From a virus: a stretch of DNA of 64,000 nucleotides. The notes under the pieces were generated by a model that was given only the letters and a program-made list of their open reading frames with translations, had not been told where the DNA came from and made no database searches. The DNA lies in IMG/VR virus record IMGVR_UViG_3300020391_000003, positions 32,001 through 96,000 of that record; one strand, given 5' to 3'. Position numbers and translations under genes: made by a program. This document shows, in pieces, positions 1-64,000 of this stretch (position 1 is the first letter of the stretch; every line of letters starts with the position of its first letter).

Positions 1-820
1 CTTCGGTAACTCCTGCTCGGTCACTTTCACTCAAAATATAATTTAATGAGCCCTTTGATCCATCATCTTTTTTTGGGTTTCGTATTGGGATTCCATTTAA
101 AAAAACCGACTCTTCTATGTCTTGTTCTGAAATTAACACTCCATTTTTATTTACTGGTCCAGCAATCGCTCCTTCTGATACTAGGTCTAGTAATTCAATA
201 GACATAAAGCTTTCCAAGAGGTTTTTATTTGTTGATTTGCTATTTCTTTTTAAATTAAAAGTTTTTTTTCTAGCAGATATATTGGTTGAACCGACCATAA
301 GCCTTCCATACCCCAAAGGCACCGCCACTCCTTGCGAAGTTCTATTAACAGCCCCCGACATAAGAAAAGATTTTGTTGAAACTGGATCTTTTCTTTGTGG
401 AGGCTTTGGAGGTTTAGATAATACAGTTATAGCTATTTGAGTGGCAGTTGCAATTGCCATTATTTTCGTAAGTACTGTGGCGTCAGCCCACCACTTTGCT
501 ACAGCCGCAATAGCAGCAGCAACAGGTCCGCCTCCGGCTGCCATCGGAACAATATGAAATTCTTGATTATTACTTTTTAAATTATAATTAGTTTTATTGG
601 CACAACTATTTCTAAATTCGGCTGCATTTTTAATACAGGTTATATCTTTATTTAGAACAATATAAGAAACACCCTCTTGTTCTTTATCAAATAAATAATT
701 AGTAAATCCCTCAAAATTATTAGAAAGCGCAGCAATAAGATCTTGGGCACTGTCAATCTCAAACTCGAATCGTTTTCCGAATTTTTTGCCTAATTCTCCA
801 TGTAAATACGCCTTTTTCAC
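1..820 (-). CDS. Tail tip protein: lambda gpI-like assembly domain fused in-frame to the N-terminus of a gpJ-like central tail fibre (partial, runs off window)
   Basis: Manually translated from GTG at 820 with no stop to base 1 (absent from ORF track): KKAYLHGELGKKFGKRFEF...HIVP...VPLGYGRLMVGS (gpI-like), then IELLDLVSEGAIAG...SVFLNGIPI (gpJ N-terminal-like). Confidence 0.8.
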   Translation of the reverse strand, partial: MKKAYLHGELGKKFGKRFEFEIDSAQDLIAALSNNFEGFTNYLFDKEQEGVSYIVLNKDITCIKNAAEFRNSCANKTNYNLKSNNQEFHIVPMAAGGGPVAAAIAAVAKWWADATVLTKIMAIATATQIAITVLSKPPKPPQRKDPVSTKSFLMSGAVNRTSQGVAVPLGYGRLMVGSTNISARKKTFNLKRNSKSTNKNLLESFMSIELLDLVSEGAIAGPVNKNGVLISEQDIEESVFLNGIPIRNPKKDDGSKGSLNYILSESDRAGVTE

Positions 821-828
821 CTTGTGCC

Positions 829-1167
829 TTATTGGTATACACTTTTATAATACACTCCAAATTCATCATCTCTAAGACTATATATTAAAAAAGGTATATC
901 TATTTCATCACAAAACTTTTTATCACAAAAAGAAGGCTTCGCAGAATATTCCAAGTGAGAGTGAAAAATGTATATAACATCATGTTCAATTAAATTATTA
1001 GGTTCAATTATAAAAGAATTTTTTTTATCTAAACTAACGTTTTCACATTCTATAAAATCTATAGTTAAGCCTCTTTTTACAACCAACCCGCAGCATTCTT
1101 GAGATTTATTTTTTATTGCATATTTTTTAATTTTATCAAGTATAAACTTCTCTGGTAATTTATTCAA
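829..1167 (-). CDS. Tail tip protein K-like, JAB/MPN metalloprotease domain only
   Basis: ECCG...FHSH...S..D JAB motif; lies between gpL and gpI. Start moved to TTG 1167, overlapping the gpL stop. Confidence 0.75.
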   Translation of the reverse strand: MNKLPEKFILDKIKKYAIKNKSQECCGLVVKRGLTIDFIECENVSLDKKNSFIIEPNNLIEHDVIYIFHSHLEYSAKPSFCDKKFCDEIDIPFLIYSLRDDEFGVYYKSVYQ

Positions 1168-2296
1168 TTGGGTATGCCTCCGTACCAGGAAATCCCCCAA
1201 AATTTAAAGCATCTACTCCTTTTTCTGCTCTATTAAAAGGCAGTAACCTTTCGTCTTTTCTTCCAAATCTTTTTTTGCAAGCATCTAAGGTCTTATTGCA
1301 TTCATCTTTTGCCCAGTGTTCTTGATCAAAAAATGGATTGTGTAATCTAGAACTTTGATGATCTTTCAAGCAAACAAATACTTGAGCTGATCTTTTATGT
1401 GGATCTAAACTATCATGCTTAGATATAATTTTTACAATATCATTTTTTTGATAACCAAACTTTTCATTCGCATTTACATCGGACGTCCATTCAGGAATGT
1501 TTTCTTCTGTTAACGTATCAGAGGAATCCCATCTTATTATATCTTCATCATCAACGATTCCGGTTTCTCCATTTATTTTATAAGACCTTAATATAAACGA
1601 AACAGGATCTCCTGTTTCAGTCAAGCATAAATTTTTTCCAGAGTTATTTTCTATAGGCGCGCCACTGTATCTGCATCCAATATCACACCTATATGTCCAA
1701 TTACAATAATTAGACAACACCACCCTAGCAGGAATAAAAGAGTCTTCCAACTCTAAAGCTGATACCAATTCGAAAGAAATTTCAGTTTTATTTTCCGTTA
1801 TTTTTTTACTAATAAAATACACTTCATCTCGAAAATGCGCATTAGGATCAGATTTTCCAAAAGGATTAACTCCTTTATTATTTAAATTTCTATTTTGAAA
1901 ATTAACATCATCTAAAAATCTTACAAATGTTCTTCTTCTTGTCACCTTACAATTAGCAAAATCTTTATTTGAATGAACAATTTTAGAGAACAAGCCTTCT
2001 GGATTTGATATTCTTAATTTTGGTCTAGGTAATTTTCCATCAGAAGTAGATTCAAAATCGTCTGCCTGTATAGGTAGAGGCTGATATTCTTTACCCTGCC
2101 AAACCACTGCATTTGTTCCATTTATCATAGCGCAAAACCTATAAACAGCCTCTGCCCCAATGTTTATTTGATACATATCTTTTAAAGCCTCAAAGTCAGC
2201 CTGTATATTACTAAAATCAATTTCAAATAAAGTTACAACTGTATCTGGAGTAATTGAAGCTAATTGCTTGCTAAAATTTGATTCTGATCTTCCCAT
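1160..2296 (-). CDS. Minor tail protein L-like (Fe-S tail tip protein)
   Basis: VTLFEID, WQGKEYQPLPIQADDFE, PRPKLRISN, VTRRRTFVRFLD, CNWTYR..CRY and C-terminal CNKTLDACKKRFG...FGGFPG cysteine pattern. Confidence 0.85.
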   Translation of the reverse strand: MGRSESNFSKQLASITPDTVVTLFEIDFSNIQADFEALKDMYQINIGAEAVYRFCAMINGTNAVVWQGKEYQPLPIQADDFESTSDGKLPRPKLRISNPEGLFSKIVHSNKDFANCKVTRRRTFVRFLDDVNFQNRNLNNKGVNPFGKSDPNAHFRDEVYFISKKITENKTEISFELVSALELEDSFIPARVVLSNYCNWTYRCDIGCRYSGAPIENNSGKNLCLTETGDPVSFILRSYKINGETGIVDDEDIIRWDSSDTLTEENIPEWTSDVNANEKFGYQKNDIVKIISKHDSLDPHKRSAQVFVCLKDHQSSRLHNPFFDQEHWAKDECNKTLDACKKRFGRKDERLLPFNRAEKGVDALNFGGFPGTEAYPIE

Positions 2297-5200
2297 TACA
2301 TGTAAATTTTAATTTTTGCCGACTGAGGATTATAAAGCCCGTCACTTTGAATTTCTATACTTGAATTGTAAAAACCCTTTGCTACTCCGAATACTATCGG
2401 ACCAGTTTTGGCGGGCAATTCGTGGTCATTTGCTTTTCCAGGAAGTGTTTCTTGCCAGACTTGCTTACCATATTGAGATTTAGTTAAGTAATATTCATTA
2501 AATGGAGGAGAATCAGAGACAAGTTCTATTTTTCCATAATTAATGTCTCCTCTATTTGTTACTGAATTATTAGACCAGTATTTGGAATGATACTTATTTA
2601 TATACGCTTCATATTGTTGATCTTCTGTGATTAGATTATAAATAATTCTATTTCCCGAAGAATCAACAAAATAATAAAGTTTTTCACTTATTGTTGCATC
2701 GTCGTATATAATATCGAAAAAGGCTTCTTGACTTCCTTGTAATATATTAATTGAGTTATTTTCAAAAAATTGAGTTGCTATAAAGTATCTGCAACTCTCT
2801 GGCATTGAGGGTATACTGGGTGATGTTGGGTGTTTTATTATTGTTCCATCGTTTTTTTGAGTAAACACAACTTCTTTACCATTTTCTTTCACAGGTTCCC
2901 ACTCAGACTTATCTGTGCCTCCTTGCATTAACTTAAAAGACTGACCTCCTTCAACTCCTTGTGTGAAATTTTTGCTTAATTCTATTTTGGCTCCCTGAAG
3001 ATTAAACGGCAGACTTGTTGATAGAGTTTGTTGTATATCAGATGGTATAGTAAATCTTAAATCCAAAACTCCTGATTTTTTTACAACTGGAATTGACTGC
3101 TGATTTCCTCCCCCAACACTACCCAAAAAATAAAATGAATCTTTGTTTGGATCATTAAATTTCATTAGACTTATTTGCACAGGATCATCTCCGATATTTT
3201 TAATATTTACTCTAAATCTCCATGGAGACAATCTATTAATATTATCTTCTTTATTTGCTAGAATTATTTGAGAATTAAAATTTAATTCTCCAGCAGAAAG
3301 TGTTGGTGGAGAAACCGAGGAATCAATTTCCTGCGCAGAAAAGTTAAAAGGGAACTGCTCAAAAGAGGCGGAAATACTATGATTATTTTTAAAATTGTAT
3401 TTGTGAGACCATTTTTGACATATAAAATTTTGAACTCTATCGTAAGGAGATGGAGGCTTAAATAAAAACGGAACAGAACCAATATGTTGCTCTAGAAAAT
3501 GCAAAATAGCATAAGCTTCATCGTCGTCTCTGTTATTGAAATTTAAATCTAATTTAAGCAAACTTTCATTTATTCCATCTTTATAAACCTGATTATACCC
3601 TTCTACAGATTCAATATTTAACATCCTGGGTTCTTGATTTACAGATAAACCAAGCGAAGGCTTCCAAAAAAAATCTCTAGACCAATATTCTTTATTGATA
3701 TCAGTGAAATAACCGCTTTCTCTAGTCCATTCTGAATTTTCTTGCACAGGAGGCTTCCCCGCAGCAGAATCTCCAGACCAATAATAATACTTATGATTAC
3801 CAGTTGAAAATGCTATGTCATTCAACTCATATTGAAAAGAGTCATCATAATCTGCAGGTCTTTTTACAAACAAATCTTCAGACTTTTTTAGAATTGATGT
3901 ATCAAAATTTGAAAGCTTTATATTTAAATCATTATTATTTTCAAATGCAAGAGAGTGAGAAAAGTTTTGACAATAAAAGTTTTTAGTTTGCACCTCAACA
4001 GAATCATAAGGATGAAAAGCAGAAGACCCATCCCATCTAAATCCAGATATTCCTTGAGAATATTTTAAGTTAGATGACGACGAGTCTTTTTGATGTTGTC
4101 CTTGATGATTTTCTAAAAAGTGAATTATAGCATTTGCCTCTTTATTTGTCCTATTTTTAAATTCAAGATTTGCTTCAAATTTTACTGAATTTATTCCTCT
4201 TGGTCTTATTTCATAGTATCCATTTCCAAACTCACTTTTAATATTTAGAGTCGTAAAATCTACCGAAGAACCGTAATCTGCATCAAAAAAGAACTTGTCT
4301 TTAGTCCACTTGTCCGGATTTTGAGACGGAGAAAATGTTAATGCTGATAAAGTTATGTTATGGTTACTTTTTTTTTCAAAAGTTGATATTCTAGAAGAGC
4401 TATCAGCTTTTTTAATTTGTATTCTAGAACTTATTCCATCAACTTCTCTACTAACGGGATTAGCGGGTGCAGTTGGCACTGTTATATTTGATTGATCTGT
4501 AAGGCCATCAACTCCCCTTGATCCATCTTCTATTCCGTACCATCTTTCGTTTCCATAATTATACATAGCCAAAACATATTTCGGATCATTTATCTTTGTA
4601 ATATATAACCAGTTTCCCGCAGGACCAAACCTTTGATCAAATGCATCATTATCTAAAAATAAATATCCATTTTCAGTATGCGATTTTTCAGCATACATCC
4701 AAACTCCACTATTTATAGATGGTTGATTTATGTCTCCAATAAAAAACCATACCGCATTAGCATTGACAGGGCTAATGAATATCCAACCTAATTGAGGAGA
4801 AAAAAGCCATCCGTTGTTTACGTTTGGAAAATTCCAAAATGTGAAATTAATCTCAGATGAAGTACCTGTATGAGATTTTAAAAACCAAGAGCTTTCATAC
4901 CAATCAGCTATAGTTTTTGTTGCATCTAAAGCCTGTATAATTTCAGAAAAGTAGTACATTGTTCTACCTTCGTTTTCTCCAAACAACCTCCAATGACTTT
5001 CTCCAAATTCAGCTCTTGTTCTACTTTGTACGGGATGAGGAGTTCCATCTTGATCATAATCCCAAGCATTACTTGAGTTATTATAATATTTCAATAGATT
5101 TGCGTCCCTAACTACATACTGGTCGTAATCCTCTTGGCCGAATATTGGAATGTCTTGAAAATTTTCTTCTATACTTAATATTTCGTAAGAACCGTTAGCT

Positions 5201-5529
5201 CCATATATAGATCCTTCTAGATTTATTGTTTGACCCTCTTTTATTCCCACTCCAATAATACCTATCTCGCTCAACTCATCATAAATATAATGAGTCTCTG
5301 ATCCATTTTCTGTGGGGCCATCAGGATCCAGAGTGAATCTATTTTCTCCAGATACAACTATATTTCCTCCGTCAGTTATATTTTCTTTTGCATAATAAAA
5401 TAAACCATCTCCCGTATTATAAACAAAATCAAATTTTTCATAATTCGCTCCAGCTTGAAACACTCCAGAGTAATTATTTACATTTGTTAAAGTATGATTT
5501 GTACTAAAAATATTTTGTGATATACTCAT
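2296..5529 (-). CDS. Distal tail protein with two lambda gpM-like domains plus inserted domains
   Basis: Two copies of F..GY....GIN.....L.F.NR...EA.AI.HFLE (about 3905-4295 and 3345-3680); position just upstream of gpL. Confidence 0.7.
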   Translation of the reverse strand: MSISQNIFSTNHTLTNVNNYSGVFQAGANYEKFDFVYNTGDGLFYYAKENITDGGNIVVSGENRFTLDPDGPTENGSETHYIYDELSEIGIIGVGIKEGQTINLEGSIYGANGSYEILSIEENFQDIPIFGQEDYDQYVVRDANLLKYYNNSSNAWDYDQDGTPHPVQSRTRAEFGESHWRLFGENEGRTMYYFSEIIQALDATKTIADWYESSWFLKSHTGTSSEINFTFWNFPNVNNGWLFSPQLGWIFISPVNANAVWFFIGDINQPSINSGVWMYAEKSHTENGYLFLDNDAFDQRFGPAGNWLYITKINDPKYVLAMYNYGNERWYGIEDGSRGVDGLTDQSNITVPTAPANPVSREVDGISSRIQIKKADSSSRISTFEKKSNHNITLSALTFSPSQNPDKWTKDKFFFDADYGSSVDFTTLNIKSEFGNGYYEIRPRGINSVKFEANLEFKNRTNKEANAIIHFLENHQGQHQKDSSSSNLKYSQGISGFRWDGSSAFHPYDSVEVQTKNFYCQNFSHSLAFENNNDLNIKLSNFDTSILKKSEDLFVKRPADYDDSFQYELNDIAFSTGNHKYYYWSGDSAAGKPPVQENSEWTRESGYFTDINKEYWSRDFFWKPSLGLSVNQEPRMLNIESVEGYNQVYKDGINESLLKLDLNFNNRDDDEAYAILHFLEQHIGSVPFLFKPPSPYDRVQNFICQKWSHKYNFKNNHSISASFEQFPFNFSAQEIDSSVSPPTLSAGELNFNSQIILANKEDNINRLSPWRFRVNIKNIGDDPVQISLMKFNDPNKDSFYFLGSVGGGNQQSIPVVKKSGVLDLRFTIPSDIQQTLSTSLPFNLQGAKIELSKNFTQGVEGGQSFKLMQGGTDKSEWEPVKENGKEVVFTQKNDGTIIKHPTSPSIPSMPESCRYFIATQFFENNSINILQGSQEAFFDIIYDDATISEKLYYFVDSSGNRIIYNLITEDQQYEAYINKYHSKYWSNNSVTNRGDINYGKIELVSDSPPFNEYYLTKSQYGKQVWQETLPGKANDHELPAKTGPIVFGVAKGFYNSSIEIQSDGLYNPQSAKIKIYM

Positions 5530-6447
5530 TTATTTTATAATTTCTTTTACTGAAATTTTAGACTGATAGTAATTTCCTTCTGATATATTTATCGATTGAT
5601 TTAATATCTTACCAGAACAATCAAACCTAGCTATTCTATTTCCTTGGAGAGAATATAAAAATGCAGATATAGTTGAATCTGAGGTGTTTACAAAATTAGT
5701 TTTTTGCTGACTTCCATATGCATTAAGCTGTGGAATCATTTCATTAGCACTAATTTGAACCTCTTTTTCAATAGCTTCCGTAGAAACCCTAACAGGAACA
5801 ACTCCGCTCGCAGTATTGTCCACCTGTGTATTTTCAAGCGCTCTTATTCTATGATGAATTTTACGATTCACTATTATTTTATAATCTAAAGATGTGATTT
5901 CAAACTGTCTATCTACGGCGTCTTCTATATCAGTTCCTGATGCGGTCATATTGCCGAAAGATTTTAATCCATGCGCAAAATCAACAGATGCTTGCTTGAA
6001 TCTATCAGCAACTCCGCTTTTTTCAATTGATCCATAAATATCGTAAGATGCATTTGCACGAATAACTTTGAATGGTTGAAAAGAAAATCCAAAAGAGGTA
6101 AGATACGCATTATCAAAAGTATATCTTCCAATTTTATTTCCATTTACTGGTTTTTCAGACATGCCCTCTTTTATATCAAACATTCTATTTATATTATTTA
6201 TTTGTCCATCTTGAGCGAAAGTATCAGCAGATATATAAAAATCTATATTCAACTTTCCCTGAATTCCTTGCGTCGGATTAAAGTCAATAAACTGAGTTTT
6301 TGCTCCTGCTATGCTTGCGTCGTAATCTCCGTATACTCTTTCTGCCGATAAAGATGGATTAATTGTTAAATCTGCAGAGTTTACCATTAAATTCTGACCA
6401 GCCAAAGAAATTTTTCCGTCTTCAAATCTTAAATATGGTCCGCTCAT
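5530..6447 (-). CDS. Tail-tube-like structural protein (paralogue)
   Basis: Beta-rich, between tape measure and distal tail; pattern like tube proteins (NSADLTINPSLSAERVYG; AYLTSFGFSFQP). Confidence 0.45.
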   Translation of the reverse strand: MSGPYLRFEDGKISLAGQNLMVNSADLTINPSLSAERVYGDYDASIAGAKTQFIDFNPTQGIQGKLNIDFYISADTFAQDGQINNINRMFDIKEGMSEKPVNGNKIGRYTFDNAYLTSFGFSFQPFKVIRANASYDIYGSIEKSGVADRFKQASVDFAHGLKSFGNMTASGTDIEDAVDRQFEITSLDYKIIVNRKIHHRIRALENTQVDNTASGVVPVRVSTEAIEKEVQISANEMIPQLNAYGSQQKTNFVNTSDSTISAFLYSLQGNRIARFDCSGKILNQSINISEGNYYQSKISVKEIIK

Positions 6448-7604
6448 GATACAGGATTATGAAGAGTATCATAACCTTTATAAGTTAAAGATATTGACAT
6501 TTCTCCTTCTATTGATGCATTAATCGATTCGCTAATTAATCGAACATCTCTTCCAACAAATTGATTCATAAGATCATTTGTTTTAGAGTCTTTAATTATT
6601 ATAGTAACATTGCTTTTTGGCGCAGCTTGTATTCTATCTTTTATTTCTCTTATTTCATATTCATCAACAATCATTGTGAAATTTATATCTGTTTCAATTG
6701 GATATTGAGTATCAACTTGCACTGGCTCTAAATTGGGAGTAGCGGCCTGATCTCCCGCAACCCATTGACTTCCATTTCCTTTAGGTATGGCGTAAATTGG
6801 TCTTAAATTTAAACTTCTAGAAAAACTAAAATCACTTATTGCGTCCACAGTAAAATCGTCAACATTAACTGAAATACTTGATTGATCTGCAAATTTTATT
6901 TCTGGATGCACTTGATTTATTGCTTGAGAATAGTCTGTAATAATTGTGAATGCATCTTTACCCAATCTCAATATTTTAATAGTGCTTGAACCGCTCTGAG
7001 TTACTATAACCTTAGATTCTTCTTTTAGCAGATTATATTCAAGTTGCGATATCGTCAGATTTCCATTGTTCCATTCTGTTGATTGATCAGTATCTACAGA
7101 TATAAGGCCTTCTCTCCTATTAAAATATACCAACCCATCAAAAGGGTTAAGGCTTAAATTATATCCAACTATTGTTAAATTATTTACTTGAGATGCAGTG
7201 GAATTTGATAGCACATTTTTTCCAAGTTCTCCATAAACAGTTAGATCAACATCTATATCTGGAACATCTCCAACACTACAGCTAATAGAATATCTATTTA
7301 ATCTAGCTTTTGTAAAACCGAAACCTTTAGTATCGTTATCATATAATATAGCACCACTAATTTCATTTTCATCAAATGTAAAATTACCCAAAGCATCGTA
7401 TTCTATTAAAGGATCAGAAGAAACCATTTTTCTTGATATAGAAAAATTTCCTTCTAATGGAGACTCTACAAGCGCATCTATAAATCCAACTCCAGCAACT
7501 CTTATTGGAGATTCACTTATTCCATAAGATCCATTTACATCTTGAACCCCAGATAAAGCGTATCCATTTAATACTACAGTTTGCTCATAGTTTGAATAAC
7601 TCAT
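6444..7604 (-). CDS. Tail-tube-like structural protein (paralogue)
   Basis: LSGVQDVNGSYGI, LNRYSISCSVGDVPDIDV, ISDFSFSRSLNLRPIYAI and QYPIETDINFTMIVDEY match segments of 18407-19771 and 19823-20986. Confidence 0.6.
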   Translation of the reverse strand: MSYSNYEQTVVLNGYALSGVQDVNGSYGISESPIRVAGVGFIDALVESPLEGNFSISRKMVSSDPLIEYDALGNFTFDENEISGAILYDNDTKGFGFTKARLNRYSISCSVGDVPDIDVDLTVYGELGKNVLSNSTASQVNNLTIVGYNLSLNPFDGLVYFNRREGLISVDTDQSTEWNNGNLTISQLEYNLLKEESKVIVTQSGSSTIKILRLGKDAFTIITDYSQAINQVHPEIKFADQSSISVNVDDFTVDAISDFSFSRSLNLRPIYAIPKGNGSQWVAGDQAATPNLEPVQVDTQYPIETDINFTMIVDEYEIREIKDRIQAAPKSNVTIIIKDSKTNDLMNQFVGRDVRLISESINASIEGEMSISLTYKGYDTLHNPVS

Positions 7605-10600
7605 TGCACTTCACTTAATAATCCTCCCGGCCTTTTTTCTTCAATTATTACGCCAACCACAGCATCTTTAATTTTCTTTCCTAATTCACCACCTTGATTT
7701 TCTTCTTTCATATTTCCGCCTGAATCCTGTTGATTTTGAGAAGATTCTTGTCTATTACCAGATGCATCCATTTTGATATTGATACTGATGTTATTTGTTT
7801 GACCTCCAGAAACAGATGATTCTTCTTTTTGTACTTCAGGAGAAACAGATCCTCCTTCGTAAAATTTTCCTGCGTTTATTTTATCAAGCATTGGTTTGCC
7901 CATTTGTCTTGCGCTGCTAGCCTTGATAACATATTCTCCTTCGCTTAACATTGCAGGAATTTGATCGATACCAGATTTTCCGTAGATCATGCCGCCTGCA
8001 GCGTATTTATTTATTTTACCTCCTCTTGACTGCGAATAAGGATTAAAGCCAAGTCGATTTACCATGGAATCAAATTCAGTAGGGGCTTGAAAATTAAAAG
8101 CTTCCTCAGGCATTCTTGTTATAGTGTCCGCACCCAAGCCCATTTTTCCACCAGCATCACCACCGCTAAATACAGACCCTAAAACATAAGATGTGGCTAT
8201 ACTTCCTATCATACCCAGTATTTTTCTTCTTTTTGCTTTTTTTGCTTGTCTTTCCATCTCGCGACGACGACGCTCTTCTTCTCTTTTTTGAAGTATACCT
8301 TTAAATTCTTGTGCGTCTTCTTGTAACCCTACATTTTCAGCTAGACCGCTATAGAAAAATCCAGACATTGCTCGAGACTGATAATTTCTACCAGAAATAA
8401 AAGATTCTCCACCACCAAAATTTGCAGCTAATGCAGAGCCAGGCTCTCCACCTCTGCTCATGTAAGGTATTTTACCCATACCATATTCCTGCATGGTATC
8501 TCCGCCCATTGTATACTTTGGTATTTTACCCATGCCATATTCTTGCATGGTATCTCCGCCCATTGTATACTTTGGTATTTTACCCATGCCATATTCTTGC
8601 ATGGTATCTCCGCCCATTGTATACTTTGGTATTTTACCCATGCCATATTCTTGCATGGTATCTCCGCCCATAGAATAATTAGGAATTTTTCCTCGAGCAT
8701 TTAAACTATGCATAAAGCCACCACCATATTTTTTAACCGCCTCTCTACCCATTACATATTCACCATTTGTTACCATGGCTGGCACATTTCCTCCAGAAGA
8801 ATATTTTTTAACCCCACCGCCTTGAGAAAATCCTAATGCGCCAACAGCTTGCATCGCTAATTTTTGCATCATTGCTTGTTGCATATAGCTAAGAAAATTA
8901 AGAGCTGCATCTTCTAAAGCATCACCAATACTTTTTGCACCATTGGCTGCTTCAGTCATTGCAGTTGCTAGGCCGTCAGCTAATTTACCTGGAATATTCT
9001 GCCCCAATTCATAATCCATATATTCAATTCGCTCTTTCATGCTACTCATACCTTTATCAAATCCTCTTCCAAAACTTCCAGTACCAGTTCTTTCCAGTCT
9101 ATCTTGTTTTAGTCTTTCTTTTTCTAAGGCAAGTATTGTGTTTAAAGATTCGATTTCTTTTTTGTGTTCGTTGTTTGCATTGTTTATTTTCTTTTCAATT
9201 TCTTCTAAATTTTTAATTCTTTCGGCTTCAAGTTGCTCCAGTCTATTTAATTCCGCTATTTCGTCATCACTAATCACCAAAAGGCGACTTCCTTCACCAA
9301 AAACGCCCATGTCTTTCTTTTGCCTCAAATTTTTGAGTTCTTCTTGGTCAACCTTTTGATTAATCTCTGCTCTTTTTATCTCAAGGTCCCTGATATTATT
9401 TGCCTTGTTTTCTTCAAGAGTTGCAAGTTTGGATTCTAATTCAAATTCTTTTTCAAGTATTTTAAATCTTTCTTTATCTTCTGCGCTTTGAAAACCAGCT
9501 CCAACAGCAGTTAATCTTCTTGCTTTTGCTACGCTATCATTAAATCCCCTAATTTTTTGCGCAGATCTAGTGTCTTCATCAGCCATTCTGTCTGCTCTTT
9601 TCAAATCATCTAGAATTGTTTTTCTGTCTGCAAGAATCATATTTATATTTTTTTCTCTCTCTGCTTGACTTTCAGAGCTTGTTTTCTGTTTTTCGGCTAA
9701 ATTTAAAATATTATCTCTCTTTATAATTTCAAGGTCTAAAAATTGAAGAATTGCTTCTCTTATGGGGCCTTCAGTTTTATTGTTAGTGGCTATGTCTTGT
9801 AATTTACCTTTCAATTCTTCACCACTTAAACTTCCAACTTTGTCGGTAATATCTTGAAAGCTATCTCCATCTTCTAATCCGAGCGAAGTCTTAAATACTG
9901 ATTGTATACTTTGATCTTTTCGAATGCCGCTCAATATACCCATTCTAAGTTGAGAGTCTGCGGTTTCCGCGCTTTTGGCGTAAGCTTGTTCAGCTTTGTT
10001 TAAAGCTTGAAGATATTTGTTTTGTGCCTTGAATTGATCGGTAGCCAAGCTGCCTGCTAATTTTACTTGATTTTTTAAATTGTCAGATATTTCAGAGTAA
10101 CGATCTTTTATTTCTAATTGCTTCATTGCGGCTGCTTGTTGAGCCATAATTTGAGTTTTTTGAAGATCAAGCTGAATAATGACTCCTCTAGCTTCTTTTT
10201 TCTTTTCAGCTAATATTTTGTCGTCTTCTCTTTTCATTGTTTTTCGCAAAGATTCAAACATTTGTATTCTCTCATCCTGAGTAGATTTTGAGAATTCTTT
10301 AGCATACTCTTTTCCAGTTCCCTCGAAGTCTACAGCTACTCTATCTCCGTCTTCATTTTCTTCAAACTTTTTAGCAGAAAAAATAAAATCGTCAGGTAAA
10401 GTTTTCAGAACATCACCAATATTCGATTTAACATCTGAACCAAGTTTATTTGTTAAGTCGGCCGCTTTTGCAACTTCTTTGTAATCTATTGTTGGACCGC
10501 CGCGAGCCGGTTTCATTTTATTTGCTTTAGCTTCTTCTAGATCTGCGAATTGTACTGAGAATCTCTGTGAAAAATTTTCAAGTTTATCTTTGGCACCAGG

Positions 10601-13600
10601 AAGCTGCATAAGCACACTAGCCAAAGAAGCTCCTATTTCCTCCGCCACTTTTCTTTCTGCTTCAGCTTTCTTTTCAACTGCATCCTTAGAGTCAATCAGT
10701 GCCATAGCAAAACCCCCTAATCCTCCGACAGCAGCACCTATTGCTGTACCAAGTGGTCCAAACATCATGCCCATAGATGCCCCAGTTGCAACCCCGTTTA
10801 ATGCCCCACCAGCAGCATTTCCTACAGTTCCTCCTATAGAATCTTGCATAAATCCTGCTGCCATAGGAAGACCCATCATCATTGCCATTTGAACTCCAGA
10901 GCTTCCCATTGCTCGTCCCATAGTTGTTCCACCAAATCTTGTATTTTGCCTTGAATAAGCAGCCCCCAATCCCCCTAATACGCCACCAACACCACCACCA
11001 CTCTTTGCAAATGCTTGTTGTGCAGCCAATTGTGACTCTTGCTGTTCGTAACCTAATTGTTTTAAGGCGTGAATAGTTTCTTCTTTAGTGTATTTCAATT
11101 GCCTCATAGACTCGGCAGATTCAAGCTTATCGAAATTCAATTGATTTTTATTGTGCTGATGCACTTGCATCATCCTAGTGCGGTCATTTTTTTGAACGCT
11201 CTTCATGTCTTTCATTGATTGGACTCTCTTTTGCTTTTCGATATCCAAAACAGCTTGAGACTCTCCCCTCCAAAGCTTTATCAAGCTTTCGATGACCCCT
11301 AAACCTGACAAAGAGTAATTTGGCACATATCCATTTGCTCCAAATACATCACGCAATCCATTTGGTTCGTCGGTAGTATTTGTAACTCCCAAGCCTAATG
11401 GATTTCCTTTGTTCATTAAAGCTTGGTGAGAGCCAACGCGAATTTGAGAAACAGGAACGCCAGCGCCTTTTTCGCGATTAATTGCATTGCTTAATGGATC
11501 GGCAAAGTTGGGAATATATCCATCTGCAGCTCTCCTGATGCCTCCCCCCGTTCTTGGTTTTGTTTTAAGAAATGACTCATATACGCTGCTTGGTGTTGAT
11601 TTAGAAATATAATTTAATATTTTTTTTGGAATTCCTCCAGTTTTTGCTGCAGCCAATGTATATTTTGCCTCAAGAGCATCCTTAGGGCTGCCGAAAAATC
11701 GTGATAAAACACTAGCATCTTGCCCCCTAAAATCAAAAGATTCTTGCGTATTTGGTTCGAGTCTATCCCCAATCGCAGTTCTCATTGCTGCTTCATATAA
11801 GTTTCCAATGGTTCCATTATCAACATGACTCATGACATTCGCGCTTGTAAAATTCGGCTTATCTACATCCTTAAATATATGTTTATGCATTCCTTTTGCA
11901 AATTCAGTCAGGCCCTCCTTAATCACGCCAGAAATTTGAGTTCTAGCAACTTCGTCAGACTTGCCAGCATCAATCTTTTTGATGTCGTTTTCATCAACTG
12001 GACTTATAGTATAGGTTGGCAGGGTCGCCCTTAACGTCTTACCTTTTAAGTCAGGTATTTTGAGACCAAGACGCATAGCAAGTGTCGCCTTAGCCTTTTT
12101 CGACTGTATGTCTGATATGGGTTGTGAGTATGTTTCATTTTCTGCGTTTTTGGTAGGTTTTCCCACTCCTAAAACAACCCCCATTCGGTTCATACTACCT
12201 GCAAAATATGTACCTAAATCTACAGTTGGATTTCCCTGTTTGACCTTTTGAAAAGCCTTGAGCCCAGGCCTGTCCGCTTGCCTCAGATCTTGGATCGCAT
12301 ATTGCTCCCCCACAGGCGGCTTTTTGTTAAAGTTTGGAATAAATCCACTTCCTGCATACGGATCAAATCCATGAACACTTCCAAATGCTTGCTGATAATT
12401 TTTGCCTGCTTTACTAGACAGCGGAGGCATAATTGCAGGCTGTTTCATACCCGCAAAATTTTTAACTTTTTCTGCGCTGTTATAAATAACCGAGCCCTGG
12501 CCAGGCATGCTCATCTCTCTAATGTTTCCTGCTGCATATCCTCCTTTTGCGGCTTGTTCGCGTTCTGCAAAGTTTGGAATGTGTCCGTCTGCTCGTCCTC
12601 TTCTTGGTGCCAAATTGGCTCCAAATCCTTGACGATATAAAGTAGACGCAGCTTGTTTGCTTACTGCATTTAAAACATTTGCTTCAGCAACCTGTGCCTT
12701 TAGTAAAGCTAATATAATTTTTTCTTTTTCTGTTCTAGATATATCAGTTCGCAACATTTCTTTGCTTAATGCTGCGTTTTGTCCAAACAAATTAACCAAA
12801 GAAGTTTGTATAGCTTTTTGTTTTTGCGCTTCTGTGGTTACGCCAATCAATGAACTCAAACTTTCTCTAGCATATTGAGCTGCTTTTAGAAATAGTTTAC
12901 CAAATACAGCAACAATAACAACCAATCCTGGCCCAGTAATAATATTACCCAGACCTTTTAAAAATCCGTTTGCAAATTTACCTCCAGCACTTTCTCCGTC
13001 TCCTAATAAATTGTTTGCTCCTTCTGCAACACTTTTAACCACATTGAGAATTTTTTCCATTCCTGGAGCTAATGCAATTTCACCAATTTTTGCGCTTGCT
13101 TCTTTGATTGCCAAACCAGTCTCGGTGGCCATTGCAGCCATAGTTTGTCTTAATTGTTCGTTTTTGGTGATAGCTTCATCTGTTGCGCCAGCAGAAATTT
13201 GTGTTGCATTTGCCAAAATACCATTTTGCTTTGCGGCATCGCCCAGCACAGCCTTTAAAACGTTGATTTGAAATACGCCACCAACGGTTTGCGCAATTTG
13301 AGCTTTTTGCGCCTCAGTTAAACTATCAAATGTATTTGCAAGATCAGTCAAAATTCTTTTTGCGCCCAAAGTATTACCTTCAATGTCTCTTACTGCAATT
13401 CCTAAATTTTCTAATTGATTTAAAGTATCTGTTCTTCCTATACGAGTAAAAATTGTTTTAAATGAGTTACCAATAACCTTACCACCTCGAGCAGTTTGTT
13501 GTTGAGCGGCAGTAACCAAGCCAATCAGTTCATCAATATCCACTCCAGCTCCTCTTGCAGCTGCACCAGTACGAGCAATAGCATCAGCGAAATCTTCTGC

Positions 13601-14209
13601 ACTAACAGCAAATTTAACATCTACAGCAGCAAATTTACTTACAAGTTGAGTAGTGTCTTTGATTTGATTACCATATGTATTCATAGCTGCCGTCAAAGAT
13701 TTAACAGCATTCGCAGAATCCATGCCAGTCAAACGAGTTAGAATCAAAGCATCTTTCGTACGCTTCAAAGATTCTTCCATACTTAAACCTTGACGAGCAT
13801 ATTCTGTTGCTGCATCAGCTGCAATTTTAAATGCTTGTCCAGTTTCTTTTGCTACCGTAAAAAGTCCGTCGCCAAATTTTTCTAGATTTTGAGCGCTCAA
13901 ACCCATCACAACATTGATGTCAGCCAATGCTTTTTCAACCTCCACGACATTTCTAACCATTCCCTTGAACGCATCAGCAACTCCATTGATAATTGCCATA
14001 CTTGCTCCGAATGCGATAATACGAGCATTAGCAGCTTCCATTGACTTGCTAAACTCGTCTGCACTTCGACGCATATTTCCAAGAGGCTGAGTGGCTCCCT
14101 TGTCATCCACAGTAATTTTAATTGGCCTGCGACGAATTCTGTTTACAGCTGACTGAACCGCTGCTTCAAGCGGCTGAGTATTACCGAGTACATCTACATT
14201 AATAGCCAT
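7601..14209 (-). CDS. Tape measure protein (TP901-type N-terminal domain, lambda gpH-like C-terminus)
   Basis: 2202 aa, Ala/Gly-rich helical; ATEYARQGLS, FAAVDVKFAVSAEDFADAI, IGNSFKTIFTRI; C-terminal AMLSEGEYVI...EEKRPGGLL. Confidence 0.92.
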   Translation of the reverse strand: MAINVDVLGNTQPLEAAVQSAVNRIRRRPIKITVDDKGATQPLGNMRRSADEFSKSMEAANARIIAFGASMAIINGVADAFKGMVRNVVEVEKALADINVVMGLSAQNLEKFGDGLFTVAKETGQAFKIAADAATEYARQGLSMEESLKRTKDALILTRLTGMDSANAVKSLTAAMNTYGNQIKDTTQLVSKFAAVDVKFAVSAEDFADAIARTGAAARGAGVDIDELIGLVTAAQQQTARGGKVIGNSFKTIFTRIGRTDTLNQLENLGIAVRDIEGNTLGAKRILTDLANTFDSLTEAQKAQIAQTVGGVFQINVLKAVLGDAAKQNGILANATQISAGATDEAITKNEQLRQTMAAMATETGLAIKEASAKIGEIALAPGMEKILNVVKSVAEGANNLLGDGESAGGKFANGFLKGLGNIITGPGLVVIVAVFGKLFLKAAQYARESLSSLIGVTTEAQKQKAIQTSLVNLFGQNAALSKEMLRTDISRTEKEKIILALLKAQVAEANVLNAVSKQAASTLYRQGFGANLAPRRGRADGHIPNFAEREQAAKGGYAAGNIREMSMPGQGSVIYNSAEKVKNFAGMKQPAIMPPLSSKAGKNYQQAFGSVHGFDPYAGSGFIPNFNKKPPVGEQYAIQDLRQADRPGLKAFQKVKQGNPTVDLGTYFAGSMNRMGVVLGVGKPTKNAENETYSQPISDIQSKKAKATLAMRLGLKIPDLKGKTLRATLPTYTISPVDENDIKKIDAGKSDEVARTQISGVIKEGLTEFAKGMHKHIFKDVDKPNFTSANVMSHVDNGTIGNLYEAAMRTAIGDRLEPNTQESFDFRGQDASVLSRFFGSPKDALEAKYTLAAAKTGGIPKKILNYISKSTPSSVYESFLKTKPRTGGGIRRAADGYIPNFADPLSNAINREKGAGVPVSQIRVGSHQALMNKGNPLGLGVTNTTDEPNGLRDVFGANGYVPNYSLSGLGVIESLIKLWRGESQAVLDIEKQKRVQSMKDMKSVQKNDRTRMMQVHQHNKNQLNFDKLESAESMRQLKYTKEETIHALKQLGYEQQESQLAAQQAFAKSGGGVGGVLGGLGAAYSRQNTRFGGTTMGRAMGSSGVQMAMMMGLPMAAGFMQDSIGGTVGNAAGGALNGVATGASMGMMFGPLGTAIGAAVGGLGGFAMALIDSKDAVEKKAEAERKVAEEIGASLASVLMQLPGAKDKLENFSQRFSVQFADLEEAKANKMKPARGGPTIDYKEVAKAADLTNKLGSDVKSNIGDVLKTLPDDFIFSAKKFEENEDGDRVAVDFEGTGKEYAKEFSKSTQDERIQMFESLRKTMKREDDKILAEKKKEARGVIIQLDLQKTQIMAQQAAAMKQLEIKDRYSEISDNLKNQVKLAGSLATDQFKAQNKYLQALNKAEQAYAKSAETADSQLRMGILSGIRKDQSIQSVFKTSLGLEDGDSFQDITDKVGSLSGEELKGKLQDIATNNKTEGPIREAILQFLDLEIIKRDNILNLAEKQKTSSESQAEREKNINMILADRKTILDDLKRADRMADEDTRSAQKIRGFNDSVAKARRLTAVGAGFQSAEDKERFKILEKEFELESKLATLEENKANNIRDLEIKRAEINQKVDQEELKNLRQKKDMGVFGEGSRLLVISDDEIAELNRLEQLEAERIKNLEEIEKKINNANNEHKKEIESLNTILALEKERLKQDRLERTGTGSFGRGFDKGMSSMKERIEYMDYELGQNIPGKLADGLATAMTEAANGAKSIGDALEDAALNFLSYMQQAMMQKLAMQAVGALGFSQGGGVKKYSSGGNVPAMVTNGEYVMGREAVKKYGGGFMHSLNARGKIPNYSMGGDTMQEYGMGKIPKYTMGGDTMQEYGMGKIPKYTMGGDTMQEYGMGKIPKYTMGGDTMQEYGMGKIPYMSRGGEPGSALAANFGGGESFISGRNYQSRAMSGFFYSGLAENVGLQEDAQEFKGILQKREEERRRREMERQAKKAKRRKILGMIGSIATSYVLGSVFSGGDAGGKMGLGADTITRMPEEAFNFQAPTEFDSMVNRLGFNPYSQSRGGKINKYAAGGMIYGKSGIDQIPAMLSEGEYVIKASSARQMGKPMLDKINAGKFYEGGSVSPEVQKEESSVSGGQTNNISINIKMDASGNRQESSQNQQDSGGNMKEENQGGELGKKIKDAVVGVIIEEKRPGGLLSEVQ
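8466..8671 (-). repeat. 54-bp in-frame tandem repeat, about 3.8 copies, in the tape measure gene
   Basis: Units start at 8466, 8520, 8574, 8628; encode YTMGGDTMQEYGMGKIPK; near-identical (2 mismatches in one copy). Confidence 0.95.
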
Positions 14210-14248
14210 TTTTACCTTATTCCTGTGATAAGGTATAATACACCAAAA

Positions 14249-15235
14249 TTATCCTACGCCATGCAATTTCATTAAATCTTCCATATTTAAAGTGCCACCC
14301 TTTTTCTTGGCTTCTTCATGAAGACTAATTGCATTTGTTGGTTTTTCAACTCCTAGGTAATCATAATCTTCTTGTTTTGCGCCAACCAATGTACCACCAT
14401 CTCCCTGAGTAAGTTTATCTTTGGCCTTATCTTTTTCTTCTTTTGAGCTGCTGCCAAATTCTAAAAGCTTGGCTGGATCTTTGCGAATACTTTCGGGTAT
14501 ATTTTCATTCATATCAAATATATTCTTAAATACCCTAGTATAAACAATTAATCTAATTTGATTGTATGTTAAATCACAAAATGCTTTGCCATAAAATTGC
14601 ATACTATCTTCAGCAAAACTTAAATATGGATTGTAAAAATCTTCTAGTATTGTATATTGTATACTTTCTTCGCTAAATCCTTCAAATATTTCATTGTATT
14701 TATATACTACTTTCTTTATATCATGATTATCAAGCTCATCAAATTTATCTTGATTAAATAATGGTTCTTGTAATTTATCATCAGCAAAAAAACTTTTAAT
14801 CATATAAAAATCATTTAATCTATCTTTTGCATATTTTTCGCAAGTATTTCCAATCAAGCCAATTTTTTGTATTTGTTTGTCGTCCAAAAGTTTTTGTTCT
14901 TTATCAATCAACGCAGCCTGCTTGTCTATTTCTCTTTTTAAAACAAGCTTGGTTTTGGCTTTTCGCAGGTTCTCTAAAAATAATTCTTTATCTTTAATAA
15001 ATTTTTCGTCTTTATCAGTCCATTGTCCCTCATCTTTTAGATATGTTAACATATCTTCTTCTGTTGGCACACCTTTTCGCAAAGCAATATTGAAATATTT
15101 TTCTTCTATCTCCTCAAGTTCTACTTGATCATGAGGAGTCAAGTGTTTGATGTATACGAAATCTTCTTCTAGTGTGGTAGTAGAAAATCCGCGAACTACA
15201 TCTCTAAATATTTTTCTTCGCTTAACAGTTTCCAC
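14249..15235 (-). CDS. Putative tail assembly chaperone (T-like)
   Basis: Helical, charged, directly upstream of tape measure gene; assigned by position. Confidence 0.5.
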   Translation of the reverse strand: METVKRRKIFRDVVRGFSTTTLEEDFVYIKHLTPHDQVELEEIEEKYFNIALRKGVPTEEDMLTYLKDEGQWTDKDEKFIKDKELFLENLRKAKTKLVLKREIDKQAALIDKEQKLLDDKQIQKIGLIGNTCEKYAKDRLNDFYMIKSFFADDKLQEPLFNQDKFDELDNHDIKKVVYKYNEIFEGFSEESIQYTILEDFYNPYLSFAEDSMQFYGKAFCDLTYNQIRLIVYTRVFKNIFDMNENIPESIRKDPAKLLEFGSSSKEEKDKAKDKLTQGDGGTLVGAKQEDYDYLGVEKPTNAISLHEEAKKKGGTLNMEDLMKLHGVG

Positions 15236-15238
15236 ATA

Positions 15239-16057
15239 TTATACCTTTCCTTCTTCTATGTCACTGTCAAGTTTTTCAAAGTCTGCTTTAGAAACCGCAC
15301 CAGAACTGTAGTACCAAAAACTATACAAAGCGGCAACCTTTCCGCCAATTAAATCGTAAATAACATCTCCGTCTTCTTCAAGTTCATAATATCTATCAAG
15401 CTTTTGTTCAAAGCTATTACCCTCAAACAAAGGAGACATCTTATCTTCATCTTCTTTTTGAATAAAAGTTAAATACAATATATACCATTGAATAACTCTA
15501 TTTTCTGCTCTAACATCTGCAGTATGATTAAATAAATTAGAATATGAAGTTTCAACATTAACAATATCTTTTCTTAAAACAGAAATTTCGCCTGCAATTT
15601 CTTCGATTCGTTTTTTGTCTTTTTCAGACTGCTTGTTTTTGATTTGAATTTTTTCGCTTTCCTGAGACAGTTCTCCATATCTGACATACATTTTTGTCAA
15701 TTCTTTTGCATCATCTTCGGCCATCAAGCCTCCAGTATCACTATATTTCTTAGCAAGCATGGCTTTTGTTAAAATACCTTTCTTTATGCAGTTACTCATT
15801 TCTACGCTAAACTCTAGTTCTGCGTCTTCAATTTGCCTGCGAGTAGGCTGCTTCATAATCACTCTATATGGAACTTCTTCTGTGACCTCCTTGGTTACAG
15901 AAACTTCCTCCATTTGTTTTGTTTCTGGATTTTCCAGACTTTGCGTTTCTGTGCGTTTAACTTTTTCTTCTTTTTCAAAAGTAAAGCTGTAAATTTCTCG
16001 AAGTTTCTTTCGAGTATCATCCATTGTTTCTGTTTTTTCTGCGACTGCTTCTGCCAT
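15239..16057 (-). CDS. Putative tail assembly chaperone (G-like)
   Basis: Acidic helical protein (KQPTRRQIEDAELEF) preceding the second chaperone and tape measure; assigned by position. Confidence 0.5.
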   Translation of the reverse strand: MAEAVAEKTETMDDTRKKLREIYSFTFEKEEKVKRTETQSLENPETKQMEEVSVTKEVTEEVPYRVIMKQPTRRQIEDAELEFSVEMSNCIKKGILTKAMLAKKYSDTGGLMAEDDAKELTKMYVRYGELSQESEKIQIKNKQSEKDKKRIEEIAGEISVLRKDIVNVETSYSNLFNHTADVRAENRVIQWYILYLTFIQKEDEDKMSPLFEGNSFEQKLDRYYELEEDGDVIYDLIGGKVAALYSFWYYSSGAVSKADFEKLDSDIEEGKV

Positions 16058-16065
16058 AATAATTT

Positions 16066-16353
16066 TTATTTAAATGTGAATCCTATAGTATAATTATCTA
16101 ATTCGCTTTCGATATTTCTAATTGTTTCGTTACCAATATCTAAAGTTCTTTTTCTAAGATATTGTAATTTATCCATATCAAAGTAATCAGCTTGATCGAT
16201 AATAGGCTCACAGCCTTCTGGTAGATTCTTTTTTAATTTATTGAATTGAATCTGATGCTCATTATGCAAGTCTTCAAGCATAACGAGGAAACCCTTAAAT
16301 AGGGAAACCGTACTCCTTTGACAGGACTTTTTGAAAATACCTTCTGCGTCCAT
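16066..16353 (-). CDS. Hypothetical protein
   Basis: Intact ORF heading the leftward tail operon, GTGTA motif upstream. Confidence 0.6.
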   Translation of the reverse strand: MDAEGIFKKSCQRSTVSLFKGFLVMLEDLHNEHQIQFNKLKKNLPEGCEPIIDQADYFDMDKLQYLRKRTLDIGNETIRNIESELDNYTIGFTFK

Positions 16354-16376
16354 AAACCTTATACCTAATAGTCATA

Positions 16377-16400
16377 TACACAAAAAAATTATTTAGTGTA
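16377..16400. promoter_or_regulatory. Back-to-back GTGTA motifs (putative divergent late promoters)
   Basis: TACAC 16377-16381 (minus) and GTGTA 16396-16400 (plus, 9 nt before ATG 16410). Confidence 0.55.
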
Positions 16401-16409
16401 AAACTATGC

Positions 16410-16871
16410 ATGGCAGAATTTTTATCATCTTCTGAAAGAGCTAGCATCGCATCCAATTTACTTGATCTTCATGATACATTTGGAAGAGATATTGTTGTAT
16501 ATAAAGAAGCGCAAAAAGTTATTATTAGTACAGACCCTAGTTACAACTATTTATATAACACTGCCAGCTCGGCAAATAAAACCATTGAAAATGCTCCAGT
16601 CAAAAAAGTATTTAAAGCAAGAATTAGATATGATACAGACCGTTCCTTAGAATACTTTGGAGATACTGATGCACAGGTCAAAGTTTCGAAACCAGATGCA
16701 AACAGTCTTGTTCGCATAAAATTAAAAGTTGAAGATTATTCTTATATTAGAGAGGCTAAAAGAGTTGAGCTAGATGGCAGAATGTTTCATGTAGAGTCTG
16801 ACCCCAGGGCACATGGACTATTTGATGTAATTCAATTTTATACTTTATATCTAAGACCTATCGAAGTTTAA
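16410..16871 (+). CDS. Putative head-tail adaptor/stopper protein
   Basis: Beta-rich, FKARIRY...RVELDGRMFHV pattern typical of head-closure proteins; position. Confidence 0.55.
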   Translation: MAEFLSSSERASIASNLLDLHDTFGRDIVVYKEAQKVIISTDPSYNYLYNTASSANKTIENAPVKKVFKARIRYDTDRSLEYFGDTDAQVKVSKPDANSLVRIKLKVEDYSYIREAKRVELDGRMFHVESDPRAHGLFDVIQFYTLYLRPIEV

Positions 16872-16874
16872 AAC

Positions 16875-17498
16875 ATGACAGCCCGCCTTTCCAGATCACT
16901 CAAAGCTTCTATCAAGAAACAACTTCAAAGAGATTCTCAAGTTATGGCTCAAACCAGAGCAATTATTCGTGGTCAGTTTGAAGTTTTACATAAAAAAATG
17001 ATGCAAGACTTTGAGGGTCATCCAGTTACAAGAGAATTAAAGTCTGGGCCAGGCTCTTCGAACATAAGCGGATCATTGCCAAGAGGAAATCTTTTTGGCT
17101 TTATTGGATTCGAAAGCGGAGATGATCCAACATCTCAAATAGAACAACTATTAAGCAGAACAGAAATTGTTTTAAAAAGACGCGCAATGGGATCGAATGG
17201 ATTTATATGGACTTATTTAGTTACAGCTCCTTCTCTTAGTCAACTTTATAAAGCGACGCCCATGCCTTGGGCAAACGGTCTTAGTTGGCTGCAAGAAATG
17301 GAGGGCAAAGGTATTCCTAATTTAGGTCAGTACATGTATAAAAGGTCTAGCGTTGGTAGATCAGGAGCAGGAATACAGAACACAAAATTATCAGGAGGAG
17401 GCAGAGTAAAAATAGATTATGTTAAATCTTTGTTGAATAAATTTGAATCTGATTTAAATTCAATAAACGCAGCAAGAGTTTCCAAAAAATATTTCTAA
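16875..17498 (+). CDS. Putative neck/tail-completion protein
   Basis: Position between adaptor and terminator; basic protein (HPVTRELKSG, GNLFGFIGF). Confidence 0.45.
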   Translation: MTARLSRSLKASIKKQLQRDSQVMAQTRAIIRGQFEVLHKKMMQDFEGHPVTRELKSGPGSSNISGSLPRGNLFGFIGFESGDDPTSQIEQLLSRTEIVLKRRAMGSNGFIWTYLVTAPSLSQLYKATPMPWANGLSWLQEMEGKGIPNLGQYMYKRSSVGRSGAGIQNTKLSGGGRVKIDYVKSLLNKFESDLNSINAARVSKKYF

Positions 17499-18346
17499 TG
17501 AAACCACAATTCCAACACGAACTCACAACAAGCTTTATGCTTTGGGCAGACAATTATATTGTTAGAAGAGCAGATGCTTTCACAAATTTCACCTCTACAT
17601 TTTACGCAAACGATACAGATGATAGACTTGATCCAACTTTAGTTGGATATAGCAGCCCTCACAAACAATGGGTATATGACTCCAGCATTGAAGGAGCAAA
17701 TGTTCCTAGCGGAGTTTATAATGATGGCACATTTTTAAGCAGAGGAGATAATGGTCTGCAGTTTGATTTTGACAATGGTCGCGCACTTTTTGATTCAAGC
17801 TTTGGAACAACAAATACAACAGTGAGTGGATCATATTCAGTTAAAGATTTTAATTTTTATATTACAAATCAAACAGAAGAACAATTAATTATAGACAGCA
17901 AATTTGATACAAATGGAAGATTTAAACAAGACGTATCAGGAATTGCTCCATATAAACAAGTTATTCCTGCAATTTTTGTGAACCCAGAACTTTCTGAAAA
18001 TGAACCATATGCATTTGGTGGAGAAGATAAAACTACAACAAATATTAGATGTGTTGTTTTTGCAGAAAATACTTTTCAATTAGATGGAGCATTGTCTGTA
18101 TTTGCAGATTCTAAAAATGAAGTATTTGCAAAATTAAATTTTGAAGATTATCCATTCAATGAATATGGAGATGTAACAGGATTTAATTACAGAGACTTTG
18201 TTTCTTGCAGAAGATATCCACTTGTTCATGTTGAAGAAGCAAGAGTTTCCAAGCTGAGCGACAGAGTAAGTAAAAATGTTGATCCTTCTTTGTTTGTCGG
18301 GTTCATTGACTTTGAAGTAACCAACACAAGATTCCCAAGGAAGTAA
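17498..18346 (+). CDS. Putative tail terminator protein
   Basis: Directly upstream of major tail protein; PAIFVNPE...EPYAFGG...IRCVVFAE pattern. Confidence 0.5.
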   Translation: MKPQFQHELTTSFMLWADNYIVRRADAFTNFTSTFYANDTDDRLDPTLVGYSSPHKQWVYDSSIEGANVPSGVYNDGTFLSRGDNGLQFDFDNGRALFDSSFGTTNTTVSGSYSVKDFNFYITNQTEEQLIIDSKFDTNGRFKQDVSGIAPYKQVIPAIFVNPELSENEPYAFGGEDKTTTNIRCVVFAENTFQLDGALSVFADSKNEVFAKLNFEDYPFNEYGDVTGFNYRDFVSCRRYPLVHVEEARVSKLSDRVSKNVDPSLFVGFIDFEVTNTRFPRK

Positions 18347-18406
18347 ACTTCCCTTTTTTACAGAAAAAATGTAACATAATCAGAAACCAACCTTATATAT
18401 AATATT

Positions 18407-19771
18407 ATGGCAAAAAAACTACCAGGACGCGCAAGAGTAATTTATCAAAGTGAAGCTCTTTATGTCGGCACGGTTGACGCAACAGGGTATCACTTCGCAG
18501 ATGGCGATGTTGGACAAAAAACCTCTGCTGGCGCATCTCAAACTGGCATTCAGCAACTTCGCAGGGTTCAAAGTGCAAACTACAGCTTCAGCATTAATCG
18601 TCAAGATGTCAATCAATTTGGCCAACTTGCGAGAATTGATTCTGTGTCTATTGAACCTCCCACAGTTACTCTTGATTATTCTTATTATTTAACAAACGGG
18701 TTAAATGAAAGATTGATGGGAATGAACGTTAGCGGCGACAATACTGCGCTTGCTAGCGAAATCATTGACGGAGTTGTGTGCGGAGAAGATATCAACGCAG
18801 GCGGCAAAAATTACTTTATATTAACGACCTGTGAAGGTCATGATGCAGTTGGAAACAAAGACGATGAAGAAGATAAAAGCGTTATTGCGCTTGGAAATGG
18901 CTTTGTTTCTAATTATTCTATTGAAGCAGCTGTTGGATCCATGCCAACTGCTAGTGTTACCGTTGACGGATTAAATTTAAGAAGTTATACAGGCACTCAA
19001 GATCTTGATATTCCTGCTGTAAATACAAATTTCGGTACGCCAATTAAAGATGTCCAATTTAGTCTTCCTCCAGCAGTTAGTGGAGTTCTTAATGACAGCA
19101 GCACAGCTTCGCTTGCAGATACAGATGAAGATGGCTGGGCATGTTTACGTCCTGGTGATATCACACTTTCTCTTGGTACAGATGGTAGAGCTTCAGAATT
19201 TGAATTGCTTCCTGGAGAAGATCCAAGAGGCGATGAGGGTTTTGGTCAAACAGTTGGAGGCAAAGAAATTGCAACTGGAGCTCTTGCTGAAGGCGTAAAT
19301 GACGATCCAAAAGAAGATTATACAGTTCCTGGTTCTGCTCATATTCAAAGTTTTAGTATCGACGTTCCATTGAGCCGCACAGTTCTTAATAGACTTGGCA
19401 CTCCATATGGATACAGTCGAGTTGTAGATTATCCAGTTAACATTTCTGTTTCGGTTAATGCTATTATGGCAGACCTCAAAGAAGGTAATATTGCAGATCT
19501 TCTGTGGAATACAGAAGAGCACGATTTGGTATTTACAATGAGAGAACCAAATCAATATGGAACTGGAGATGTAGCAATGCAATACATTGTTAAAGGCGCT
19601 CTTCTTGAAGGAGAAGCATTTAGCTCAAGTATTGGAGACAATAAATCTGTAGATGTTACATTTACAGCCCAAGTTGGCGGACCAGAAGATAAAGCAAGAG
19701 GACTTTATATTCTTGGATCTCGTAATGCTCATGCACCTGAAAAACTAGACGGTTGGTACGACGGAAAATAA
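18407..19771 (+). CDS. Major tail tube protein
   Basis: Acidic, Gly/Ser-rich; LRRVQSANYSFSINRQDVNQFGQ, EGEAFSSSIGDNKSV; followed by a strong terminator. Confidence 0.75.
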   Translation: MAKKLPGRARVIYQSEALYVGTVDATGYHFADGDVGQKTSAGASQTGIQQLRRVQSANYSFSINRQDVNQFGQLARIDSVSIEPPTVTLDYSYYLTNGLNERLMGMNVSGDNTALASEIIDGVVCGEDINAGGKNYFILTTCEGHDAVGNKDDEEDKSVIALGNGFVSNYSIEAAVGSMPTASVTVDGLNLRSYTGTQDLDIPAVNTNFGTPIKDVQFSLPPAVSGVLNDSSTASLADTDEDGWACLRPGDITLSLGTDGRASEFELLPGEDPRGDEGFGQTVGGKEIATGALAEGVNDDPKEDYTVPGSAHIQSFSIDVPLSRTVLNRLGTPYGYSRVVDYPVNISVSVNAIMADLKEGNIADLLWNTEEHDLVFTMREPNQYGTGDVAMQYIVKGALLEGEAFSSSIGDNKSVDVTFTAQVGGPEDKARGLYILGSRNAHAPEKLDGWYDGK

Positions 19772-19796
19772 TTCCCCCCCCCGACACCCTCCCACT

Positions 19797-19825
19797 AAAG
19801 CCCGCCTTTTTAGGCGGGCTTTTTA
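19797..19825. terminator. Bidirectional rho-independent terminator
   Basis: AAAGCCCGCCT-TTTT-AGGCGGGCTTT hairpin plus T-run between convergent genes. Confidence 0.85.
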
Positions 19826-20986
19826 TTGTCTAAATAATTTAAGGCCCTTGCTTGTGCCAATACCAAATGTAAAAAATGTACCCACAGTCATACTATCTCC
19901 AATTCCTACTCGATAAGCTTGCTGCTTTAATTGTGCGCCCTCAATTAGAAAAGTATTTACAACAGAAGCAAGCTCTACCCTTCCTTCATTAAAAAATCTA
20001 TCAGTATGCTTTATTGTAATATCATATACAGAACCCTCTGTAAAAAATGAGTCAATTTGTCCTTCATCAAATTCTCGCACAATCATTTCAATTGCAGTTG
20101 ATCCAATAATTGGTAATTTTAATTTTCTATCAAACACATAATTACTGCCAAAGCCATAAATGCTCTGCCTAGGAATTGGCACATCAATAGAAACACTTTG
20201 TATTGCTGCGTCTAAACTTTCCAAAGGAACTCCTCCATAATCTCCAGCTTTTTTAGTTATCTCAATCAATATATCTCCAGGCATTATTACATTTGCTCCG
20301 TAAACGATATCTGGATTGAAAGTATCAGAATCCAAAGAAAATCTTTCTGTCGATTGAGGATTCAAAGGATCATTTATTCCAAGCTTTAAAGAAGGAAAAG
20401 TTGGAGGCTTATCATCATTTTGCGGATTCTCATTTTTATATAAATCAAATTTCATATTACTGCAATCGTATGTAATTGACGCAGTTGGTAATTGACCAAC
20501 AGAAGCTTCATAATTATAATCAATCAAAAAAGAATTGCCCAATCCTATAACATTATAATCTTCAAATCTATCTTGATCTTCTACATTATTTAGATCTGTA
20601 TAACTTGATTCATTTGCAGCAACAATAAATATGTTGATATCATCAGTTTTTGAGGTATCAATAAAGTTTTTTAGTATTGTTTCGTCTGAACTAATATTAA
20701 ATCCGATTGCTTCTTCGTTTTCTCCGCTAGAAAATAAATACGAAATATTACATCTTACATCTCCTTGCCTAACAACTGGAGATTCTTCATCTTTTACAAC
20801 TAAATTATCAAAACCCACTGATTTTAAATCTAAAGCTGGATGCGAAAAATCATAATCAATATCTTGTACTCTGATCAAATTTTTAATTTTTGACCCTTCA
20901 GAATTCTCTTCCTTGAATGCAGGAAAGTCTGACACCGCAACGCCCAACCTTTCATAGGTAAATCTATTCAGAGATGTTTTAGCCAT
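19823..20986 (-). CDS. Tail-tube-like protein, paralogue of 18407-19771
   Basis: LIRVQDIDYDFS, IGLGNSFLIDYNYEASVGQLPTASITY, IQSVSIDVPIPRQ align with the major tail protein. Start moved to ATG 20986. Confidence 0.75.
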   Translation of the reverse strand: MAKTSLNRFTYERLGVAVSDFPAFKEENSEGSKIKNLIRVQDIDYDFSHPALDLKSVGFDNLVVKDEESPVVRQGDVRCNISYLFSSGENEEAIGFNISSDETILKNFIDTSKTDDINIFIVAANESSYTDLNNVEDQDRFEDYNVIGLGNSFLIDYNYEASVGQLPTASITYDCSNMKFDLYKNENPQNDDKPPTFPSLKLGINDPLNPQSTERFSLDSDTFNPDIVYGANVIMPGDILIEITKKAGDYGGVPLESLDAAIQSVSIDVPIPRQSIYGFGSNYVFDRKLKLPIIGSTAIEMIVREFDEGQIDSFFTEGSVYDITIKHTDRFFNEGRVELASVVNTFLIEGAQLKQQAYRVGIGDSMTVGTFFTFGIGTSKGLKLFRQ

Positions 20987-20995
20987 TAAACTGAT

Positions 20996-21018
20996 TACAC
21001 CTTTTATAATTAAGTGTA
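20996..21018. promoter_or_regulatory. Back-to-back GTGTA motifs (putative divergent late promoters)
   Basis: TACAC 20996-21000 (9 nt from ATG 20986) and GTGTA 21014-21018 (before ATG 21036). Confidence 0.55.
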
Positions 21019-21035
21019 TTAATAAAAGATCCGTT

Positions 21036-22577
21036 ATGCCTAATAAAAGAATCTCAGATTTACCAGAGCGACAGACTTTGTTCTCTGATTCCCCGCCGGA
21101 ACCTTTTCCGAGTTTTGCTAGGGCAACCACGCCTTCTACCAATGATCAAAATTCTTTTTTATTAATTGCAAGACCAAAAGTTAGAAACGAAAAAATTTCT
21201 TTTGCAAATTTAAGAGCATCTATTTTAGACAATTCAATTTATTTAACAGGAGAACAATTAGCAAGCGGAAAAAAAACATTTGTTGATCCTTGTACATTTT
21301 TGGGTAGAACAAATATTAGTGAAGCTATAGATATTACAGAAACTGGAGATATCAGTGGAAATATTTTTGTCGGAGACAGCGGATTATATCAAAACCTTGG
21401 AGTCGGCAGCAACTTTTTTGAACGTCACTCAGATACAGATGATACTTTAGACATCTCTGGAGATTCATGCTTTATTGAAGATATCACTCAAACAGGAAAT
21501 CGCAGACAACTCGGCAATCTTTTTCAAATAGGAGACATTTCTTTATCTGGAGATTATTTTATAACTGGAAATTCTAAAATATTTGGAAATACAGTTCAAT
21601 TTGGAGATATTAATTTTTTAGGCAGTTTTTCTCAAACAGGAGATAACTATACTCAGGGCAAAAAAACAATTACCGGCAATATTGATCTAGGAGAATATTT
21701 ATATCACCATAATGATGTAGATACTTTCGTTAGGTTAAGAAATCACAATATTGATCTCAATGCAGGTTCACAAACTAAAATTCAGCTACAAGAAAACAAT
21801 GGTAATGACGATGATGAAATGATCTTTACTACTAGCGGCGTAGAACAAATGCGCTTAACTCAAAAAGGATTTTTGTCAATTAACTCTTCTGAACCTATAG
21901 GAGAACTTTCAGTTTCAGGAAAAGCTTTTACTCAAGATGGATTTATTTTCGACAACCCAGATAAAAAATTCTATAAAATTTTTGGAGGAGATGACGAAAC
22001 CGTTGCGTTCAAAACATCTTTAACAAACAACCTTTCTGAAAGTTCTCAAGTTGGACAAGATGAATATAAAATTAATTTTCCTAAAACATTTAAAACCCAT
22101 CCAGTTGTATCTGTTAGTTTAGAACATAGAAACGGAGGAATTATTCCTCCACTAATTATTACTGATGTTACACGGCATGATTTTATTGTAAAATTTGCAG
22201 CCCCTCTTTTGGATAAAGAATATTTTTTATATACTACTGCCTTAAGTCCATCAATATTAAACGAAGTTAATGGCATTTATTATGACGAATATCCTCATGT
22301 AACTTGTTCCGACCACGCGCAAAATAGACACGGCATACAAAGATTTTATACTAGATTACAAAAAGATTCAGATGAACATGAAATATTCTTTCCTTTTGGA
22401 TATCAAGACGCGCCAGCAGTTACTTTAACATTAGAAGGGCCAAACAAGATTATTCCTTACGCAATATCTAGTGTAAACAGTAGTTCATACACTATAATTT
22501 TCGGAACAAATGTCAATCAAGATTACACAGTACATACATTTTCTAGTTTTGAGGGAACAAAAAGGCTTGCATTATGA
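21036..22577 (+). CDS. Tail fibre/appendage protein with C-terminal H-type-lectin-like repeats
   Basis: GD/GN beta-helix-like repeats; C-terminal INFPKTFKTHPVVSVSL and FFPFGYQDAPAVTLTL units. Confidence 0.6.
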   Translation: MPNKRISDLPERQTLFSDSPPEPFPSFARATTPSTNDQNSFLLIARPKVRNEKISFANLRASILDNSIYLTGEQLASGKKTFVDPCTFLGRTNISEAIDITETGDISGNIFVGDSGLYQNLGVGSNFFERHSDTDDTLDISGDSCFIEDITQTGNRRQLGNLFQIGDISLSGDYFITGNSKIFGNTVQFGDINFLGSFSQTGDNYTQGKKTITGNIDLGEYLYHHNDVDTFVRLRNHNIDLNAGSQTKIQLQENNGNDDDEMIFTTSGVEQMRLTQKGFLSINSSEPIGELSVSGKAFTQDGFIFDNPDKKFYKIFGGDDETVAFKTSLTNNLSESSQVGQDEYKINFPKTFKTHPVVSVSLEHRNGGIIPPLIITDVTRHDFIVKFAAPLLDKEYFLYTTALSPSILNEVNGIYYDEYPHVTCSDHAQNRHGIQRFYTRLQKDSDEHEIFFPFGYQDAPAVTLTLEGPNKIIPYAISSVNSSSYTIIFGTNVNQDYTVHTFSSFEGTKRLAL

Positions 22578-24598
22578 ATAAAGATAATCGTATATCAAAT
22601 TTATTTCACAATAAAAAACTTATTTCTGCTGGCCTTGAGCCTTTTCCGCATACTGCCGTTTCAGGAAATAAAGATGATGATGTATTATTTCTTATTGCAA
22701 ATTCTGGCGAATATAATGAAAAAATAAAATTTAAAAACTTAAAAAAATCTATACTAGATAATGTTGTATTTCTTACCGGCAATCAATTAATTAGTGGAGA
22801 AAAAACGTTTGCAGATCCATGCACATTTTTAAGCACAATTTATGTAAATGAAATAATTGATATAACCCAAACAGGAGATATCAGCGGTAATATTTTTGTA
22901 GGAGAAACAGGTTTATTTGAAAAAGTTGGCATTGGACTTGACTTTACAGACAGAAGAATAATAAAAGACATTTATAGCGATTTTCCAAATTTTTCAGATG
23001 GTTATGTTGATTACAATTACGGAGGAGGCATTGACCCTACAACTCATCAAGAAGGACTAGACTTTATTGGAATTGGTCAGCCTAATTTAGACACAACAAT
23101 ATCTTCTTATTCTATATATGAACCTTCAGGATATTATAATTCCACAATTCCTTTGTCTCAACAAAATTTTGAAAACGATTTAACTTTAGACGGACAATCT
23201 TTTTTGCCGAGCGACATTCACAGAGAAATGGGAGGAGCATGGGTAGGCATTGATTTTCCAGAACCTTTTAATTACAGAGGATTTTCTGTTTTCAGATCAG
23301 ACATTGAAAATTCAGCAGAAAAATTCAAAGTGGTTGCCTCAAATAACGGCGTAGACTGGAAAACTATTCATACCGAAAATAATTTAGATGCAGGATCATA
23401 TGCAGAAACGGGACAAGCATCTATTTTTTCTTTGAGTGATTATCATCCAGAAAAGTATTCAAAATATAGACTAGTTGCACAAAAAATAATTTCTGGTAAT
23501 TTTTGGGAATTTGCTCATTTTAATTTTTCTGGAGTAGAATTTTATGAACATGTTAAAACCGTTCATCCACAATATACTCTTCATGTATCAGGAGATTCTG
23601 TTTTTATTGGAGACATAACTCATACTGGAAACTTAAGACAAGAAGGCAATTCTTTAAGGATTGGAGATACAGATCTTATAGGTAATTACAATATCACAGG
23701 AGATTCTAAAATAGTTGGGGATACAGTGCAAACTGGGGATTCACACCTTTTTGGAGATGTTTTTAGAACAGGGGATGTTTTTATTAAAGGAAGCGAAACA
23801 ACAACCGAAGATATACATCTTGGAGAATATTTATATCATCTCGACGATCCAGATACATTTCTAAGATTCACAGATGATAAGCTCGAACTTACTGCGGGTT
23901 CAGGAGTCAAAGTTATTTTAGAAGAAAACGAAAATGATACTTTAAAATTTTTTACGAGTGGCATTGAGCAACTTAGATTAACAAATGAAGGATTTTTAGG
24001 AGTAAATACAGAAACACCTGTCGGAGAACTTTCTGTTACAGGAGATTCTTATTTAGAATGTTTGTTTGTAACTGGAGAAGATGGACAATGGGAAAAAGTA
24101 GTTGGCGGATCTGATGAAGTTGTTTCATTTTCTACTGATTTATTTGGAGGAGACGATCTTTATAAAATAGATTTTCCAAAAACCTTTGGAGAAAATCCAG
24201 CGGTTACCGTTTCCTTAGAAAATGATCAAGGAGGTCCAATTGTTCCATACATGATTTCTGGAGTAAATGGTCACGAATACTTTATAAACTTTGGATCAAA
24301 TTTATTAAATGATGGATACACAGTTCATACATCCGCAAGAGGTATAGGTCAATCTTCAATAAATAAAACAACAACACAATCATTTATTACTGAATTAACT
24401 CCTCAAGCAGGAAAAGACATATACGAAATATTTTATCCTAATCAATTTCACTCAAATCCAATTATATCAACTGCATTAGAAAACGAAATAGAAATACTGC
24501 CATATGTTATTTCTGGAATTTCAGATAGTTCATATAAGGTTGTATTTGGGCGTCCGCTTCCTAATTCCTGTAAAATTCATACACATGCAGTCAGATAA
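22574..24598 (+). CDS. Tail fibre/appendage paralogue with inserted discoidin (F5/8 type C)-like domain
   Basis: Colinear with 21036-22577; extra WVGIDFPEP...FKVVASNNGVDWKTI...YSKYRLV segment. Confidence 0.65.
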   Translation: MNKDNRISNLFHNKKLISAGLEPFPHTAVSGNKDDDVLFLIANSGEYNEKIKFKNLKKSILDNVVFLTGNQLISGEKTFADPCTFLSTIYVNEIIDITQTGDISGNIFVGETGLFEKVGIGLDFTDRRIIKDIYSDFPNFSDGYVDYNYGGGIDPTTHQEGLDFIGIGQPNLDTTISSYSIYEPSGYYNSTIPLSQQNFENDLTLDGQSFLPSDIHREMGGAWVGIDFPEPFNYRGFSVFRSDIENSAEKFKVVASNNGVDWKTIHTENNLDAGSYAETGQASIFSLSDYHPEKYSKYRLVAQKIISGNFWEFAHFNFSGVEFYEHVKTVHPQYTLHVSGDSVFIGDITHTGNLRQEGNSLRIGDTDLIGNYNITGDSKIVGDTVQTGDSHLFGDVFRTGDVFIKGSETTTEDIHLGEYLYHLDDPDTFLRFTDDKLELTAGSGVKVILEENENDTLKFFTSGIEQLRLTNEGFLGVNTETPVGELSVTGDSYLECLFVTGEDGQWEKVVGGSDEVVSFSTDLFGGDDLYKIDFPKTFGENPAVTVSLENDQGGPIVPYMISGVNGHEYFINFGSNLLNDGYTVHTSARGIGQSSINKTTTQSFITELTPQAGKDIYEIFYPNQFHSNPIISTALENEIEILPYVISGISDSSYKVVFGRPLPNSCKIHTHAVR

Positions 24599-24623
24599 CA
24601 TAAAACTTGTGTAATACAATAAG

Positions 24624-27600
24624 ATGATTTCTAAACATATATTTACTTCGGATGTTATTAGTGGAAAGCAGCTATATATCGACGAACTTCATTCAACTGG
24701 AGACTCAATTGTAGCAAGCACTGATTTTAATATTGAAAATAATTTAAAAGTAGGAGAAGACTTATCGATCGGCGGAAACAGCGTTCTTTCAGGCAACGCA
24801 AATATCACTGGAGATCTTTTTGTTGGACAGCATTTCACTGTTAAAGGAATAACAACAACCCTTGATACAGTCAACGTTACAGGTGATGCAAATATCACTG
24901 GAGATCTTTTTGTTGGCCGCAATCTTACTGTCAAAGGAACAACCACAACTCTTGACACAGTTAACGTTACGGTTGATGACCATAATATTGAGCTTGGATC
25001 AGTTGATAATCCAACAAATATTACGGCAGAAGGTGGAGGAATCACGCTCAAAGGAGATGAAGATAAAACTTTTAATTGGCAAGCAAATTATAATGGCTCT
25101 TGGCTTTCTAGTGAAAATTTAGGAGTTGCAGATGGCAAATATGTATTTACAGACAAAGTTCGCGCAAGAGATGGTGCAGGCTTATTTTTAGAAGATGACG
25201 GAGGAAATGGAATTTTTATTAAAAATGGCGGCAATGTAGGTATTGGTTCTGCAGATTTTCCTGGCAGCGTTCAAGGAAATTTACATGTAAATGACAGTAG
25301 CTCTGACAGTCGAATTTATATAACAAGCTCAAACGACTCTGCTGCTTCTCTTCTATTTGGAAACCAAAGTCGCTCTTTCAAAGCAGGTGTTATCTATGAT
25401 AATTCCACTGATTCTTTAAACTTTTGGGGTAACAAAGATGGCGCAGAACAGACAGCAAAAAGAGTAACTATCGACTCCGTCGGCAAGGTAGGTATTGGTA
25501 CTACTGCACCAAAAGCAAAACTGCAAGTAAATGGAGATATATTATTTGGTGATGGCGCGGCTCAAAATGATATTGGTGCCGCCTCTGGCACTGGATTTGC
25601 AACTGGTGGAGACTGGCATATAGGATTATCTTCACATGGCGGCTCGGTTGTAGATGCAAATGGGGCTACCGCAGATGGATTTGCTGGTTTAAAAATTAAT
25701 TCCTATATGGATACCGATAACAGCGGAACTATTGATGCTGATGAATCGGGCGACAAATATAGTCAAGACTTAGAATTTTATACTCATCACTTCGGAGAAC
25801 CAACTCAACCGATGTCTATGGTTATCAAGAATAATGGTAATGTTGGAATTGGTGTTGATTTAGAGAGTTCGCTTCAGAGGGCTGTTGCTCGTTATAAATT
25901 GCACGTTGCGGGTGATGGATATTTCGCAGGAAATTCTATATCGAATGTCGCACCTGCTGTTGGTGTATATCTAGGTAAATCTGAAAGTAACTCAGATCAT
26001 CATGTTTCCATAATTTCGAGTGATAACCAAAACGGATACATAGATTTCTCAAACACAACAAGAGACGCTATTGGAAGAATATTATATGCCAATTCGAACT
26101 CTTCGGGCGTTGGAAGCGGACAAGGTATGTATTTCTATACTGATTATGCAAATAATATAGACAACCCTGATGTTTTCATCGGTCCAGATGGCAAAGTAGG
26201 TATTGGTACAAGTAGTCCTTCTGAAGACCTAACTATTGCTGGAACAAAACAAGGTTTAGAGATTCGAGACGCAACTATAGATTTTGCTATACTTAACTCA
26301 AATGGAGATTCTAAAAAAGCTCAAATAAAAGCCGTCAATGTTAGCAACAAAGGCGATGCAAGTGACACATCTTCAGAATTAATATTTAGCACAACTGCAA
26401 CCCATAACTTTGCAGAACGTATGCGTATTGATCACGCTGGCAATGTAGGTATTGGTACTACGAGTCCTGATCATAAATTACATATTGCTGGTGGAACTCC
26501 ATCGATGAAACTTGAAGGTTCGCAACCAAGAATATGGCTAAGAGAAACTGATCAAACAGATTTAAATACCCTAATTAGAAATAACGGTGGTATTTTTGAA
26601 ATTGATACAGTAAGCGATGCAGATGCTTATATTCAAAATAGATTTTCAATTAATCATGGAAATGGTAATGTCAGGATTAATGATTTACTTGGTATTGGTA
26701 AAGATCCAGATGGATATCATCTTGATGTTGCGGCTCCTGGGGCTGGTGCAATGGGTTTCCGAGTACAAACAAATAGTACTTCATCAAATGCGATAGTACA
26801 TATTGGTAGCGGAGGAAGCTCAGACATTAAATTTAAAGTAGACGGAGAAGGAAGCGTAACAACTGCAAAAGATGTTACAATTGGTGGAGATCTTACAGTT
26901 AATGGTACAACCACTACGGTCAATTCAACCACGGTTACTGTTGACGATAAAAATATCGAACTTGGATCAGTTGCAAGTCCAACAAATACGACTGCAGACG
27001 GAGGAGGAATTACTTTAAAAGGCGCAACAGATAAAGAATTCAAATGGACCAATGCGTCTAATTCATGGAACTCTAGCGAAAACCTAGGAATTGCCGATGG
27101 CAAATATGTATTTACAGATAAAGTTCGCGCAAGAGATGGCGCAGGCTTGTTTCTAGAAGATGACGGAGGAAATGGAATTTTTGTACAAGATGGCGGCAAT
27201 GTAGGTATTGGTACTACGAGTCCTTCTACCGCTCTTGATATCGTTGGTGACATTACAGTAGGCTCGAGGAGTTTTGTTACGAATGACGCATCGGTACAAG
27301 CACGTTCTAGTCAAGGTGTATCTGACGGTGGAAATTCTGTTAGGGGGAGTAACTTAATACTTAAAGCAGGCATCGGAACTGGATCTGCTGATAATGGTTA
27401 TATTGAGTTCCACACAGAAGATTCTACGACAATTCACGGTAATGGACTACCTCACGGCTCTGGTAGTGCTAAGATGCGTATCGACTCCGCAGGCAGAGTA
27501 GGTATTGGCACTACGAGTCCCAATAATCAACTAACAATAGGGACTGATAATAATACATCTTCTTCTATCGGTTTCAGAACTACTCAATTTGCCGGTATCG

Positions 27601-30600
27601 CGGAAATTGTCGCAGAACATGTAGATGGAACCTCGGCTGATGGTAGACTTCATTTTAAAACTCGGAAGACAGGTGACGCGCACACACGATTAACAATCAA
27701 TGAAGACGGCAATGTAGGTATTGGTACTTCTCCCTCAACTGATCGTCCGTTTATATATTCAAAAACACATGGTGATCATAGTTCTGCTATGTATTTTGAT
27801 TTTCATTATGGAAATCAAGCTCCAGGATACACAGCATCAGGTTTGACTATAGCAAACTTAGCTGGTCCTGCTGATGGTGACGGTACTTCTGATCAGCTTA
27901 AAGCCACTTCATTTCTAAATCTTGCAGTAAGATCACCAAATTTAAACAATAACCAGCATGGAACAGTTGGCTACATGGCATTGTCCACTCCGCTTGATGA
28001 TGACGGAACTAGTGACGGAGTCTATGGTACTGGTCAAATTGATTTTTATATCAGAAATGATTCTGCTGCATATGCGTTTCCAAATAGTCCACGAGTGCCA
28101 TCAGCCAATTGGATGTCATCGTTGATGACAATTAAATCTGACGGCAATGTAGCTATTGGTGCTGCGAGGCCTAACAGCGCAACAACTGTAAATAATGTTC
28201 TTCAGGCTCACGGAGGCATGACGATCGCAACAAACGAAGATAATGACACTCCCGAATTAACTTTAAAAAGAACCGCGTCCACTAGCTCAAGCGGTACTGA
28301 TGACATTGTTGATATTCGCGTGGGAGACAGTTCGCTAAATTTTGTTATCAATAATGATAGTGACGGAGATGCAGGAACATTCAGTTTTAATAAAATGGGA
28401 GGAGGCGCACAAATACCTGCAGATGTTATTCTTGGCAGCGTACATCTTGAGAATCGCTTAAGACACAACGGGGACACAGACACATATCTTGAGTTTCACA
28501 ATCAAGACGAATTTCGCGTGGTAACTGGTGGTTCAGAAAGACTTGAAGTTACAAACACGGCGATTGCTCTTAAGAGAGATACTGCTATCACTGGAGGCCT
28601 TACAATCAGTGGAGACCTCACAGTAAATGGAGATACGGTTACGCTCAACACCACGAATTTAGAGGTAGAAGACAAACTTGTTACGGTTGCTAAAAATGCC
28701 ACCAACGCCGTCACAGCCAACAATTGCGGACTTGATTTTGGAGGTCAATACAAATTAACTTTTCGAGACGAATCTACAAATAAACTAGTAATTGAAGATA
28801 CAGCCGACGATGTCGGTTCTCTTGAAATCCAAGGAACCGGTGGCGCGCAACTTATACTCCAAGATACCAACTCAACTAACACAACAAATCAAAGTGGAAT
28901 TCTCGCGTGGAAGACTGCTAACGACACCGTTACAGCTGAAGTTGGATTTAGAACCAACAGCGATAGCGATTTTACAATTAGAAATGGTAGTGGCGATATA
29001 GTTCTTAATGGTCAAGATACACGACTAACTGGTACAGGAAATTTATTGATTGAAAATAGCAATAAAATATTACTCGGAAACACTATTGGCAATTCCAACA
29101 CTAGCGCAGCAGATGCGTACATCTCAATTTTTGACATTGGCGCAAACGATAATGTTAAATTAATTGGATTTGGCGAAGGAAACGCTGGAAGCAACTTCTG
29201 GTTTGGCTCTGGCTTTGAACCTGCTAATGAAAATAATTATATATCGTTAAGTACTAGTACAGTTGAAAATGCAATGAGTTGGAAGATGGACGGCAAGGTA
29301 GGTATTGGTACTGATAGTCCCACTTCGATATTTCATGTTAAATCATCGCTAGATGGTCCTATTTTCGATAGTGGTGGCACAGACAATGCAAATCACGCAT
29401 TGCTTGTTCGTGACAGTTCTGCTAATCAGTTGTTGCGTGTAGAAAACAACGGTAATGTAGGTATCGGCACTACGAACCCTGTGGATAAACTGCATATACA
29501 AGGAGACAGCTCTACGGTATATGATGATACTTCAAGTGCAGGTCAAAGAACTAATTCCAACTTGGTTATAGAAAATAAAAATACAGCTGCGAATACATTT
29601 GCCTCTTTAGACTTTGCAACCAATAATAATAGAGTTCTAAATCGTATTATAGGTGGTCATAAAGATTTAACAACCGAAGGATTTTTAGCGTTTGTTACTG
29701 AGAATAATAGTTCAACCTCAGAAAAAATGCGCATCGACTCCTCAGGCAATGTAGGTATTGGTACTACGAGCCCTGATGCGAACCTTCATGTAAGCGGTGC
29801 GTCCAAACTCGACGGAGGAGTAGTCATTACATCAACCGCAAATCAGGCTACTCCTCAACTAACTTTAAGAAGACATACTGACACAAATGAATCTGGTACA
29901 GACGATATAGTAGACATTACTGTTGGAGATAGTCATATGGTTTTCACCATCAATAATGATAGTGACGGAGATGTAGGAACCTATGAATTCAGAAAAACGG
30001 CTGCAGGCGCTGCGATACTAGCTGCTGTAAATTGCGGCACTATAACAACCAATGGCATAATTCGAAAAGATGATGATACAAATACATACCTTCAGTTTCA
30101 TGAAGCAGATCAATTTCGAGTAGTAACGGGTGGAGCAGAAAGACTTGAAGTTACAAATCAACATACCAAAGCTACTGGAAATCTTATAGTTGAAGGTGAT
30201 CTTACAGTAAATGGAGATACGGTTACGCTCAACACCACGAATTTAGAGGTAGAAGACAAACTTGTTACGGTTGCTAAAAATGCCACCAACGCCGTCACAG
30301 CCAACAATTGCGGACTTGATTTTGGAGGTCAATACAAATTAACTTTTCGAGACGAATCTACAAATAAACTAGTAATTGAAGATACAGCCGACAACACCGC
30401 TTCTCTTGAAATTCAAGGTTTTGGTGGCTCACAACTTATACTTCAAGATACCAATTCAACCAATACCACAAATCAATCGGGAGTTGTAGCGTGGAAGCTT
30501 GGCAATGACACGGTTACAGCTGAAGTTGGATTTAGAAACAATGAGGATAGCGATTTTACAATTAGAAATGGTAGTGGCGATGTAGTTCTTTTGGGTCAAG

Positions 30601-31769
30601 ACACACGGCTCACTGGCACAGGAAATTTAATTCTCGAGCAGGGCAACCTTGTCATCAAATCGAGTAGTCACGACGGAACTTTAAGCACTGCAACTCTTAC
30701 AGCAGATAGAACATATACTCTGCCAAATAAAAGCGGTACGGTTGCGATGATCAGCGATATTTCGAACTCACCTTCTCAAACAGACAACAATTTTACAAAC
30801 GCTCTAAAAAGCAAACTGGATGGTATAGCTGCAGGCGCAACAAACGTCACTAACAACAATCAGCTTGCAAATGGCGCGGGATACTTAACTGCCCATCCAA
30901 GTATTTCTGCAGCTAGCTCTTCAAATAATAGTGGCCGAACATATATTCAAGACATCACCGTAGACTCTAATGGTCATGTAACTGGAATTCAAACTGCAAC
31001 AGAAACAGTAGTCAACACCAACACACAACGCACTGACGCAGAAATAAGAACCGCAGTAGGAGGATCATTTCCAAGTTTTACTGCTGCTCAAAATGGTAAA
31101 GTTTTAAAAGTTAACGCTAGCGGAAATTTAGAATGGGACACCGATAATGCTGGAGCAGGATCAACAAGTCCTGGCGGCTCAGATCATCAAGTACAATTCA
31201 ACAACAATGGATCATTTGGGGGTTCTGCTAATTTAAGATTTGATGGAAATAATTTAGTCTGCGCAAATGCATTAATTGCTCAAGCAAATATCGAAGTTGG
31301 TCCAGGCACAGCAGGATTTGCATTTATTGATTTTAAAAACAATAATTCGCAAGATTCCGACATACGTATATCCCAAGGAGTTGGTTCTGGTCAAGCCGAG
31401 CATGATTTATATATAGCCAAAGGACCAAGTTCTTCTCAAGCTACCAATTTACATGTTGAAGGAGACGTTCTTGCATTCTCTGCATCAGACAAAAGATTAA
31501 AAAATAATATTTCAAATATTTCTTCTCCAATTGAAAAAATCAAACAAATAAATGGAGTAAATTTTGAATGGTCAGACAAGCAATCAACTTATAGCGGAAA
31601 AGACGTTGGAGTTATTGCTCAAGAAGTAGAAAAAGTACTACCTGAAGTAGTCACCGAAAGAGAAGATGGTCATCTTGCAGTAAAATATGAAAAAATTATA
31701 CCACTACTTATAGAAGCAATAAAAGATCAACAAAAAGAGATTGAAGAATTAAAGTCAAAATTGTCTTGA
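24624..31769 (+). CDS. Long modular tail fibre with C-terminal Peptidase_S74 intramolecular chaperone
   Basis: Repeated GNVGIGTTSP junctions, VTVDDKNIELG units; C-terminal SDKRLKNNI...GVIAQEVEKVLPEVV...coiled coil. Confidence 0.9.
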   Translation: MISKHIFTSDVISGKQLYIDELHSTGDSIVASTDFNIENNLKVGEDLSIGGNSVLSGNANITGDLFVGQHFTVKGITTTLDTVNVTGDANITGDLFVGRNLTVKGTTTTLDTVNVTVDDHNIELGSVDNPTNITAEGGGITLKGDEDKTFNWQANYNGSWLSSENLGVADGKYVFTDKVRARDGAGLFLEDDGGNGIFIKNGGNVGIGSADFPGSVQGNLHVNDSSSDSRIYITSSNDSAASLLFGNQSRSFKAGVIYDNSTDSLNFWGNKDGAEQTAKRVTIDSVGKVGIGTTAPKAKLQVNGDILFGDGAAQNDIGAASGTGFATGGDWHIGLSSHGGSVVDANGATADGFAGLKINSYMDTDNSGTIDADESGDKYSQDLEFYTHHFGEPTQPMSMVIKNNGNVGIGVDLESSLQRAVARYKLHVAGDGYFAGNSISNVAPAVGVYLGKSESNSDHHVSIISSDNQNGYIDFSNTTRDAIGRILYANSNSSGVGSGQGMYFYTDYANNIDNPDVFIGPDGKVGIGTSSPSEDLTIAGTKQGLEIRDATIDFAILNSNGDSKKAQIKAVNVSNKGDASDTSSELIFSTTATHNFAERMRIDHAGNVGIGTTSPDHKLHIAGGTPSMKLEGSQPRIWLRETDQTDLNTLIRNNGGIFEIDTVSDADAYIQNRFSINHGNGNVRINDLLGIGKDPDGYHLDVAAPGAGAMGFRVQTNSTSSNAIVHIGSGGSSDIKFKVDGEGSVTTAKDVTIGGDLTVNGTTTTVNSTTVTVDDKNIELGSVASPTNTTADGGGITLKGATDKEFKWTNASNSWNSSENLGIADGKYVFTDKVRARDGAGLFLEDDGGNGIFVQDGGNVGIGTTSPSTALDIVGDITVGSRSFVTNDASVQARSSQGVSDGGNSVRGSNLILKAGIGTGSADNGYIEFHTEDSTTIHGNGLPHGSGSAKMRIDSAGRVGIGTTSPNNQLTIGTDNNTSSSIGFRTTQFAGIAEIVAEHVDGTSADGRLHFKTRKTGDAHTRLTINEDGNVGIGTSPSTDRPFIYSKTHGDHSSAMYFDFHYGNQAPGYTASGLTIANLAGPADGDGTSDQLKATSFLNLAVRSPNLNNNQHGTVGYMALSTPLDDDGTSDGVYGTGQIDFYIRNDSAAYAFPNSPRVPSANWMSSLMTIKSDGNVAIGAARPNSATTVNNVLQAHGGMTIATNEDNDTPELTLKRTASTSSSGTDDIVDIRVGDSSLNFVINNDSDGDAGTFSFNKMGGGAQIPADVILGSVHLENRLRHNGDTDTYLEFHNQDEFRVVTGGSERLEVTNTAIALKRDTAITGGLTISGDLTVNGDTVTLNTTNLEVEDKLVTVAKNATNAVTANNCGLDFGGQYKLTFRDESTNKLVIEDTADDVGSLEIQGTGGAQLILQDTNSTNTTNQSGILAWKTANDTVTAEVGFRTNSDSDFTIRNGSGDIVLNGQDTRLTGTGNLLIENSNKILLGNTIGNSNTSAADAYISIFDIGANDNVKLIGFGEGNAGSNFWFGSGFEPANENNYISLSTSTVENAMSWKMDGKVGIGTDSPTSIFHVKSSLDGPIFDSGGTDNANHALLVRDSSANQLLRVENNGNVGIGTTNPVDKLHIQGDSSTVYDDTSSAGQRTNSNLVIENKNTAANTFASLDFATNNNRVLNRIIGGHKDLTTEGFLAFVTENNSSTSEKMRIDSSGNVGIGTTSPDANLHVSGASKLDGGVVITSTANQATPQLTLRRHTDTNESGTDDIVDITVGDSHMVFTINNDSDGDVGTYEFRKTAAGAAILAAVNCGTITTNGIIRKDDDTNTYLQFHEADQFRVVTGGAERLEVTNQHTKATGNLIVEGDLTVNGDTVTLNTTNLEVEDKLVTVAKNATNAVTANNCGLDFGGQYKLTFRDESTNKLVIEDTADNTASLEIQGFGGSQLILQDTNSTNTTNQSGVVAWKLGNDTVTAEVGFRNNEDSDFTIRNGSGDVVLLGQDTRLTGTGNLILEQGNLVIKSSSHDGTLSTATLTADRTYTLPNKSGTVAMISDISNSPSQTDNNFTNALKSKLDGIAAGATNVTNNNQLANGAGYLTAHPSISAASSSNNSGRTYIQDITVDSNGHVTGIQTATETVVNTNTQRTDAEIRTAVGGSFPSFTAAQNGKVLKVNASGNLEWDTDNAGAGSTSPGGSDHQVQFNNNGSFGGSANLRFDGNNLVCANALIAQANIEVGPGTAGFAFIDFKNNNSQDSDIRISQGVGSGQAEHDLYIAKGPSSSQATNLHVEGDVLAFSASDKRLKNNISNISSPIEKIKQINGVNFEWSDKQSTYSGKDVGVIAQEVEKVLPEVVTEREDGHLAVKYEKIIPLLIEAIKDQQKEIEELKSKLS
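24798..24970 (+). repeat. 90-bp in-frame tandem duplication in the fibre N-terminus
   Basis: Units at 24798 and 24888 encoding ANITGDLFVG..TVKG.TTTLDTVNVT. Confidence 0.85.
28620..30392 (+). repeat. Perfect 189-bp direct repeat (28620-28808 and 30204-30392) within a larger diverged duplication
   Basis: Base-by-base comparison shows identity at offset 1584; flanks are similar but diverged. Confidence 0.9.
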
Positions 31770-31794
31770 CTATAAAATAAAATGCTGCTATAAT
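31766..31794 (+). promoter_or_regulatory. Sigma70-type promoter, ATG 6 nt after -10
   Basis: TTGACT-N17-TATAAT, ATG at 31801. Confidence 0.8.
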
Positions 31795-31800
31795 AGTAGC

Positions 31801-32355
31801 ATGGTAAAAATAGAAGGTAAAAATCTATTGTTCAAAACCAAATGCTATTTGGTTGGACATATGCAGTATGTCAGCGGCAGAAACTGGAGAGAAGAAGTCT
31901 CTGAAAAGCTGACCCCATTAAGTATTACTTGTTTTGATCCTTACAAAAAGCCATTTATGAAAGATGTAGAAGAAGATGAAGCCTCGCGTCAGGAAATGGA
32001 AACTTGGATGCAAACCAAGCAATACGATAGAGTTACAGATCGTATGAAAATGGTTAGAGCATATGATCTTAATTTAGTTGATCGAAGCGATTTTATTATT
32101 GCTCACCTTGTTCCTGATGTTGCAAGCTGGGGCAGTGCAGAAGAAATTGTAACTGCTGTGCGAGAAAAGAAACCTGTGTTTGTTAGCATGGAAGGAGGAA
32201 AAGCAAAAACTCCATTATGGATGCTTGGCATGTTTCCACATAAATATATTTATAATAATGTTGACGAAATCATTAAAATGCTGTATGCTATAGATAATGG
32301 CAACAAACCGATTGATTCAGACAGATGGAGATTATTAAGAAAGGAATTTAGATGA
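31801..32355 (+). CDS. Nucleoside 2-deoxyribosyltransferase-like / nucleotide hydrolase
   Basis: YLVGHM, FDPY, YDLNLVDRSDFIIA, SWGSAEEI, KKPV motifs. Confidence 0.7.
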   Translation: MVKIEGKNLLFKTKCYLVGHMQYVSGRNWREEVSEKLTPLSITCFDPYKKPFMKDVEEDEASRQEMETWMQTKQYDRVTDRMKMVRAYDLNLVDRSDFIIAHLVPDVASWGSAEEIVTAVREKKPVFVSMEGGKAKTPLWMLGMFPHKYIYNNVDEIIKMLYAIDNGNKPIDSDRWRLLRKEFR

Positions 32356-32471
32356 TACAAGTATTAGCATCAAGTTATTTTGAGTTTTTTCCTGGAGACT
32401 TTATAGTTTTTGGTATTTTAGGGGCAATTGTATGGATAAAGCAAGCAAAAGCAGATGAAGACTTTAAGTAA
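32352..32471 (+). CDS. Small membrane protein (39 aa)
   Basis: Not in ORF track; MIQVLASSYFEFFPGDFIVFGILGAIVWIKQAKADEDFK; overlaps both neighbours. Confidence 0.5.
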   Translation: MIQVLASSYFEFFPGDFIVFGILGAIVWIKQAKADEDFK

Positions 32472-33435
32472 AGCATATAAATATTCTGATATTTGCCTTG
32501 TTCCAAACTACAGCGAGGTATACAGTCGAACAGACTGTGACACTTTTTGCGAACTGGGCGGTAAAAATTTCAAATTACCAATTATACCCGCAAACATGAA
32601 ATCAGTTATAAACATGAGGCTTGCAAAATGGATGAGCCAAAATGATTATTTTTACATTATGCATCGATTTGATAATCATTTAGCTGATGATGTTGGGCTT
32701 GCAAACTCGGAAGATTGGAAAACAATATCATTTAGTGTTGGAGTGAAAATGCCAGATAAAATTCATGTAATGAATATTGGGCAATTAAAAAATATTAGAG
32801 TAGACTTTCTAACAATAGATATAGCTCATGGGCATTGTGCACGAATGAAAATGATGATTGAGCATATTAAAAAATGGCTACCTAATACAAAAATTATTGC
32901 AGGAAATGTTGCTACACCCTCTGCTGTAAGAGATTTAGCTGCTTGGGGTGCAGATATAGTAAAAGTTGGCATCGGTCAAGGGTCTCCTTGTACCACAAAA
33001 GACAAAACAGGTTTTACTATGCCGATGTTTAGTTGCACAACATGGTGCTCAAATGTTTTTAAAGATGAAAACTCAGAAAAACCTATCCCAATCATTGCAG
33101 ATGGAGGAATAAAATGCAACGGAGATATCGCGAAAGCTATGGTTGCAGGAGCAAGTATGGTTATGGCAGGTGGACTTTTCGCGGCATGCACTGATAGCCC
33201 TGCAGTCTCAAGTACGGTTAACGATATTCCACATAAAGCTTATTTTGGTTCTGCTAGTGCAGAAAATAAAGGCCATAACAATAACATCGAAGGCAAGCTT
33301 ACCAACATAGTTTCTAATGGCATGACATACGAGTCCAAGTTAAACGAAATAAAGCAAGACATACAGAGTGCAATATCATATTCTGGAGGAGACGATCTTT
33401 CTTATCTAAAAAATTCAGACTATTTTCAAACATGA
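32455..33435 (+). CDS. guaC: GMP reductase
   Basis: IIPANM, IDIAHGH, IAGNVAT, KVGIGQGSPCTTK, IIADGGI; no CBS domains. Confidence 0.88.
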   Translation: MKTLSKAYKYSDICLVPNYSEVYSRTDCDTFCELGGKNFKLPIIPANMKSVINMRLAKWMSQNDYFYIMHRFDNHLADDVGLANSEDWKTISFSVGVKMPDKIHVMNIGQLKNIRVDFLTIDIAHGHCARMKMMIEHIKKWLPNTKIIAGNVATPSAVRDLAAWGADIVKVGIGQGSPCTTKDKTGFTMPMFSCTTWCSNVFKDENSEKPIPIIADGGIKCNGDIAKAMVAGASMVMAGGLFAACTDSPAVSSTVNDIPHKAYFGSASAENKGHNNNIEGKLTNIVSNGMTYESKLNEIKQDIQSAISYSGGDDLSYLKNSDYFQT

Positions 33436-33956
33436 TCAAAGAGATTAACGATATTCAACACTTAAACAAAACACTTTCTCAATGGAATTCTATCGAAAAT
33501 AAAACCTATTGGAAAAATTTATCTACATCTATTGACTCAGATCGATTTAATCCACTAATAATAGAAAATTTTATAAGAAATATTTTTCTTTCTACAAATG
33601 AATATCCTGAAGTTATGCCTTACATTAAGTTATGGTCATACGAAGTCAAAAATTTTAGTATAGCTGGGACAGTATTCATTGTAAAAGAAAACATTATGAC
33701 TGGCAAACCAATTCTAGAAGAATGTTTGTGGCAAGTAAATGGAGCTAGGGCAACAAGTTTTTTACAAAAAAAGATATTAATAAAATTATTAAAAACAGCA
33801 GAAGATTACGCAAGGTTAAAACGTATAGATACTATTTGTTTTAATAGAGGTTTAGACTTTCACAAATTATCAAAAGACGCCTCGCCTATAAATAATTATT
33901 ATACCAAAAATGGATTTCAGCCTTCTTCAGTAATGTATTACAAAAATTTAAAATAA
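33432..33956 (+). CDS. GNAT-fold acetyltransferase-like protein
   Basis: KLLKTAEDYAR and NYYTKNGF C-terminal GNAT pattern. Confidence 0.5.
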   Translation: MIKEINDIQHLNKTLSQWNSIENKTYWKNLSTSIDSDRFNPLIIENFIRNIFLSTNEYPEVMPYIKLWSYEVKNFSIAGTVFIVKENIMTGKPILEECLWQVNGARATSFLQKKILIKLLKTAEDYARLKRIDTICFNRGLDFHKLSKDASPINNYYTKNGFQPSSVMYYKNLK

Positions 33957-33961
33957 AAGAC

Positions 33962-33990
33962 TTGACATTACTTGAAATATATTATATAAT
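33962..33990 (+). promoter_or_regulatory. Sigma70-type promoter, ATG 7 nt after -10
   Basis: TTGACA-N17-TATAAT, ATG at 33998. Confidence 0.85.
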
Positions 33991-33997
33991 CAAACTC

Positions 33998-34171
33998 ATG
34001 AACGCTACTAAAGCAAAACAAATTAGAAAAATTTTAAACTTTGATCCGAATTGTTCGGATGAAACTTCAAAAAGAGTATATTCTCGATTGAAGAAACAAT
34101 ACAGCAAACTTAGTAAAGGCGCCAAGCCTATTTTCTTGGCACAATTACAAAAATTACATCAATCAAATTAA
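33998..34171 (+). CDS. Hypothetical protein
   Basis: MNATKAKQIRK...; start moved from the TTG that is part of the -35 box. Confidence 0.6.
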   Translation: MNATKAKQIRKILNFDPNCSDETSKRVYSRLKKQYSKLSKGAKPIFLAQLQKLHQSN

Positions 34172-34173
34172 TT

Positions 34174-34503
34174 ATGGAAAATCAAACGCAAGAAAAGCAA
34201 CAGTCGGAATGGCGTAACAGAGAGCTTGGCGCTCTTTGGGTTCGCACGGGAAAGAGCCAAAAGTATCTTTCTGGAACTATTAATGTCGAGACCATGCCTG
34301 GAGTTACCGAACCTGTTAAGGTTGTGGTATTTACGAATAAGGGCAAGGAAAAGAACGAAAAGGCTCCAGATTACGTTATTTATCGTTCCGAAGAACTATC
34401 TCAAAAGAGTAACGTCGAAGAAGTAGCAAAAGAAGCCGCACAGGAAGTTAAGTCAACAGCTAAAGTTGCTGTAGATGAAGATATTCCAGAAGAGCTTTTT
34501 TAA
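34174..34503 (+). CDS. DUF736-like protein (possible ssDNA-binding OB fold with acidic tail)
   Basis: ELGALW...YLSGTI...KAPDYVIYRS; acidic C-terminus DEDIPEELF. Confidence 0.65.
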   Translation: MENQTQEKQQSEWRNRELGALWVRTGKSQKYLSGTINVETMPGVTEPVKVVVFTNKGKEKNEKAPDYVIYRSEELSQKSNVEEVAKEAAQEVKSTAKVAVDEDIPEELF

Positions 34504-34521
34504 TTAGTGTAACAAAATATT

Positions 34522-34704
34522 ATGGAAAAGAAATTTTGGCACAGTAAAAAGTTTTGGGCAGCAGTTTTTGCAGCAGCAACACCTCTGTTCAATCATTATT
34601 TTCATTTAGGCTTAACTCCGGAACTGACGATGCAAATCACAGGTCCGATATTGGCCTACATTCTTGGACAAGGTCTCGCAGATCTTGGTAAGAATAAATC
34701 ATAG
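34522..34704 (+). CDS. Small two-TM membrane protein, holin-like
   Basis: SKKFWAAV...YILGQGLADLGK; GTGTA 10 nt upstream. Confidence 0.45.
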   Translation: MEKKFWHSKKFWAAVFAAATPLFNHYFHLGLTPELTMQITGPILAYILGQGLADLGKNKS

Positions 34705-34720
34705 TTCTTTAAAATTTTAT

Positions 34721-35082
34721 GGGCGTGTTCTGGATTCGATTTTTATTGGATTAGTTCACTGCAAGCCGAAGAGGTGCCTGGCTTCGATAAAAGGCACAAG
34801 CGAATAAATGCTAAAAACATTAATTCTGTTGAATCCTTCTCTCAAGAAGGGCTCGCTCTTGCAGCTTAAGTCTGCAACCTCTCCTCAATTGACGCAGATA
34901 AATTGAATGAGGGGTCATCCATCTGCAAAACAGATAAAAGTTTACTTGTTTCACAAACTGTAAATAATTGAGACAATTAGTTTGATGTTAATATCATAAC
35001 TATAAAAAAAATTAACTAAGCTTGTAGACGTGAATCTCTTGATGATAAAAAGACGCGGGTTCAACTCCCGCCACGTCCACCA
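34721..35082 (+). ncRNA. ssrA: tmRNA
   Basis: 5' GGGCGTG pairs with 3' CACGTCC-ACCA (G3-U wobble), GGATTCGA D-loop, GACGCGGGTTCAACTCCCGC T-arm, pk1 (CGAAG/CTTCG, GTGCCT/AGGCAC); tag ORF 34810-34869 AKNINSVESFSQEGLALAA*. Confidence 0.95.
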
Positions 35083-35178
35083 TTTACATGATTAAAAATA
35101 AAAAGTTAATTAATTATAAAATCAAAAAGCTAGAAAATAAAATTGTTTTTTTACAAAAGAAAAAATCTACTTTAGTTC

Positions 35179-35598
35179 GTGAAAAGCGCAGAAGTAAATA
35201 TTTACATAGATGAAGCTTCTTTAGATTTCTATGAAAAACTAGATTTTTTTCACGAACATTTTATAGATAAAATGCTTATGTGTGGGGTTTCTGACAACGG
35301 AAGTCATGTTGAAGAAATACCATTTACAAAATGCGCTCGAGAATATACTTATGATTTTTATAAAGCTTTAGTTTTCTTAGTTCAAAAATTTAAACCATTC
35401 TGCATATCTAAATTGACTAACAAAAAAAGACTAGAGTTAGAGTGTATGTTTTTTGATTTTTCTGAGCCAGGTTTTAGCGATAATGTGTATATGATACAGA
35501 ACGTTATGGATTGGACATCGAAAAAGAATTTCTCTTGTCAGTTTTGGAAAGTGAAAGATAATATCAAACCTGATATGATACTAGAATTTTGGTTATAA
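35179..35598 (+). CDS. Hypothetical protein
   Basis: Intact ORF, genome-like composition. Confidence 0.55.
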   Translation: MKSAEVNIYIDEASLDFYEKLDFFHEHFIDKMLMCGVSDNGSHVEEIPFTKCAREYTYDFYKALVFLVQKFKPFCISKLTNKKRLELECMFFDFSEPGFSDNVYMIQNVMDWTSKKNFSCQFWKVKDNIKPDMILEFWL

Positions 35599-35786
35599 TG
35601 GAACCTCGCAAAGAAAGATCTGAACCATGGAAGCTACCTTATTCTCGAAGAAAAAAAACTTCAAGAAAATATAAAGATACTGAAAAACAAATTAAAGACT
35701 TTAGACTTTTAAAAGATTGGAGTGGCGTTAAAAAGCTGCAAAGACTTTTGCGAATGTGCTGGTGGGGCATCAAAAGATACAAATGA
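35598..35786 (+). CDS. Hypothetical basic protein
   Basis: ATG overlaps upstream stop. Confidence 0.5.
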   Translation: MEPRKERSEPWKLPYSRRKKTSRKYKDTEKQIKDFRLLKDWSGVKKLQRLLRMCWWGIKRYK

Positions 35787-36088
35787 ATTTATTTAAGAAA
35801 ATTTCTAAGGTTTTCAAAAAAAACAAATCAAAACCAAAAGAATTACCTATGCACGTTGAGATATCTAATTTGTTAGAAAGCGGTATAGAAAAAAGAAAAT
35901 TAGATTTAAATAATAAACCCAAAGATCTTTCAAAAGCAGAATGGAATAATATTCTTGTTAAAATTCAATACGCTTTTCGGGCTAGAAAAGATATGCTTCC
36001 ATTTAAATCAAAAGCAAAAAGAATTAGAAGGCAGACAAAAATAGATCAAGGTTTCGAGTATTTAAAAAAATATTATAAGGAACTGTAA
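35783..36088 (+). CDS. Hypothetical basic protein
   Basis: ATGA-type overlap with previous gene (MNLFKKISK...). Confidence 0.55.
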   Translation: MNLFKKISKVFKKNKSKPKELPMHVEISNLLESGIEKRKLDLNNKPKDLSKAEWNNILVKIQYAFRARKDMLPFKSKAKRIRRQTKIDQGFEYLKKYYKEL

Positions 36089-36249
36089 TGGACGAAGAAG
36101 ATGAATATGAAATGGTTTTTGAACCTGACGAAGCTTTAATTTTAGCTTTAAATGAAATTAACGATTTAAAAGAACTTATAGAAGAACAAAATTCTTCTAT
36201 CGAAGCGCTTAAAGACCAGTTATCATCTGTAGAAAAGAAAATAAAGTAA
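36088..36249 (+). CDS. Small acidic coiled-coil protein (53 aa)
   Basis: Not in ORF track; MDEEDEYEMVFEPDEALILALNEINDLKELIEEQ... Confidence 0.55.
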   Translation: MDEEDEYEMVFEPDEALILALNEINDLKELIEEQNSSIEALKDQLSSVEKKIK

Positions 36250-36256
36250 TATTTTC

Positions 36257-36285
36257 TTGACTTTATAAAGTATTTATGCGATAAT
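36257..36285 (+). promoter_or_regulatory. Sigma70-type promoter, ATG 8 nt after -10
   Basis: TTGACT-N17-GATAAT, ATG at 36294. Confidence 0.7.
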
Positions 36286-36293
36286 ACTTGCAT

Positions 36294-36566
36294 ATGAAAA
36301 AATTGACATTAAACAAAGATGGTACTCCGCGCAGAAGGCGTAATTCTTCTGGTAAAGGCGGTACAGCTATTGTGACCTTGAGTGTTGACGAGATCATGGA
36401 ACTCGCTTCTCAGGACGTTTCTTCTATTCCCGTAAGTGAGGATTGGGTAAAGTCAAGACTCTACACAAATTACTTACAGAGCAAAAAGGTATCTGCTGAT
36501 TTCAGCGAAACGCAAAGCTCGGAAGACAAGATTGAATACGCAATTACATCTTTTGATAATGAATAA
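36294..36566 (+). CDS. Hypothetical protein, first gene of ruvB operon
   Basis: MKKLTLNKDGTPRRRR...; overlaps ruvB start. Confidence 0.6.
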   Translation: MKKLTLNKDGTPRRRRNSSGKGGTAIVTLSVDEIMELASQDVSSIPVSEDWVKSRLYTNYLQSKKVSADFSETQSSEDKIEYAITSFDNE

Positions 36567-37485
36567 TTATTTTGATCATCTTATAGGGCAAGACAATGTT
36601 AAGAAGAAGTTAAACTTCTACATTAAAGCTTATCACGCTACAAGTGTCTGCCCATTTTTGAATCTTGTTGGAGCAAAAGGACTAGGAAAAACTTTATTTG
36701 CGAAAGAGTTCGCCAAAAATCTTCACAATAAAGATGGAGGCAAAAGACCATTTATTGAGCTTAACTGCTCAACCATCAAGAATAACAGGCAATTCTTTGA
36801 GCAAATTTTCATTCCTTTGGTGATGAACAACGAGATTACTATTTTGTTTGACGAAGCTCATGCTTTGCCAAAAGATCTGACTATGGCTTTTCTTACTATT
36901 TTTAACACAGAAAAAACAAGCAAAAAAGAATTTATATTTGAAGAGCAAACTTTCGAATTTGATTTCACTAAGCAAACATTTATTTTTGCAACCACAGAAA
37001 GTGATAAATTGTTTCCTCCATTGAAAGACAGACTCAGTACAGTTGACTTTGAGCCATACTCAAAAGAGAATCTTGGAGAAATTATAAAACTAAATTGTGA
37101 TGGAATTAATTTTAGTGATGACGCTCTTTCTGCTTTATCTGAAACGGTTCGAGGCAACGCAAGAAATGCAGTGATGCGCTCAAAAGAAATTGTTCTTTAT
37201 TGCGAGTCAGAAAATCAAAACACTTTCGATATGCAAGATCATCTTAATCTTACAGATCTTCTTGGAATATTACCTCATGGTATTACTTGTACCGAGCGTC
37301 AAATCTTAGAGATTTTAGATCAAAGAGGTAGCTGTAAGCTACAAACTTTATCGGCAGTTACAGGCTTAAGCCCAACCAGTCTTAGAAGAGATCATGAGGT
37401 GTATCTTCTTAGAAAAAATTTCATGCAAATTGACGGAGAAAGAAAAATCACTAATTTCGGCAAAAACTTAATAAAATCAATATAA
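36559..37485 (+). CDS. ruvB: RuvB-like Holliday junction branch migration AAA+ ATPase
   Basis: FDHLIGQ, Walker A GAKGLGKT, Walker B ILFDEAH, ATT...PPLKDRL, RGNAR, C-terminal winged helix. Confidence 0.8.
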   Translation: MNNYFDHLIGQDNVKKKLNFYIKAYHATSVCPFLNLVGAKGLGKTLFAKEFAKNLHNKDGGKRPFIELNCSTIKNNRQFFEQIFIPLVMNNEITILFDEAHALPKDLTMAFLTIFNTEKTSKKEFIFEEQTFEFDFTKQTFIFATTESDKLFPPLKDRLSTVDFEPYSKENLGEIIKLNCDGINFSDDALSALSETVRGNARNAVMRSKEIVLYCESENQNTFDMQDHLNLTDLLGILPHGITCTERQILEILDQRGSCKLQTLSAVTGLSPTSLRRDHEVYLLRKNFMQIDGERKITNFGKNLIKSI

Positions 37486-37490
37486 TATAT

Positions 37491-37685
37491 ATGACCACAC
37501 AAAAACAAAAAACTGTATATGTAGTTACAAGAAACACAAGAAGAATTGAAGAACAAAATTATAATACCAAAGAAAAAGCTGAAGTTCGAGCGGCTCAGCT
37601 TGTAGAAGTTTTAAAAAAGTGGAGAGATCCTGATGTTAAGCGTGTAAGAGTTGTCGAAACAAATACTCCTCGAAAAATTAGATAA
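37491..37685 (+). CDS. Hypothetical protein
   Basis: Intact ORF in operon. Confidence 0.55.
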   Translation: MTTQKQKTVYVVTRNTRRIEEQNYNTKEKAEVRAAQLVEVLKKWRDPDVKRVRVVETNTPRKIR

Positions 37686-38175
37686 GTTGCAAAACGAAAA
37701 AAAACAGTCTTTATTTGAAAAAGCCGCAGAATCAAGGGGCTATTCTCCTCGCAAGCCAACTAGAGAAGAAAAGGCAGGATATCATGTTTCTCATATTCTT
37801 ACGGGCAAATCCTCATTAGGCAAAAAAGTTTGCATCAAAGTAGATCTTAAAAAAAATAAAAATAAAAAAAAGTTTGAAGATTGGCTTTGGATAGAATTTA
37901 AAAACTCAAAAGGAAAGCCAGGATGGATACATGGAGATGCGCACTTTTTGGTTTTTGAAAGATCAGAAGATTTTATTTTTGTTAATCGCAAAGAGCTTGT
38001 GGAGTGGTTAAGTAGCGCCAATAAAATTAGATACGATCTTCCATTTGTTGGCTTGGCAAAACAAGCAAAGTACAGAATATATAAGCGGGCAAACATGCCA
38101 GAAGAAATTACGCAAATTGCAGTTAAAGACATAAAATCGTTAAAATCTTTTCAAATTTGGCCAAAAAATGCCTGA
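37651..38175 (+). CDS. PD-(D/E)XK restriction-like nuclease-fold protein
   Basis: FEKAAE...KVDLKK...WLWIEFKN..GKPGWIHG pattern. Confidence 0.5.
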   Translation: MSKQILLEKLDKLQNEKKQSLFEKAAESRGYSPRKPTREEKAGYHVSHILTGKSSLGKKVCIKVDLKKNKNKKKFEDWLWIEFKNSKGKPGWIHGDAHFLVFERSEDFIFVNRKELVEWLSSANKIRYDLPFVGLAKQAKYRIYKRANMPEEITQIAVKDIKSLKSFQIWPKNA

Positions 38176-38620
38176 CGTAATATCTTTAGATAAAACTTAC
38201 CTTCGCATGGCAAGAGAGTGGTCAAAGCTGTCTAAAGCTCATCGCAAACAAGTAGGCTGTCTTATAGTCAAAGATGGCATGATTATTTCTGATGGCTACA
38301 ATGGCACACCAAGAGGCTTTGATAATAGATGTGAAGATTACATTGATTCTTATGCAATGCTTGCTTCTAGAGCGTATAAAATTGTAACCAAGCCTGAAGT
38401 TTTACATGCAGAAAGTAATGCAATCACAAAGCTTGCAAAGTCAACACAATCCAGCAAAGATTCCACTTTATATACCACAGTTTCTCCTTGTGTAGATTGC
38501 GCAAAACTTATTATACAGTCTGATATTTGTAGGGTTGTATATGGAGAATTATATAAAAATTCTGATGGAATTGATTTATTAAAAAAAGCTAAAATACAGG
38601 TTGAACACTGTGCAATTTAA
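38168..38620 (+). CDS. dCMP deaminase
   Basis: VGCLIVKD, GYNG, HAESNAI, SPCVDCAK zinc-binding motifs. Confidence 0.9.
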   Translation: MPDVISLDKTYLRMAREWSKLSKAHRKQVGCLIVKDGMIISDGYNGTPRGFDNRCEDYIDSYAMLASRAYKIVTKPEVLHAESNAITKLAKSTQSSKDSTLYTTVSPCVDCAKLIIQSDICRVVYGELYKNSDGIDLLKKAKIQVEHCAI

Positions 38621-38633
38621 ATTATAATCTCTC

Positions 38634-39173
38634 ATGTTAGAGGGAATATTTTTCGTTATAATTTTATGTCTTTTGTTTTATATAAAAGATCTTAAAAAAA
38701 GAGAAGATCCTAGAATTAGCGAGTTACAAGAAAAAGCTTGGACTTTAGAAGTTTCAGTTGAACAAGAGCGAGCCAATAAACAAGATTCAGAAAATCATGC
38801 AAAAATTAGCAGGCAATTTCTTGAAGACGAACGAGTTCACCGAAAGAATATCGAGAAACAACTTTTTGAAACTCAAGATAAATTAGAACAAGAAACAGAA
38901 CAGCGCAAAAAAGTTTTATCGCAAAAGAAAAGTGGCGAAGTTAGGCTAGGTCATATTGCTGAAACCTTAGCTCCATTTTTAGATCAGTTTGACTTTGATC
39001 CAGAAAATTGTTGCTTTATGGGCAAGCCCATAGATTATGTTTCTTTCGGGGATGATGAGATTACATTTATAGAGGTCAAGAGCGGTAATGCTCAACTTAG
39101 CAGCAAACAAAGACACATTAGAGATTTAGTTAAACAAAAATTAGTATCATGGAAAGAAGTAAGAATCAAGTAA
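38634..39173 (+). CDS. Archaeal-type Holliday junction resolvase-like nuclease with N-terminal TM/coiled coil
   Basis: GHIAETLAPFL, GKPIDYVSF, FIEVKSG..QLSSKQRHIRD. Confidence 0.75.
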   Translation: MLEGIFFVIILCLLFYIKDLKKREDPRISELQEKAWTLEVSVEQERANKQDSENHAKISRQFLEDERVHRKNIEKQLFETQDKLEQETEQRKKVLSQKKSGEVRLGHIAETLAPFLDQFDFDPENCCFMGKPIDYVSFGDDEITFIEVKSGNAQLSSKQRHIRDLVKQKLVSWKEVRIK

Positions 39174-39589
39174 ACTTAAAAGTAAAAAAAATTTTTTCGA
39201 ACGCAGTAATTCCCACCTACACAAAACTTGGAGATGCGGGAATGGACTTAACAGCTATTTCGGTAGAAAAAAGTGGTGCATACTATGAATACGGTACAGG
39301 TTTAGCCATAGAGCTTCCATTAGGCTATGTAGGACTTGTTTTTCCTCGCTCTAGTATATCCAAGACAGATCATTATCTACGCAACTCTGTGGGCGTTATA
39401 GATGCTGGGTACAGAGGCGAAGTTAAAATCAGAATGAGCGTACCGCTTCTTGGTGCGACAGAATACAAAGAAGGCGACAGAGTTGCTCAGCTTGTTATAA
39501 TGAAACTTCCTTGGGTTAATATCGAACAAGTAGATGAGTTGTCGGAAACTGATCGAGGTAAAGGTGGATTTGGAAGCACAGGAAATTAA
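39149..39589 (+). CDS. dut: Trimeric dUTPase
   Basis: GDAGMDL, PRSS, GVIDAGYRGE, RVAQLV, RGKGGFGSTG. Confidence 0.95.
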   Translation: MERSKNQVNLKVKKIFSNAVIPTYTKLGDAGMDLTAISVEKSGAYYEYGTGLAIELPLGYVGLVFPRSSISKTDHYLRNSVGVIDAGYRGEVKIRMSVPLLGATEYKEGDRVAQLVIMKLPWVNIEQVDELSETDRGKGGFGSTGN

Positions 39590-39598
39590 ATTTAAGCC

Positions 39599-39627
39599 TT
39601 GACAATAGACTCAATATATGAGATAAT
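39599..39627 (+). promoter_or_regulatory. Sigma70-type promoter, ATG 6 nt after -10
   Basis: TTGACA-N17-GATAAT, ATG at 39634. Confidence 0.8.
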
Positions 39628-39633
39628 ACTAGC

Positions 39634-39882
39634 ATGTTCAATATTAAATCAAAGTTAAAAAATAAAGTTATGAAAAATGAAGATCAACGTTATTTCTTGG
39701 TTTACCAAAATCAAGAAAATGAAGTAAAGACCTACGAAATTGGTCGCCCAGACCTTAGTGAATCTTTTGGCAACAAGGGAGAAGAAAGAAACAATATTGG
39801 ATTCAAGGCTTACTGCTTTGGTCGTCAAGAAGTTCGTTCTTTTCGCCATGACCGAATCGTTTCCTTGACTCGCGCTTCGTGA
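39634..39882 (+). CDS. Stand-alone WYL-like domain protein
   Basis: YQNQENEVKTYEI...AYCFGRQEVRSFRHDRI. Confidence 0.6.
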   Translation: MFNIKSKLKNKVMKNEDQRYFLVYQNQENEVKTYEIGRPDLSESFGNKGEERNNIGFKAYCFGRQEVRSFRHDRIVSLTRAS

Positions 39883-40091
39883 ACTCAATGGTTTTAAACT
39901 ACGTAGCAAACAAGTTCGCACCCTTCTTGATTATAGGATTTCTTTTATTCTATAGTCTAGGGTACGAAACTTGGGAGCCGTATGTAGTTCTTGGGTTGAC
40001 AATCTTTATAGAAAGATTTAGTTTTAAAACAGGTTATGCAGTTTGCTATTGCGAACAAAAAGGTATAGAAATTGATTATGACAAAGGATGA
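39879..40091 (+). CDS. Small membrane protein
   Basis: Two hydrophobic stretches; overlaps upstream stop. Confidence 0.55.
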   Translation: MNSMVLNYVANKFAPFLIIGFLLFYSLGYETWEPYVVLGLTIFIERFSFKTGYAVCYCEQKGIEIDYDKG

Positions 40092-40489
40092 CCTCATTAA
40101 GCTTCGACAAGAAGTTTATGCAATGTGGTATTATTCTAAAAACAAAGACAAGAAAAAAACCTACAAAAAAATTCTCAAACTCATAGATTACGCAGGAGAT
40201 TTAAAATGTTCGCTCAAAAGTATATCTCGAATAGGACGATCACATCTATGAATTATCATAAGAAATTGAATTTAATTTACTAAAAAATATAATTTAATTA
40301 TGCACACAGATACCACACCAGAACATAAATATATTCTTATCAATTACGATAAACCCGCACCAATCATCAAACCAAAGCCAGTAACTTTAACCGAATACGA
40401 AGCTCATACACTCAATAGAGGGTTCGCATTTAATAAACTTACAAAAAGATATATAAAGAGCGAGGATTAGTCATAGTGTACAAGACTAT

Positions 40490-40726
40490 GTGCGAATATT
40501 ATTACTATTATATTTTCTTTCTGGTTGTACAGCGCAAAAATTGCCTCAACCTTCTGATACTGTATTTAAACCTGAAAATAGAAACTGGCTTTTAATATAT
40601 GAACTAGAGCTAGAAGCAGCATTAAAAAATGACGACACCGAAGCCTTCTATTTTTTTTGGTCAGAGTACATTAAAGAACTAGATAAACAAAAGCAAAATA
40701 GTGTAGATAATATCAATGAACTTTAA
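40490..40726 (+). CDS. Putative lipoprotein, paralogue of 52818-53156
   Basis: Signal plus LSGC lipobox; NDDTEAFYFFWSEY motif; GTGTA 9 nt upstream. Confidence 0.6.
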   Translation: MRILLLLYFLSGCTAQKLPQPSDTVFKPENRNWLLIYELELEAALKNDDTEAFYFFWSEYIKELDKQKQNSVDNINEL

Positions 40727-42431
40727 GATATTTTTTATTAATTTAAAAGACAACCCTGAACCATGGATAAAAGCTCAAAATATTTTCTCCCTTTTACCTG
40801 ATACCCTCAAGGTTGAGCGAATTGATGCGGTAGATACTAGAAAAGATCTATCTGCATTAGAAAAATTTAATTTAAAACTAGATCCCGTTGGATTAGTAAA
40901 CAAGCTGTATTTCTCTGAAAGTCCAGGCGCCGCAGGTTATTACCTAAACCACTTTTCAGCGTGGCAGCAAATCATAGAACAAAAACTGGATTTTGCGTTG
41001 ATTCTTGAAGATGATGTAGTTTTAACTGATGTTGTTCAATTTTTGCTTGAAAATCCAGACTTACACGACGGAATTGAACTTATGCATCTTGCCAAAAAAA
41101 GTCGCGATAGACTTCATGCCTATATTTTGAGCTATAACGGGGCAGCCAAGTTAATTGAATTAACACTTGATCACAGTCCGCTATCTAAGATTGATCCGTC
41201 ACGCAGTTTATTTTTTAATGAAAAATTAAATTTAAAAAATATAATAAGCAAAAATACTGAATTTGACTGGTCAACTAAAAGAGCTATATCTTCGCCAGTT
41301 GATAAGTTTGTGATGTATTGCTGCTCAGAATTGGTAGATGATTGGCATAGGTTGAATCGTATAATGATGCCGATTATAGACTTGTGTTTAAGCTCTGCCA
41401 ATAATTATCCTGATGCCCCCAAAAAAGAAAATGAAATTATAAAATTGATGGATTCGTGGAGATTTGAGCATTGGAAGAAAAATCCTTCAATTACAGTTTG
41501 CATTTGTACATACAATAATTATGAACTTTTAGAACAAGCTTTCCTTTCTTGCCAAAATCAATTAGGTGATTACGAATATAAAATCATTATATTAGATAAT
41601 TCTCCACACGATCTCAGGGATAACTCTAAAATAATTAAACTTGTAGAAAATTATAATAAAAATTTTTGGCAAGAAAATATTTCTAAAAACCAATTAAGTC
41701 TCGCTAACTTTGGGGCAGAATATTATCATAAAATTACTCATGGCCTTTCTGGAGCTAGAAATGAATGCATAAAATTATGCACTACGGATTTAATCTACTT
41801 TATAGATGATGATGCTACATTGAAACCCAATGCTGTAGCAAACATGGTTTCCAAGTTTAAATCGCCTCAGATTGGGGTTGTTGGTGGAAAAGTTACTCCT
41901 GATTGGGGGGAGCTAATTCGCCCTAGCTGGCTTAGCGATCAAGAACTCGGCAATCTCTCAATGTGCGATTTTTCTGAAAAAGATTTATTCCTTGAAGATA
42001 GTGAATTTCCAATATGGCTTGTAGGTGCAAATATTTGCTTTAGAACTGAGTATGTGAGAGATGTTGGTGGATTTAATACTTCTCTTGGAAGAAAAGGTGG
42101 GGGCTCTAATCTATTAAGCGGTGAAGAAGATGATCTAGTCAGAAAAATTAGGCAAAATTATTATGCTCTTTATACCCCTGATTGTGAAATTTTACATAGG
42201 GTTGATGAATCCAGATTGAATCAAAGCTGGTTTGTTAAGCGAAATGCATGGCAGGCAGTATCAAATATGATTGGCGGGGTGCTATGGATAGATGAAAAAA
42301 AGGGCGTCAGCGAAATTGTTAAAAACAATATACATTTAATATTTGAAGAGCCAAAGTCTGACACTGATTTTGATTTAAAATGTAAAATTATTGCATACTT
42401 AACTCATCTGCTTCTCGATGGAGATATATAA
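40716..42431 (+). CDS. Fused glycosyltransferase (GT25-like + GT2-like)
   Basis: FFINL...ALILEDD in N-half; VCICTYN, GARN, FIDDD, GANICFR, SGEEDD in C-half. Confidence 0.85.
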   Translation: MNFKIFFINLKDNPEPWIKAQNIFSLLPDTLKVERIDAVDTRKDLSALEKFNLKLDPVGLVNKLYFSESPGAAGYYLNHFSAWQQIIEQKLDFALILEDDVVLTDVVQFLLENPDLHDGIELMHLAKKSRDRLHAYILSYNGAAKLIELTLDHSPLSKIDPSRSLFFNEKLNLKNIISKNTEFDWSTKRAISSPVDKFVMYCCSELVDDWHRLNRIMMPIIDLCLSSANNYPDAPKKENEIIKLMDSWRFEHWKKNPSITVCICTYNNYELLEQAFLSCQNQLGDYEYKIIILDNSPHDLRDNSKIIKLVENYNKNFWQENISKNQLSLANFGAEYYHKITHGLSGARNECIKLCTTDLIYFIDDDATLKPNAVANMVSKFKSPQIGVVGGKVTPDWGELIRPSWLSDQELGNLSMCDFSEKDLFLEDSEFPIWLVGANICFRTEYVRDVGGFNTSLGRKGGGSNLLSGEEDDLVRKIRQNYYALYTPDCEILHRVDESRLNQSWFVKRNAWQAVSNMIGGVLWIDEKKGVSEIVKNNIHLIFEEPKSDTDFDLKCKIIAYLTHLLLDGDI

Positions 42432-43003
42432 TGATATGCGATAACAGAAATTTTATATTCGTTAGAGTTGCAAAGACTGGTTCTAGCAGTATCATTAAAG
42501 CACTTTTTCCAAAAAAAACTTGGCGGCAAAGAACAAAAGTCAATGATTGGGAAAAGTTTGATCCAAATCATTATCCTTTATTTAAAATTAAAGAAGTAAT
42601 TTCTAAAGAAAAATATGAATCATATTTTAAGTTTGCTTTTACTAGAAATCCATATGACAGATGCGTATCCGCATGGAAATATTCATTAAAAATGGGGTTT
42701 ACGAATCCAGAAAAAAAATTCCTGAATTACGTCAAGCAATTAAATCAAAATAATACGGACGCTAAGTATTTTAGCCAATATAAATTCGTGAAAGGATGCG
42801 ACTTTGTGGGCAAGCTTGAAAACCTTCAAGAAGACTTCGATATCATATGCGACAAAATTGGAATTCCACGTCAACAACTTCCACACGAAAATTCCACAAA
42901 ACACAAACACTACACCGAATACTACGATGGTGAAACTCGTAAGATTGTTGCGGAAAAATACGCAAAAGACATTGAGCATTTCAGATATGAATTTGGAGAG
43001 TAA
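42431..43003 (+). CDS. Sulfotransferase (Sulfotransfer_2-like)
   Basis: FIFVRVAKTGSSSI (5'-PSB loop), FTRNPYDRCVSAW (3'-PB), FVGKLENLQEDF. Confidence 0.88.
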   Translation: MICDNRNFIFVRVAKTGSSSIIKALFPKKTWRQRTKVNDWEKFDPNHYPLFKIKEVISKEKYESYFKFAFTRNPYDRCVSAWKYSLKMGFTNPEKKFLNYVKQLNQNNTDAKYFSQYKFVKGCDFVGKLENLQEDFDIICDKIGIPRQQLPHENSTKHKHYTEYYDGETRKIVAEKYAKDIEHFRYEFGE

Positions 43004-43859
43004 AGAACTAGTTATGGGCTACAATTCAATATCTTTTGGAACAAGCTGCATGGGCAGATTAAATCATTTAAGCCAAACTTATATCCACAATATAGAAACT
43101 GCATTAAGCGTAGATCGTAATTCAAAATTTGTTTTGTTAAATTATAATTCTCAAGATGGAATGCATGAGTGGGTGCAAGAAAATTTATCTAGCTACATTC
43201 AAAAAGGGACGCTTAAATATTTGCGCACATCTACTCCGCAAGAATTTTCGCAGTCTCACACTAAAAATATAACAAGTAAGCATGCAGATGCAGATATTGT
43301 TTGCCTACTAGATGCAGATCATTTTTTAACCAAGCGCTATGTTCAGCAAAATTTACTTTTCTTTAACCAAGAGTTCGACTCACACAAAATATCTAGACCA
43401 AAAGCAGAAGGAGGAAAAGGAGGAAGAATTGCTTTTCAAAAAAAAGATTTTTTAGAAATTGGAGGATTTGACGAACGCATGAAATGCTGGGGACACGAAG
43501 ATACAGACTTTCATTATAGATTCACGCATTACTTTGATAATGTATCAGAAATTACACCCGATATAGAAGAAGAATCAATCATACAGCATGATGACGATTC
43601 TAGAAATTCAAACTCAAAACTTACTGCGGCTCCCGCGATTCATTCAAAAGAAGAGTTTCAAAAATTTTGCAATACAATGAAATGGCATAGAACAAAAGCT
43701 CAGACTTTAGGAATAGATTTTGAGGAATATTTTAAACTTCATGGGCCAAGAATTATCAACAGAGAGTTTTCTGTAAGAATAGAAGAAGAATTTAACAAAA
43801 CTAAAGATTTTTCACTTATGATATCGAACAAAAATTTAGATTGGGGCAACCTTTCATGA
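42987..43859 (+). CDS. GT-A glycosyltransferase (GT2/GT7-like)
   Basis: SFGTSCMGR, LLDAD, GGFDERMKCWGHEDTD. Confidence 0.8.
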   Translation: MNLESKELVMGYNSISFGTSCMGRLNHLSQTYIHNIETALSVDRNSKFVLLNYNSQDGMHEWVQENLSSYIQKGTLKYLRTSTPQEFSQSHTKNITSKHADADIVCLLDADHFLTKRYVQQNLLFFNQEFDSHKISRPKAEGGKGGRIAFQKKDFLEIGGFDERMKCWGHEDTDFHYRFTHYFDNVSEITPDIEEESIIQHDDDSRNSNSKLTAAPAIHSKEEFQKFCNTMKWHRTKAQTLGIDFEEYFKLHGPRIINREFSVRIEEEFNKTKDFSLMISNKNLDWGNLS

Positions 43860-45568
43860 AAGAAAATTTAATTTTCAGTTCAATTGGAGATTTCGCCCAA
43901 CTGCCAAACTGGATTGGGTCAGATCAAAATTATGATATCTGGATAACTTATTATGGTGATGATGAAAACAAATACAATTACTATAAGCAGTATGTTCAGT
44001 TCATAAAAAAGTCCAAGGGCTCTAAGTTTCAGAATTTTAATCTCATATGGAAAGAGTTCCATTCAGAGTTAAACAAATATGAAAGATTTTTTATTTTAGA
44101 CGATGATATAATCTTTGATTCTTATAAAGATATTAATAAAATGTTTAATTTCGCCAAAGATCAGTCAACCTGGATTTGCGGCCCGACATTTAAATCTTCT
44201 GGAAAAATTTCACACAAAATCACCCAAACCGATGAAGGGGCATCTTTTAGATATGTAAATTTTGTTGAAATTAACACTCCTCTATTTTCTAATTTTGCTA
44301 TAAATAAATTTATGAAACACTATGATGACTCGCTTATTGGATGGGGCATAGATTTTTGCTACATTCAAATACTGGGTCACTCAGCCAAAAATAGATACGC
44401 TCTTGTTGATGAAGTTTCTGTAATAAATCCATTGCCCCAGAAAGCCTTAGATTTATGCAAGATTAATAATATAGACTTTTCATCTCAGGATTTTACGAGT
44501 AGCGAAAAGAGAATCGAACTTCAAGAATTCCTAGAGCAACCAACAGAGACAAGCGGAAGGGAACTCATGAATATAGAAGGCGCAGAAAACAGAAGCCTTA
44601 CATGGAAAAGTTTTTGTCAAAAAAATCAAATACGTCAACGTTTTGAATTAAAAAACTGGGAAGTAATTAAAAAAATAAAAAAAATCTTAATAACCAGAAT
44701 GCTCGGTAATGACCTGAGCGGACTTCATGGAGAAGAACAGACATTACGAAATTTAGAGTTTACCCTTAAAGAAGAACCGCATTTTGATAATGTAGATAAA
44801 CTTTTTATTTTAAACAGAATTGCCTGTAATTATAAAAAGCAAAAAATAATAAACCTGCTAAATGAATATGATGCAAGTTATGCGGAGATACCCTTTTGCT
44901 TTGAATCGTTTCAACAACTTACAAATGTAAGCTCAGAACTAAAACTAGAGCATTTTGACGAAAACAAAAACATAGACTTTATACTTCGACAACTTTTTGA
45001 GCATAATTTATATTTAGTCAACAATAATGCTTGTAGAAATTTCGCAATAGAATATGGAAAAAAAAGAGAATATGGCTGGACTTTTGTTTTAGACTCAAAT
45101 AATTTTTTTACAGAACAATTATTTAGCGATATTATAACAAATATCAATTTTAGCTCCGAGTATTTAGCGATACCACAAAAAAGACTTCAAGATGGTTATT
45201 TGCCAAATCAAATTTTACGTTGTGAAGGCTTTGAAAGATTGCTGGAATACCTACCCAATCAAGAGCCTCAGTTGGCATTTAAGCACACTTCAAATATCAC
45301 CTTTAATCAATTTATTCCTTACGGATTATCTCCAAAAGCAGAGCTTCTGAATGCGTTGAATATTCAAGGTAAATGGAATAATTGGCAAGAATATATTAGA
45401 CTTGGAATAAAACCAAGAAATTTTCCCGCAGCACGAACACAAACTCTTTCTTCGGTAATTAGACTTAATCCTCACTGCGAGGAAAACAATATTAATCAAA
45501 ATTGGATTTCTAGATGGAAAGGAATATATCTTTTATCTGAACAGTTAAGTAATAAGAAATATTTATAA
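43856..45568 (+). CDS. Two-domain putative glycosyltransferase (DUF707-like N-domain + second GT-A-like domain)
   Basis: YERFFILDDDI, FVEINTPLFS, GWGID; second half NNNACRNFAI...FVLDSN. Confidence 0.6.
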   Translation: MKENLIFSSIGDFAQLPNWIGSDQNYDIWITYYGDDENKYNYYKQYVQFIKKSKGSKFQNFNLIWKEFHSELNKYERFFILDDDIIFDSYKDINKMFNFAKDQSTWICGPTFKSSGKISHKITQTDEGASFRYVNFVEINTPLFSNFAINKFMKHYDDSLIGWGIDFCYIQILGHSAKNRYALVDEVSVINPLPQKALDLCKINNIDFSSQDFTSSEKRIELQEFLEQPTETSGRELMNIEGAENRSLTWKSFCQKNQIRQRFELKNWEVIKKIKKILITRMLGNDLSGLHGEEQTLRNLEFTLKEEPHFDNVDKLFILNRIACNYKKQKIINLLNEYDASYAEIPFCFESFQQLTNVSSELKLEHFDENKNIDFILRQLFEHNLYLVNNNACRNFAIEYGKKREYGWTFVLDSNNFFTEQLFSDIITNINFSSEYLAIPQKRLQDGYLPNQILRCEGFERLLEYLPNQEPQLAFKHTSNITFNQFIPYGLSPKAELLNALNIQGKWNNWQEYIRLGIKPRNFPAARTQTLSSVIRLNPHCEENNINQNWISRWKGIYLLSEQLSNKKYL

Positions 45569-45570
45569 TT

Positions 45571-46455
45571 ATGATATTATTAATTGGTGGTACTGGATAT
45601 GTCGGACTTAAATTTCAAGAGATTTTATCTTCACGCAATATTGAGTTTAGAAATCTTTCCCGTAATCAGGTGGATTATTATGATTTCAAAACATTGAACG
45701 ATGTTATTTCAAATGCAAAACCTGAGTTTGTATTAAACGCAGGCGGTTTTACAGGAAAACCAAACGTCGATCAATGTGAAATCAATAAAAGTGAAACAAT
45801 CATCGGAAACGTTCTTCTTCCTCAAATTCTTGGTCAAGTATGCGAACTTAACGATGTTCCATTGGTTCACGTATCAAGTGGTTGCATTTATGCAGGTGAC
45901 AAAGGAGAGAATACCGATGGAAGCAAAATCGGATTTACTGAAGAAGATACTCCGAACTTTTCATACGATCAACCTCCTTGTAGTTTTTATAGTGGAAGTA
46001 AAGCACTTGGCGAAGAAGTTTTAAGCAAGTTTGAAAAAGTATATACTTGCCGACTTCGTATTCCGTTTGACGAATTTGATTCAAACAGAAACTATCTTTC
46101 AAAGATTCAAAGATACGACAAAGTGTATAACGCAGTAAACTCAATTTCACATCGTGAAGAATTTGTAAATGCTTGTCTTGATTTACCATTGAATAAATGC
46201 GACTATGGAATCTACAATGTAACCAACGGAGGATATGTAACAACCAAGCAAGTAGTTGAGTGTATGAAGAAAAAATTTAAGTTGGAAAAAGAATTTGAGT
46301 ATTGGAAAGATGATTCAGAGTTTTATAGCAAAGGAGCAACTACACCAAGATCAAACTGCGTTATGGATAATAGCAAATTATTAAACACAGGAATCAAAAT
46401 ACGTTACTGCATGGATGCAATTGAAGATTCTTTTAACAAATGGAAGAAAGAGTAA
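45571..46455 (+). CDS. RmlD-like NDP-sugar epimerase/reductase (extended SDR)
   Basis: GGTGYVG, GKPNVDQCE, HVSSGCIY, FYSGSK. Confidence 0.85.
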   Translation: MILLIGGTGYVGLKFQEILSSRNIEFRNLSRNQVDYYDFKTLNDVISNAKPEFVLNAGGFTGKPNVDQCEINKSETIIGNVLLPQILGQVCELNDVPLVHVSSGCIYAGDKGENTDGSKIGFTEEDTPNFSYDQPPCSFYSGSKALGEEVLSKFEKVYTCRLRIPFDEFDSNRNYLSKIQRYDKVYNAVNSISHREEFVNACLDLPLNKCDYGIYNVTNGGYVTTKQVVECMKKKFKLEKEFEYWKDDSEFYSKGATTPRSNCVMDNSKLLNTGIKIRYCMDAIEDSFNKWKKE

Positions 46456-46490
46456 ATGCAAATCAACATAATTGATTATGAATTCGGAGA

Positions 46491-46670
46491 TTAATTTTTT
46501 ATTTTTTTATAAATCTTTTTTCTTTGTGAATCTGTAAGATTTTCGTATTGCATTTGAGCTTTTAATTTGGCAGTCATCTTTGCCCTGATTACAAATCGAT
46601 CTTTATTTTCTTGCATATATTTTTGGTACAAATAATCAAGCACGTCTTTACGCTCTTGTGGACTTAGCAT
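46491..46670 (-). CDS. Small basic hypothetical protein, antisense to neighbours
   Basis: Start moved to ATG 46670, 9 nt downstream of minus-strand GTGTA (46684-46680). Confidence 0.55.
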   Translation of the reverse strand: MLSPQERKDVLDYLYQKYMQENKDRFVIRAKMTAKLKAQMQYENLTDSQRKKIYKKIKN

Positions 46671-46745
46671 ATCATGATATACACTTTTTTGCAAAAATTT
46701 CATTTATTGCTTTACATTATAAGTAAAATATGTTAAGATCATAAA

Positions 46746-46997
46746 GTGTCAAAAATAACCAAAGAATTAAAAAACGCCACCTTTATCTATGACGAAGAAA
46801 AGAAAACGTTCACAATTATGGAAGCGGATGGATTCAATGGACATATTGAGTTAAACAAAGTTTACGCTTTTGCTTTTATGCGTTTTGTTGTTCGAATGGC
46901 TCAAAGAAATTGGCTTAGATCAAATAAAAGTATTTCCAAAATAATTGAAGAAGAAGAACTTGAAGAAAATGATTCAAATCAATTAAATTTATTTTAA
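46746..46997 (+). CDS. Hypothetical protein
   Basis: Intact ORF. Confidence 0.55.
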   Translation: MSKITKELKNATFIYDEEKKTFTIMEADGFNGHIELNKVYAFAFMRFVVRMAQRNWLRSNKSISKIIEEEELEENDSNQLNLF

Positions 46998-47137
46998 TGA
47001 GTAAATATACATTAGATGTTTCCAAAGAAGAAATCATAGAAATTTATGTCAAAGAATGGGTACTAAATTGGTGCAAAAAGAACCATCCAGAAGTTTTCGA
47101 TAAAGCTAAAGCTTATATCACAGAAAATTTGAAATAA
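46997..47137 (+). CDS. Hypothetical protein (46 aa)
   Basis: Not in ORF track; ATG overlaps upstream TAA; MSKYTLDVSKEEIIEIYVKEW... Confidence 0.5.
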   Translation: MSKYTLDVSKEEIIEIYVKEWVLNWCKKNHPEVFDKAKAYITENLK

Positions 47138-47216
47138 TATTTAAACTTGCGGCTAGTATTAATAAAGCCGAAATTTGTTTTATTGTTACACAATGAATCA
47201 TAAATTATTTTTATTT

Positions 47217-47807
47217 TTAGTTTTTTTTCTTTGCATGATATAAATCGTCCTTAATATCTTTAATAACTTTTTCAAGATAAGAAACTCTTTTATCTCTTGA
47301 TACAAAAGGAACAGACCAAAACTGACGAGTACGAAACCAAAGCCTCCAATTCCAGCCAAACACAAAAGAATATACTCCCATTATCAATCGCAACTTTACA
47401 GAGTTTGCATATAAAGTAAGAACTGGTAGCGCAGGAGCTCCGTGAGTTATATATGTTCTAACGATTCTATCTTTTAGCAGAGCGGATGGAAGCCCCATAG
47501 TCTTGGTGATAGACTTAAAATTATATGCAAATCCTGGAGTAAAAACTTCGTCAAAAAATACTTCAAGTTTTGGAGTGCAACGAAACCACCAAACAGGTGA
47601 TACAAAATAAATATGAGTTGACCAAGAAACATAATCTTTATATGTTTTTACTAAATCAGTATTCTCTCGCCTGAAATTTTCTTGGTACAATTCTATTGTT
47701 TTTATTTCAACTTTCTTGTTTTCCAAAATAGTTTTAATTGTTCTAAAAATTCCATCATAGCAGAAGGAATCTGTTTCGGGATGTCCGATTATTATTAGTG
47801 CTTTCAT
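47217..47807 (-). CDS. Flavodoxin-like NAD(P)H dehydrogenase (quinone)
   Basis: LIIIGHPETDSF, VSPVWWFRCTPKLEVFFDEV..PGFAY, ITHG. Confidence 0.85.
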   Translation of the reverse strand: MKALIIIGHPETDSFCYDGIFRTIKTILENKKVEIKTIELYQENFRRENTDLVKTYKDYVSWSTHIYFVSPVWWFRCTPKLEVFFDEVFTPGFAYNFKSITKTMGLPSALLKDRIVRTYITHGAPALPVLTLYANSVKLRLIMGVYSFVFGWNWRLWFRTRQFWSVPFVSRDKRVSYLEKVIKDIKDDLYHAKKKN

Positions 47808-47808
47808 A

Positions 47809-48513
47809 TTAAAAAAGGTTGTTGTTAAATACTTCAATTAAACCAAATTTTTGTGTGACAACTGCAATAGGAATAATTGCAAAGCCAATAAAAATAATAT
47901 AAGCATACGCATAAGAAACTATTTCAAGTTTTGGTCTCATTGCCTCGGTACGCAATCCAAGAGATTGAAACGTACTTGAAACTCCGTGAACAAGATGCTT
48001 GCAAAGCAAAAACATTGCGAGAACATAAAAAATGCTTATCCATTCTTTTTTGAATCCATAAATCATCATAGCATAAACATCGTGAATTTGCTCACCATTG
48101 GGTGATCCAACTGTTGTCATAAGGTTATCGTATTCAGGATAAATAATGCGAATAGTATAATGAAACAAATGAAAGAAAATGAAAGCAAAAATAATAGAAC
48201 CACTTAGACCCATACGCAATGAATGCCATTTGCTTTTTTTGGTAACTTCTATTTTATTTTTAATTGGTCTTGCTTTTTTGTTTTCACGAATTAATGCCAC
48301 TGCTACGACAATATGAATAAACACACTTGCAAACAATATTAAACGAGAACCCCATAATATAGGCATCGGTAGATTTTGCAAAAAGTATGCGTATGCGTTA
48401 ATGGCATCTTGACCAATAAAAATCTGAAGATTGCCTGTCATATGCACAAATACAAATCCTACGAGAACAAGACCAGTAAGTGCCATTAGATATTTTTTAA
48501 TTAATGAATTCAT
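47809..48513 (-). CDS. sdhC: Succinate dehydrogenase/fumarate reductase cytochrome b subunit (b558 family)
   Basis: KKYLMALTG, HMTGNL, AINAYA, FIHI, FHLFH, HLVHGVSSTFQSLG; five TM helices with haem-ligand His residues. Confidence 0.88.
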   Translation of the reverse strand: MNSLIKKYLMALTGLVLVGFVFVHMTGNLQIFIGQDAINAYAYFLQNLPMPILWGSRLILFASVFIHIVVAVALIRENKKARPIKNKIEVTKKSKWHSLRMGLSGSIIFAFIFFHLFHYTIRIIYPEYDNLMTTVGSPNGEQIHDVYAMMIYGFKKEWISIFYVLAMFLLCKHLVHGVSSTFQSLGLRTEAMRPKLEIVSYAYAYIIFIGFAIIPIAVVTQKFGLIEVFNNNLF

Positions 48514-49331
48514 TCTGGTCTTTTGCCCAAAGGCTTGCCGTCTTGACCAATCTCACCCTTTCTTATTTTAGTGGCAGAAACTTCTTGAAGCTCTTTGCTT
48601 AGTTCAAGCTGTTCTATATTATAACCAACACCTCTGCCGTAAAATACGTCAGTAATATTGGGTAATTCTACTACTTTTATTTTATTACCAAATTCCAAAC
48701 AAGCCGCATGAATTTCTTGTTTAACTTTTTCAAAATCATAAGGATTACTTTCATCAGTTCCAGCAACATCCCTTAGAGCTATACAGCATTGACCTGTTCT
48801 TTTAATTGCTTCTGCGACCAAAGTCTTGTGTCCGACATGAAATGGCTGATATCGACCGATTAATAATGCAGTGGGAGCTTGATTATCCCATTTTTCTGTT
48901 TCATAAATATTCTTCAAAGCCTTTTCGCACCACTCTTCAGGAGTCCCCTCTCTAAGAATCAAGTCTTGATCATCCCATCTTTTGTCTTTTGTTGGGTCTT
49001 CAAAAAGTTTGTTTGTATCTGCATATCTACCTTCTTTAATTCTATCAACCCATATTACAAAATCAGCATTAAATGCTTCTCTAGCTTCTTCTGTTGGACA
49101 ACAAAAATCCGAAACAACATATCCTCCACCAAGAGCCGCCCAATCTGCAAGTTTGCCCATTCTTCTTGCATGCTCTATACGATCTTCAGCAGAAAATCCA
49201 AGGTCTTTATGTATTTCTTGTCTGACTGCATCAGCGTTAAACCATACAGCATTTAGTCGTGGCACTAATTTTTCTGCTAAAGTTGTTTTTCCAGAACCTG
49301 GCAACCCCATAATTAAAATCTTTCTTTTCAT
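48510..49331 (-). CDS. Adenylylsulfate kinase-like domain fused to HIGH-family nucleotidyltransferase domain
   Basis: GLPGSGKTT, NADAVR, DRIEHARR (APS kinase-like); IGRYQPFHVGH and VSATKIR (HIGH/KMSKS-like). Confidence 0.8.
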   Translation of the reverse strand: MKRKILIMGLPGSGKTTLAEKLVPRLNAVWFNADAVRQEIHKDLGFSAEDRIEHARRMGKLADWAALGGGYVVSDFCCPTEEAREAFNADFVIWVDRIKEGRYADTNKLFEDPTKDKRWDDQDLILREGTPEEWCEKALKNIYETEKWDNQAPTALLIGRYQPFHVGHKTLVAEAIKRTGQCCIALRDVAGTDESNPYDFEKVKQEIHAACLEFGNKIKVVELPNITDVFYGRGVGYNIEQLELSKELQEVSATKIRKGEIGQDGKPLGKRPE

Positions 49332-49386
49332 TGACTATTTTACACTTTGTTGAATACATATTCAAATTTATTATTATAAATAATAT

Positions 49387-49462
49387 GCCACCTTAGCTCA
49401 GTTGGTAGAGCACCTCACTTGTAATGAGGATGTCGTCAGTTCGACTCTGACAGGTGGCTCCA
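49387..49462 (+). tRNA. tRNA-Thr(UGU)
   Basis: Complete 76-nt cloverleaf: GCCACCT/AGGTGGC acceptor, CCTCA-CTTGTAA-TGAGG anticodon arm, GTCAG-TTCGACT-CTGAC T-arm, encoded CCA. Confidence 0.95.
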
Positions 49463-49468
49463 TTTTAC

Positions 49469-49981
49469 ATGAACTTATACAATATACCCATACATCAAAA
49501 ATCGCCAAATATAGTTAATGCTATCGTAGAAATACCAAAAGGTACTAGCGTCAAATATGAATACGATAAAGACTTTGGAGTTTTTAAATATGACAGAAGT
49601 CTTACTTCTGCAATGACATATCCATGTAGTTATGGATATATTCCAAGTACATTAGGAGAAGACGGTGATCCTCTTGATTTTTTGGTTTATAATTCTACTC
49701 CTATTGACCGAGCTACTTTAGTTGAATGCAAGGTAATTGGAATTCTTGATATGGAAGATGATGGAGAAAAAGACTATAAAATACTTGGAGTACCTACTTC
49801 TCATGTTCGCAGACATTACAGTTTAAAAAGTATTGATCCAATGTTTCTTAAAATAGCTTCAAACTTTTTTGCACACTATAAAGATTTAAGCAAAAAACAA
49901 GTTAAAGTTTTTGATTGGCATGAAAAAGATCATGCTCAAAAAATAATCAATGAAGCAATACAGAGAACACCCACCGATTAA
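49469..49981 (+). CDS. ppa: Family I inorganic pyrophosphatase
   Basis: VEIPKG..VKYE, YGYIPST, EDGDPLD, DDGEKDYKI. Start moved out of the tRNA. Confidence 0.93.
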   Translation: MNLYNIPIHQKSPNIVNAIVEIPKGTSVKYEYDKDFGVFKYDRSLTSAMTYPCSYGYIPSTLGEDGDPLDFLVYNSTPIDRATLVECKVIGILDMEDDGEKDYKILGVPTSHVRRHYSLKSIDPMFLKIASNFFAHYKDLSKKQVKVFDWHEKDHAQKIINEAIQRTPTD

Positions 49982-50083
49982 TCAACAAAATCGGGCAAGT
50001 GAAAAGTATCGTCCTCTTCTTCGTCTATTAAATATAAGCTCATACCAAGATATCGATACATTACACAATTTGGATCTTTATTC

Positions 50084-50112
50084 TTGACAAATATAACTTA
50101 TTCTGATAGACT
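50084..50112 (+). promoter_or_regulatory. Sigma70-type promoter, ATG 6 nt after -10
   Basis: TTGACA-N17-TAGACT, ATG at 50119. Confidence 0.75.
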
Positions 50113-50118
50113 ATATCA

Positions 50119-50433
50119 ATGAGTAAAAAATCAGATCCATTTTACGATGAAGAGCTAGATAGTGTTTGCCCTATTACAAATAAAGAGGTAATAGATGATT
50201 GCCACATCACCATTGAGTTTGGATATGGAAGTGATTTAGACATGACCACATATAGCTTCTCTCCTGTTCACGATGAAGTTGGCAAGAAGGTTATTAAATA
50301 TATTGAATCTCTTATGCCAAAAGGTCATGTTGTACAAGAGTTTGCAACAAATGTGATGGATGACCTCTTTGATTCCGATTCAGCTTTTCGTTATTGGTCT
50401 GATGAAGATAAAAAAAATCATGGGCTTGAATGA
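50119..50433 (+). CDS. Hypothetical acidic protein
   Basis: Intact ORF behind promoter. Confidence 0.6.
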   Translation: MSKKSDPFYDEELDSVCPITNKEVIDDCHITIEFGYGSDLDMTTYSFSPVHDEVGKKVIKYIESLMPKGHVVQEFATNVMDDLFDSDSAFRYWSDEDKKNHGLE

Positions 50434-50615
50434 GACCTTGGAAGGATTGTAATACATTAGGAAAATGTATGATTATTTGCAGTGTAATAAATGTTATTGT
50501 TGCAATTAAATTAGCTACTATTCCAAGTTATTTTTCTATATTTAGTATTATTATGGGTGCTTATTGTGGAATGATGACATATTCCAAAAAATGCACCAAA
50601 GATGACAAAGCATAA
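50430..50615 (+). CDS. Small membrane protein
   Basis: Two hydrophobic segments; overlapping genes. Confidence 0.5.
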   Translation: MRPWKDCNTLGKCMIICSVINVIVAIKLATIPSYFSIFSIIMGAYCGMMTYSKKCTKDDKA

Positions 50616-51126
50616 TTCAAATACATTGTTCAGGGGTCATAGCATGATCAATGGCATGATTAAAGATATTCTTGCATACTTTCAATCTCCTGTTTGGACA
50701 GAAGAAGATGAAGATTTAAAGTTGGAAATATTTTCTTCAATTATTGTGCAAAATAAATGTTGGTATTGTGGGGTTGGAGAACTAAAAGATAATGATCATT
50801 TTATACCAACCAATGGGAGATTGTTTGATCCGCCAATGTTTGGGCTTGAGCATGAAGGAAATATCATACCATCTTGCAAAATATGCAATGCAAATAAAAG
50901 CAATAAGCATCCTTTGCTTTGGTTAAAGAAAGGGAGAGTCACAAAAGGTAAAGAATTTCAATTTCCTACCAAAAGAATAGAATGCTTTGAATTATTTTTT
51001 GATATTTTTAAGGATAAATTAATTGCAGATTCTGAATTAACAAATATAATAATAGAACAAGCAATACCAAAGTGTGAAAAACAAACAAAAGAATTAGCAA
51101 ATTTTGAAGAATGGATAAAATTATAA
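50602..51126 (+). CDS. HNH endonuclease
   Basis: CWYCG...DHFIP...NIIPSCKICNANK. Confidence 0.85.
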   Translation: MTKHNSNTLFRGHSMINGMIKDILAYFQSPVWTEEDEDLKLEIFSSIIVQNKCWYCGVGELKDNDHFIPTNGRLFDPPMFGLEHEGNIIPSCKICNANKSNKHPLLWLKKGRVTKGKEFQFPTKRIECFELFFDIFKDKLIADSELTNIIIEQAIPKCEKQTKELANFEEWIKL

Positions 51127-51127
51127 T

Positions 51128-51457
51128 ATGTGGAATTATAGAATAATCAAAAAAGATGAAGTTTACGAACTTCGTGAAGCATACTACAATGACAATAAAG
51201 AGATTTTCGCTATATGTGAATTTGCGGAAATTACAGGAGAAAGCCCTGAAGATATTATTGAATCTTTAAAATATATGCTTGATGATGCTGTGAAATATAA
51301 AGATATGGTTTTAGAAGATGGAAAAATTGAATTTGCTTCTATGTGTGATGATGAAGATTTAGAAGAAATAACTTTTGAAGAATTACAAGAGTCAATAAGT
51401 GGAATAAATATGCCTCCACTTGACTGGACTGATCCTGATGTTGAAGTCAACGACTGA
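51128..51457 (+). CDS. Conserved phage hypothetical protein
   Basis: MWNYRIIKK..YELREAYY pattern; acidic. Confidence 0.6.
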   Translation: MWNYRIIKKDEVYELREAYYNDNKEIFAICEFAEITGESPEDIIESLKYMLDDAVKYKDMVLEDGKIEFASMCDDEDLEEITFEELQESISGINMPPLDWTDPDVEVND

Positions 51458-51558
51458 GATAATCAAAAGCAAAAATTATTATACCTAAATAAAAGATCAT
51501 TTTTGCCATCTCCCATAATTCCACATAAAAATCCATTAGATTAACTTACACAAAAGAC

Positions 51559-51587
51559 TTGACATCTTTTGTCTTTCGTGCTAAAAT
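51559..51587 (+). promoter_or_regulatory. Sigma70-type promoter, ATG 7 nt after -10
   Basis: TTGACA-N17-TAAAAT, ATG at 51595. Confidence 0.8.
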
Positions 51588-51594
51588 GAACTCT

Positions 51595-52632
51595 ATGAAC
51601 GAAACAATACTAGGCTTAACTTGCATCAGTGAACAACTGAAAGACAAAGACAAGAAAAAATACTCTTTTCAAACTATGACTCGCAAGAGATTTAACGATC
51701 TTTGTGTAAAAGAAAGCAGAGATGAAGCCATTGATCAACTTTCTGAAAGGATTATTCACAATATTCGCACGACTCAGTACATTTTGCGTCATTGCATTAC
51801 AAATAACATTGTTCACTATCGTCTTAGTTCTGCTTTGTTTCCTCTTCTTACTGATTCAACTCTCGATCTCTCTCTTGAGTCTTTGCCGAATTATTCCACG
51901 ATTAAACACGAACTAAGATTTGCGGGGCTTATTGCTTTTTCTTTTAAAATGTCTATCAGTATTCATCCCGATCAGTTTAATGTTCTTGCATCTACAAACG
52001 AAATGTCTGTTGCAAAAAGCATCAAAGAACTTAATTTTCAGTCTGATATTATGGACATGATGGGTCTACCTCAAGATCATACTGCCCCTATGAATATTCA
52101 TATCAATGGTACTCCTCCCGAAATAGAATCAAAAGATGATCCTGATGTAGTGAAAAATGTTAGAATAAAAGAAATGGCAGAAAGATTTTATAATAACCTT
52201 ATGCGTTGTCAGCCAGGAGTATTCAATCGCTTGACCATCGAAAATGAAGATAAAGGTTTTTGGAATGTAGACAACATTATTAAATTTAGTGAATATATTT
52301 TCAAAAAATATGGGTTTAACCTTCCAATCTGTTATGACAACTTACATGACTTTTGCAATCCGTCCGAAGAACTTAGCACTTCATTTCAAGCAGAAAGATG
52401 TGCGTATACATGGGTAAACCCACTCAAGCAAGATGACCACTTTGTTGCTCCTGTGTTTCATTGGTCAGAGGGTAAACCCGAAAAGCCAAGGGCACACGCA
52501 GATTATTTTGCACTAGGAAATTTTCCACCGCATATCGCTATTGATCCTAAAAAACCTGTTAAATGGGAATGCGAAGTTAAGCAAAAAGACAAAGCGATTT
52601 CATTGTTGAAAAAAAATTTACAAAAAGTATGA
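51595..52632 (+). CDS. uvsE: UV damage endonuclease
   Basis: LGLTCIS, YRLSSALFP, SIHPDQF, NIHING, RLTIENED, YDNLHD, FHWSE, RAHADY, ECEVKQKD. Confidence 0.9.
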   Translation: MNETILGLTCISEQLKDKDKKKYSFQTMTRKRFNDLCVKESRDEAIDQLSERIIHNIRTTQYILRHCITNNIVHYRLSSALFPLLTDSTLDLSLESLPNYSTIKHELRFAGLIAFSFKMSISIHPDQFNVLASTNEMSVAKSIKELNFQSDIMDMMGLPQDHTAPMNIHINGTPPEIESKDDPDVVKNVRIKEMAERFYNNLMRCQPGVFNRLTIENEDKGFWNVDNIIKFSEYIFKKYGFNLPICYDNLHDFCNPSEELSTSFQAERCAYTWVNPLKQDDHFVAPVFHWSEGKPEKPRAHADYFALGNFPPHIAIDPKKPVKWECEVKQKDKAISLLKKNLQKV

Positions 52633-52772
52633 GCAAAAAATCCTCAAATAATCAAAACGGAAAAGGTTCATCTCCTAGAAACAATAATTCTAAAAAATTT
52701 CAAGATAATTATTCCAAAATAAAATGGAGCAAAATAAAGAAAAAACTTGATAAAGCTAAAGATAACCCGTAA
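52629..52772 (+). CDS. Small basic protein (47 aa)
   Basis: Not in ORF track; NGKGSSPRNNNSKKFQDNYSKIKW. Confidence 0.5.
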   Translation: MSKKSSNNQNGKGSSPRNNNSKKFQDNYSKIKWSKIKKKLDKAKDNP

Positions 52773-52817
52773 GATAATTAATTGCGTGTAAATTAAATAT
52801 CACAAACCCCTAAAACA

Positions 52818-53156
52818 ATGAAAAAAATAATAACCATAACATTCCTAGCATTATCGCTTTTTCCTTCCTGTTTGCAATCAAATAAAGATTTAAGCATAGA
52901 AACCGAAGAGCCTATTTCAACTCCCAGAAGTCCGCAACTACAAAAAGAAATAGACGAGCTTTTAGCAAAAGACGCAGAAAATAAAAAGCTAGAAAAAGAA
53001 TATTTAGAACAAATAAGAATCGCACAAGAAAATAATGATACAGAAGCGTTTGAATTTTTCTTTCAAGAATATATTGATGTTGAAAGATTATCCATCCCTG
53101 AAGAATTAAAAAAAGAACCAAATTATGTTGAAGGCGGTGTTAATTTAAAATATTAA
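52818..53156 (+). CDS. Putative lipoprotein, paralogue of 40490-40726
   Basis: Signal peptide ending LFPSC; NNDTEAFEFFFQEY. Confidence 0.6.
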   Translation: MKKIITITFLALSLFPSCLQSNKDLSIETEEPISTPRSPQLQKEIDELLAKDAENKKLEKEYLEQIRIAQENNDTEAFEFFFQEYIDVERLSIPEELKKEPNYVEGGVNLKY

Positions 53157-53698
53157 TGTCAAGAAAGAAGCACGAATTAAAAACCCAAATAATAACAGGT
53201 AAAATTTATAAAGATCATAAACAGGGTAAGGATAAATCTTTTTATGATCAGTTTTTCAATACCAAGCCAACAGAATATACAAGAAAAGATATAGGATTAT
53301 TTTTAGTTTGGATATGGGGCTTTATTCTTGGCTTTCCTTTCGGACTAGGCTTTTTCGCAAGCAAATCAACAGATACTCTTTCTACACTTTTATCAATCTT
53401 TGGAGTAAGCACCATGCTTTTTCTTTGGATTAGTTTGTGGATCATCGGCAAACAAAAACATTACTTTCAACAAATTTTTGATTCATTTGATTATACTTAT
53501 CATCCTTCTACTTTTGATAAGGTTGATGATTTAAGATTCTTTCAAATAGAAGAAAAAATGGCTATGGCTAGAGCAAATAACGACATTGAAAAAGTAACAG
53601 AATACAGATACAATATCAAACAAATTGCACTTAATGGTCAACTTTCAAAAGAAACTAGAGAATATATAAAAGAAAAATATTATTATTTAGTAAAATGA
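53156..53698 (+). CDS. Membrane protein, two TM
   Basis: Hydrophobic IGLFLVWIWGFILGFPFGL and LLSIFGV...WIIG. Confidence 0.6.
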   Translation: MSRKKHELKTQIITGKIYKDHKQGKDKSFYDQFFNTKPTEYTRKDIGLFLVWIWGFILGFPFGLGFFASKSTDTLSTLLSIFGVSTMLFLWISLWIIGKQKHYFQQIFDSFDYTYHPSTFDKVDDLRFFQIEEKMAMARANNDIEKVTEYRYNIKQIALNGQLSKETREYIKEKYYYLVK

Positions 53699-53886
53699 AA
53701 AAACTTTGGTTGATATGGGCAAGAACTTTAGATCATCGTGTCGGAAAAAATGATGAAGACCAACCAGATATTCCCATCCTGACATTGAAACAAGCTCAGG
53801 TGAGTTTGTTAATTAGAACAATTATTGTCTTGACAAACATGGCAACCTGTGGTATGATTATGGCTAATATTATTAAAAACTGGTAA
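53695..53886 (+). CDS. Small membrane protein
   Basis: MKKLWLIWARTLD...IRTIIV. Confidence 0.55.
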   Translation: MKKLWLIWARTLDHRVGKNDEDQPDIPILTLKQAQVSLLIRTIIVLTNMATCGMIMANIIKNW

Positions 53887-53888
53887 AT

Positions 53889-54140
53889 ATGCACGAAGCA
53901 ATGACAGAAGAAATTAATTATAACAAAGGTTATGATAAAGGTTGGGCAGATGCCCAAGAACATCTCTCAAAGAAATTTGAAAAGGCAATACTGAAAGCCA
54001 AATTAGATTCCTATGAAAAAGGTTATCGAGCAGGAGCAAATCAACTTTCAAACGATCCCTGCGTTTGTGGATTTTGGGGCAGAAGTCATTCAAATAAAAT
54101 AGTAAGCGATTGGTATGACGATTGCGAAAATGGAAAATGA
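53889..54140 (+). CDS. Hypothetical protein
   Basis: YNKGYDKG/YEKGYRAG repeats. Confidence 0.55.
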   Translation: MHEAMTEEINYNKGYDKGWADAQEHLSKKFEKAILKAKLDSYEKGYRAGANQLSNDPCVCGFWGRSHSNKIVSDWYDDCENGK

Positions 54141-54181
54141 TTAACCCCCGAATCAATTCTTGAAGATTTAATAAATTTCTC

Positions 54182-54210
54182 TTGACATCTCAAAGTTAAT
54201 TTGCTATAAT
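54182..54210 (+). promoter_or_regulatory. Sigma70-type promoter, ATG 7 nt after -10
   Basis: TTGACA-N17-TATAAT, ATG at 54218. Confidence 0.85.
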
Positions 54211-54217
54211 GCTCGTC

Positions 54218-54604
54218 ATGGAATTATCAGATATATTGCAATTTATAGTTGGCTTTTCTATACTATGGGTATGGTTAATACGATCTCATGTAGCCACCAA
54301 TTATAGAGTTGGTGGAGCGACTACCCTGAGAGAAGAAGTTATAGAAGTGGGTTTTCCTAATTGGGTTTATGATGCTTTAAGAGTGGTGAAACCATTTTTT
54401 GCGTTTTTTCTTATGATAGGACTTCTTTATGATCCATTTACCCTGCCTTGTATGGCGGCGACTACACTTTTTATGTTAGGTGGGCTTGGTATGCACATTT
54501 ATGCTAAGGATAGTATAAAGAAAATGATTCCCGCTTTAATTTTATTATTATTTTGTTTTATAATTTTTACTTGTCCATCAAAGTGGGAGAACTTTAATAG
54601 CTGA
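54218..54604 (+). CDS. DoxX-like membrane protein
   Basis: WVWLIR...YRVGGA.TLREE...GFPNW, MLGGLGMHI..KDSIKK.IPA. Confidence 0.7.
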   Translation: MELSDILQFIVGFSILWVWLIRSHVATNYRVGGATTLREEVIEVGFPNWVYDALRVVKPFFAFFLMIGLLYDPFTLPCMAATTLFMLGGLGMHIYAKDSIKKMIPALILLLFCFIIFTCPSKWENFNS

Positions 54605-54629
54605 TCCCACTTGCTCTATACCTTTTGAT

Positions 54630-55405
54630 ATGAGAACATATATTAGCACAATTTTTTATTTCTTGGGAGACTTAACATCAAAACTTTTACAATATAGTAT
54701 AACAAGCGTAATTTTTTATCCGATATACAGAAGATTAATGTTAATCAGTATTAGTCTTGACAAAAATAATATTGTATGGGAGAATGCAGAAAAAAAAGAA
54801 AGTGCAAGAGTAGATTTTATTGCTAGATTAAAAAATGAAAATAGAATTAGGTATAAGAGGTAGTGAGGATGCAATAAATCATATACTACTTAGAGTAAAC
54901 AATGATTTTATTTTGCAGACTAAAGACAATTTATTTTTTGCGGGAGAAGAAGGTAGAGATAAAACAGGAAAAAATTTAGTTGAGTTATTAGAAACTTTAT
55001 CTAAAGATCACGAAATATCTGTTCGCAAAAATGTTGCGGAAGAAATTGAAAGAGAATTAAATTTAAATGGAGAAATAATTAAATATGAAAACATTACATA
55101 ATACTAAAAATTGCAATTACAGAAAATTATTGCATAAAAAATTAAAGCACGGCAAAATAAGTGGCAAGTTCTATAAGTTTCTTTGCAGAAACTTTCCTTA
55201 TCGAGTTACCGCAAGGGAAGTGCAAATTTGCGTCGCAATGGTTCTTGATGGCAGAATGACCGAAAATAAAGCCATTGCCACTTTGCAACGAGCAACTACT
55301 GAACTTAGAAGACAACAAGAGATGTATCAATCAAATATAGATTGCAGAAAGAAAATTTCAAAAACAACCACTCCATATACAAAACCTCTTTATACAAATA
55401 AATGA
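54630..55405 (+). CDS. Three small hypothetical genes (54630-54863, 54835-55101, 55085-55405)
   Basis: Overlapping same-strand ORFs with genome-like composition. Confidence 0.5.
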
Positions 55406-55461
55406 AAGAAAAAATTAATCAAATAAAAGAATTATTTGGAGCAATCGGGGTATTTTTTATC

Positions 55462-55490
55462 TTGACTTGCTTGCAAATATGGTATATAAT
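55462..55490 (+). promoter_or_regulatory. Sigma70-type promoter, ATG 8 nt after -10
   Basis: TTGACT-N17-TATAAT, ATG at 55499. Confidence 0.8.
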
Positions 55491-55498
55491 AACAGGAA

Positions 55499-56647
55499 AT
55501 GAATAAAGAATTATACTTAATGTTAAAATCATCTGCCGAGTCGGATGTCGCAAAAGCCAAGTTGTCTTTAAAATTGCTTGGCAAACACGCAGTTGGAATT
55601 GGAGATCACTCTACCAATGATTTTTATAAAAATGCAGAAGAAGCACTCCATTTGCTTGATAATGCAAATAGTAGATTAGATACTTTGGAAAAATATATTG
55701 CCGAAATAAATGATTAATTTATTAGATATTGGAACTACATTTGGCGGTCTTAAAGACTTTGATGTAACAAATATAGTTAAACAATTATTGTGGAAAAATA
55801 ACGCACAAGAATTTACTTTAAAAATATCAAAAGATATTGACGATTATCACATTTATGTAAAAATAGAAGATGTAAAAAAATGAACAGGTTTGATTTAGAA
55901 GAAGACATCAGCAATCTCAACCAAATAGGTGAAGATATAGAAACAATGATATATGCTATTGGGGACTCTGCAAATAAATATAGCGAAGATCAATTACTAA
56001 ATATGTTGATTGGCATAAAACAATTACATGATACTCGTTATGAAAAAATGTGGGCTACATTTGAACACTTAGTTAAAAACGGAACGATTTCAAATAATAA
56101 GGTATGAGAAAAAAATCTTGGTATCTCTCTTCAGTCAGAAAAGAACAATTGGATCAATTTAAACTTTTAGAAATAAAAGACTTTTTTACAAATAAAGGTA
56201 TTCAATTACGACACACAAAAAAACAAATAAGAAAAAGAATATCTTATAGATTTTGGAGACCGATTGTTGAGCAAGTAAGTTCAAATATCAAATCATCAGA
56301 ACGAAATAATGTTGTACAAAAAATATGGAGAGAGATGGATGATCGTTGTTGTTTTCACACATTAACTCAATCGATTTATGATCTAGAATCACTTGCACTA
56401 TGCACAGAAGATCACGACAATGGACATTGGAACGAGAAGTAAAAAATATGTTGAATATCATATGTTTAATACATTTCATCCAATCTACGAAACAAAAATA
56501 CAAGTTCATGGTTTATGGCATGAAGCAAATGGTGAAATAAGATACGAGTCTATTTTAGAAGAAGAACCCGACGGAACGCAAATAAGCTACCTGTTCCCCA
56601 TCTTTAATCCCGACTCTGATGAGTTTGACAATTACTCTCGTTTATAA
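55499..56647 (+). CDS. Cluster of small hypothetical genes (55499-55717, 55880-56107, 56104-56442, about 56420-56647)
   Basis: Tandem same-strand ORFs typical of phage early regions. Confidence 0.5.
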
Positions 56648-56655
56648 TTTTCGGC

Positions 56656-56684
56656 TTGACAAATCAAAATATATATGATATACT
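56656..56684 (+). promoter_or_regulatory. Sigma70-type promoter, ATG 7 nt after -10
   Basis: TTGACA-N17-TATACT, ATG at 56692. Confidence 0.8.
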
Positions 56685-56691
56685 CACGACT

Positions 56692-57560
56692 ATGAATCAA
56701 ATAATACTAGATACCTTGGAAGAGTTTCAAGACTCTCAAATTAATATTGCGAGTTTAACTGCACGACAAATTTTAGCAAATAAACTTGAGGAAAACCTAG
56801 AACAATATGTTACTGACTTGGTAGAAGAAGCAGTTTCAGTAATTGAAGGTTTATCAAAGTGAACGATATAGAAAACTTAATTGAATCACGAATGGAAGCA
56901 ATCAAAATAATGATGGAAAATCTTCAAGATGATTTGCTTATTCACGAATTAGAACATATTGCATCAAGACATAATGATTTAATCGCACAATCTAGATTTT
57001 GGCATAAACAAAATAATAAAGAAAGATACTTATATGATCTAACAGATTATGCACAATGGCTTTTCAAATATTTAGGTTGGCAAGACATAGAAATAGAAAA
57101 CAAATTAAATGAAAATAAATATGAATAGTTCACAAATAATTTTTGCTTCAGAAGTAGAAGAATTTTTTTGGGTTGAAGATGATATTTCTGTTCCTCAAGG
57201 TACTCCGATTGGATACGAAGTTGAGCGTGGAAATAATATAGACCTTGTGTTATTTGAAGATATATATTGGTCTGACCAAAACTTATAACAATGAAAGACG
57301 AAGATAGAGTGTATGAATTTCGCTTGGAATATCTTAGTGGTAATTCTGTTGGTCACAACTATCATTACTATCTTGCACAAAATGCAGAAAAAGCATTATC
57401 TTATCAACTTGAAATGATGGATCACAAACATTGGAACATACAAATAATCAAATTAGAAAGAAAATGTCCATACGGAAATAAATGGATTGATGAAAGCGAA
57501 GTGCTTAAAAAAACTAATGAAATTAAAGATATGATTTCTAATCGAGAAAAAAACGCTTGA
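56692..57560 (+). CDS. Cluster of small hypothetical genes (56692-56862, 56859-57128, 57291-57560)
   Basis: Tandem ORFs behind the promoter. Confidence 0.5.
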
Positions 57561-57585
57561 CAAACCCATTGCATTGTGTCATCAT
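57557..57585 (+). promoter_or_regulatory. Sigma70-type promoter (weak -10), ATG 6 nt after
   Basis: TTGACA-N17-CATCAT, ATG at 57592. Confidence 0.55.
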
Positions 57586-57591
57586 TTAAAA

Positions 57592-58005
57592 ATGAGCGGA
57601 GAAGCACATTCAGTATTTTTTAGAAGGACTAATAAAACAAAAGAGTCCAATAGTCAATTATGTAAAATTTTTGAAAGAATTATCTTGGCATCACCTGTCA
57701 AGAAGCACATGAAGTTCTATCCCGACCATCTAGGTCAAGTTGAACTCTACCAAAAAGGTGGAGAAAATGTACCTAAATGGATGGAAAAAGATTTGCGATT
57801 CAATGGAACTTTCGAGTTGCACATATCAACTTATGAGTCTTGGTATGAAGATGGAGACATCTACGAATCTTTTGATCGAGCAGATAGTTTTGTTTCTTTA
57901 GCCAAAAAATTTGCAGAACAATATAACCTAAATTATTATCCTAGAGGAGTTTACGACTTAGAAAAAGAATCAGAAAAAAAAGACTTGACACTTTTTCAGA
58001 AGTAG
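57592..58005 (+). CDS. Hypothetical protein
   Basis: MSGEAHSVFF...; start moved to ATG 57592. Confidence 0.6.
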   Translation: MSGEAHSVFFRRTNKTKESNSQLCKIFERIILASPVKKHMKFYPDHLGQVELYQKGGENVPKWMEKDLRFNGTFELHISTYESWYEDGDIYESFDRADSFVSLAKKFAEQYNLNYYPRGVYDLEKESEKKDLTLFQK

Positions 58006-58013
58006 TTTAAGCT
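57985..58013 (+). promoter_or_regulatory. Sigma70-type promoter, ATG 6 nt after -10
   Basis: TTGACA-N17-TAAGCT, ATG at 58020. Confidence 0.7.
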
Positions 58014-58019
58014 TATGGC

Positions 58020-58256
58020 ATGATTGATTTTATTGCAGACATGAACGCTTCGATTGCGAAGCATGAAAAAGAGTTGGCATCACAACCTCGCAAGGGTATG
58101 ATGGTCTATTTAGATAAAAGCACTCCAATTTTAGTGCAGTACGCTAGTGCGGAGAGTTTCAACAAGGCAAAGTCTATGACCTCAAGGAAAGGTCAATCGA
58201 GTTGCTTGCGTAATGTCTTGGATGGTAATGGAAGCCTACAAGCAAAAAAGTTTTAA
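58020..58256 (+). CDS. Hypothetical protein
   Basis: Intact ORF behind promoter. Confidence 0.55.
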   Translation: MIDFIADMNASIAKHEKELASQPRKGMMVYLDKSTPILVQYASAESFNKAKSMTSRKGQSSCLRNVLDGNGSLQAKKF

Positions 58257-58263
58257 TTTTTTC

Positions 58264-58292
58264 TTGACAAACTAATTTTTTTATCGTAGAAT
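58264..58292 (+). promoter_or_regulatory. Sigma70-type promoter for rIIA (leadered)
   Basis: TTGACA-N17-TAGAAT, ATG 31 nt downstream. Confidence 0.75.
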
Positions 58293-58323
58293 ATATTCTT
58301 ACTTAACAAAAACCCAAACTAAA

Positions 58324-60612
58324 ATGATTATTGCAGAAAACAAACAAAAGAAAGTTGTAAGCTCACATGACTTTGATTCGGTGAGTTGTACTATTGATGC
58401 AGAAGATATGCGTTATGTTGCATCTCTTCTCAGAAACAATTACTCTAATACGCAACTTGCGGTCATTAGAGAGATTAGTGCGAACGCACTAGACGCAAAC
58501 CTAGAGGCAAATTCAAAGCGTAAAATTGAAGTCTCTCTACCAACTCGTATGCAATCTAATTTTTGCGTTCGTGATTTTGGCGGTGGACTAAGCAAAGAAG
58601 ATGTCTTTGGATTGTACTCCAAGTATGGCAAGTCTACCAAAAGACAATCGAACAATTATATTGGTGCATTTGGAATCGGCAAATTTGCCCCTTTGTCTTA
58701 CGGAGAAAATTTCACTTGCGTTTCATATCATGGTGGAATGAAAACTTCCTACAACATTTTTGTCAACGAAGAAGATGACACTAAGATTGTCGAACTGCAT
58801 CAAGAACCTAGTGCTGAACCAACAGGTTTGTGCATCGAAGTTGCAATTTCTGATTCGGATATTGAAAAGTTTCGAGATACTTGCCAAAAGTTTTTCAAGT
58901 TCTTTCCCGAAAAAGATATGCCCAAGTTTCTTGGTGTTGAATCTAATTTTATAGAAAAACAAAAGATATTACTTTCTAGCAAGAAAGACGATTGGTTTTT
59001 CTTGGAAAGCTCAAATACTCGTTATTATGGATATGGAAATTCTAGTCGTTCTCATGTTATCATGGGCAGAGTTTCATATCCTCTCGATCCTAATGCGATT
59101 GATGTAAAGAATTATGTAAAAGATGATCGACAAATTAATATCATCGAATCTTTATTGCAAGAATCAAATTTTTATTTGCGAGTACCATTGGGTTGCGTAA
59201 AGTTGCATCATAGCAGAGAAGCATTGGAATACAACAAACCAACACAAAAGTTTATTGTGCAACTTATGCTAGAAGTGGTGCAAGAAATTCAAGCAATCGC
59301 AAAAGAAAAACTTGCCGATTCAGCAGATTTATTTCAAGCAAAAGCTAATTATGCTAAAATTATAAATTCTATGCCCGATTCTTTGCAAAGAGCATTTAGA
59401 AATTCTTTTGAATGGAACGGAATAAAGATTGATTCTTTTGGATTTAGTCGTCCATATGGAATGACAGATGATCTTGTTTTGACTCTAACCGAAAAGATTT
59501 CTGATCGTGATGCTCGTAATGGATTCAAAGTTAAAAGTCACAAAGTATCCAATATTAATTGCAGAGATAATGTTATTTTTCTTGTGCAAGATATTGAATC
59601 TTCTCATGGCAATAACCTTAGAGCAAGAACTCTGTTTAATCAAGATTCTAATTTACAAGATATATATTTTATTCATGCAAAAACCGATACTGCACAAAGT
59701 GTTATTGACAACGAATGGAATTTCAATTTGATTGACGATTCTCATATCAAGTATTGCTCTAATGTTGCCAAAGAAAAACCTCAAATTGGAGTCAGAAAAG
59801 GTAGTGGAAGTCGAGCAAACATTCCTTTGTTTGAAATGAAAGATGATAAAGGTGGATATGGTTATCGCAACATTGATTATTGGTCTAATGTTGCGGATGA
59901 TATTTCTGTCTTGCAGTCTCAAAAAAATCCCAAGGGATTGGTCAACGGAAAGTATATTTATGTTCCAATCAAGAATTACAAGATTGACCACAAGAGTTTG
60001 GACTTGGATGCAGTCTACAAAAGAGCAAGTGGTATTCGTAAACTTGCCCAAGATAAATCGCAAGAAAAATCTTTTCGATTATTTGGAGTTAGAAGTGGAG
60101 ATGTATCCAAGTTGGACAAAAGTCTTTGGTTATCATTCTTTGATTTCTATGCAGATTTTGCAAAGACCTATCTCAAGTTAAATTTGAAGTCTGCCAAGAC
60201 ATCTTATGGAAGCATTATGGCATCAAAAGATTCACAACTTCATACGCTTATGAATGAAGTCAGATATGATATTGGTGCAATTTTCAACAACAATAATGTA
60301 AAATTGGATTCTCTAGGTGAAGATCATCTTATATTTCAATCGAAGAAAAAATATAATACAATTATCCATGACAATGAATCTCCAACTTGCAGATCATACA
60401 TTGTATACTTGCTTGCAAACGGACATCAAGATTGGGTTGACTTCAACTTCAACGGATCATTTTCTGCCAAGCAAATGAAGAAAGATATTAATGCAATTAT
60501 TTCTACTTATCCGATGCTCACTTATGTTGGCTCAAGTGTAAATAATTACAGAGGAACTCCCAAGGTATACCAACAAATTATCGACTACATACAAATGGTA
60601 GACAAAAATTAA
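58324..60612 (+). CDS. rIIA: rIIA-like protein (GHKL ATPase N-terminus)
   Basis: AVIREISANALDA, VRDFGGGL, YGKSTK, IGAFGIGKFAP; followed by rIIB-like gene. Confidence 0.88.
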   Translation: MIIAENKQKKVVSSHDFDSVSCTIDAEDMRYVASLLRNNYSNTQLAVIREISANALDANLEANSKRKIEVSLPTRMQSNFCVRDFGGGLSKEDVFGLYSKYGKSTKRQSNNYIGAFGIGKFAPLSYGENFTCVSYHGGMKTSYNIFVNEEDDTKIVELHQEPSAEPTGLCIEVAISDSDIEKFRDTCQKFFKFFPEKDMPKFLGVESNFIEKQKILLSSKKDDWFFLESSNTRYYGYGNSSRSHVIMGRVSYPLDPNAIDVKNYVKDDRQINIIESLLQESNFYLRVPLGCVKLHHSREALEYNKPTQKFIVQLMLEVVQEIQAIAKEKLADSADLFQAKANYAKIINSMPDSLQRAFRNSFEWNGIKIDSFGFSRPYGMTDDLVLTLTEKISDRDARNGFKVKSHKVSNINCRDNVIFLVQDIESSHGNNLRARTLFNQDSNLQDIYFIHAKTDTAQSVIDNEWNFNLIDDSHIKYCSNVAKEKPQIGVRKGSGSRANIPLFEMKDDKGGYGYRNIDYWSNVADDISVLQSQKNPKGLVNGKYIYVPIKNYKIDHKSLDLDAVYKRASGIRKLAQDKSQEKSFRLFGVRSGDVSKLDKSLWLSFFDFYADFAKTYLKLNLKSAKTSYGSIMASKDSQLHTLMNEVRYDIGAIFNNNNVKLDSLGEDHLIFQSKKKYNTIIHDNESPTCRSYIVYLLANGHQDWVDFNFNGSFSAKQMKKDINAIISTYPMLTYVGSSVNNYRGTPKVYQQIIDYIQMVDKN

Positions 60613-60613
60613 C

Positions 60614-60642
60614 TTGACAAACTATAAAAAATCAACTATACT
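60614..60642 (+). promoter_or_regulatory. Sigma70-type promoter, ATG 6 nt after -10
   Basis: TTGACA-N17-TATACT, ATG at 60649. Confidence 0.85.
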
Positions 60643-60648
60643 ATAATT

Positions 60649-61731
60649 ATGAAAAAAGTACCATATCAATTAAGCGAAAGTTCAATTACTATTTTTTGGG
60701 AAGGCAAACCTTATACCCTTCGCAAAGATCATCCTAATTTTGTGCTTGCTCGTCAAGCAATCTTTGATGCAAGGTATGAAGACCTTGGTAGTCTTCTTGA
60801 CATCAAGAAGTCAGTCGAAAACTTTATCGAAGGAGATATTGAAGTCAAAGATGAAGTTGTTTATTACAAAGGTCATCGTTTGCATGGAGTTGTTGTAGAC
60901 AAGCTCATAGAAATGCTTCGTCTTGGCATGAAAGATTCTGCTCCTTTGGTCAACTTTATTCAAAGGTTGCAGTCGAATCCATCTGCCAATTCAGTAAATG
61001 AACTTTATACTTTTCTAAGTTACAAGTCATTGCCTAATGATGAAGATGGCATGGTGTTGGGCTACAAAGGAGTACAAGGAAACTTTTGGAGTCAAACAGG
61101 AAATAGAGATACCATTGTTGTGCAAGGCAAGACCAATGAAAGACATCAAATCTATAACGGAGTTGGTGAAACCATCGAGGTTGCTCGTAGATGCGTAGAT
61201 GACAACAAAGACAATCATTGTTCCTTTGGACTTCATGTCGGCTCATACGATTATGCAAATAATTGGGCAGGAGAAGATGGAAAATTACTTGTTGTAAAAT
61301 TTGATCCTTCTGATGCAGTTAGTGTTCCTACTGATTGCGATTTTCAAAAGCTGAGAGTCAGCAAATACGAAGTAATCGCAGACATCACAGATAGTCGTAC
61401 AGAGCTTTTTAAACCTGTCTACGAGGCTAATAAGCCTATCTACGGATCAGACGATGATTACGATGCTTGTTGCGATGATAAAGATGAATATGGCGATTGC
61501 GATTGCGATGAAGAAGCTGATCTCGACTCTCTTGCTATTCGCAACTATGTTGAGAACAAACATGAGAATGAACAAAATCCTACTCTCAAGCAAATTCAAA
61601 GCAGAATGAAAGGTTCTGAACTGACTTGCGGAGAAATCCTTGACATTGTTAGAGATTTTGGATATTATGTATGTGAGAATTATGGTTCACCTAGATCATT
61701 GTGGATTGTCGAACCAAACCCTAATCAATAA
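60649..61731 (+). CDS. rIIB: rIIB-like protein
   Basis: NPSANSVNELYTFL, LGYKGV, DDNKDNHCSFGLHVGSYDYA, VVKFDPSDAVSVP.D...KLRVSKYEV. Confidence 0.9.
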   Translation: MKKVPYQLSESSITIFWEGKPYTLRKDHPNFVLARQAIFDARYEDLGSLLDIKKSVENFIEGDIEVKDEVVYYKGHRLHGVVVDKLIEMLRLGMKDSAPLVNFIQRLQSNPSANSVNELYTFLSYKSLPNDEDGMVLGYKGVQGNFWSQTGNRDTIVVQGKTNERHQIYNGVGETIEVARRCVDDNKDNHCSFGLHVGSYDYANNWAGEDGKLLVVKFDPSDAVSVPTDCDFQKLRVSKYEVIADITDSRTELFKPVYEANKPIYGSDDDYDACCDDKDEYGDCDCDEEADLDSLAIRNYVENKHENEQNPTLKQIQSRMKGSELTCGEILDIVRDFGYYVCENYGSPRSLWIVEPNPNQ

Positions 61732-61748
61732 TTTAATTACAAAATAAA

Positions 61749-62000
61749 ATGAATACAACTACAAACAATGCGGTGTTGCTTGATACAATCTCCCAAGCAA
61801 ATGAAGCTCAAGTAGATTCTATTTGGGCTATTCTAAAATACAAAGAAATTGGAATCTATCGAAAGATTGCTTGCATCTGCGAAGTATTAAACCTAGACTT
61901 TCAAGAAAGTCTTAATGATCTTCCTCAAGACGAAGAAGGTAGAATACTAGATTACAAAACAAGACATCTTATTCACGATACTCTTATTGGAGTTTCCTAA
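61749..62000 (+). CDS. Hypothetical protein
   Basis: Intact ORF. Confidence 0.55.
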   Translation: MNTTTNNAVLLDTISQANEAQVDSIWAILKYKEIGIYRKIACICEVLNLDFQESLNDLPQDEEGRILDYKTRHLIHDTLIGVS

Positions 62001-62413
62001 TGAGCCTAAAACGAAGTGAAGCCTTGAGCCTTTACTTTGAGTTAGAAAAAAATACCGAAAAATTTATTCAAGCAATACAAGAAAAAGGCTTTAGGCTAAT
62101 TGCGGTAGGAAGTTACAAATCAGTTTATTCAAAAAATAAATCAAGTTATGTTATAAAGGTTGCTACATCATTGAATGATGAAAATTCAGATGTTCCAAAT
62201 AATATAAAAGATTTTTATGTTAAACCATTTTTTATTGATGAACGAATTGTAATACAGAAAAAAGCTAAAACAAATACATCACAACTTAATTTTAAAAAAA
62301 TATGCAGTAAATTAGGAGACAAGGTTTGTCAGCACTTGGACATAACTCCACAAAATTGTGGATCAATTAAAGGCAGACCTGTTATTTTTGATTTTGCGGA
62401 AATGCCATGCTAA
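62000..62413 (+). CDS. Miniature protein-kinase-like fold protein
   Basis: GSYKSVY (Gly loop), YVIKV (catalytic Lys), LDITPQNCG (D-x4-N), VIFDFA (DFG-like) in 137 aa. Confidence 0.6.
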   Translation: MSLKRSEALSLYFELEKNTEKFIQAIQEKGFRLIAVGSYKSVYSKNKSSYVIKVATSLNDENSDVPNNIKDFYVKPFFIDERIVIQKKAKTNTSQLNFKKICSKLGDKVCQHLDITPQNCGSIKGRPVIFDFAEMPC

Positions 62414-62769
62414 TATCATTTGAAGACGAATCCGATGATTTCGGAGATAAGATGAGGAAATCGTTTGAACAACAAACTCTTCTTCACTTTCTTTATAAGA
62501 ATTTCTCTTTGTTTGAAAAAGCAATGGTCATTCACTCAAATAATCATAAAGGTTTATTGTATCACAAAATTCATGCGATTACTGAAGAAGACGATAATGT
62601 GTTAATTGAACTCAAAAATTCTTCCAATAAAGTTGTCGCAACCATCACACAAAATCAGCTTGCAAAAGCAAAACGAAGAGGCAAAGAAATGATTATTCCA
62701 CAATCTAGTGACAATCAACAACTTAAATTAAAATTACTTTTCTTAAAAAATATTCTTGACAATTCTTAA
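62407..62769 (+). CDS. Hypothetical protein
   Basis: Intact ORF. Confidence 0.55.
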   Translation: MLISFEDESDDFGDKMRKSFEQQTLLHFLYKNFSLFEKAMVIHSNNHKGLLYHKIHAITEEDDNVLIELKNSSNKVVATITQNQLAKAKRRGKEMIIPQSSDNQQLKLKLLFLKNILDNS

Positions 62770-62783
62770 AATCCTGTCATACT
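62756..62783 (+). promoter_or_regulatory. Sigma70-type promoter, ATG 7 nt after -10
   Basis: TTGACA-N16-CATACT, ATG at 62791. Confidence 0.6.
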
Positions 62784-62790
62784 TATAACC

Positions 62791-63552
62791 ATGAACATTG
62801 CAAAAGATACATTGAAAGAATCCACACTCGATCTGATCGAGTCTATTAACCCTGTCAACAACCTTATGCGTAACGCAAGAGCAGTTGCCAAGGTAGATCG
62901 TTTTAGAGAGCTAGATCGTTTTTTTGATCGCTTGACTCTCAAGATTGTAAAAACCGAAACTGACTATTGGGATAGCCTAAAGGTTGACTCTCATGCAGAG
63001 TGCTTCAAGCGTTGGGTATTCGCAATCATGTCTGTTCATACCACTTGGGAATCGAATGTGCGTGGATATGAATACGCAACAAGAGATATGTCTTGGACTC
63101 TTGACAAAGATGTTTTAGCCAAGATGGTTACTGATGCAAGAGTTGGCATCAACAAGCGTAGGAACATTGGTCTTTGGCAACTTGTTGAAAAGTTTCGTGA
63201 AAATCCAAATCAGTTTTACAAACAAGATGATGAGACTTGGCAAGAATGTCGCAATCGCTTAATTGGATCAATTTATGGATTAGGTAACGCAAAGACTACT
63301 TATGCCATTTCATTATCAAATCCAACCGATTCGCAACTTTGTTGCTTGGATGTTCACTTGCTTCGCTTCATGGGTCACGATCTCAAGAAGGGTCATGCAA
63401 ACTCGCTTGAATCGTATCAGCAGATGGAAAACGAGTGGCTTGCTCGTTGCAACAAGTATGGAGTTGCTCCGAATGTTGCTAGAGAAATCTATTGGAACAA
63501 AGTTCAAGGCAGAAGAAATTCACGCTATTGGAGTTACTGCTTGGAAAGCTAA
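62791..63552 (+). CDS. HhH-GPD superfamily DNA glycosylase/AP lyase-like
   Basis: IYGLGNAKT (HhH with Lys) and CCLDVHLLR (catalytic Asp). Confidence 0.75.
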   Translation: MNIAKDTLKESTLDLIESINPVNNLMRNARAVAKVDRFRELDRFFDRLTLKIVKTETDYWDSLKVDSHAECFKRWVFAIMSVHTTWESNVRGYEYATRDMSWTLDKDVLAKMVTDARVGINKRRNIGLWQLVEKFRENPNQFYKQDDETWQECRNRLIGSIYGLGNAKTTYAISLSNPTDSQLCCLDVHLLRFMGHDLKKGHANSLESYQQMENEWLARCNKYGVAPNVAREIYWNKVQGRRNSRYWSYCLES

Positions 63553-63553
63553 T

Positions 63554-64000
63554 ATGAACAACAAAGAAAAATTGGCATTACAAGACTTGATTGATTGCAC
63601 AGAGCATTATTTGCTTATTGGTCATATACAAGATCAATATGATGATGCAGAGTTAAGATTAATCGAGTATCATGTAACTTTAATGAAAAGATTTTTAACT
63701 AAAATTAAATAATAAAATGGAAACTCAATACAATATAAATCTTGGATTAACAGAAACAGACTTTCTTGAGATCAAAGATGGTGGAATAAAATTCCACTTT
63801 CTTCCTAATGAAAGCACCGACTACGATGAGAGAATCACCATTTCAATTAAAAGCGTTGAAGATGATACTCCTTTGGGTGATTGCATGAATTTAAGTGTTG
63901 ACAAGACTGAAGTTGTCGTATAGTATATAAGCATGATTGACAAAAACTTCATGGATGAATCTAAAAATTTATCAGATGATTGCTTTGAAGAAAAACTAAT
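63554..64000 (+). CDS. Small hypothetical genes (63554-63712, 63717-63923, 63933-end partial)
   Basis: Tandem same-strand ORFs; last is truncated by window. Confidence 0.5.

Follow-up and report, generated by a model that had tools for sequence, protein, structure and literature searches.

The occurrence of a large insert with a nuclease-like series of residues inside a phage tape measure protein (TMP) poses two questions, namely whether such a domain is likely to be an enzyme and whether it is an exchangeable cargo delivered with the DNA, as the original prediction for this locus had proposed. We addressed these questions in a window of 64,000 nucleotides, which corresponds to bases 32001-96000 of a 184,324-bp IMG/VR virus record rated as complete by CheckV.

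Identity of the tape measure gene

The insert lies in a long open reading frame (ORF) on the minus strand with the following principal features.

7601..14209 (-), TMP gene, P0001, 2202 aa, from the ORF, PF10145, TMP PHROGs and synteny
13277..13852 (-), PhageMin_Tail (PF10145) region, aa 120-311, from a Pfam match
12869..12967 (-), transmembrane-like segment of strong hydrophobicity, aa 415-447, with a Kyte-Doolittle maximum of 2.19 in a 19-residue window
10685..10942 (-), Gly/Ala/Met-rich hydrophobic region, aa ~1090-1175, from composition and hydropathy

The gene had been taken to encode a TMP and our searches bear this out. A Pfam scan placed PF10145 PhageMin_Tail at aa 120-311 of the product with an E-value of 4.1e-27, eleven TMP PHROGs matched the 2202-aa ORF (best E 1.7e-53) and the genes downstream were recognised by minor tail protein PHROGs as encoding minor tail and tip proteins. 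In syntenic relatives the genes downstream of the TMP carry PF05939, PF05100 and PF13550, which argues for a lambda-like non-contractile tail tip. The N-terminal 440 aa of the protein share 25-28% identity with the TMPs of large Bacillus and Lactococcus siphoviruses. All the traits by which this type of protein is recognised are present, that is an N-terminal PhageMin_Tail domain, a position in the tail block and great length with hydrophobic Gly-rich segments, and on the combined evidence of domain, family and gene order the product of the 2202-aa ORF is a tail length tape measure protein.

A recurrent junction peptide divides the protein into modules

The insert is bracketed by copies of a short peptide motif, which together with the intervening segments are arranged as follows.

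12569..12586 (-), junction motif 1, GHIPNF, aa 542-547, from a motif search
12347..12568 (-), conserved module of 74 aa separating motifs 1 and 2, aa 548-621, found in related TMPs directly before the slot
12329..12346 (-), junction motif 2, GFIPNF, aa 622-627, from a motif search
12248..12328 (-), variable linker, aa 628-654, residues 1-32 of the 13-sequence model being below pLDDT 50
11540..12247 (-), folded α/β domain, aa 655-890, from AlphaFold2 with a 25-sequence alignment
11504..11521 (-), junction motif 3, GYIPNF, aa 897-902, from a motif search
11333..11503 (-), module of 57 aa following the domain, highly conserved, aa 903-959, from an alignment of related TMPs
11315..11332 (-), junction motif 4, GYVPNY, aa 960-965, from a motif search
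8466..8689 (-), 54-bp tandem repeat of 4.1 copies encoding the degenerate motif GKIPKY..., from repeat and motif searches

The two bracketing motifs were found close to where they had been predicted, with GFIPNF at 12329-12346 (predicted at 12331-12350) and GYIPNF at 11504-11521 (predicted at 11506-11525), and the insert between them comprises 269 aa compared with an earlier estimate of about 265. These modules form a string in the N-terminal third of the TMP, and along the protein the order is motif, 74 aa, motif, linker plus domain, motif, 57 aa and motif. The linker at aa 628-654 differs in both length and sequence between homologues, and the 57-aa module at aa 903-959 is 74-88% identical in 22 IMG/VR TMPs and 36-49% identical in 7 others.

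The recurrence of the motif is real. The pattern [FYH][IV]PN[FY] is present in four copies in the TMP, and a six-frame search of the 184-kb genome found it in no other ORF of at least 80 aa. Near the TMP C-terminus there are five copies of a degenerate form, GKIP[NK]Y, four of them within the 54-bp tandem repeat. In related TMPs there are 4-12 copies of G-[FYH]-[IV]-P-N-[FY] per protein, dividing the region behind the N-terminal domain into modules, and relatives gain and lose other modules between these same motifs. Three of them (L014, L023 and L024) contain an additional module of ~95 aa and three others (L037, L038 and L039) contain many more, including one of 164 aa with a Walker-A motif, for which only weak P-loop matches under the Pfam cut-offs were obtained, and one with a second GxxGE/FD/KEVK pattern.

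We considered whether the motif could be a genome-wide protease site, which was rejected as all other ORFs are without it. A DNA-level recombination joint was likewise rejected as the codons vary between copies (CCA/CCC, AAC/AAT, TTT/TAC and ATT/GTG). Since the codons are not fixed the motif is conserved as a peptide and it probably acts as one, whether as a docking site, folding boundary or cleavage site. Full-text literature searches for the IPNF motif returned nothing relevant. The motif offers a simple handle for dissecting the modular build of giant TMPs.

The domain is fixed in related tape measure proteins

When 1.84 billion cluster representatives were searched exhaustively with HMMER, the 282-aa insert matched 12 proteins at E <= 0.001. 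The credible matches were either TMPs of 1587-2861 aa with the domain at a similar position or short fragments running into the TMP flanking motifs; two of the matches (P0010 and P0016) are repeat proteins and look spurious. A word-indexed search added one TMP with 99% identity and another with 51% identity, and the conserved 75 aa behind the insert led to 29 further IMG/VR loci, all 29 of which encode giant TMPs. Throughout the protein searches the domain was seen only within TMPs or TMP fragments. Among 50,697 deposited phage genomes no match was found to the insert or to the motif-delimited region (aa 542-970, searched by tblastn). The source samples of several relatives are named TARA, consistent with a marine origin.

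With a view to slot occupancy, a profile of the domain core matched strongly once, and once only, in every one of 25 distinct TMPs, a result that is partly circular as the profile was built from 24 of the 25 matched sequences; occupancy is also supported independently by an earlier 13-sequence profile and by a plain regular expression for the site. The position is constant, the domain forming the module behind the second motif or its equivalent, and only in L036, the most distant relative covering the region, is it absent. The suggestion of an exchangeable cargo is therefore contradicted by the finding of the same homologous domain in this slot throughout the 25 TMPs. Judged from these comparisons the module is a fixed, lineage-wide part of the TMP in a clade of uncultured, largely marine, large siphoviruses.

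An invariant set of residues in the C-terminal core

The residues of interest are concentrated in the C-terminal part of the domain.

11552..11866 (-), C-terminal core with the invariant site, aa 782-886, from alignment A4 of 24 sequences
11792..11794 (-), codon of E806 (in GNLYEAA), conserved in 25/25, on model helix 144-159
11732..11734 (-), codon of D826 (in SFDF), conserved in 25/25, directly before model strand 173-174
11663..11671 (-), codons of E847-A848-K849 (in LEAK), K849 conserved in 25/25, on model strand 191-195
11621..11623 (-), codon of K863 (in IPKK), conserved in 24/24, on model helix 206-217 after the ExK strand

The series that had suggested a PD-(D/E)XK-like nuclease is present, with GNLYEAA at aa 802 (11786-11806), SFDF at aa 824 (11729-11740) and LEAK at aa 846 (11663-11674), and 21 residues lead from D826 to E847. 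Its conservation was assessed in an alignment of 25 sequences with a mean column identity of 19%, in which the slot modules range from 55% down to 12% identity to the copy in the window and some members show only 12-20%. In spite of this divergence the E/D/(D/E)xK residues are kept in 25 of 25 homologues. The only invariant columns are G802, E806, D826 and K849; position 847 is acidic in every sequence (Glu in 16, Asp in 9) and Lys is found at position 863 in all 24 sequences without a gap at that point. Alignment A4 likewise gives G, E, D, K and K as invariant columns together with one column that is always acidic.

The neighbouring positions are also restricted, with F/I/L/W and F/L/V/I on the two sides of D826, A/I/L/V/G before position 847 and A/Y/L/M/V/T at position 848. 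The constellation can be described as a helix with G-x3-E, a short h-D-h strand, an h-(D/E)-h-K strand and a Lys in the following helix, and with hydrophobic residues flanking D826, E847 and K849 the pattern matches that of PD-(D/E)XK strands. The alignment firmly establishes that this six-residue constellation is under very strong selection.

Predicted structure of the domain

AlphaFold2 modelling of aa 655-890 with 25 sequences gave a mean pLDDT of 90.9 and a pTM of 0.84, with all five models above 88; an earlier run with 13 sequences gave a pLDDT of 75.7 (85-92 in the core) and the topology agrees between the two runs. The insert had been described as non-helical, which is correct in that it contains no coiled coil, but the domain is predicted to be α/β with about half of it helix. 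Its pI is 9.6.

In the model the N-terminal half consists of three long strands and helices followed by a 29-residue helix, and this half supplies most of the strands of the sheet. The core then runs from the helix with E806 through a 12-residue loop to D826, which lies at a strand of two residues, then a helix, a strand of five residues with E847 and K849 and finally three helices, K863 being on the second of the three helices behind the E847/K849 strand. The helix(E)-strand(D)-strand((D/E)xK)-helix order of a restriction-endonuclease core is kept in the model, with the first strand missing, a helix interrupting the hairpin and the Asp strand reduced to two residues.

Profile and fold searches

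Foldseek searches of both models against PDB and BFVD together with wider fold searches, which barely covered the parts beyond the dominant stretch, gave no neighbour, and no muralytic or glycosidase folds were among the fold matches of the domain models. A PDB search with the single sequence gave no match and the ESM Atlas gave no usable match to the whole domain. Scans with Pfam, PHROG and NCBIfam of the insert together with 13 or 25 homologues yielded scattered single-member noise only. No nuclease family model of Pfam, NCBIfam or PHROG was matched at E up to 10 across the 13-25 members, and no SLT/lysozyme, M23, NlpC/P60 or Rpf-like family was found with Pfam or PHROG in the TMP or in the 25 domain homologues. 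The nuclease-like series thus stands as far as the conservation of catalytic-type residues is concerned, but the confident model has no PDB or BFVD neighbour and there is no profile link to nucleases.

Two apparent matches were discarded. GldL (7sax_C), found with profile A2 at E 0.011, was taken as a chance match since it was lost with A3, the more diverse profile, and had no counterpart in the NCBIfam scan. Hemopexin-fold plant lectins, found with profiles A4 and A3 at E 0.003-0.03, reflect the coincidence of a 35-residue G-x-FE...D string and were rejected because this string forms propeller blades in the lectins and helix in the TMP domain. A direct comparison with Mrr_cat by hhalign returned a probability of 0.3%, which is a weak test as the template was built from 68 close relatives (Neff 1.8). 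In a language-model search with the 105-aa core, restricted to named clusters, the matches listed were Tox-REase-7, PDDEXK_14, AHJR-like, Mrr_cat, Hjc and one cluster without a common family, and according to the tool the ten best family-bearing matches all share a family or clan. The score of 0.77 is under the tool's own level for evidence and makes this a lead, and not an independent one, since it is probably the same motif that is being recognised. Taken with the distribution of homologues, the models firmly support the domain as a new, confidently predicted folded family confined to the TMPs of one uncultured phage lineage.

Possible functions of the module

We tentatively read the domain as carrying a PD-(D/E)XK-type enzymatic site on a derived or new scaffold, which would make it a metal-dependent nuclease carried by the TMP, although we would put this at somewhat under an even chance. 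The reading draws on the conserved residues, the order of the predicted secondary-structure elements around them, the basic character of the domain and the language-model lead. The putative active site would be that of a divalent-metal phosphodiesterase of the PD-(D/E)XK kind on a strongly derived or novel scaffold. The tail tube is filled by the TMP, and the DNA leaves only after it. Given this order of expulsion the module would arrive at the host envelope or cytoplasm as the genome enters. There, host or competing nucleic acid could be its substrate; alternatively it could act on the leading end of the DNA or keep hold of it. The module sits between the transmembrane-like segment (aa 415-447) and the Gly/Ala/Met-rich region (aa ~1090-1175), and by this placement between two hydrophobic regions it would finish on one side of the membrane at DNA entry. 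The phage lineage may therefore inject an enzyme unlike the usual wall-degrading ones. An active module would place a nucleic-acid-cutting enzyme where the genome enters, before the genome itself arrives. This would be a virion-borne early function of a new kind, serving for example to attack host DNA, to act against plasmids or competitors, to counter defence or to handle the DNA end.

The same residues could be explained in other ways. A possible explanation, though one we regard with more doubt, is a non-catalytic structural or assembly module in which the invariant charges make up a buried network of salt bridges or metal ions, or mediate contact between subunits; possible roles are a slender domain kept in a defined state in the tube, a register or stop in tail assembly, or a holder of the leading DNA end. 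That the domain is obligatory and fixed in position in relatives is what would be expected of a structural part rather than of cargo, and this explanation also gains from a fold that matches no enzyme, from the two other highly conserved small modules that flank the domain and from its restriction to TMPs. It accounts less readily for the fact that three acidic residues, two Lys and one Gly are fixed while the rest diverges to 12-20% identity, which is more like an active site than a determinant of the fold, or for strand patterns (h-D-h and h-(D/E)-h-K) that are those of a known catalytic motif. An enzyme other than a nuclease, namely a new-fold hydrolase with its substrate in the host envelope (peptidoglycan, capsule, lipid or a teichoic-type phosphodiester), appears improbable to us. 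Such an enzyme would fit with the muralytic domains known from other TMPs and to our knowledge the embedded TMP enzymes described so far all target the cell wall. No nuclease family was matched and the Glu on its helix lies 20 residues from the Asp, a spacing that lysozyme-type enzymes also show, but there is equally no match to an SLT, lysozyme, M23, NlpC/P60 or glycosidase family or fold and an invariant (D/E)xK with a second Lys is foreign to lysozyme-type sites.

We give a similarly small probability to an exchangeable effector cassette, in which relatives would hold unrelated domains at the slot and the domain would be freed by cleavage at the flanking motifs. The idea is attractive in that the motif punctuates all related TMPs in 4-12 copies, relatives do vary in other modules (~95-aa, Walker-A and second GxxGE/FD/KEVK) and swappable functional domains are described for TMP-related effectors of contractile injection systems (PMC13277306). 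Against it are the constant occupant of the slot in 25 distinct TMPs, codons that are not fixed in the manner of a recombination joint and the absence of the motif from the other proteins of the phage. There is hardly any probability left for a chance motif in a functionless spacer: a single E/D/ExK pattern is not rare in 269 residues, yet the fold prediction is confident and, on the computational evidence, conservation of the residues across 25 divergent homologues rules out a chance pattern. Returning to the nuclease-type reading, an extension of it that we consider unlikely is that the N-terminal third of the TMP could be a polyprotein-like string of injected effector modules cut or docked at the junction peptide, nuclease-like in all relatives and joined by Walker-A NTPase-like and GxxGE/FD/KEVK modules in some. 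If true this would mean that an enzyme set including a new-fold nuclease is delivered immediately ahead of the DNA.

Comparison with known systems

A TMP-based carrier with a modular functional domain has a counterpart in the Sle1-type TMP-related effectors of actinobacterial contractile injection systems, in which a TMP-like carrier with a modular domain is reported to be packaged in the tube and translocated to membranes (PMC13277306). The Sle1-type effectors belong to intracellular tail-like particles and have diverse, swappable C-terminal domains, whereas here the carrier is a phage TMP with one conserved internal domain (PMC13277306).

In common with PD-(D/E)XK enzymes such as Mrr_cat (PF04471), Hjc (PF01870) and PDDEXK_14 (PF24579), the present domain, as modelled, has a Glu helix, h-D-h and h-(D/E)-h-K strands and then a helix, and is basic. 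It differs from them in having no profile or fold match, in lacking a strand between the Glu helix and the Asp, in the helix placed between the Asp and the (D/E)xK and in a sheet that comes mostly from the N-terminal half. Full-text literature searches for a nuclease or PD-(D/E)XK domain within a TMP returned nothing relevant, and within the literature searched there is no earlier description of a TMP with a conserved nuclease-type site.

The enzymatic domains so far known to be embedded in TMPs are cell-wall hydrolases of recognisable families that are often dispensable or variable. The TMPs of mycobacteriophages such as TM4 contain Rpf-like and peptidase motifs and Pb2 of T5 has a muralytic C-terminal part. 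Like these the present domain is a globular, probably catalytic, in-frame insert in a TMP that ejection would bring into the host envelope; unlike them it has no family or fold match, its motif is of the nuclease type and it is a constant feature of its lineage. As a functional domain embedded in a TMP it represents a new family and probably also a new class of activity.

Modules flanking the α/β domain

A junction motif, G-[FYH]-[IV]-P-N-[FY], separates the modules of the tape measure protein (TMP) and of related TMPs. Searching the ORFs of at least 80 aa in all frames of the whole 184-kb virus record for [FYH][IV]PN[FY] returned four copies within the TMP and none in any other ORF. The folded α/β domain, which carries the invariant triad, is bordered by two small modules.

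Window 11333-11503, (-): 57-aa flanking module
Window 12347-12568, (-): 74-aa flanking module

Both are far more conserved than the domain that lies between them, with the 57-aa module displaying 74-88% identity over 22 loci. Neither flanking module could be assigned to a family, and the two may represent tube-docking or chaperone-binding parts of the protein.

Repeats at the TMP C-terminus

Repeated sequence is also a feature of the C-terminal part of the TMP.

Window 8466-8689, (-): tandem repeat, 54-bp unit, 4.1 copies, 95% matches (TMP aa ~1840-1917)
Window about 8700-8800, (-): GG-x-[IV]PAM...GEYV segment, copy 1 (TMP aa ~1800-1830)
Window 7865-8023, (-): GG-x-[IV]PAM...GEYV segment, copy 2 (TMP aa 2063-2115)

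The 18-aa unit encoded by the tandem repeat includes a degenerate junction motif (GKIPKY), and the stretch is possibly a length-variable segment of the C-terminus. The second of the two GG-x-[IV]PAM...GEYV copies matches phrog_13338 (function unknown; E 1e-8).

Additional modules in related TMPs

Further modules were found in giant TMPs encoded by other IMG/VR loci.

L030:131-1912, (+): 594-aa module between two junction motifs, mostly degenerate GSKNQ...PPQERQ repeats
L039:2693-3184, (+): 164-aa motif-delimited module with Walker-A GPSGVGKST; equivalent module in L037
L039:938-1774, (+), and L038 module aa 308-581: second module, following the triad module

The repeat module, seen in one related TMP, looks like a low-complexity tape measure expansion. 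The Walker-A module gave weak P-loop matches in Pfam, all under the cut-offs (best E 0.0011), and may be an NTPase-like module within the TMP. The second module matches the core profile of the triad module weakly (E 0.14-0.2) and displays the pattern G-x-I-G-E, FD and K-E-V-K, with K-E-V-K just six residues after FD, a spacing that is tighter than that of the triad module and closer to canonical PD-(D/E)XK.

Follow-up and report, generated by a model that had tools for sequence, protein, structure and literature searches.

A kinase-nucleotidyltransferase fusion as a candidate compact PAPS synthase beside a putative phage glycan-sulfation cassette

How would a phage that encodes a sulfotransferase among glycosyltransferases be supplied with the sulfate donor PAPS? 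The question arises from the complete 184-kb genome of an uncultured marine phage (IMGVR_UViG_3300020391_000003), of which a stretch of 64,000 nucleotides, the window to which all positions below refer, was analyzed. A first-pass annotation had proposed a self-contained system for glycan synthesis and sulfation, and profile searches and translations recovered all the genes that it had listed, at or near the positions it gave. Self-containment held only in part: glycosyltransferases, a sulfotransferase, a kinase fusion, and a pyrophosphatase are encoded, but the complete genome contains no canonical ATP sulfurylase, neither Sat nor any CysD/CysH-family gene, and no NTP_transferase-type sugar nucleotidyltransferase. 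A PAP phosphatase gene was likewise not found in the complete genome.

The glycan operon (40716-46455, plus strand) begins with a gene (40716..42431, plus strand) for a soluble 571-aa fusion of an N-terminal GT25 domain (PF01755, E 6e-9, 36.5 bits) and a C-terminal GT2 domain (PF00535, E 2e-17, 63.9 bits), both exceeding their cut-offs. The protein has no hydrophobic segments, and the islands of relatives hold homologues with 35-50% identity. After the Sulfotransfer_2 gene comes a GT2/GT7C-like glycosyltransferase gene (42987..43859, plus strand, starting at ATG 42987 or 43014; PF10111, 51.3 bits; PF02709, 38.6 bits), which had no homologue among the relatives fetched. The adjoining DUF707-like two-domain protein (43856..45568, plus strand; 570 aa) gave no direct match in Pfam, PHROG, or NCBIfam. 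Its N-terminal half (residues 3-272) shares 43% identity with a PF05212 (DUF707) protein and is a predicted DUF707-like glycosyltransferase of the GT-A type, while the C-terminal half (residues 278-566) is a separate domain that is 53% identical to stand-alone proteins of ~330 aa and carries a GT2-like NNxxxRN...LDSN pattern. Homologues of this protein include fusions with GT25, Branch, GT2, GT92, and Sulfotransfer_2 domains, and a protein atlas places it among viral glycosyltransferase and DUF707 clusters. The last gene (45571..46455, plus strand) encodes an RmlD-like extended short-chain dehydrogenase/reductase (PF04321, E 1e-24, 87.3 bits; TIGR01214 score 64.6, below the cut-off of 224) that putatively acts on a nucleotide-sugar and has ~41% identical copies in the islands of many relatives. 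The cassette of glycosyltransferases and sulfotransferase is real, and none of its enzymes has a predicted membrane segment.

An independent 2020 metagenome run contained one 5,819-bp contig spanning 40709-46527 with 2 differences, which rules out an assembly artefact as the origin of the operon. In strains other than the source phage, the sequence departs from 40745 onward. On its left the cassette is bordered by a conserved small lipoprotein-like gene (40490..40726, plus strand; 78 aa, N-terminus ...LLYFLSGC); in relatives, its homologues (43-57% identical) mark the left end of the variable island. The operon may be a single allele of a glycan-decoration cassette that is hypervariable and exchangeable. 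The word GTGTA, which had been noted ahead of both the operon and the kinase unit, proved to be position-locked at -9/-10: it lies at 40701..40705 (plus strand), 10 nt before ATG 40716, where it may act as a promoter element for the glycosyltransferase genes, and at 49341..49345 (minus strand), 9 nt before the start codon of the kinase fusion (ATG 49331). It also occurs 9 nt upstream of the lipoprotein-like gene and 9-10 nt before the start codon of the giant fibre gene. When 228 ORFs were scanned, 35 copies were found within 40 nt upstream, 19 of them exactly 9-10 nt before the start codon; genome-wide there was no overall enrichment (53 copies vs 68 expected).

The sulfotransferase (42431..43003, plus strand; 190 aa) is the sole gene of its kind in the phage genome and covers the whole PF03567 profile (E 5e-16, 60.1 bits), with a further match to phrog_3347 (E 3.5e-28). 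Among the aligned phage homologues (n=24), at least 90% retain K15, and R72, N73, and S80 are invariant; the motifs read AKTGSS and RNPxxRxxS. Both PAPS-binding motifs, for the 5'-phosphosulfate and the 3'-phosphate, are intact, which agrees with the need for PAPS claimed earlier, and the enzyme is predicted to be PAPS-dependent and carbohydrate-directed.

The kinase-nucleotidyltransferase fusion, here called KinNT (48510..49331, minus strand; 273 aa), lies 6 kb from the sulfotransferase gene on the opposite strand and consists of an APS-kinase-like P-loop kinase (residues 1-147) followed by a HIGH nucleotidyltransferase (NT) domain (residues ~150-265). The kinase half matched PF01583 (E 7.5e-13) over residues 5-87 only. 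When it was searched against the PDB with Foldseek, nearly all of the matches listed were APS kinases (E ~4e-8). Structural comparison using VIA gave Z 17.7 to Mycobacterium tuberculosis CysC (rmsd 1.8 Å over 127 residues, 28% identity) and Z 16.7 to gluconate kinase, the latter with an identity of only 15%. Residues R37, F46, and R51 match conserved positions of the APS-kinase block DGDNxR...LGFS..DR; across the KinNT family, R37 is invariant, and F46 and R51 are nearly so. In one family member (P0374), the same NT domain is joined to an APS kinase domain of canonical type (127.8 bits). The assignment of the fusion as an APS-kinase relative was thus borne out structurally. The kinase half aligns with no more than the leading two-thirds of the APS-kinase profile, has a shortened lid region, scores below the NCBIfam equivalog cut-off (45 vs 138.7), and carries Asn where the DGDN motif has its first Asp. 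In human PAPSS1, each of the two Asp residues of this motif is essential (PMC8528679).

The NT half is a minimal NMNAT-like HIGH nucleotidyltransferase of ~120 aa with the motifs HxGH and ISxTxxR, and its AF2 model had a pLDDT of 94.5. It showed no sequence match to ATP sulfurylase, and its structure was closer to NMNAT/PPAT (Z 10.3) than to ATP sulfurylase (Z 8.2, 6.8, and 6.7); in NCBIfam it matched NadM (E 1.7e-8; motif GRxQPxHxGH). Residues G159, R160, Q162, H165, H168, G232, R233, G236, and R257 are invariant in 53 diverse members, and judged from the sequence the domain keeps the HIGH site and appears active.

We propose, with moderate confidence, that KinNT is a compact PAPS synthase feeding the hypervariable glycan-sulfation cassette; the comparative evidence suggests a PAPS maker that had gone unrecognized. 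The soluble glycosyltransferases (GT25+GT2, GT2/GT7C-like, and DUF707-like) would assemble an oligosaccharide in the cytoplasm of the infected cell from host-made sugar nucleotides, one of them tailored by the RmlD-like reductase, and the Sulfotransfer_2 enzyme would sulfate this glycan with PAPS as donor. PAPS would be supplied by the conserved neighbor KinNT, whose C-terminal HIGH domain would convert ATP and sulfate to APS and PPi and whose N-terminal APS-kinase-like domain would phosphorylate the 3'-OH of APS. The phage pyrophosphatase would clear PPi and so pull the unfavorable sulfate adenylylation. As acceptor we favor, as a guess, glycoconjugates of the phage or host surface that are put together in the cytoplasm. 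What the data show directly is gene content, folds, conserved motifs, co-occurrence, and adjacency; from these we infer all catalytic activities, a sulfurylase function for the NT domain, and the nature of the acceptor.

The family I inorganic pyrophosphatase gene (49469..49981, plus strand; PF00719, 165.5 bits, E 1e-48) probably starts at ATG 49469, since GTG 49454 overlaps a tRNA-Thr (TGT; 49387..49462, plus strand; 92.7% identity over 55 nt to a T4-type tRNA-Thr). This tRNA is outside the pathway and serves as a marker of the intergenic region from which KinNT and the pyrophosphatase gene diverge. The pyrophosphatase travels with the kinase fusion: it was found in 13 of the 16 KinNT-bearing related contigs, often at the left edge of the island, and in neither of two complete sulfotransferase phages that lack KinNT. 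Its predicted role is to draw forward reactions that release PPi, sulfate adenylylation among them. On the minus strand, a gene for an SdhC/b558-family membrane cytochrome b (47809..48513; TIGR02046, 166.9 bits, cut-off 96; about five hydrophobic helices) is co-oriented with KinNT and overlaps its end by 4 nt. It was present in near-identical contigs from three runs and absent in all relatives fetched, and its arrangement suggests co-transcribed cargo without an established role in sulfation. The same lack of an established role applies to the last gene of the unit (47217..47837, minus strand; PF02525, 67.7 bits), which overlaps the cytochrome gene and encodes a Flavodoxin_2/NAD(P)H:quinone oxidoreductase-like protein with 29% identity to the product of a SAR11 Flavodoxin_2 gene located three genes from a kinase/NT pair. 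The first-pass annotation had omitted both of these genes, the tRNA, and the missing ATP sulfurylase gene.

The proposed tie between the kinase fusion and sulfotransferases was upheld by co-occurrence (all counts uncorrected for common descent) and by adjacency in phages and bacteria. Among KinNT contigs of at least 100 kb from related phages (n=16), 15 had 2-11 Sulfotransfer_2 matches, and the sixteenth had a Sulfotransfer_3 match. In a collection of cultured phages, the kinase was found in 4 of 6 sulfotransferase records vs 17 of 50,697 overall (Fisher p 1e-13, kinship ignored). Two complete sulfotransferase-bearing phages had neither KinNT nor any APS kinase, so host PAPS can suffice. Bacterial KinNT genes directly adjoin TPR-Sulfotransfer_3 genes at 8 loci and lie within ~10 kb of one at a ninth; these nine loci belong to Bradyrhizobium, Sphingomicrobium, other Alphaproteobacteria, and one gammaproteobacterium. 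One Bradyrhizobium operon combines a C39-ABC exporter, HlyD, two sulfotransferases, and KinNT, and in L124 a Sulfotransfer_2-like ORF lies immediately upstream of KinNT. In a sample of SAR11 genomes (n=151), 103 had KinNT, 52 had Sulfotransfer_3, and 46 had both (odds ratio 5.6, Fisher p 9e-5, kinship ignored); a Sulfotransfer_3 match was missing in 57 of the 103 KinNT-positive genomes. Some SAR11 genomes carry fused KinNT within glycosyltransferase/epimerase islands.

We consider it unlikely that KinNT is an APS kinase only, receiving APS from host CysDN or Sat and using its NT domain to bind nucleotides for regulation or to transfer adenylyl groups in an unrelated reaction. Clear APS-kinase ancestry is limited to the kinase half, kinase halves also occur stand-alone, and phage phiRSL1 has a kinase half without a recognizable NT half in one operon with a Sulfotransfer_2 gene and glycosyltransferases; the closeness of the NT fold to NMNAT/PPAT points the same way. 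However, the invariance of HxGH, ISxTxxR, and the Arg/Gly residues in the 53 members argues for catalysis rather than mere binding, and split halves remain neighbors. Moreover, 25 of the 38 KinNT-bearing bacterial genomes searched had sulfotransferases, and 13 of these showed no Sat or CysD match as a source of APS, which is soft evidence given the many incomplete MAGs and SAGs among the bacterial genomes.

A function unrelated to sulfate, in which KinNT would produce another adenylylated metabolite and phosphorylate it at the 3' position, or process it in some other way, and its proximity to the glycan cassette would be synteny only, appears rather improbable. NadR-like NAD salvage (riboside kinase plus NMNAT) would suit the NadM/NMNAT matches of the NT half, but the kinase half gave a Z of only 10.5 to human nicotinamide riboside kinase compared with that to CysC, and neither Nampt nor NAPRTase was found in the source phage. 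A CoA-synthase-like combination of PPAT and dephospho-CoA kinase would agree with the PPAT matches and with SAR11, in which the split kinase/NT pair is a near-core locus (103/151) adjoining enoyl-CoA hydratase and CoA-binding protein genes; canonical CoaD and CoaE, however, are already present in 13 of the 14 KinNT genomes tested. The missing first Asp of DGDN and the Salvoviruses, whose KinNT adjoins an NADAR-like (COG3236) gene and whose sulfotransferase match is sub-threshold only, also favor a non-sulfate role, for which a new nucleotide cofactor or signal is a further candidate. Such a role would leave unexplained why KinNT repeatedly adjoins sulfotransferases of two unrelated families and why it co-occurs with sulfotransferases in 16 of 16 contigs of the phage clade.

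That the glycosyltransferases and sulfotransferase decorate a modified base of phage DNA is very improbable: the cassette is flanked by dCMP deaminase, dUTPase, resolvase-like nuclease, and UvdE genes, and the phiRSL1 operon joins Sulfotransfer_2 and APS kinase with a ThyA-like hydroxymethylase, a 5-hmdU DNA kinase (PF18723), and a TET-associated glycosyltransferase (TAGT), but this hydroxymethyl-pyrimidine route, with its ThyA-family hydroxymethylase and DNA kinase, was not found in the source genome, no source-phage glycosyltransferase matches TAGT or other DNA-glucosyltransferase families, and GT25, GT7C, DUF707, and Sulfotransfer_2 are glycan-acting families.

Reading KinNT as a compact PAPS synthase invites comparison with several known systems. 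Iyer et al. (2010) predicted bacterial operons that combine dioxygenases, sulfotransferases, and PAPS synthetases with tail-collar/collagen-like substrate proteins (PMC2938197). These likewise place a dedicated PAPS supply beside sulfotransferases predicted to modify fibre-like proteins, whereas they couple sulfation to protein hydroxylation and the source cassette has glycosyltransferases and no dioxygenase; the KinNT architecture is not described there (PMC2938197). The phiRSL1 region ORF230-238 shares several glycosyltransferases, Sulfotransfer_2, and a homologue of APS kinase that has 45% identity to the kinase half of KinNT; it differs in its DNA hypermodification context and in having separate NTP-transferase genes.

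In structure, the NT half comes closest to archaeal/NadM-type NMN adenylyltransferase and bacterial PPAT (1f9a, 2qjt, and 4nah; Z 10.2-10.3 over ~111 residues), with which it has the GRxQPxHxGH and ISxTxxR motifs in common. In contrast to these enzymes, it is ~40-50 residues shorter, scores far under the equivalog cut-offs (34 vs 397; 20.5 vs 181), has invariant Arg/Gly residues of its own (R187, G232, R233, and G236), and lacks an NAD or CoA gene context in the source phage. Metazoan PAPSS1/2 (1x6v and 2ofw), like KinNT, join an N-terminal APS kinase to a nucleotidyltransferase-superfamily domain in one polypeptide; the kinase folds match (Foldseek E 4e-8; VIA Z 17.0), and the second domain has an HxxH-type motif. 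PAPSS1/2 are ~620 aa long, however, and contain a PF01747 sulfurylase with a PUA-like domain in place of the NMNAT/PPAT-like domain, and the predicted KinNT synthase differs further in its Asn-for-Asp exchange and shortened lid.

Bacterial systems that pair sulfate activation with dedicated sulfotransferases include CysDN/CysC, NodPQ with NodH, and RaxPQ with RaxST-RaxA-RaxB. These systems and the KinNT loci alike have a PAPS-supply gene within or beside a sulfotransferase operon, and the Bradyrhizobium locus, with its exporter, HlyD, and two sulfotransferases, mirrors the rax layout. Unlike in these systems, with neither GTPase-coupled CysDN nor Sat, a single small fusion would cover both steps.

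The window covers bases 32001-96000 of an IMG/VR phage record that comprises 184,324 bp and was rated 100% complete by CheckV. Gene content was read by ORF calling together with three profile libraries. The glycosyltransferase and sulfotransferase genes listed in the first-pass annotation were recovered as a tight plus-strand operon. It opens with a GT25+GT2 fusion (40716-42431) that carries both domains on one polypeptide (PF01755, 36.5 against a cut-off of 24; PF00535, 63.9 against 23.3), followed by a 190-aa Sulfotransfer_2 protein (42431-43003; PF03567), a GT2/GT7C-like protein recognized by the profile libraries (about 42987-43859), a 570-aa two-domain protein (43856-45568), and an RmlD-like reductase (45571-46455; PF04321, 87.3 bits). 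The 570-aa protein matched no family in a direct profile scan; residues 3-272 of its DUF707-like N-terminal half share 43% identity with a carrier of PF05212 (DUF707), a domain present in most of its homologues. The C-terminal half forms a second domain that occurs elsewhere as stand-alone proteins of about 330 aa, and the homologues display many fusion combinations with GT25, Branch, GT2, GT92, and even Sulfotransfer_2 domains. The reductase scored below the equivalog TIGR01214 (64.6 bits, cut-off 224) and reached only the superfamily domain PF04321; no RmlA-type transferase was detected in the genome by profile search. None of the operon enzymes has a predicted membrane segment.

Three overlapping minus-strand genes, called from 49331 to 47217, encode the kinase-nucleotidyltransferase fusion (KinNT, 49331-48510), an SdhC-b558 cytochrome, and a Flavodoxin_2 protein. 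A tRNA-Thr (TGT; 49387-49462) separates KinNT from a family I pyrophosphatase with a probable ATG start at 49469, which covers the whole PF00719 domain (165.5 bits, cut-off 23.5) and stays under the cut-off of the equivalog NF002317 (168.9 against 200). The cytochrome is a full-length SdhC/b558 membrane protein (TIGR02046, 166.9 bits) and, like the quinone-reductase-like Flavodoxin_2 gene, is translationally coupled behind KinNT (47217-48513, minus strand). Both genes were present in 0 of the 94 related phage loci fetched and were seen in near-identical contigs of three metagenome runs; one SAR11 genome carries a Flavodoxin_2 gene, 29% identical to that of the phage, three genes from its kinase/nucleotidyltransferase pair. 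The tRNA-Thr is 92.7% identical over 55 nt to a T4-type coliphage tRNA-Thr. In the metagenome runs it has numerous loose ends and a very high contig depth when summed, as expected for a sequence common to many other organisms.

The word GTGTA was found 9-10 nt ahead of the start codons of a lipoprotein gene at 40490, of the operon at 40716, and of KinNT. Genome-wide, 19 of 35 upstream copies, including that of the giant fibre gene, have exactly this spacing. GTGTA was rejected as an over-represented word (53 copies against 68 expected), and only its fixed -9/-10 position is non-random. In an independent metagenome run, one 5.8-kb contig spanned the whole operon with two differences, and contigs of other samples entered unlike sequence, or joined across, at 40745 and 46483-46535; loose ends at 40745 and 46519-46535 show where the content of other strains differs. 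The operon is therefore bracketed as an exchangeable cassette lying between the lipoprotein gene and a small gene at 46491-46703; this contig evidence makes no use of short-sided joints or of uncovered bins in runs X7 and X9. The gene at the left edge (40490-40726), which has its own GTGTA at -9 and is kept at that edge of the island in relatives, encodes a protein of 78 aa whose N-terminus is of lipoprotein type (LSGC) and which could be a lipoprotein of the superinfection-exclusion type. The cassette is surrounded by nucleotide-metabolism and DNA-repair genes (36532-39589; 51559-52632) and not by a structural module: a RuvB-like AAA ATPase, a dCMP deaminase, an archaeal-type Holliday-junction resolvase-like nuclease, and a dUTPase are encoded upstream, and a UvdE UV endonuclease downstream.

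The sulfotransferase aligned through residues 1-186 to profile positions 4-251 of 252 in PF03567 (60.1 bits, cut-off 22). In the PAPS-dependent carbohydrate sulfotransferases of this family, the 5'-phosphosulfate loop reads K-T-G-S/T-S/T and the 3'-phosphate motif R-N/D-P-x-x-R-x-x-S; the phage protein contains AKTGSSS and RNPYDRCVS. An alignment of 24 phage homologues shows R72, N73, and S80 without exception and K15 in at least 90%. A sequence search of the PDB returned no relative at E <= 1. On a straightforward reading of these motifs, the 190-aa protein is predicted to be PAPS-dependent, and no second sulfotransferase was found in the complete genome. The first-pass annotation had proposed a self-contained system, a description that fails for sugar activation, since a profile search of the complete genome found no NTP_transferase-type sugar nucleotidyltransferase. 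Searches likewise found no PAP phosphatase, no CysD/CysH-family protein (PF01507), and no Sat-type ATP sulfurylase (PF01747, E <= 0.1) in the genome, and a Pfam scan of KinNT itself gave no PF01747 match. Sulfate adenylylation has no canonical enzyme in the complete genome.

The KinNT kinase half exceeded the PF01583 cut-off (49.2 over 21.1) with a match limited to profile positions 5-92 of 152, and it remained under the equivalog cut-off of TIGR00455 (45.1 against 138.7). The AlphaFold2 model (pLDDT 93.6) adopts the APS-kinase fold, with a Z-score of 17.7 and an rmsd of 1.8 Å over 127 residues at 28% identity to Mycobacterium tuberculosis CysC (4rfv), and almost all of the Foldseek matches listed for this half were APS kinases. 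At the position of the DGDN motif, the protein reads N32-A-D34-A, so that the first Asp is not kept; across the family, the second Asp is present in at least 90% of members and the first position is occupied by N, D, S, or E. In human PAPSS1, neither Asp is dispensable (PMC8528679). The block xVR...LGFS..DR..RR is conserved in the alignment to PAPSS1: R37 is invariant, F46 and R51 occur in at least 90% of the family, and all three align to residues of PAPSS1 and APE1195. The Arg, Phe, and Arg of this block bind APS in solved APS kinases. In one family member (P0374), the APS kinase domain is canonical in full (127.8 bits) and is joined to a KinNT-type nucleotidyltransferase domain; the family thus grades into true CysC. 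The kinase step of KinNT is reasonably supported.

The nucleotidyltransferase (NT) half, modeled alone (pLDDT 94.5), is a minimal HIGH nucleotidyltransferase with an invariant H165-x-G-H168. Its best fold matches were NadM/archaeal NMNAT and PPAT (Z 10.2-10.3; 1f9a, 2qjt), above the ATP sulfurylases of Thermus thermophilus (8.2 over 116 residues), yeast (6.8), and human (PAPSS1, 6.7). Because of this order, the fold alone identifies an adenylyltransferase and leaves its substrate unnamed. The NMNAT motifs GRxQPxHxGH and ISxTxxR are represented by GRYQPFHVGH and VSATKIR, but the scores were far from NMNAT equivalog level (NF003786, 34 against a cut-off of 397; TIGR01527, 20.5 against 181). A KinNT that acts solely as an APS kinase would leave the NT half without a part in sulfate activation, a reading we consider rather unlikely; the conserved catalytic residues, the obligatory pairing with the kinase, and the genomes that yielded no other enzyme for sulfate activation lead us to infer a sulfurylase step. 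We considered a scheme in four parts, in which the cassette would build and sulfate a glycan in the cytoplasm, KinNT would supply the PAPS, its NT half would adenylylate sulfate, and the pyrophosphatase would pull this unfavorable reaction. It is the most economical account of the data, and we give it about an even chance of being correct.

The KinNT family comprises more than 3,400 matching proteins, or 2,920 representatives at 50% clustering when stand-alone kinase and stand-alone NT halves are included. The top 120 matches, which are at least 74% identical, derive from marine phage contigs, the longest of about 210 kb. Across 53 diverse full-length members, the P-loop and R37 are invariant, as are G159, R160, Q162, H165, H168, G232, R233, G236, and R257 of the NT half. 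In a tree built by a quick method, the marine phages formed a clade on their own well-supported branch, and no donor could be named. Within this clade, KinNT is 72-91% identical, whereas the sulfotransferases, located in the variable island, share only 35-50%. The kinase fusion and sulfotransferases co-occurred in all 16 searchable KinNT contigs of at least 100 kb from related phages: 15 contain 2-11 Sulfotransfer_2 matches and the sixteenth a Sulfotransfer_3 match. A pyrophosphatase was present in 13 of the 16, in many cases at the island's left border. Five relatives (G006, G008, G012, G020, and G021) each have 10-11 Sulfotransfer_2 matches, distributed among several islands, against one in the phage studied here, and single ORFs of 620-657 aa in relatives contain three tandem sulfotransferase domains. 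Among cultured phages, a kinase homologue was found in 4 of the 6 records with a sulfotransferase homologue and in 17 of 50,697 records overall. The dependence is not absolute, since two complete sulfotransferase-bearing phages lack KinNT, any APS kinase, and a pyrophosphatase. Nowhere is KinNT more clearly unaccompanied by an evident sulfotransferase than in the salvoviruses, which have only a sub-threshold sulfotransferase match. In Xylella phage Bacata, KinNT overlaps a NADAR-like (COG3236) gene (record positions 29138-30314), and the sole sulfotransferase signal is a sub-threshold PF03567 match of 13.6 bits near the genome end (55899-56156).

A genome scan revealed full-length KinNT homologues of 40-57% identity in many Alphaproteobacteria, SAR11, a gammaproteobacterium, Saccharibacteria, and Melainabacteria. 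A TPR-Sulfotransfer_3 gene adjoins KinNT in eight loci and lies about 10 kb away in a ninth; this family differs from the Sulfotransfer_2 of the phage. One further bacterial locus has a Sulfotransfer_2-like gene directly upstream of KinNT. In Bradyrhizobium, the operon order is C39-ABC exporter, HlyD, two sulfotransferases, and KinNT; the operon on the Bradyrhizobium sp. Pha-3 chromosome (L149, 68-10789) also encodes an uncharacterized 756-aa protein. Sulfotransfer_3 was present in 25 of 38 KinNT-bearing genomes, Sat in 2, and CysD in 15, and 13 have a sulfotransferase with neither Sat nor CysD. Five KinNT-bearing alphaproteobacterial genomes of 4-5.6 Mb (G023, G026, G027, G028, and G031), one of them a complete 4.0-Mb chromosome, gave no Sat, CysD, or PAPS_reduct-family match; they either do without assimilatory sulfate reduction or use unrecognized enzymes. 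An argument from a hole in the assimilatory pathway failed, because the soil genomes without CysD and Sat also had no CysH-family matches. In an even sample of 151 Pelagibacteraceae (SAR11) species, 103 have KinNT, 52 Sulfotransfer_3, and 46 both (odds ratio 5.6, Fisher p 9e-5, uncorrected for kinship and completeness). Some SAR11 genomes carry fused KinNT within glycosyltransferase/epimerase islands. In most, the kinase and NT are split into adjacent, overlapping genes in a core locus with a Rieske oxygenase, an enoyl-CoA hydratase, a CoA-binding protein, MsrA, and Flavodoxin_2 (e.g. L178, 9992-10773; G059:C1:319175-319941).

That KinNT has a function unrelated to sulfate appears unlikely. 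One such function would be that of a CoA synthase, combining PPAT with dephospho-CoA kinase; in its favor, PPAT and NMNAT have equal fold scores and the genes beside the SAR11 pair are CoA-related, but canonical CoaD and CoaE coexist with KinNT in 13 of the 14 genomes tested, which makes the role redundant, and this variant was set aside. NadR-like NAD salvage was likewise discarded, as neither an NAPRTase nor Nampt was found in the complete genome and the kinase half resembles CysC far more than a riboside kinase.

DNA as the target of the cassette is very improbable in the phage studied here, because neither a ThyA-like hydroxymethylase (PF00303) nor a 5-hmdU DNA kinase (PF18723) was found in its complete genome. 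Both are present in the 5-hydroxymethylpyrimidine cluster of Ralstonia phage phiRSL1 (record positions 163104-171498). There, these two genes belong to a single operon that also encodes an APS-kinase homologue, a Sulfotransfer_2 enzyme, and several glycosyltransferases, along with a TET-associated glycosyltransferase and two nucleotidyltransferase/kinase proteins. The ThyA-like enzyme, the DNA kinase, and the TET-associated glycosyltransferase define a DNA hypermodification setting, and sulfated DNA hypermodification is a possibility for phiRSL1.

Returning to cytoplasmic glycan sulfation, our guess for the acceptor is a phage or host surface component rather than a classical exported polysaccharide, given the soluble enzymes, a cassette without flippase, polymerase, or priming transferase, and the start-proximal word held in common with the fibre gene. 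If this account is correct, these marine phages would make sulfated glycans during infection, and an abundant lineage would be investing in sulfation through a dedicated donor supply, a pyrophosphatase, and sulfotransferases that number as many as 11 matches in a single genome. In an ocean where sulfated polysaccharides abound, this would point to sulfated glycans as a material that phages produce for use at a surface or as a decoy. Should KinNT make PAPS from sulfate and ATP, a function would be assigned to a family of about 2,900 cluster representatives found in two-thirds of the sampled SAR11 species. It would also explain how the many sulfotransferases of SAR11, of certain Alphaproteobacteria from soil, of a Saccharibacteria genome, and of a very abundant clade of marine phages (150-220 kb) are fed without canonical activation, and would offer a small enzyme for regenerating PAPS in enzymatic sulfation.

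Parts of this picture have precedents. Bacterial operons pairing sulfotransferases with PAPS synthetases were predicted in 2010 (Iyer et al., PMC2938197), and phage sulfotransferases and the phiRSL1 APS kinase are already named in database annotations. In the literature covered, which was incomplete so that prior work is possible, no description was found of the kinase-NT fusion or of phage glycan sulfation. What we did not find described is the compact kinase plus NMNAT-like architecture as a sulfate activator, its spread in SAR11, and its association, throughout a marine phage clade, with enlarged sets of sulfotransferases. We see in the Bradyrhizobium sp. Pha-3 layout a resemblance to the rax system of Xanthomonas, which secretes a sulfated peptide; KinNT occupies the position that the PAPS-supply genes have there. 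Compared with canonical CysC, the KinNT kinase matches two-thirds of the profile, has a short lid, and carries Asn for the first DGDN Asp. Sulfate activation is not known to use enzymes other than Sat or CysDN, plus CysC. KinNT may, tentatively, represent a third and unrecognized class, a PAPS synthase of about 260 aa with a minimal NMNAT-like HIGH sulfurylase in place of Sat or CysDN, which would be a new and very small enzyme architecture for this pathway.
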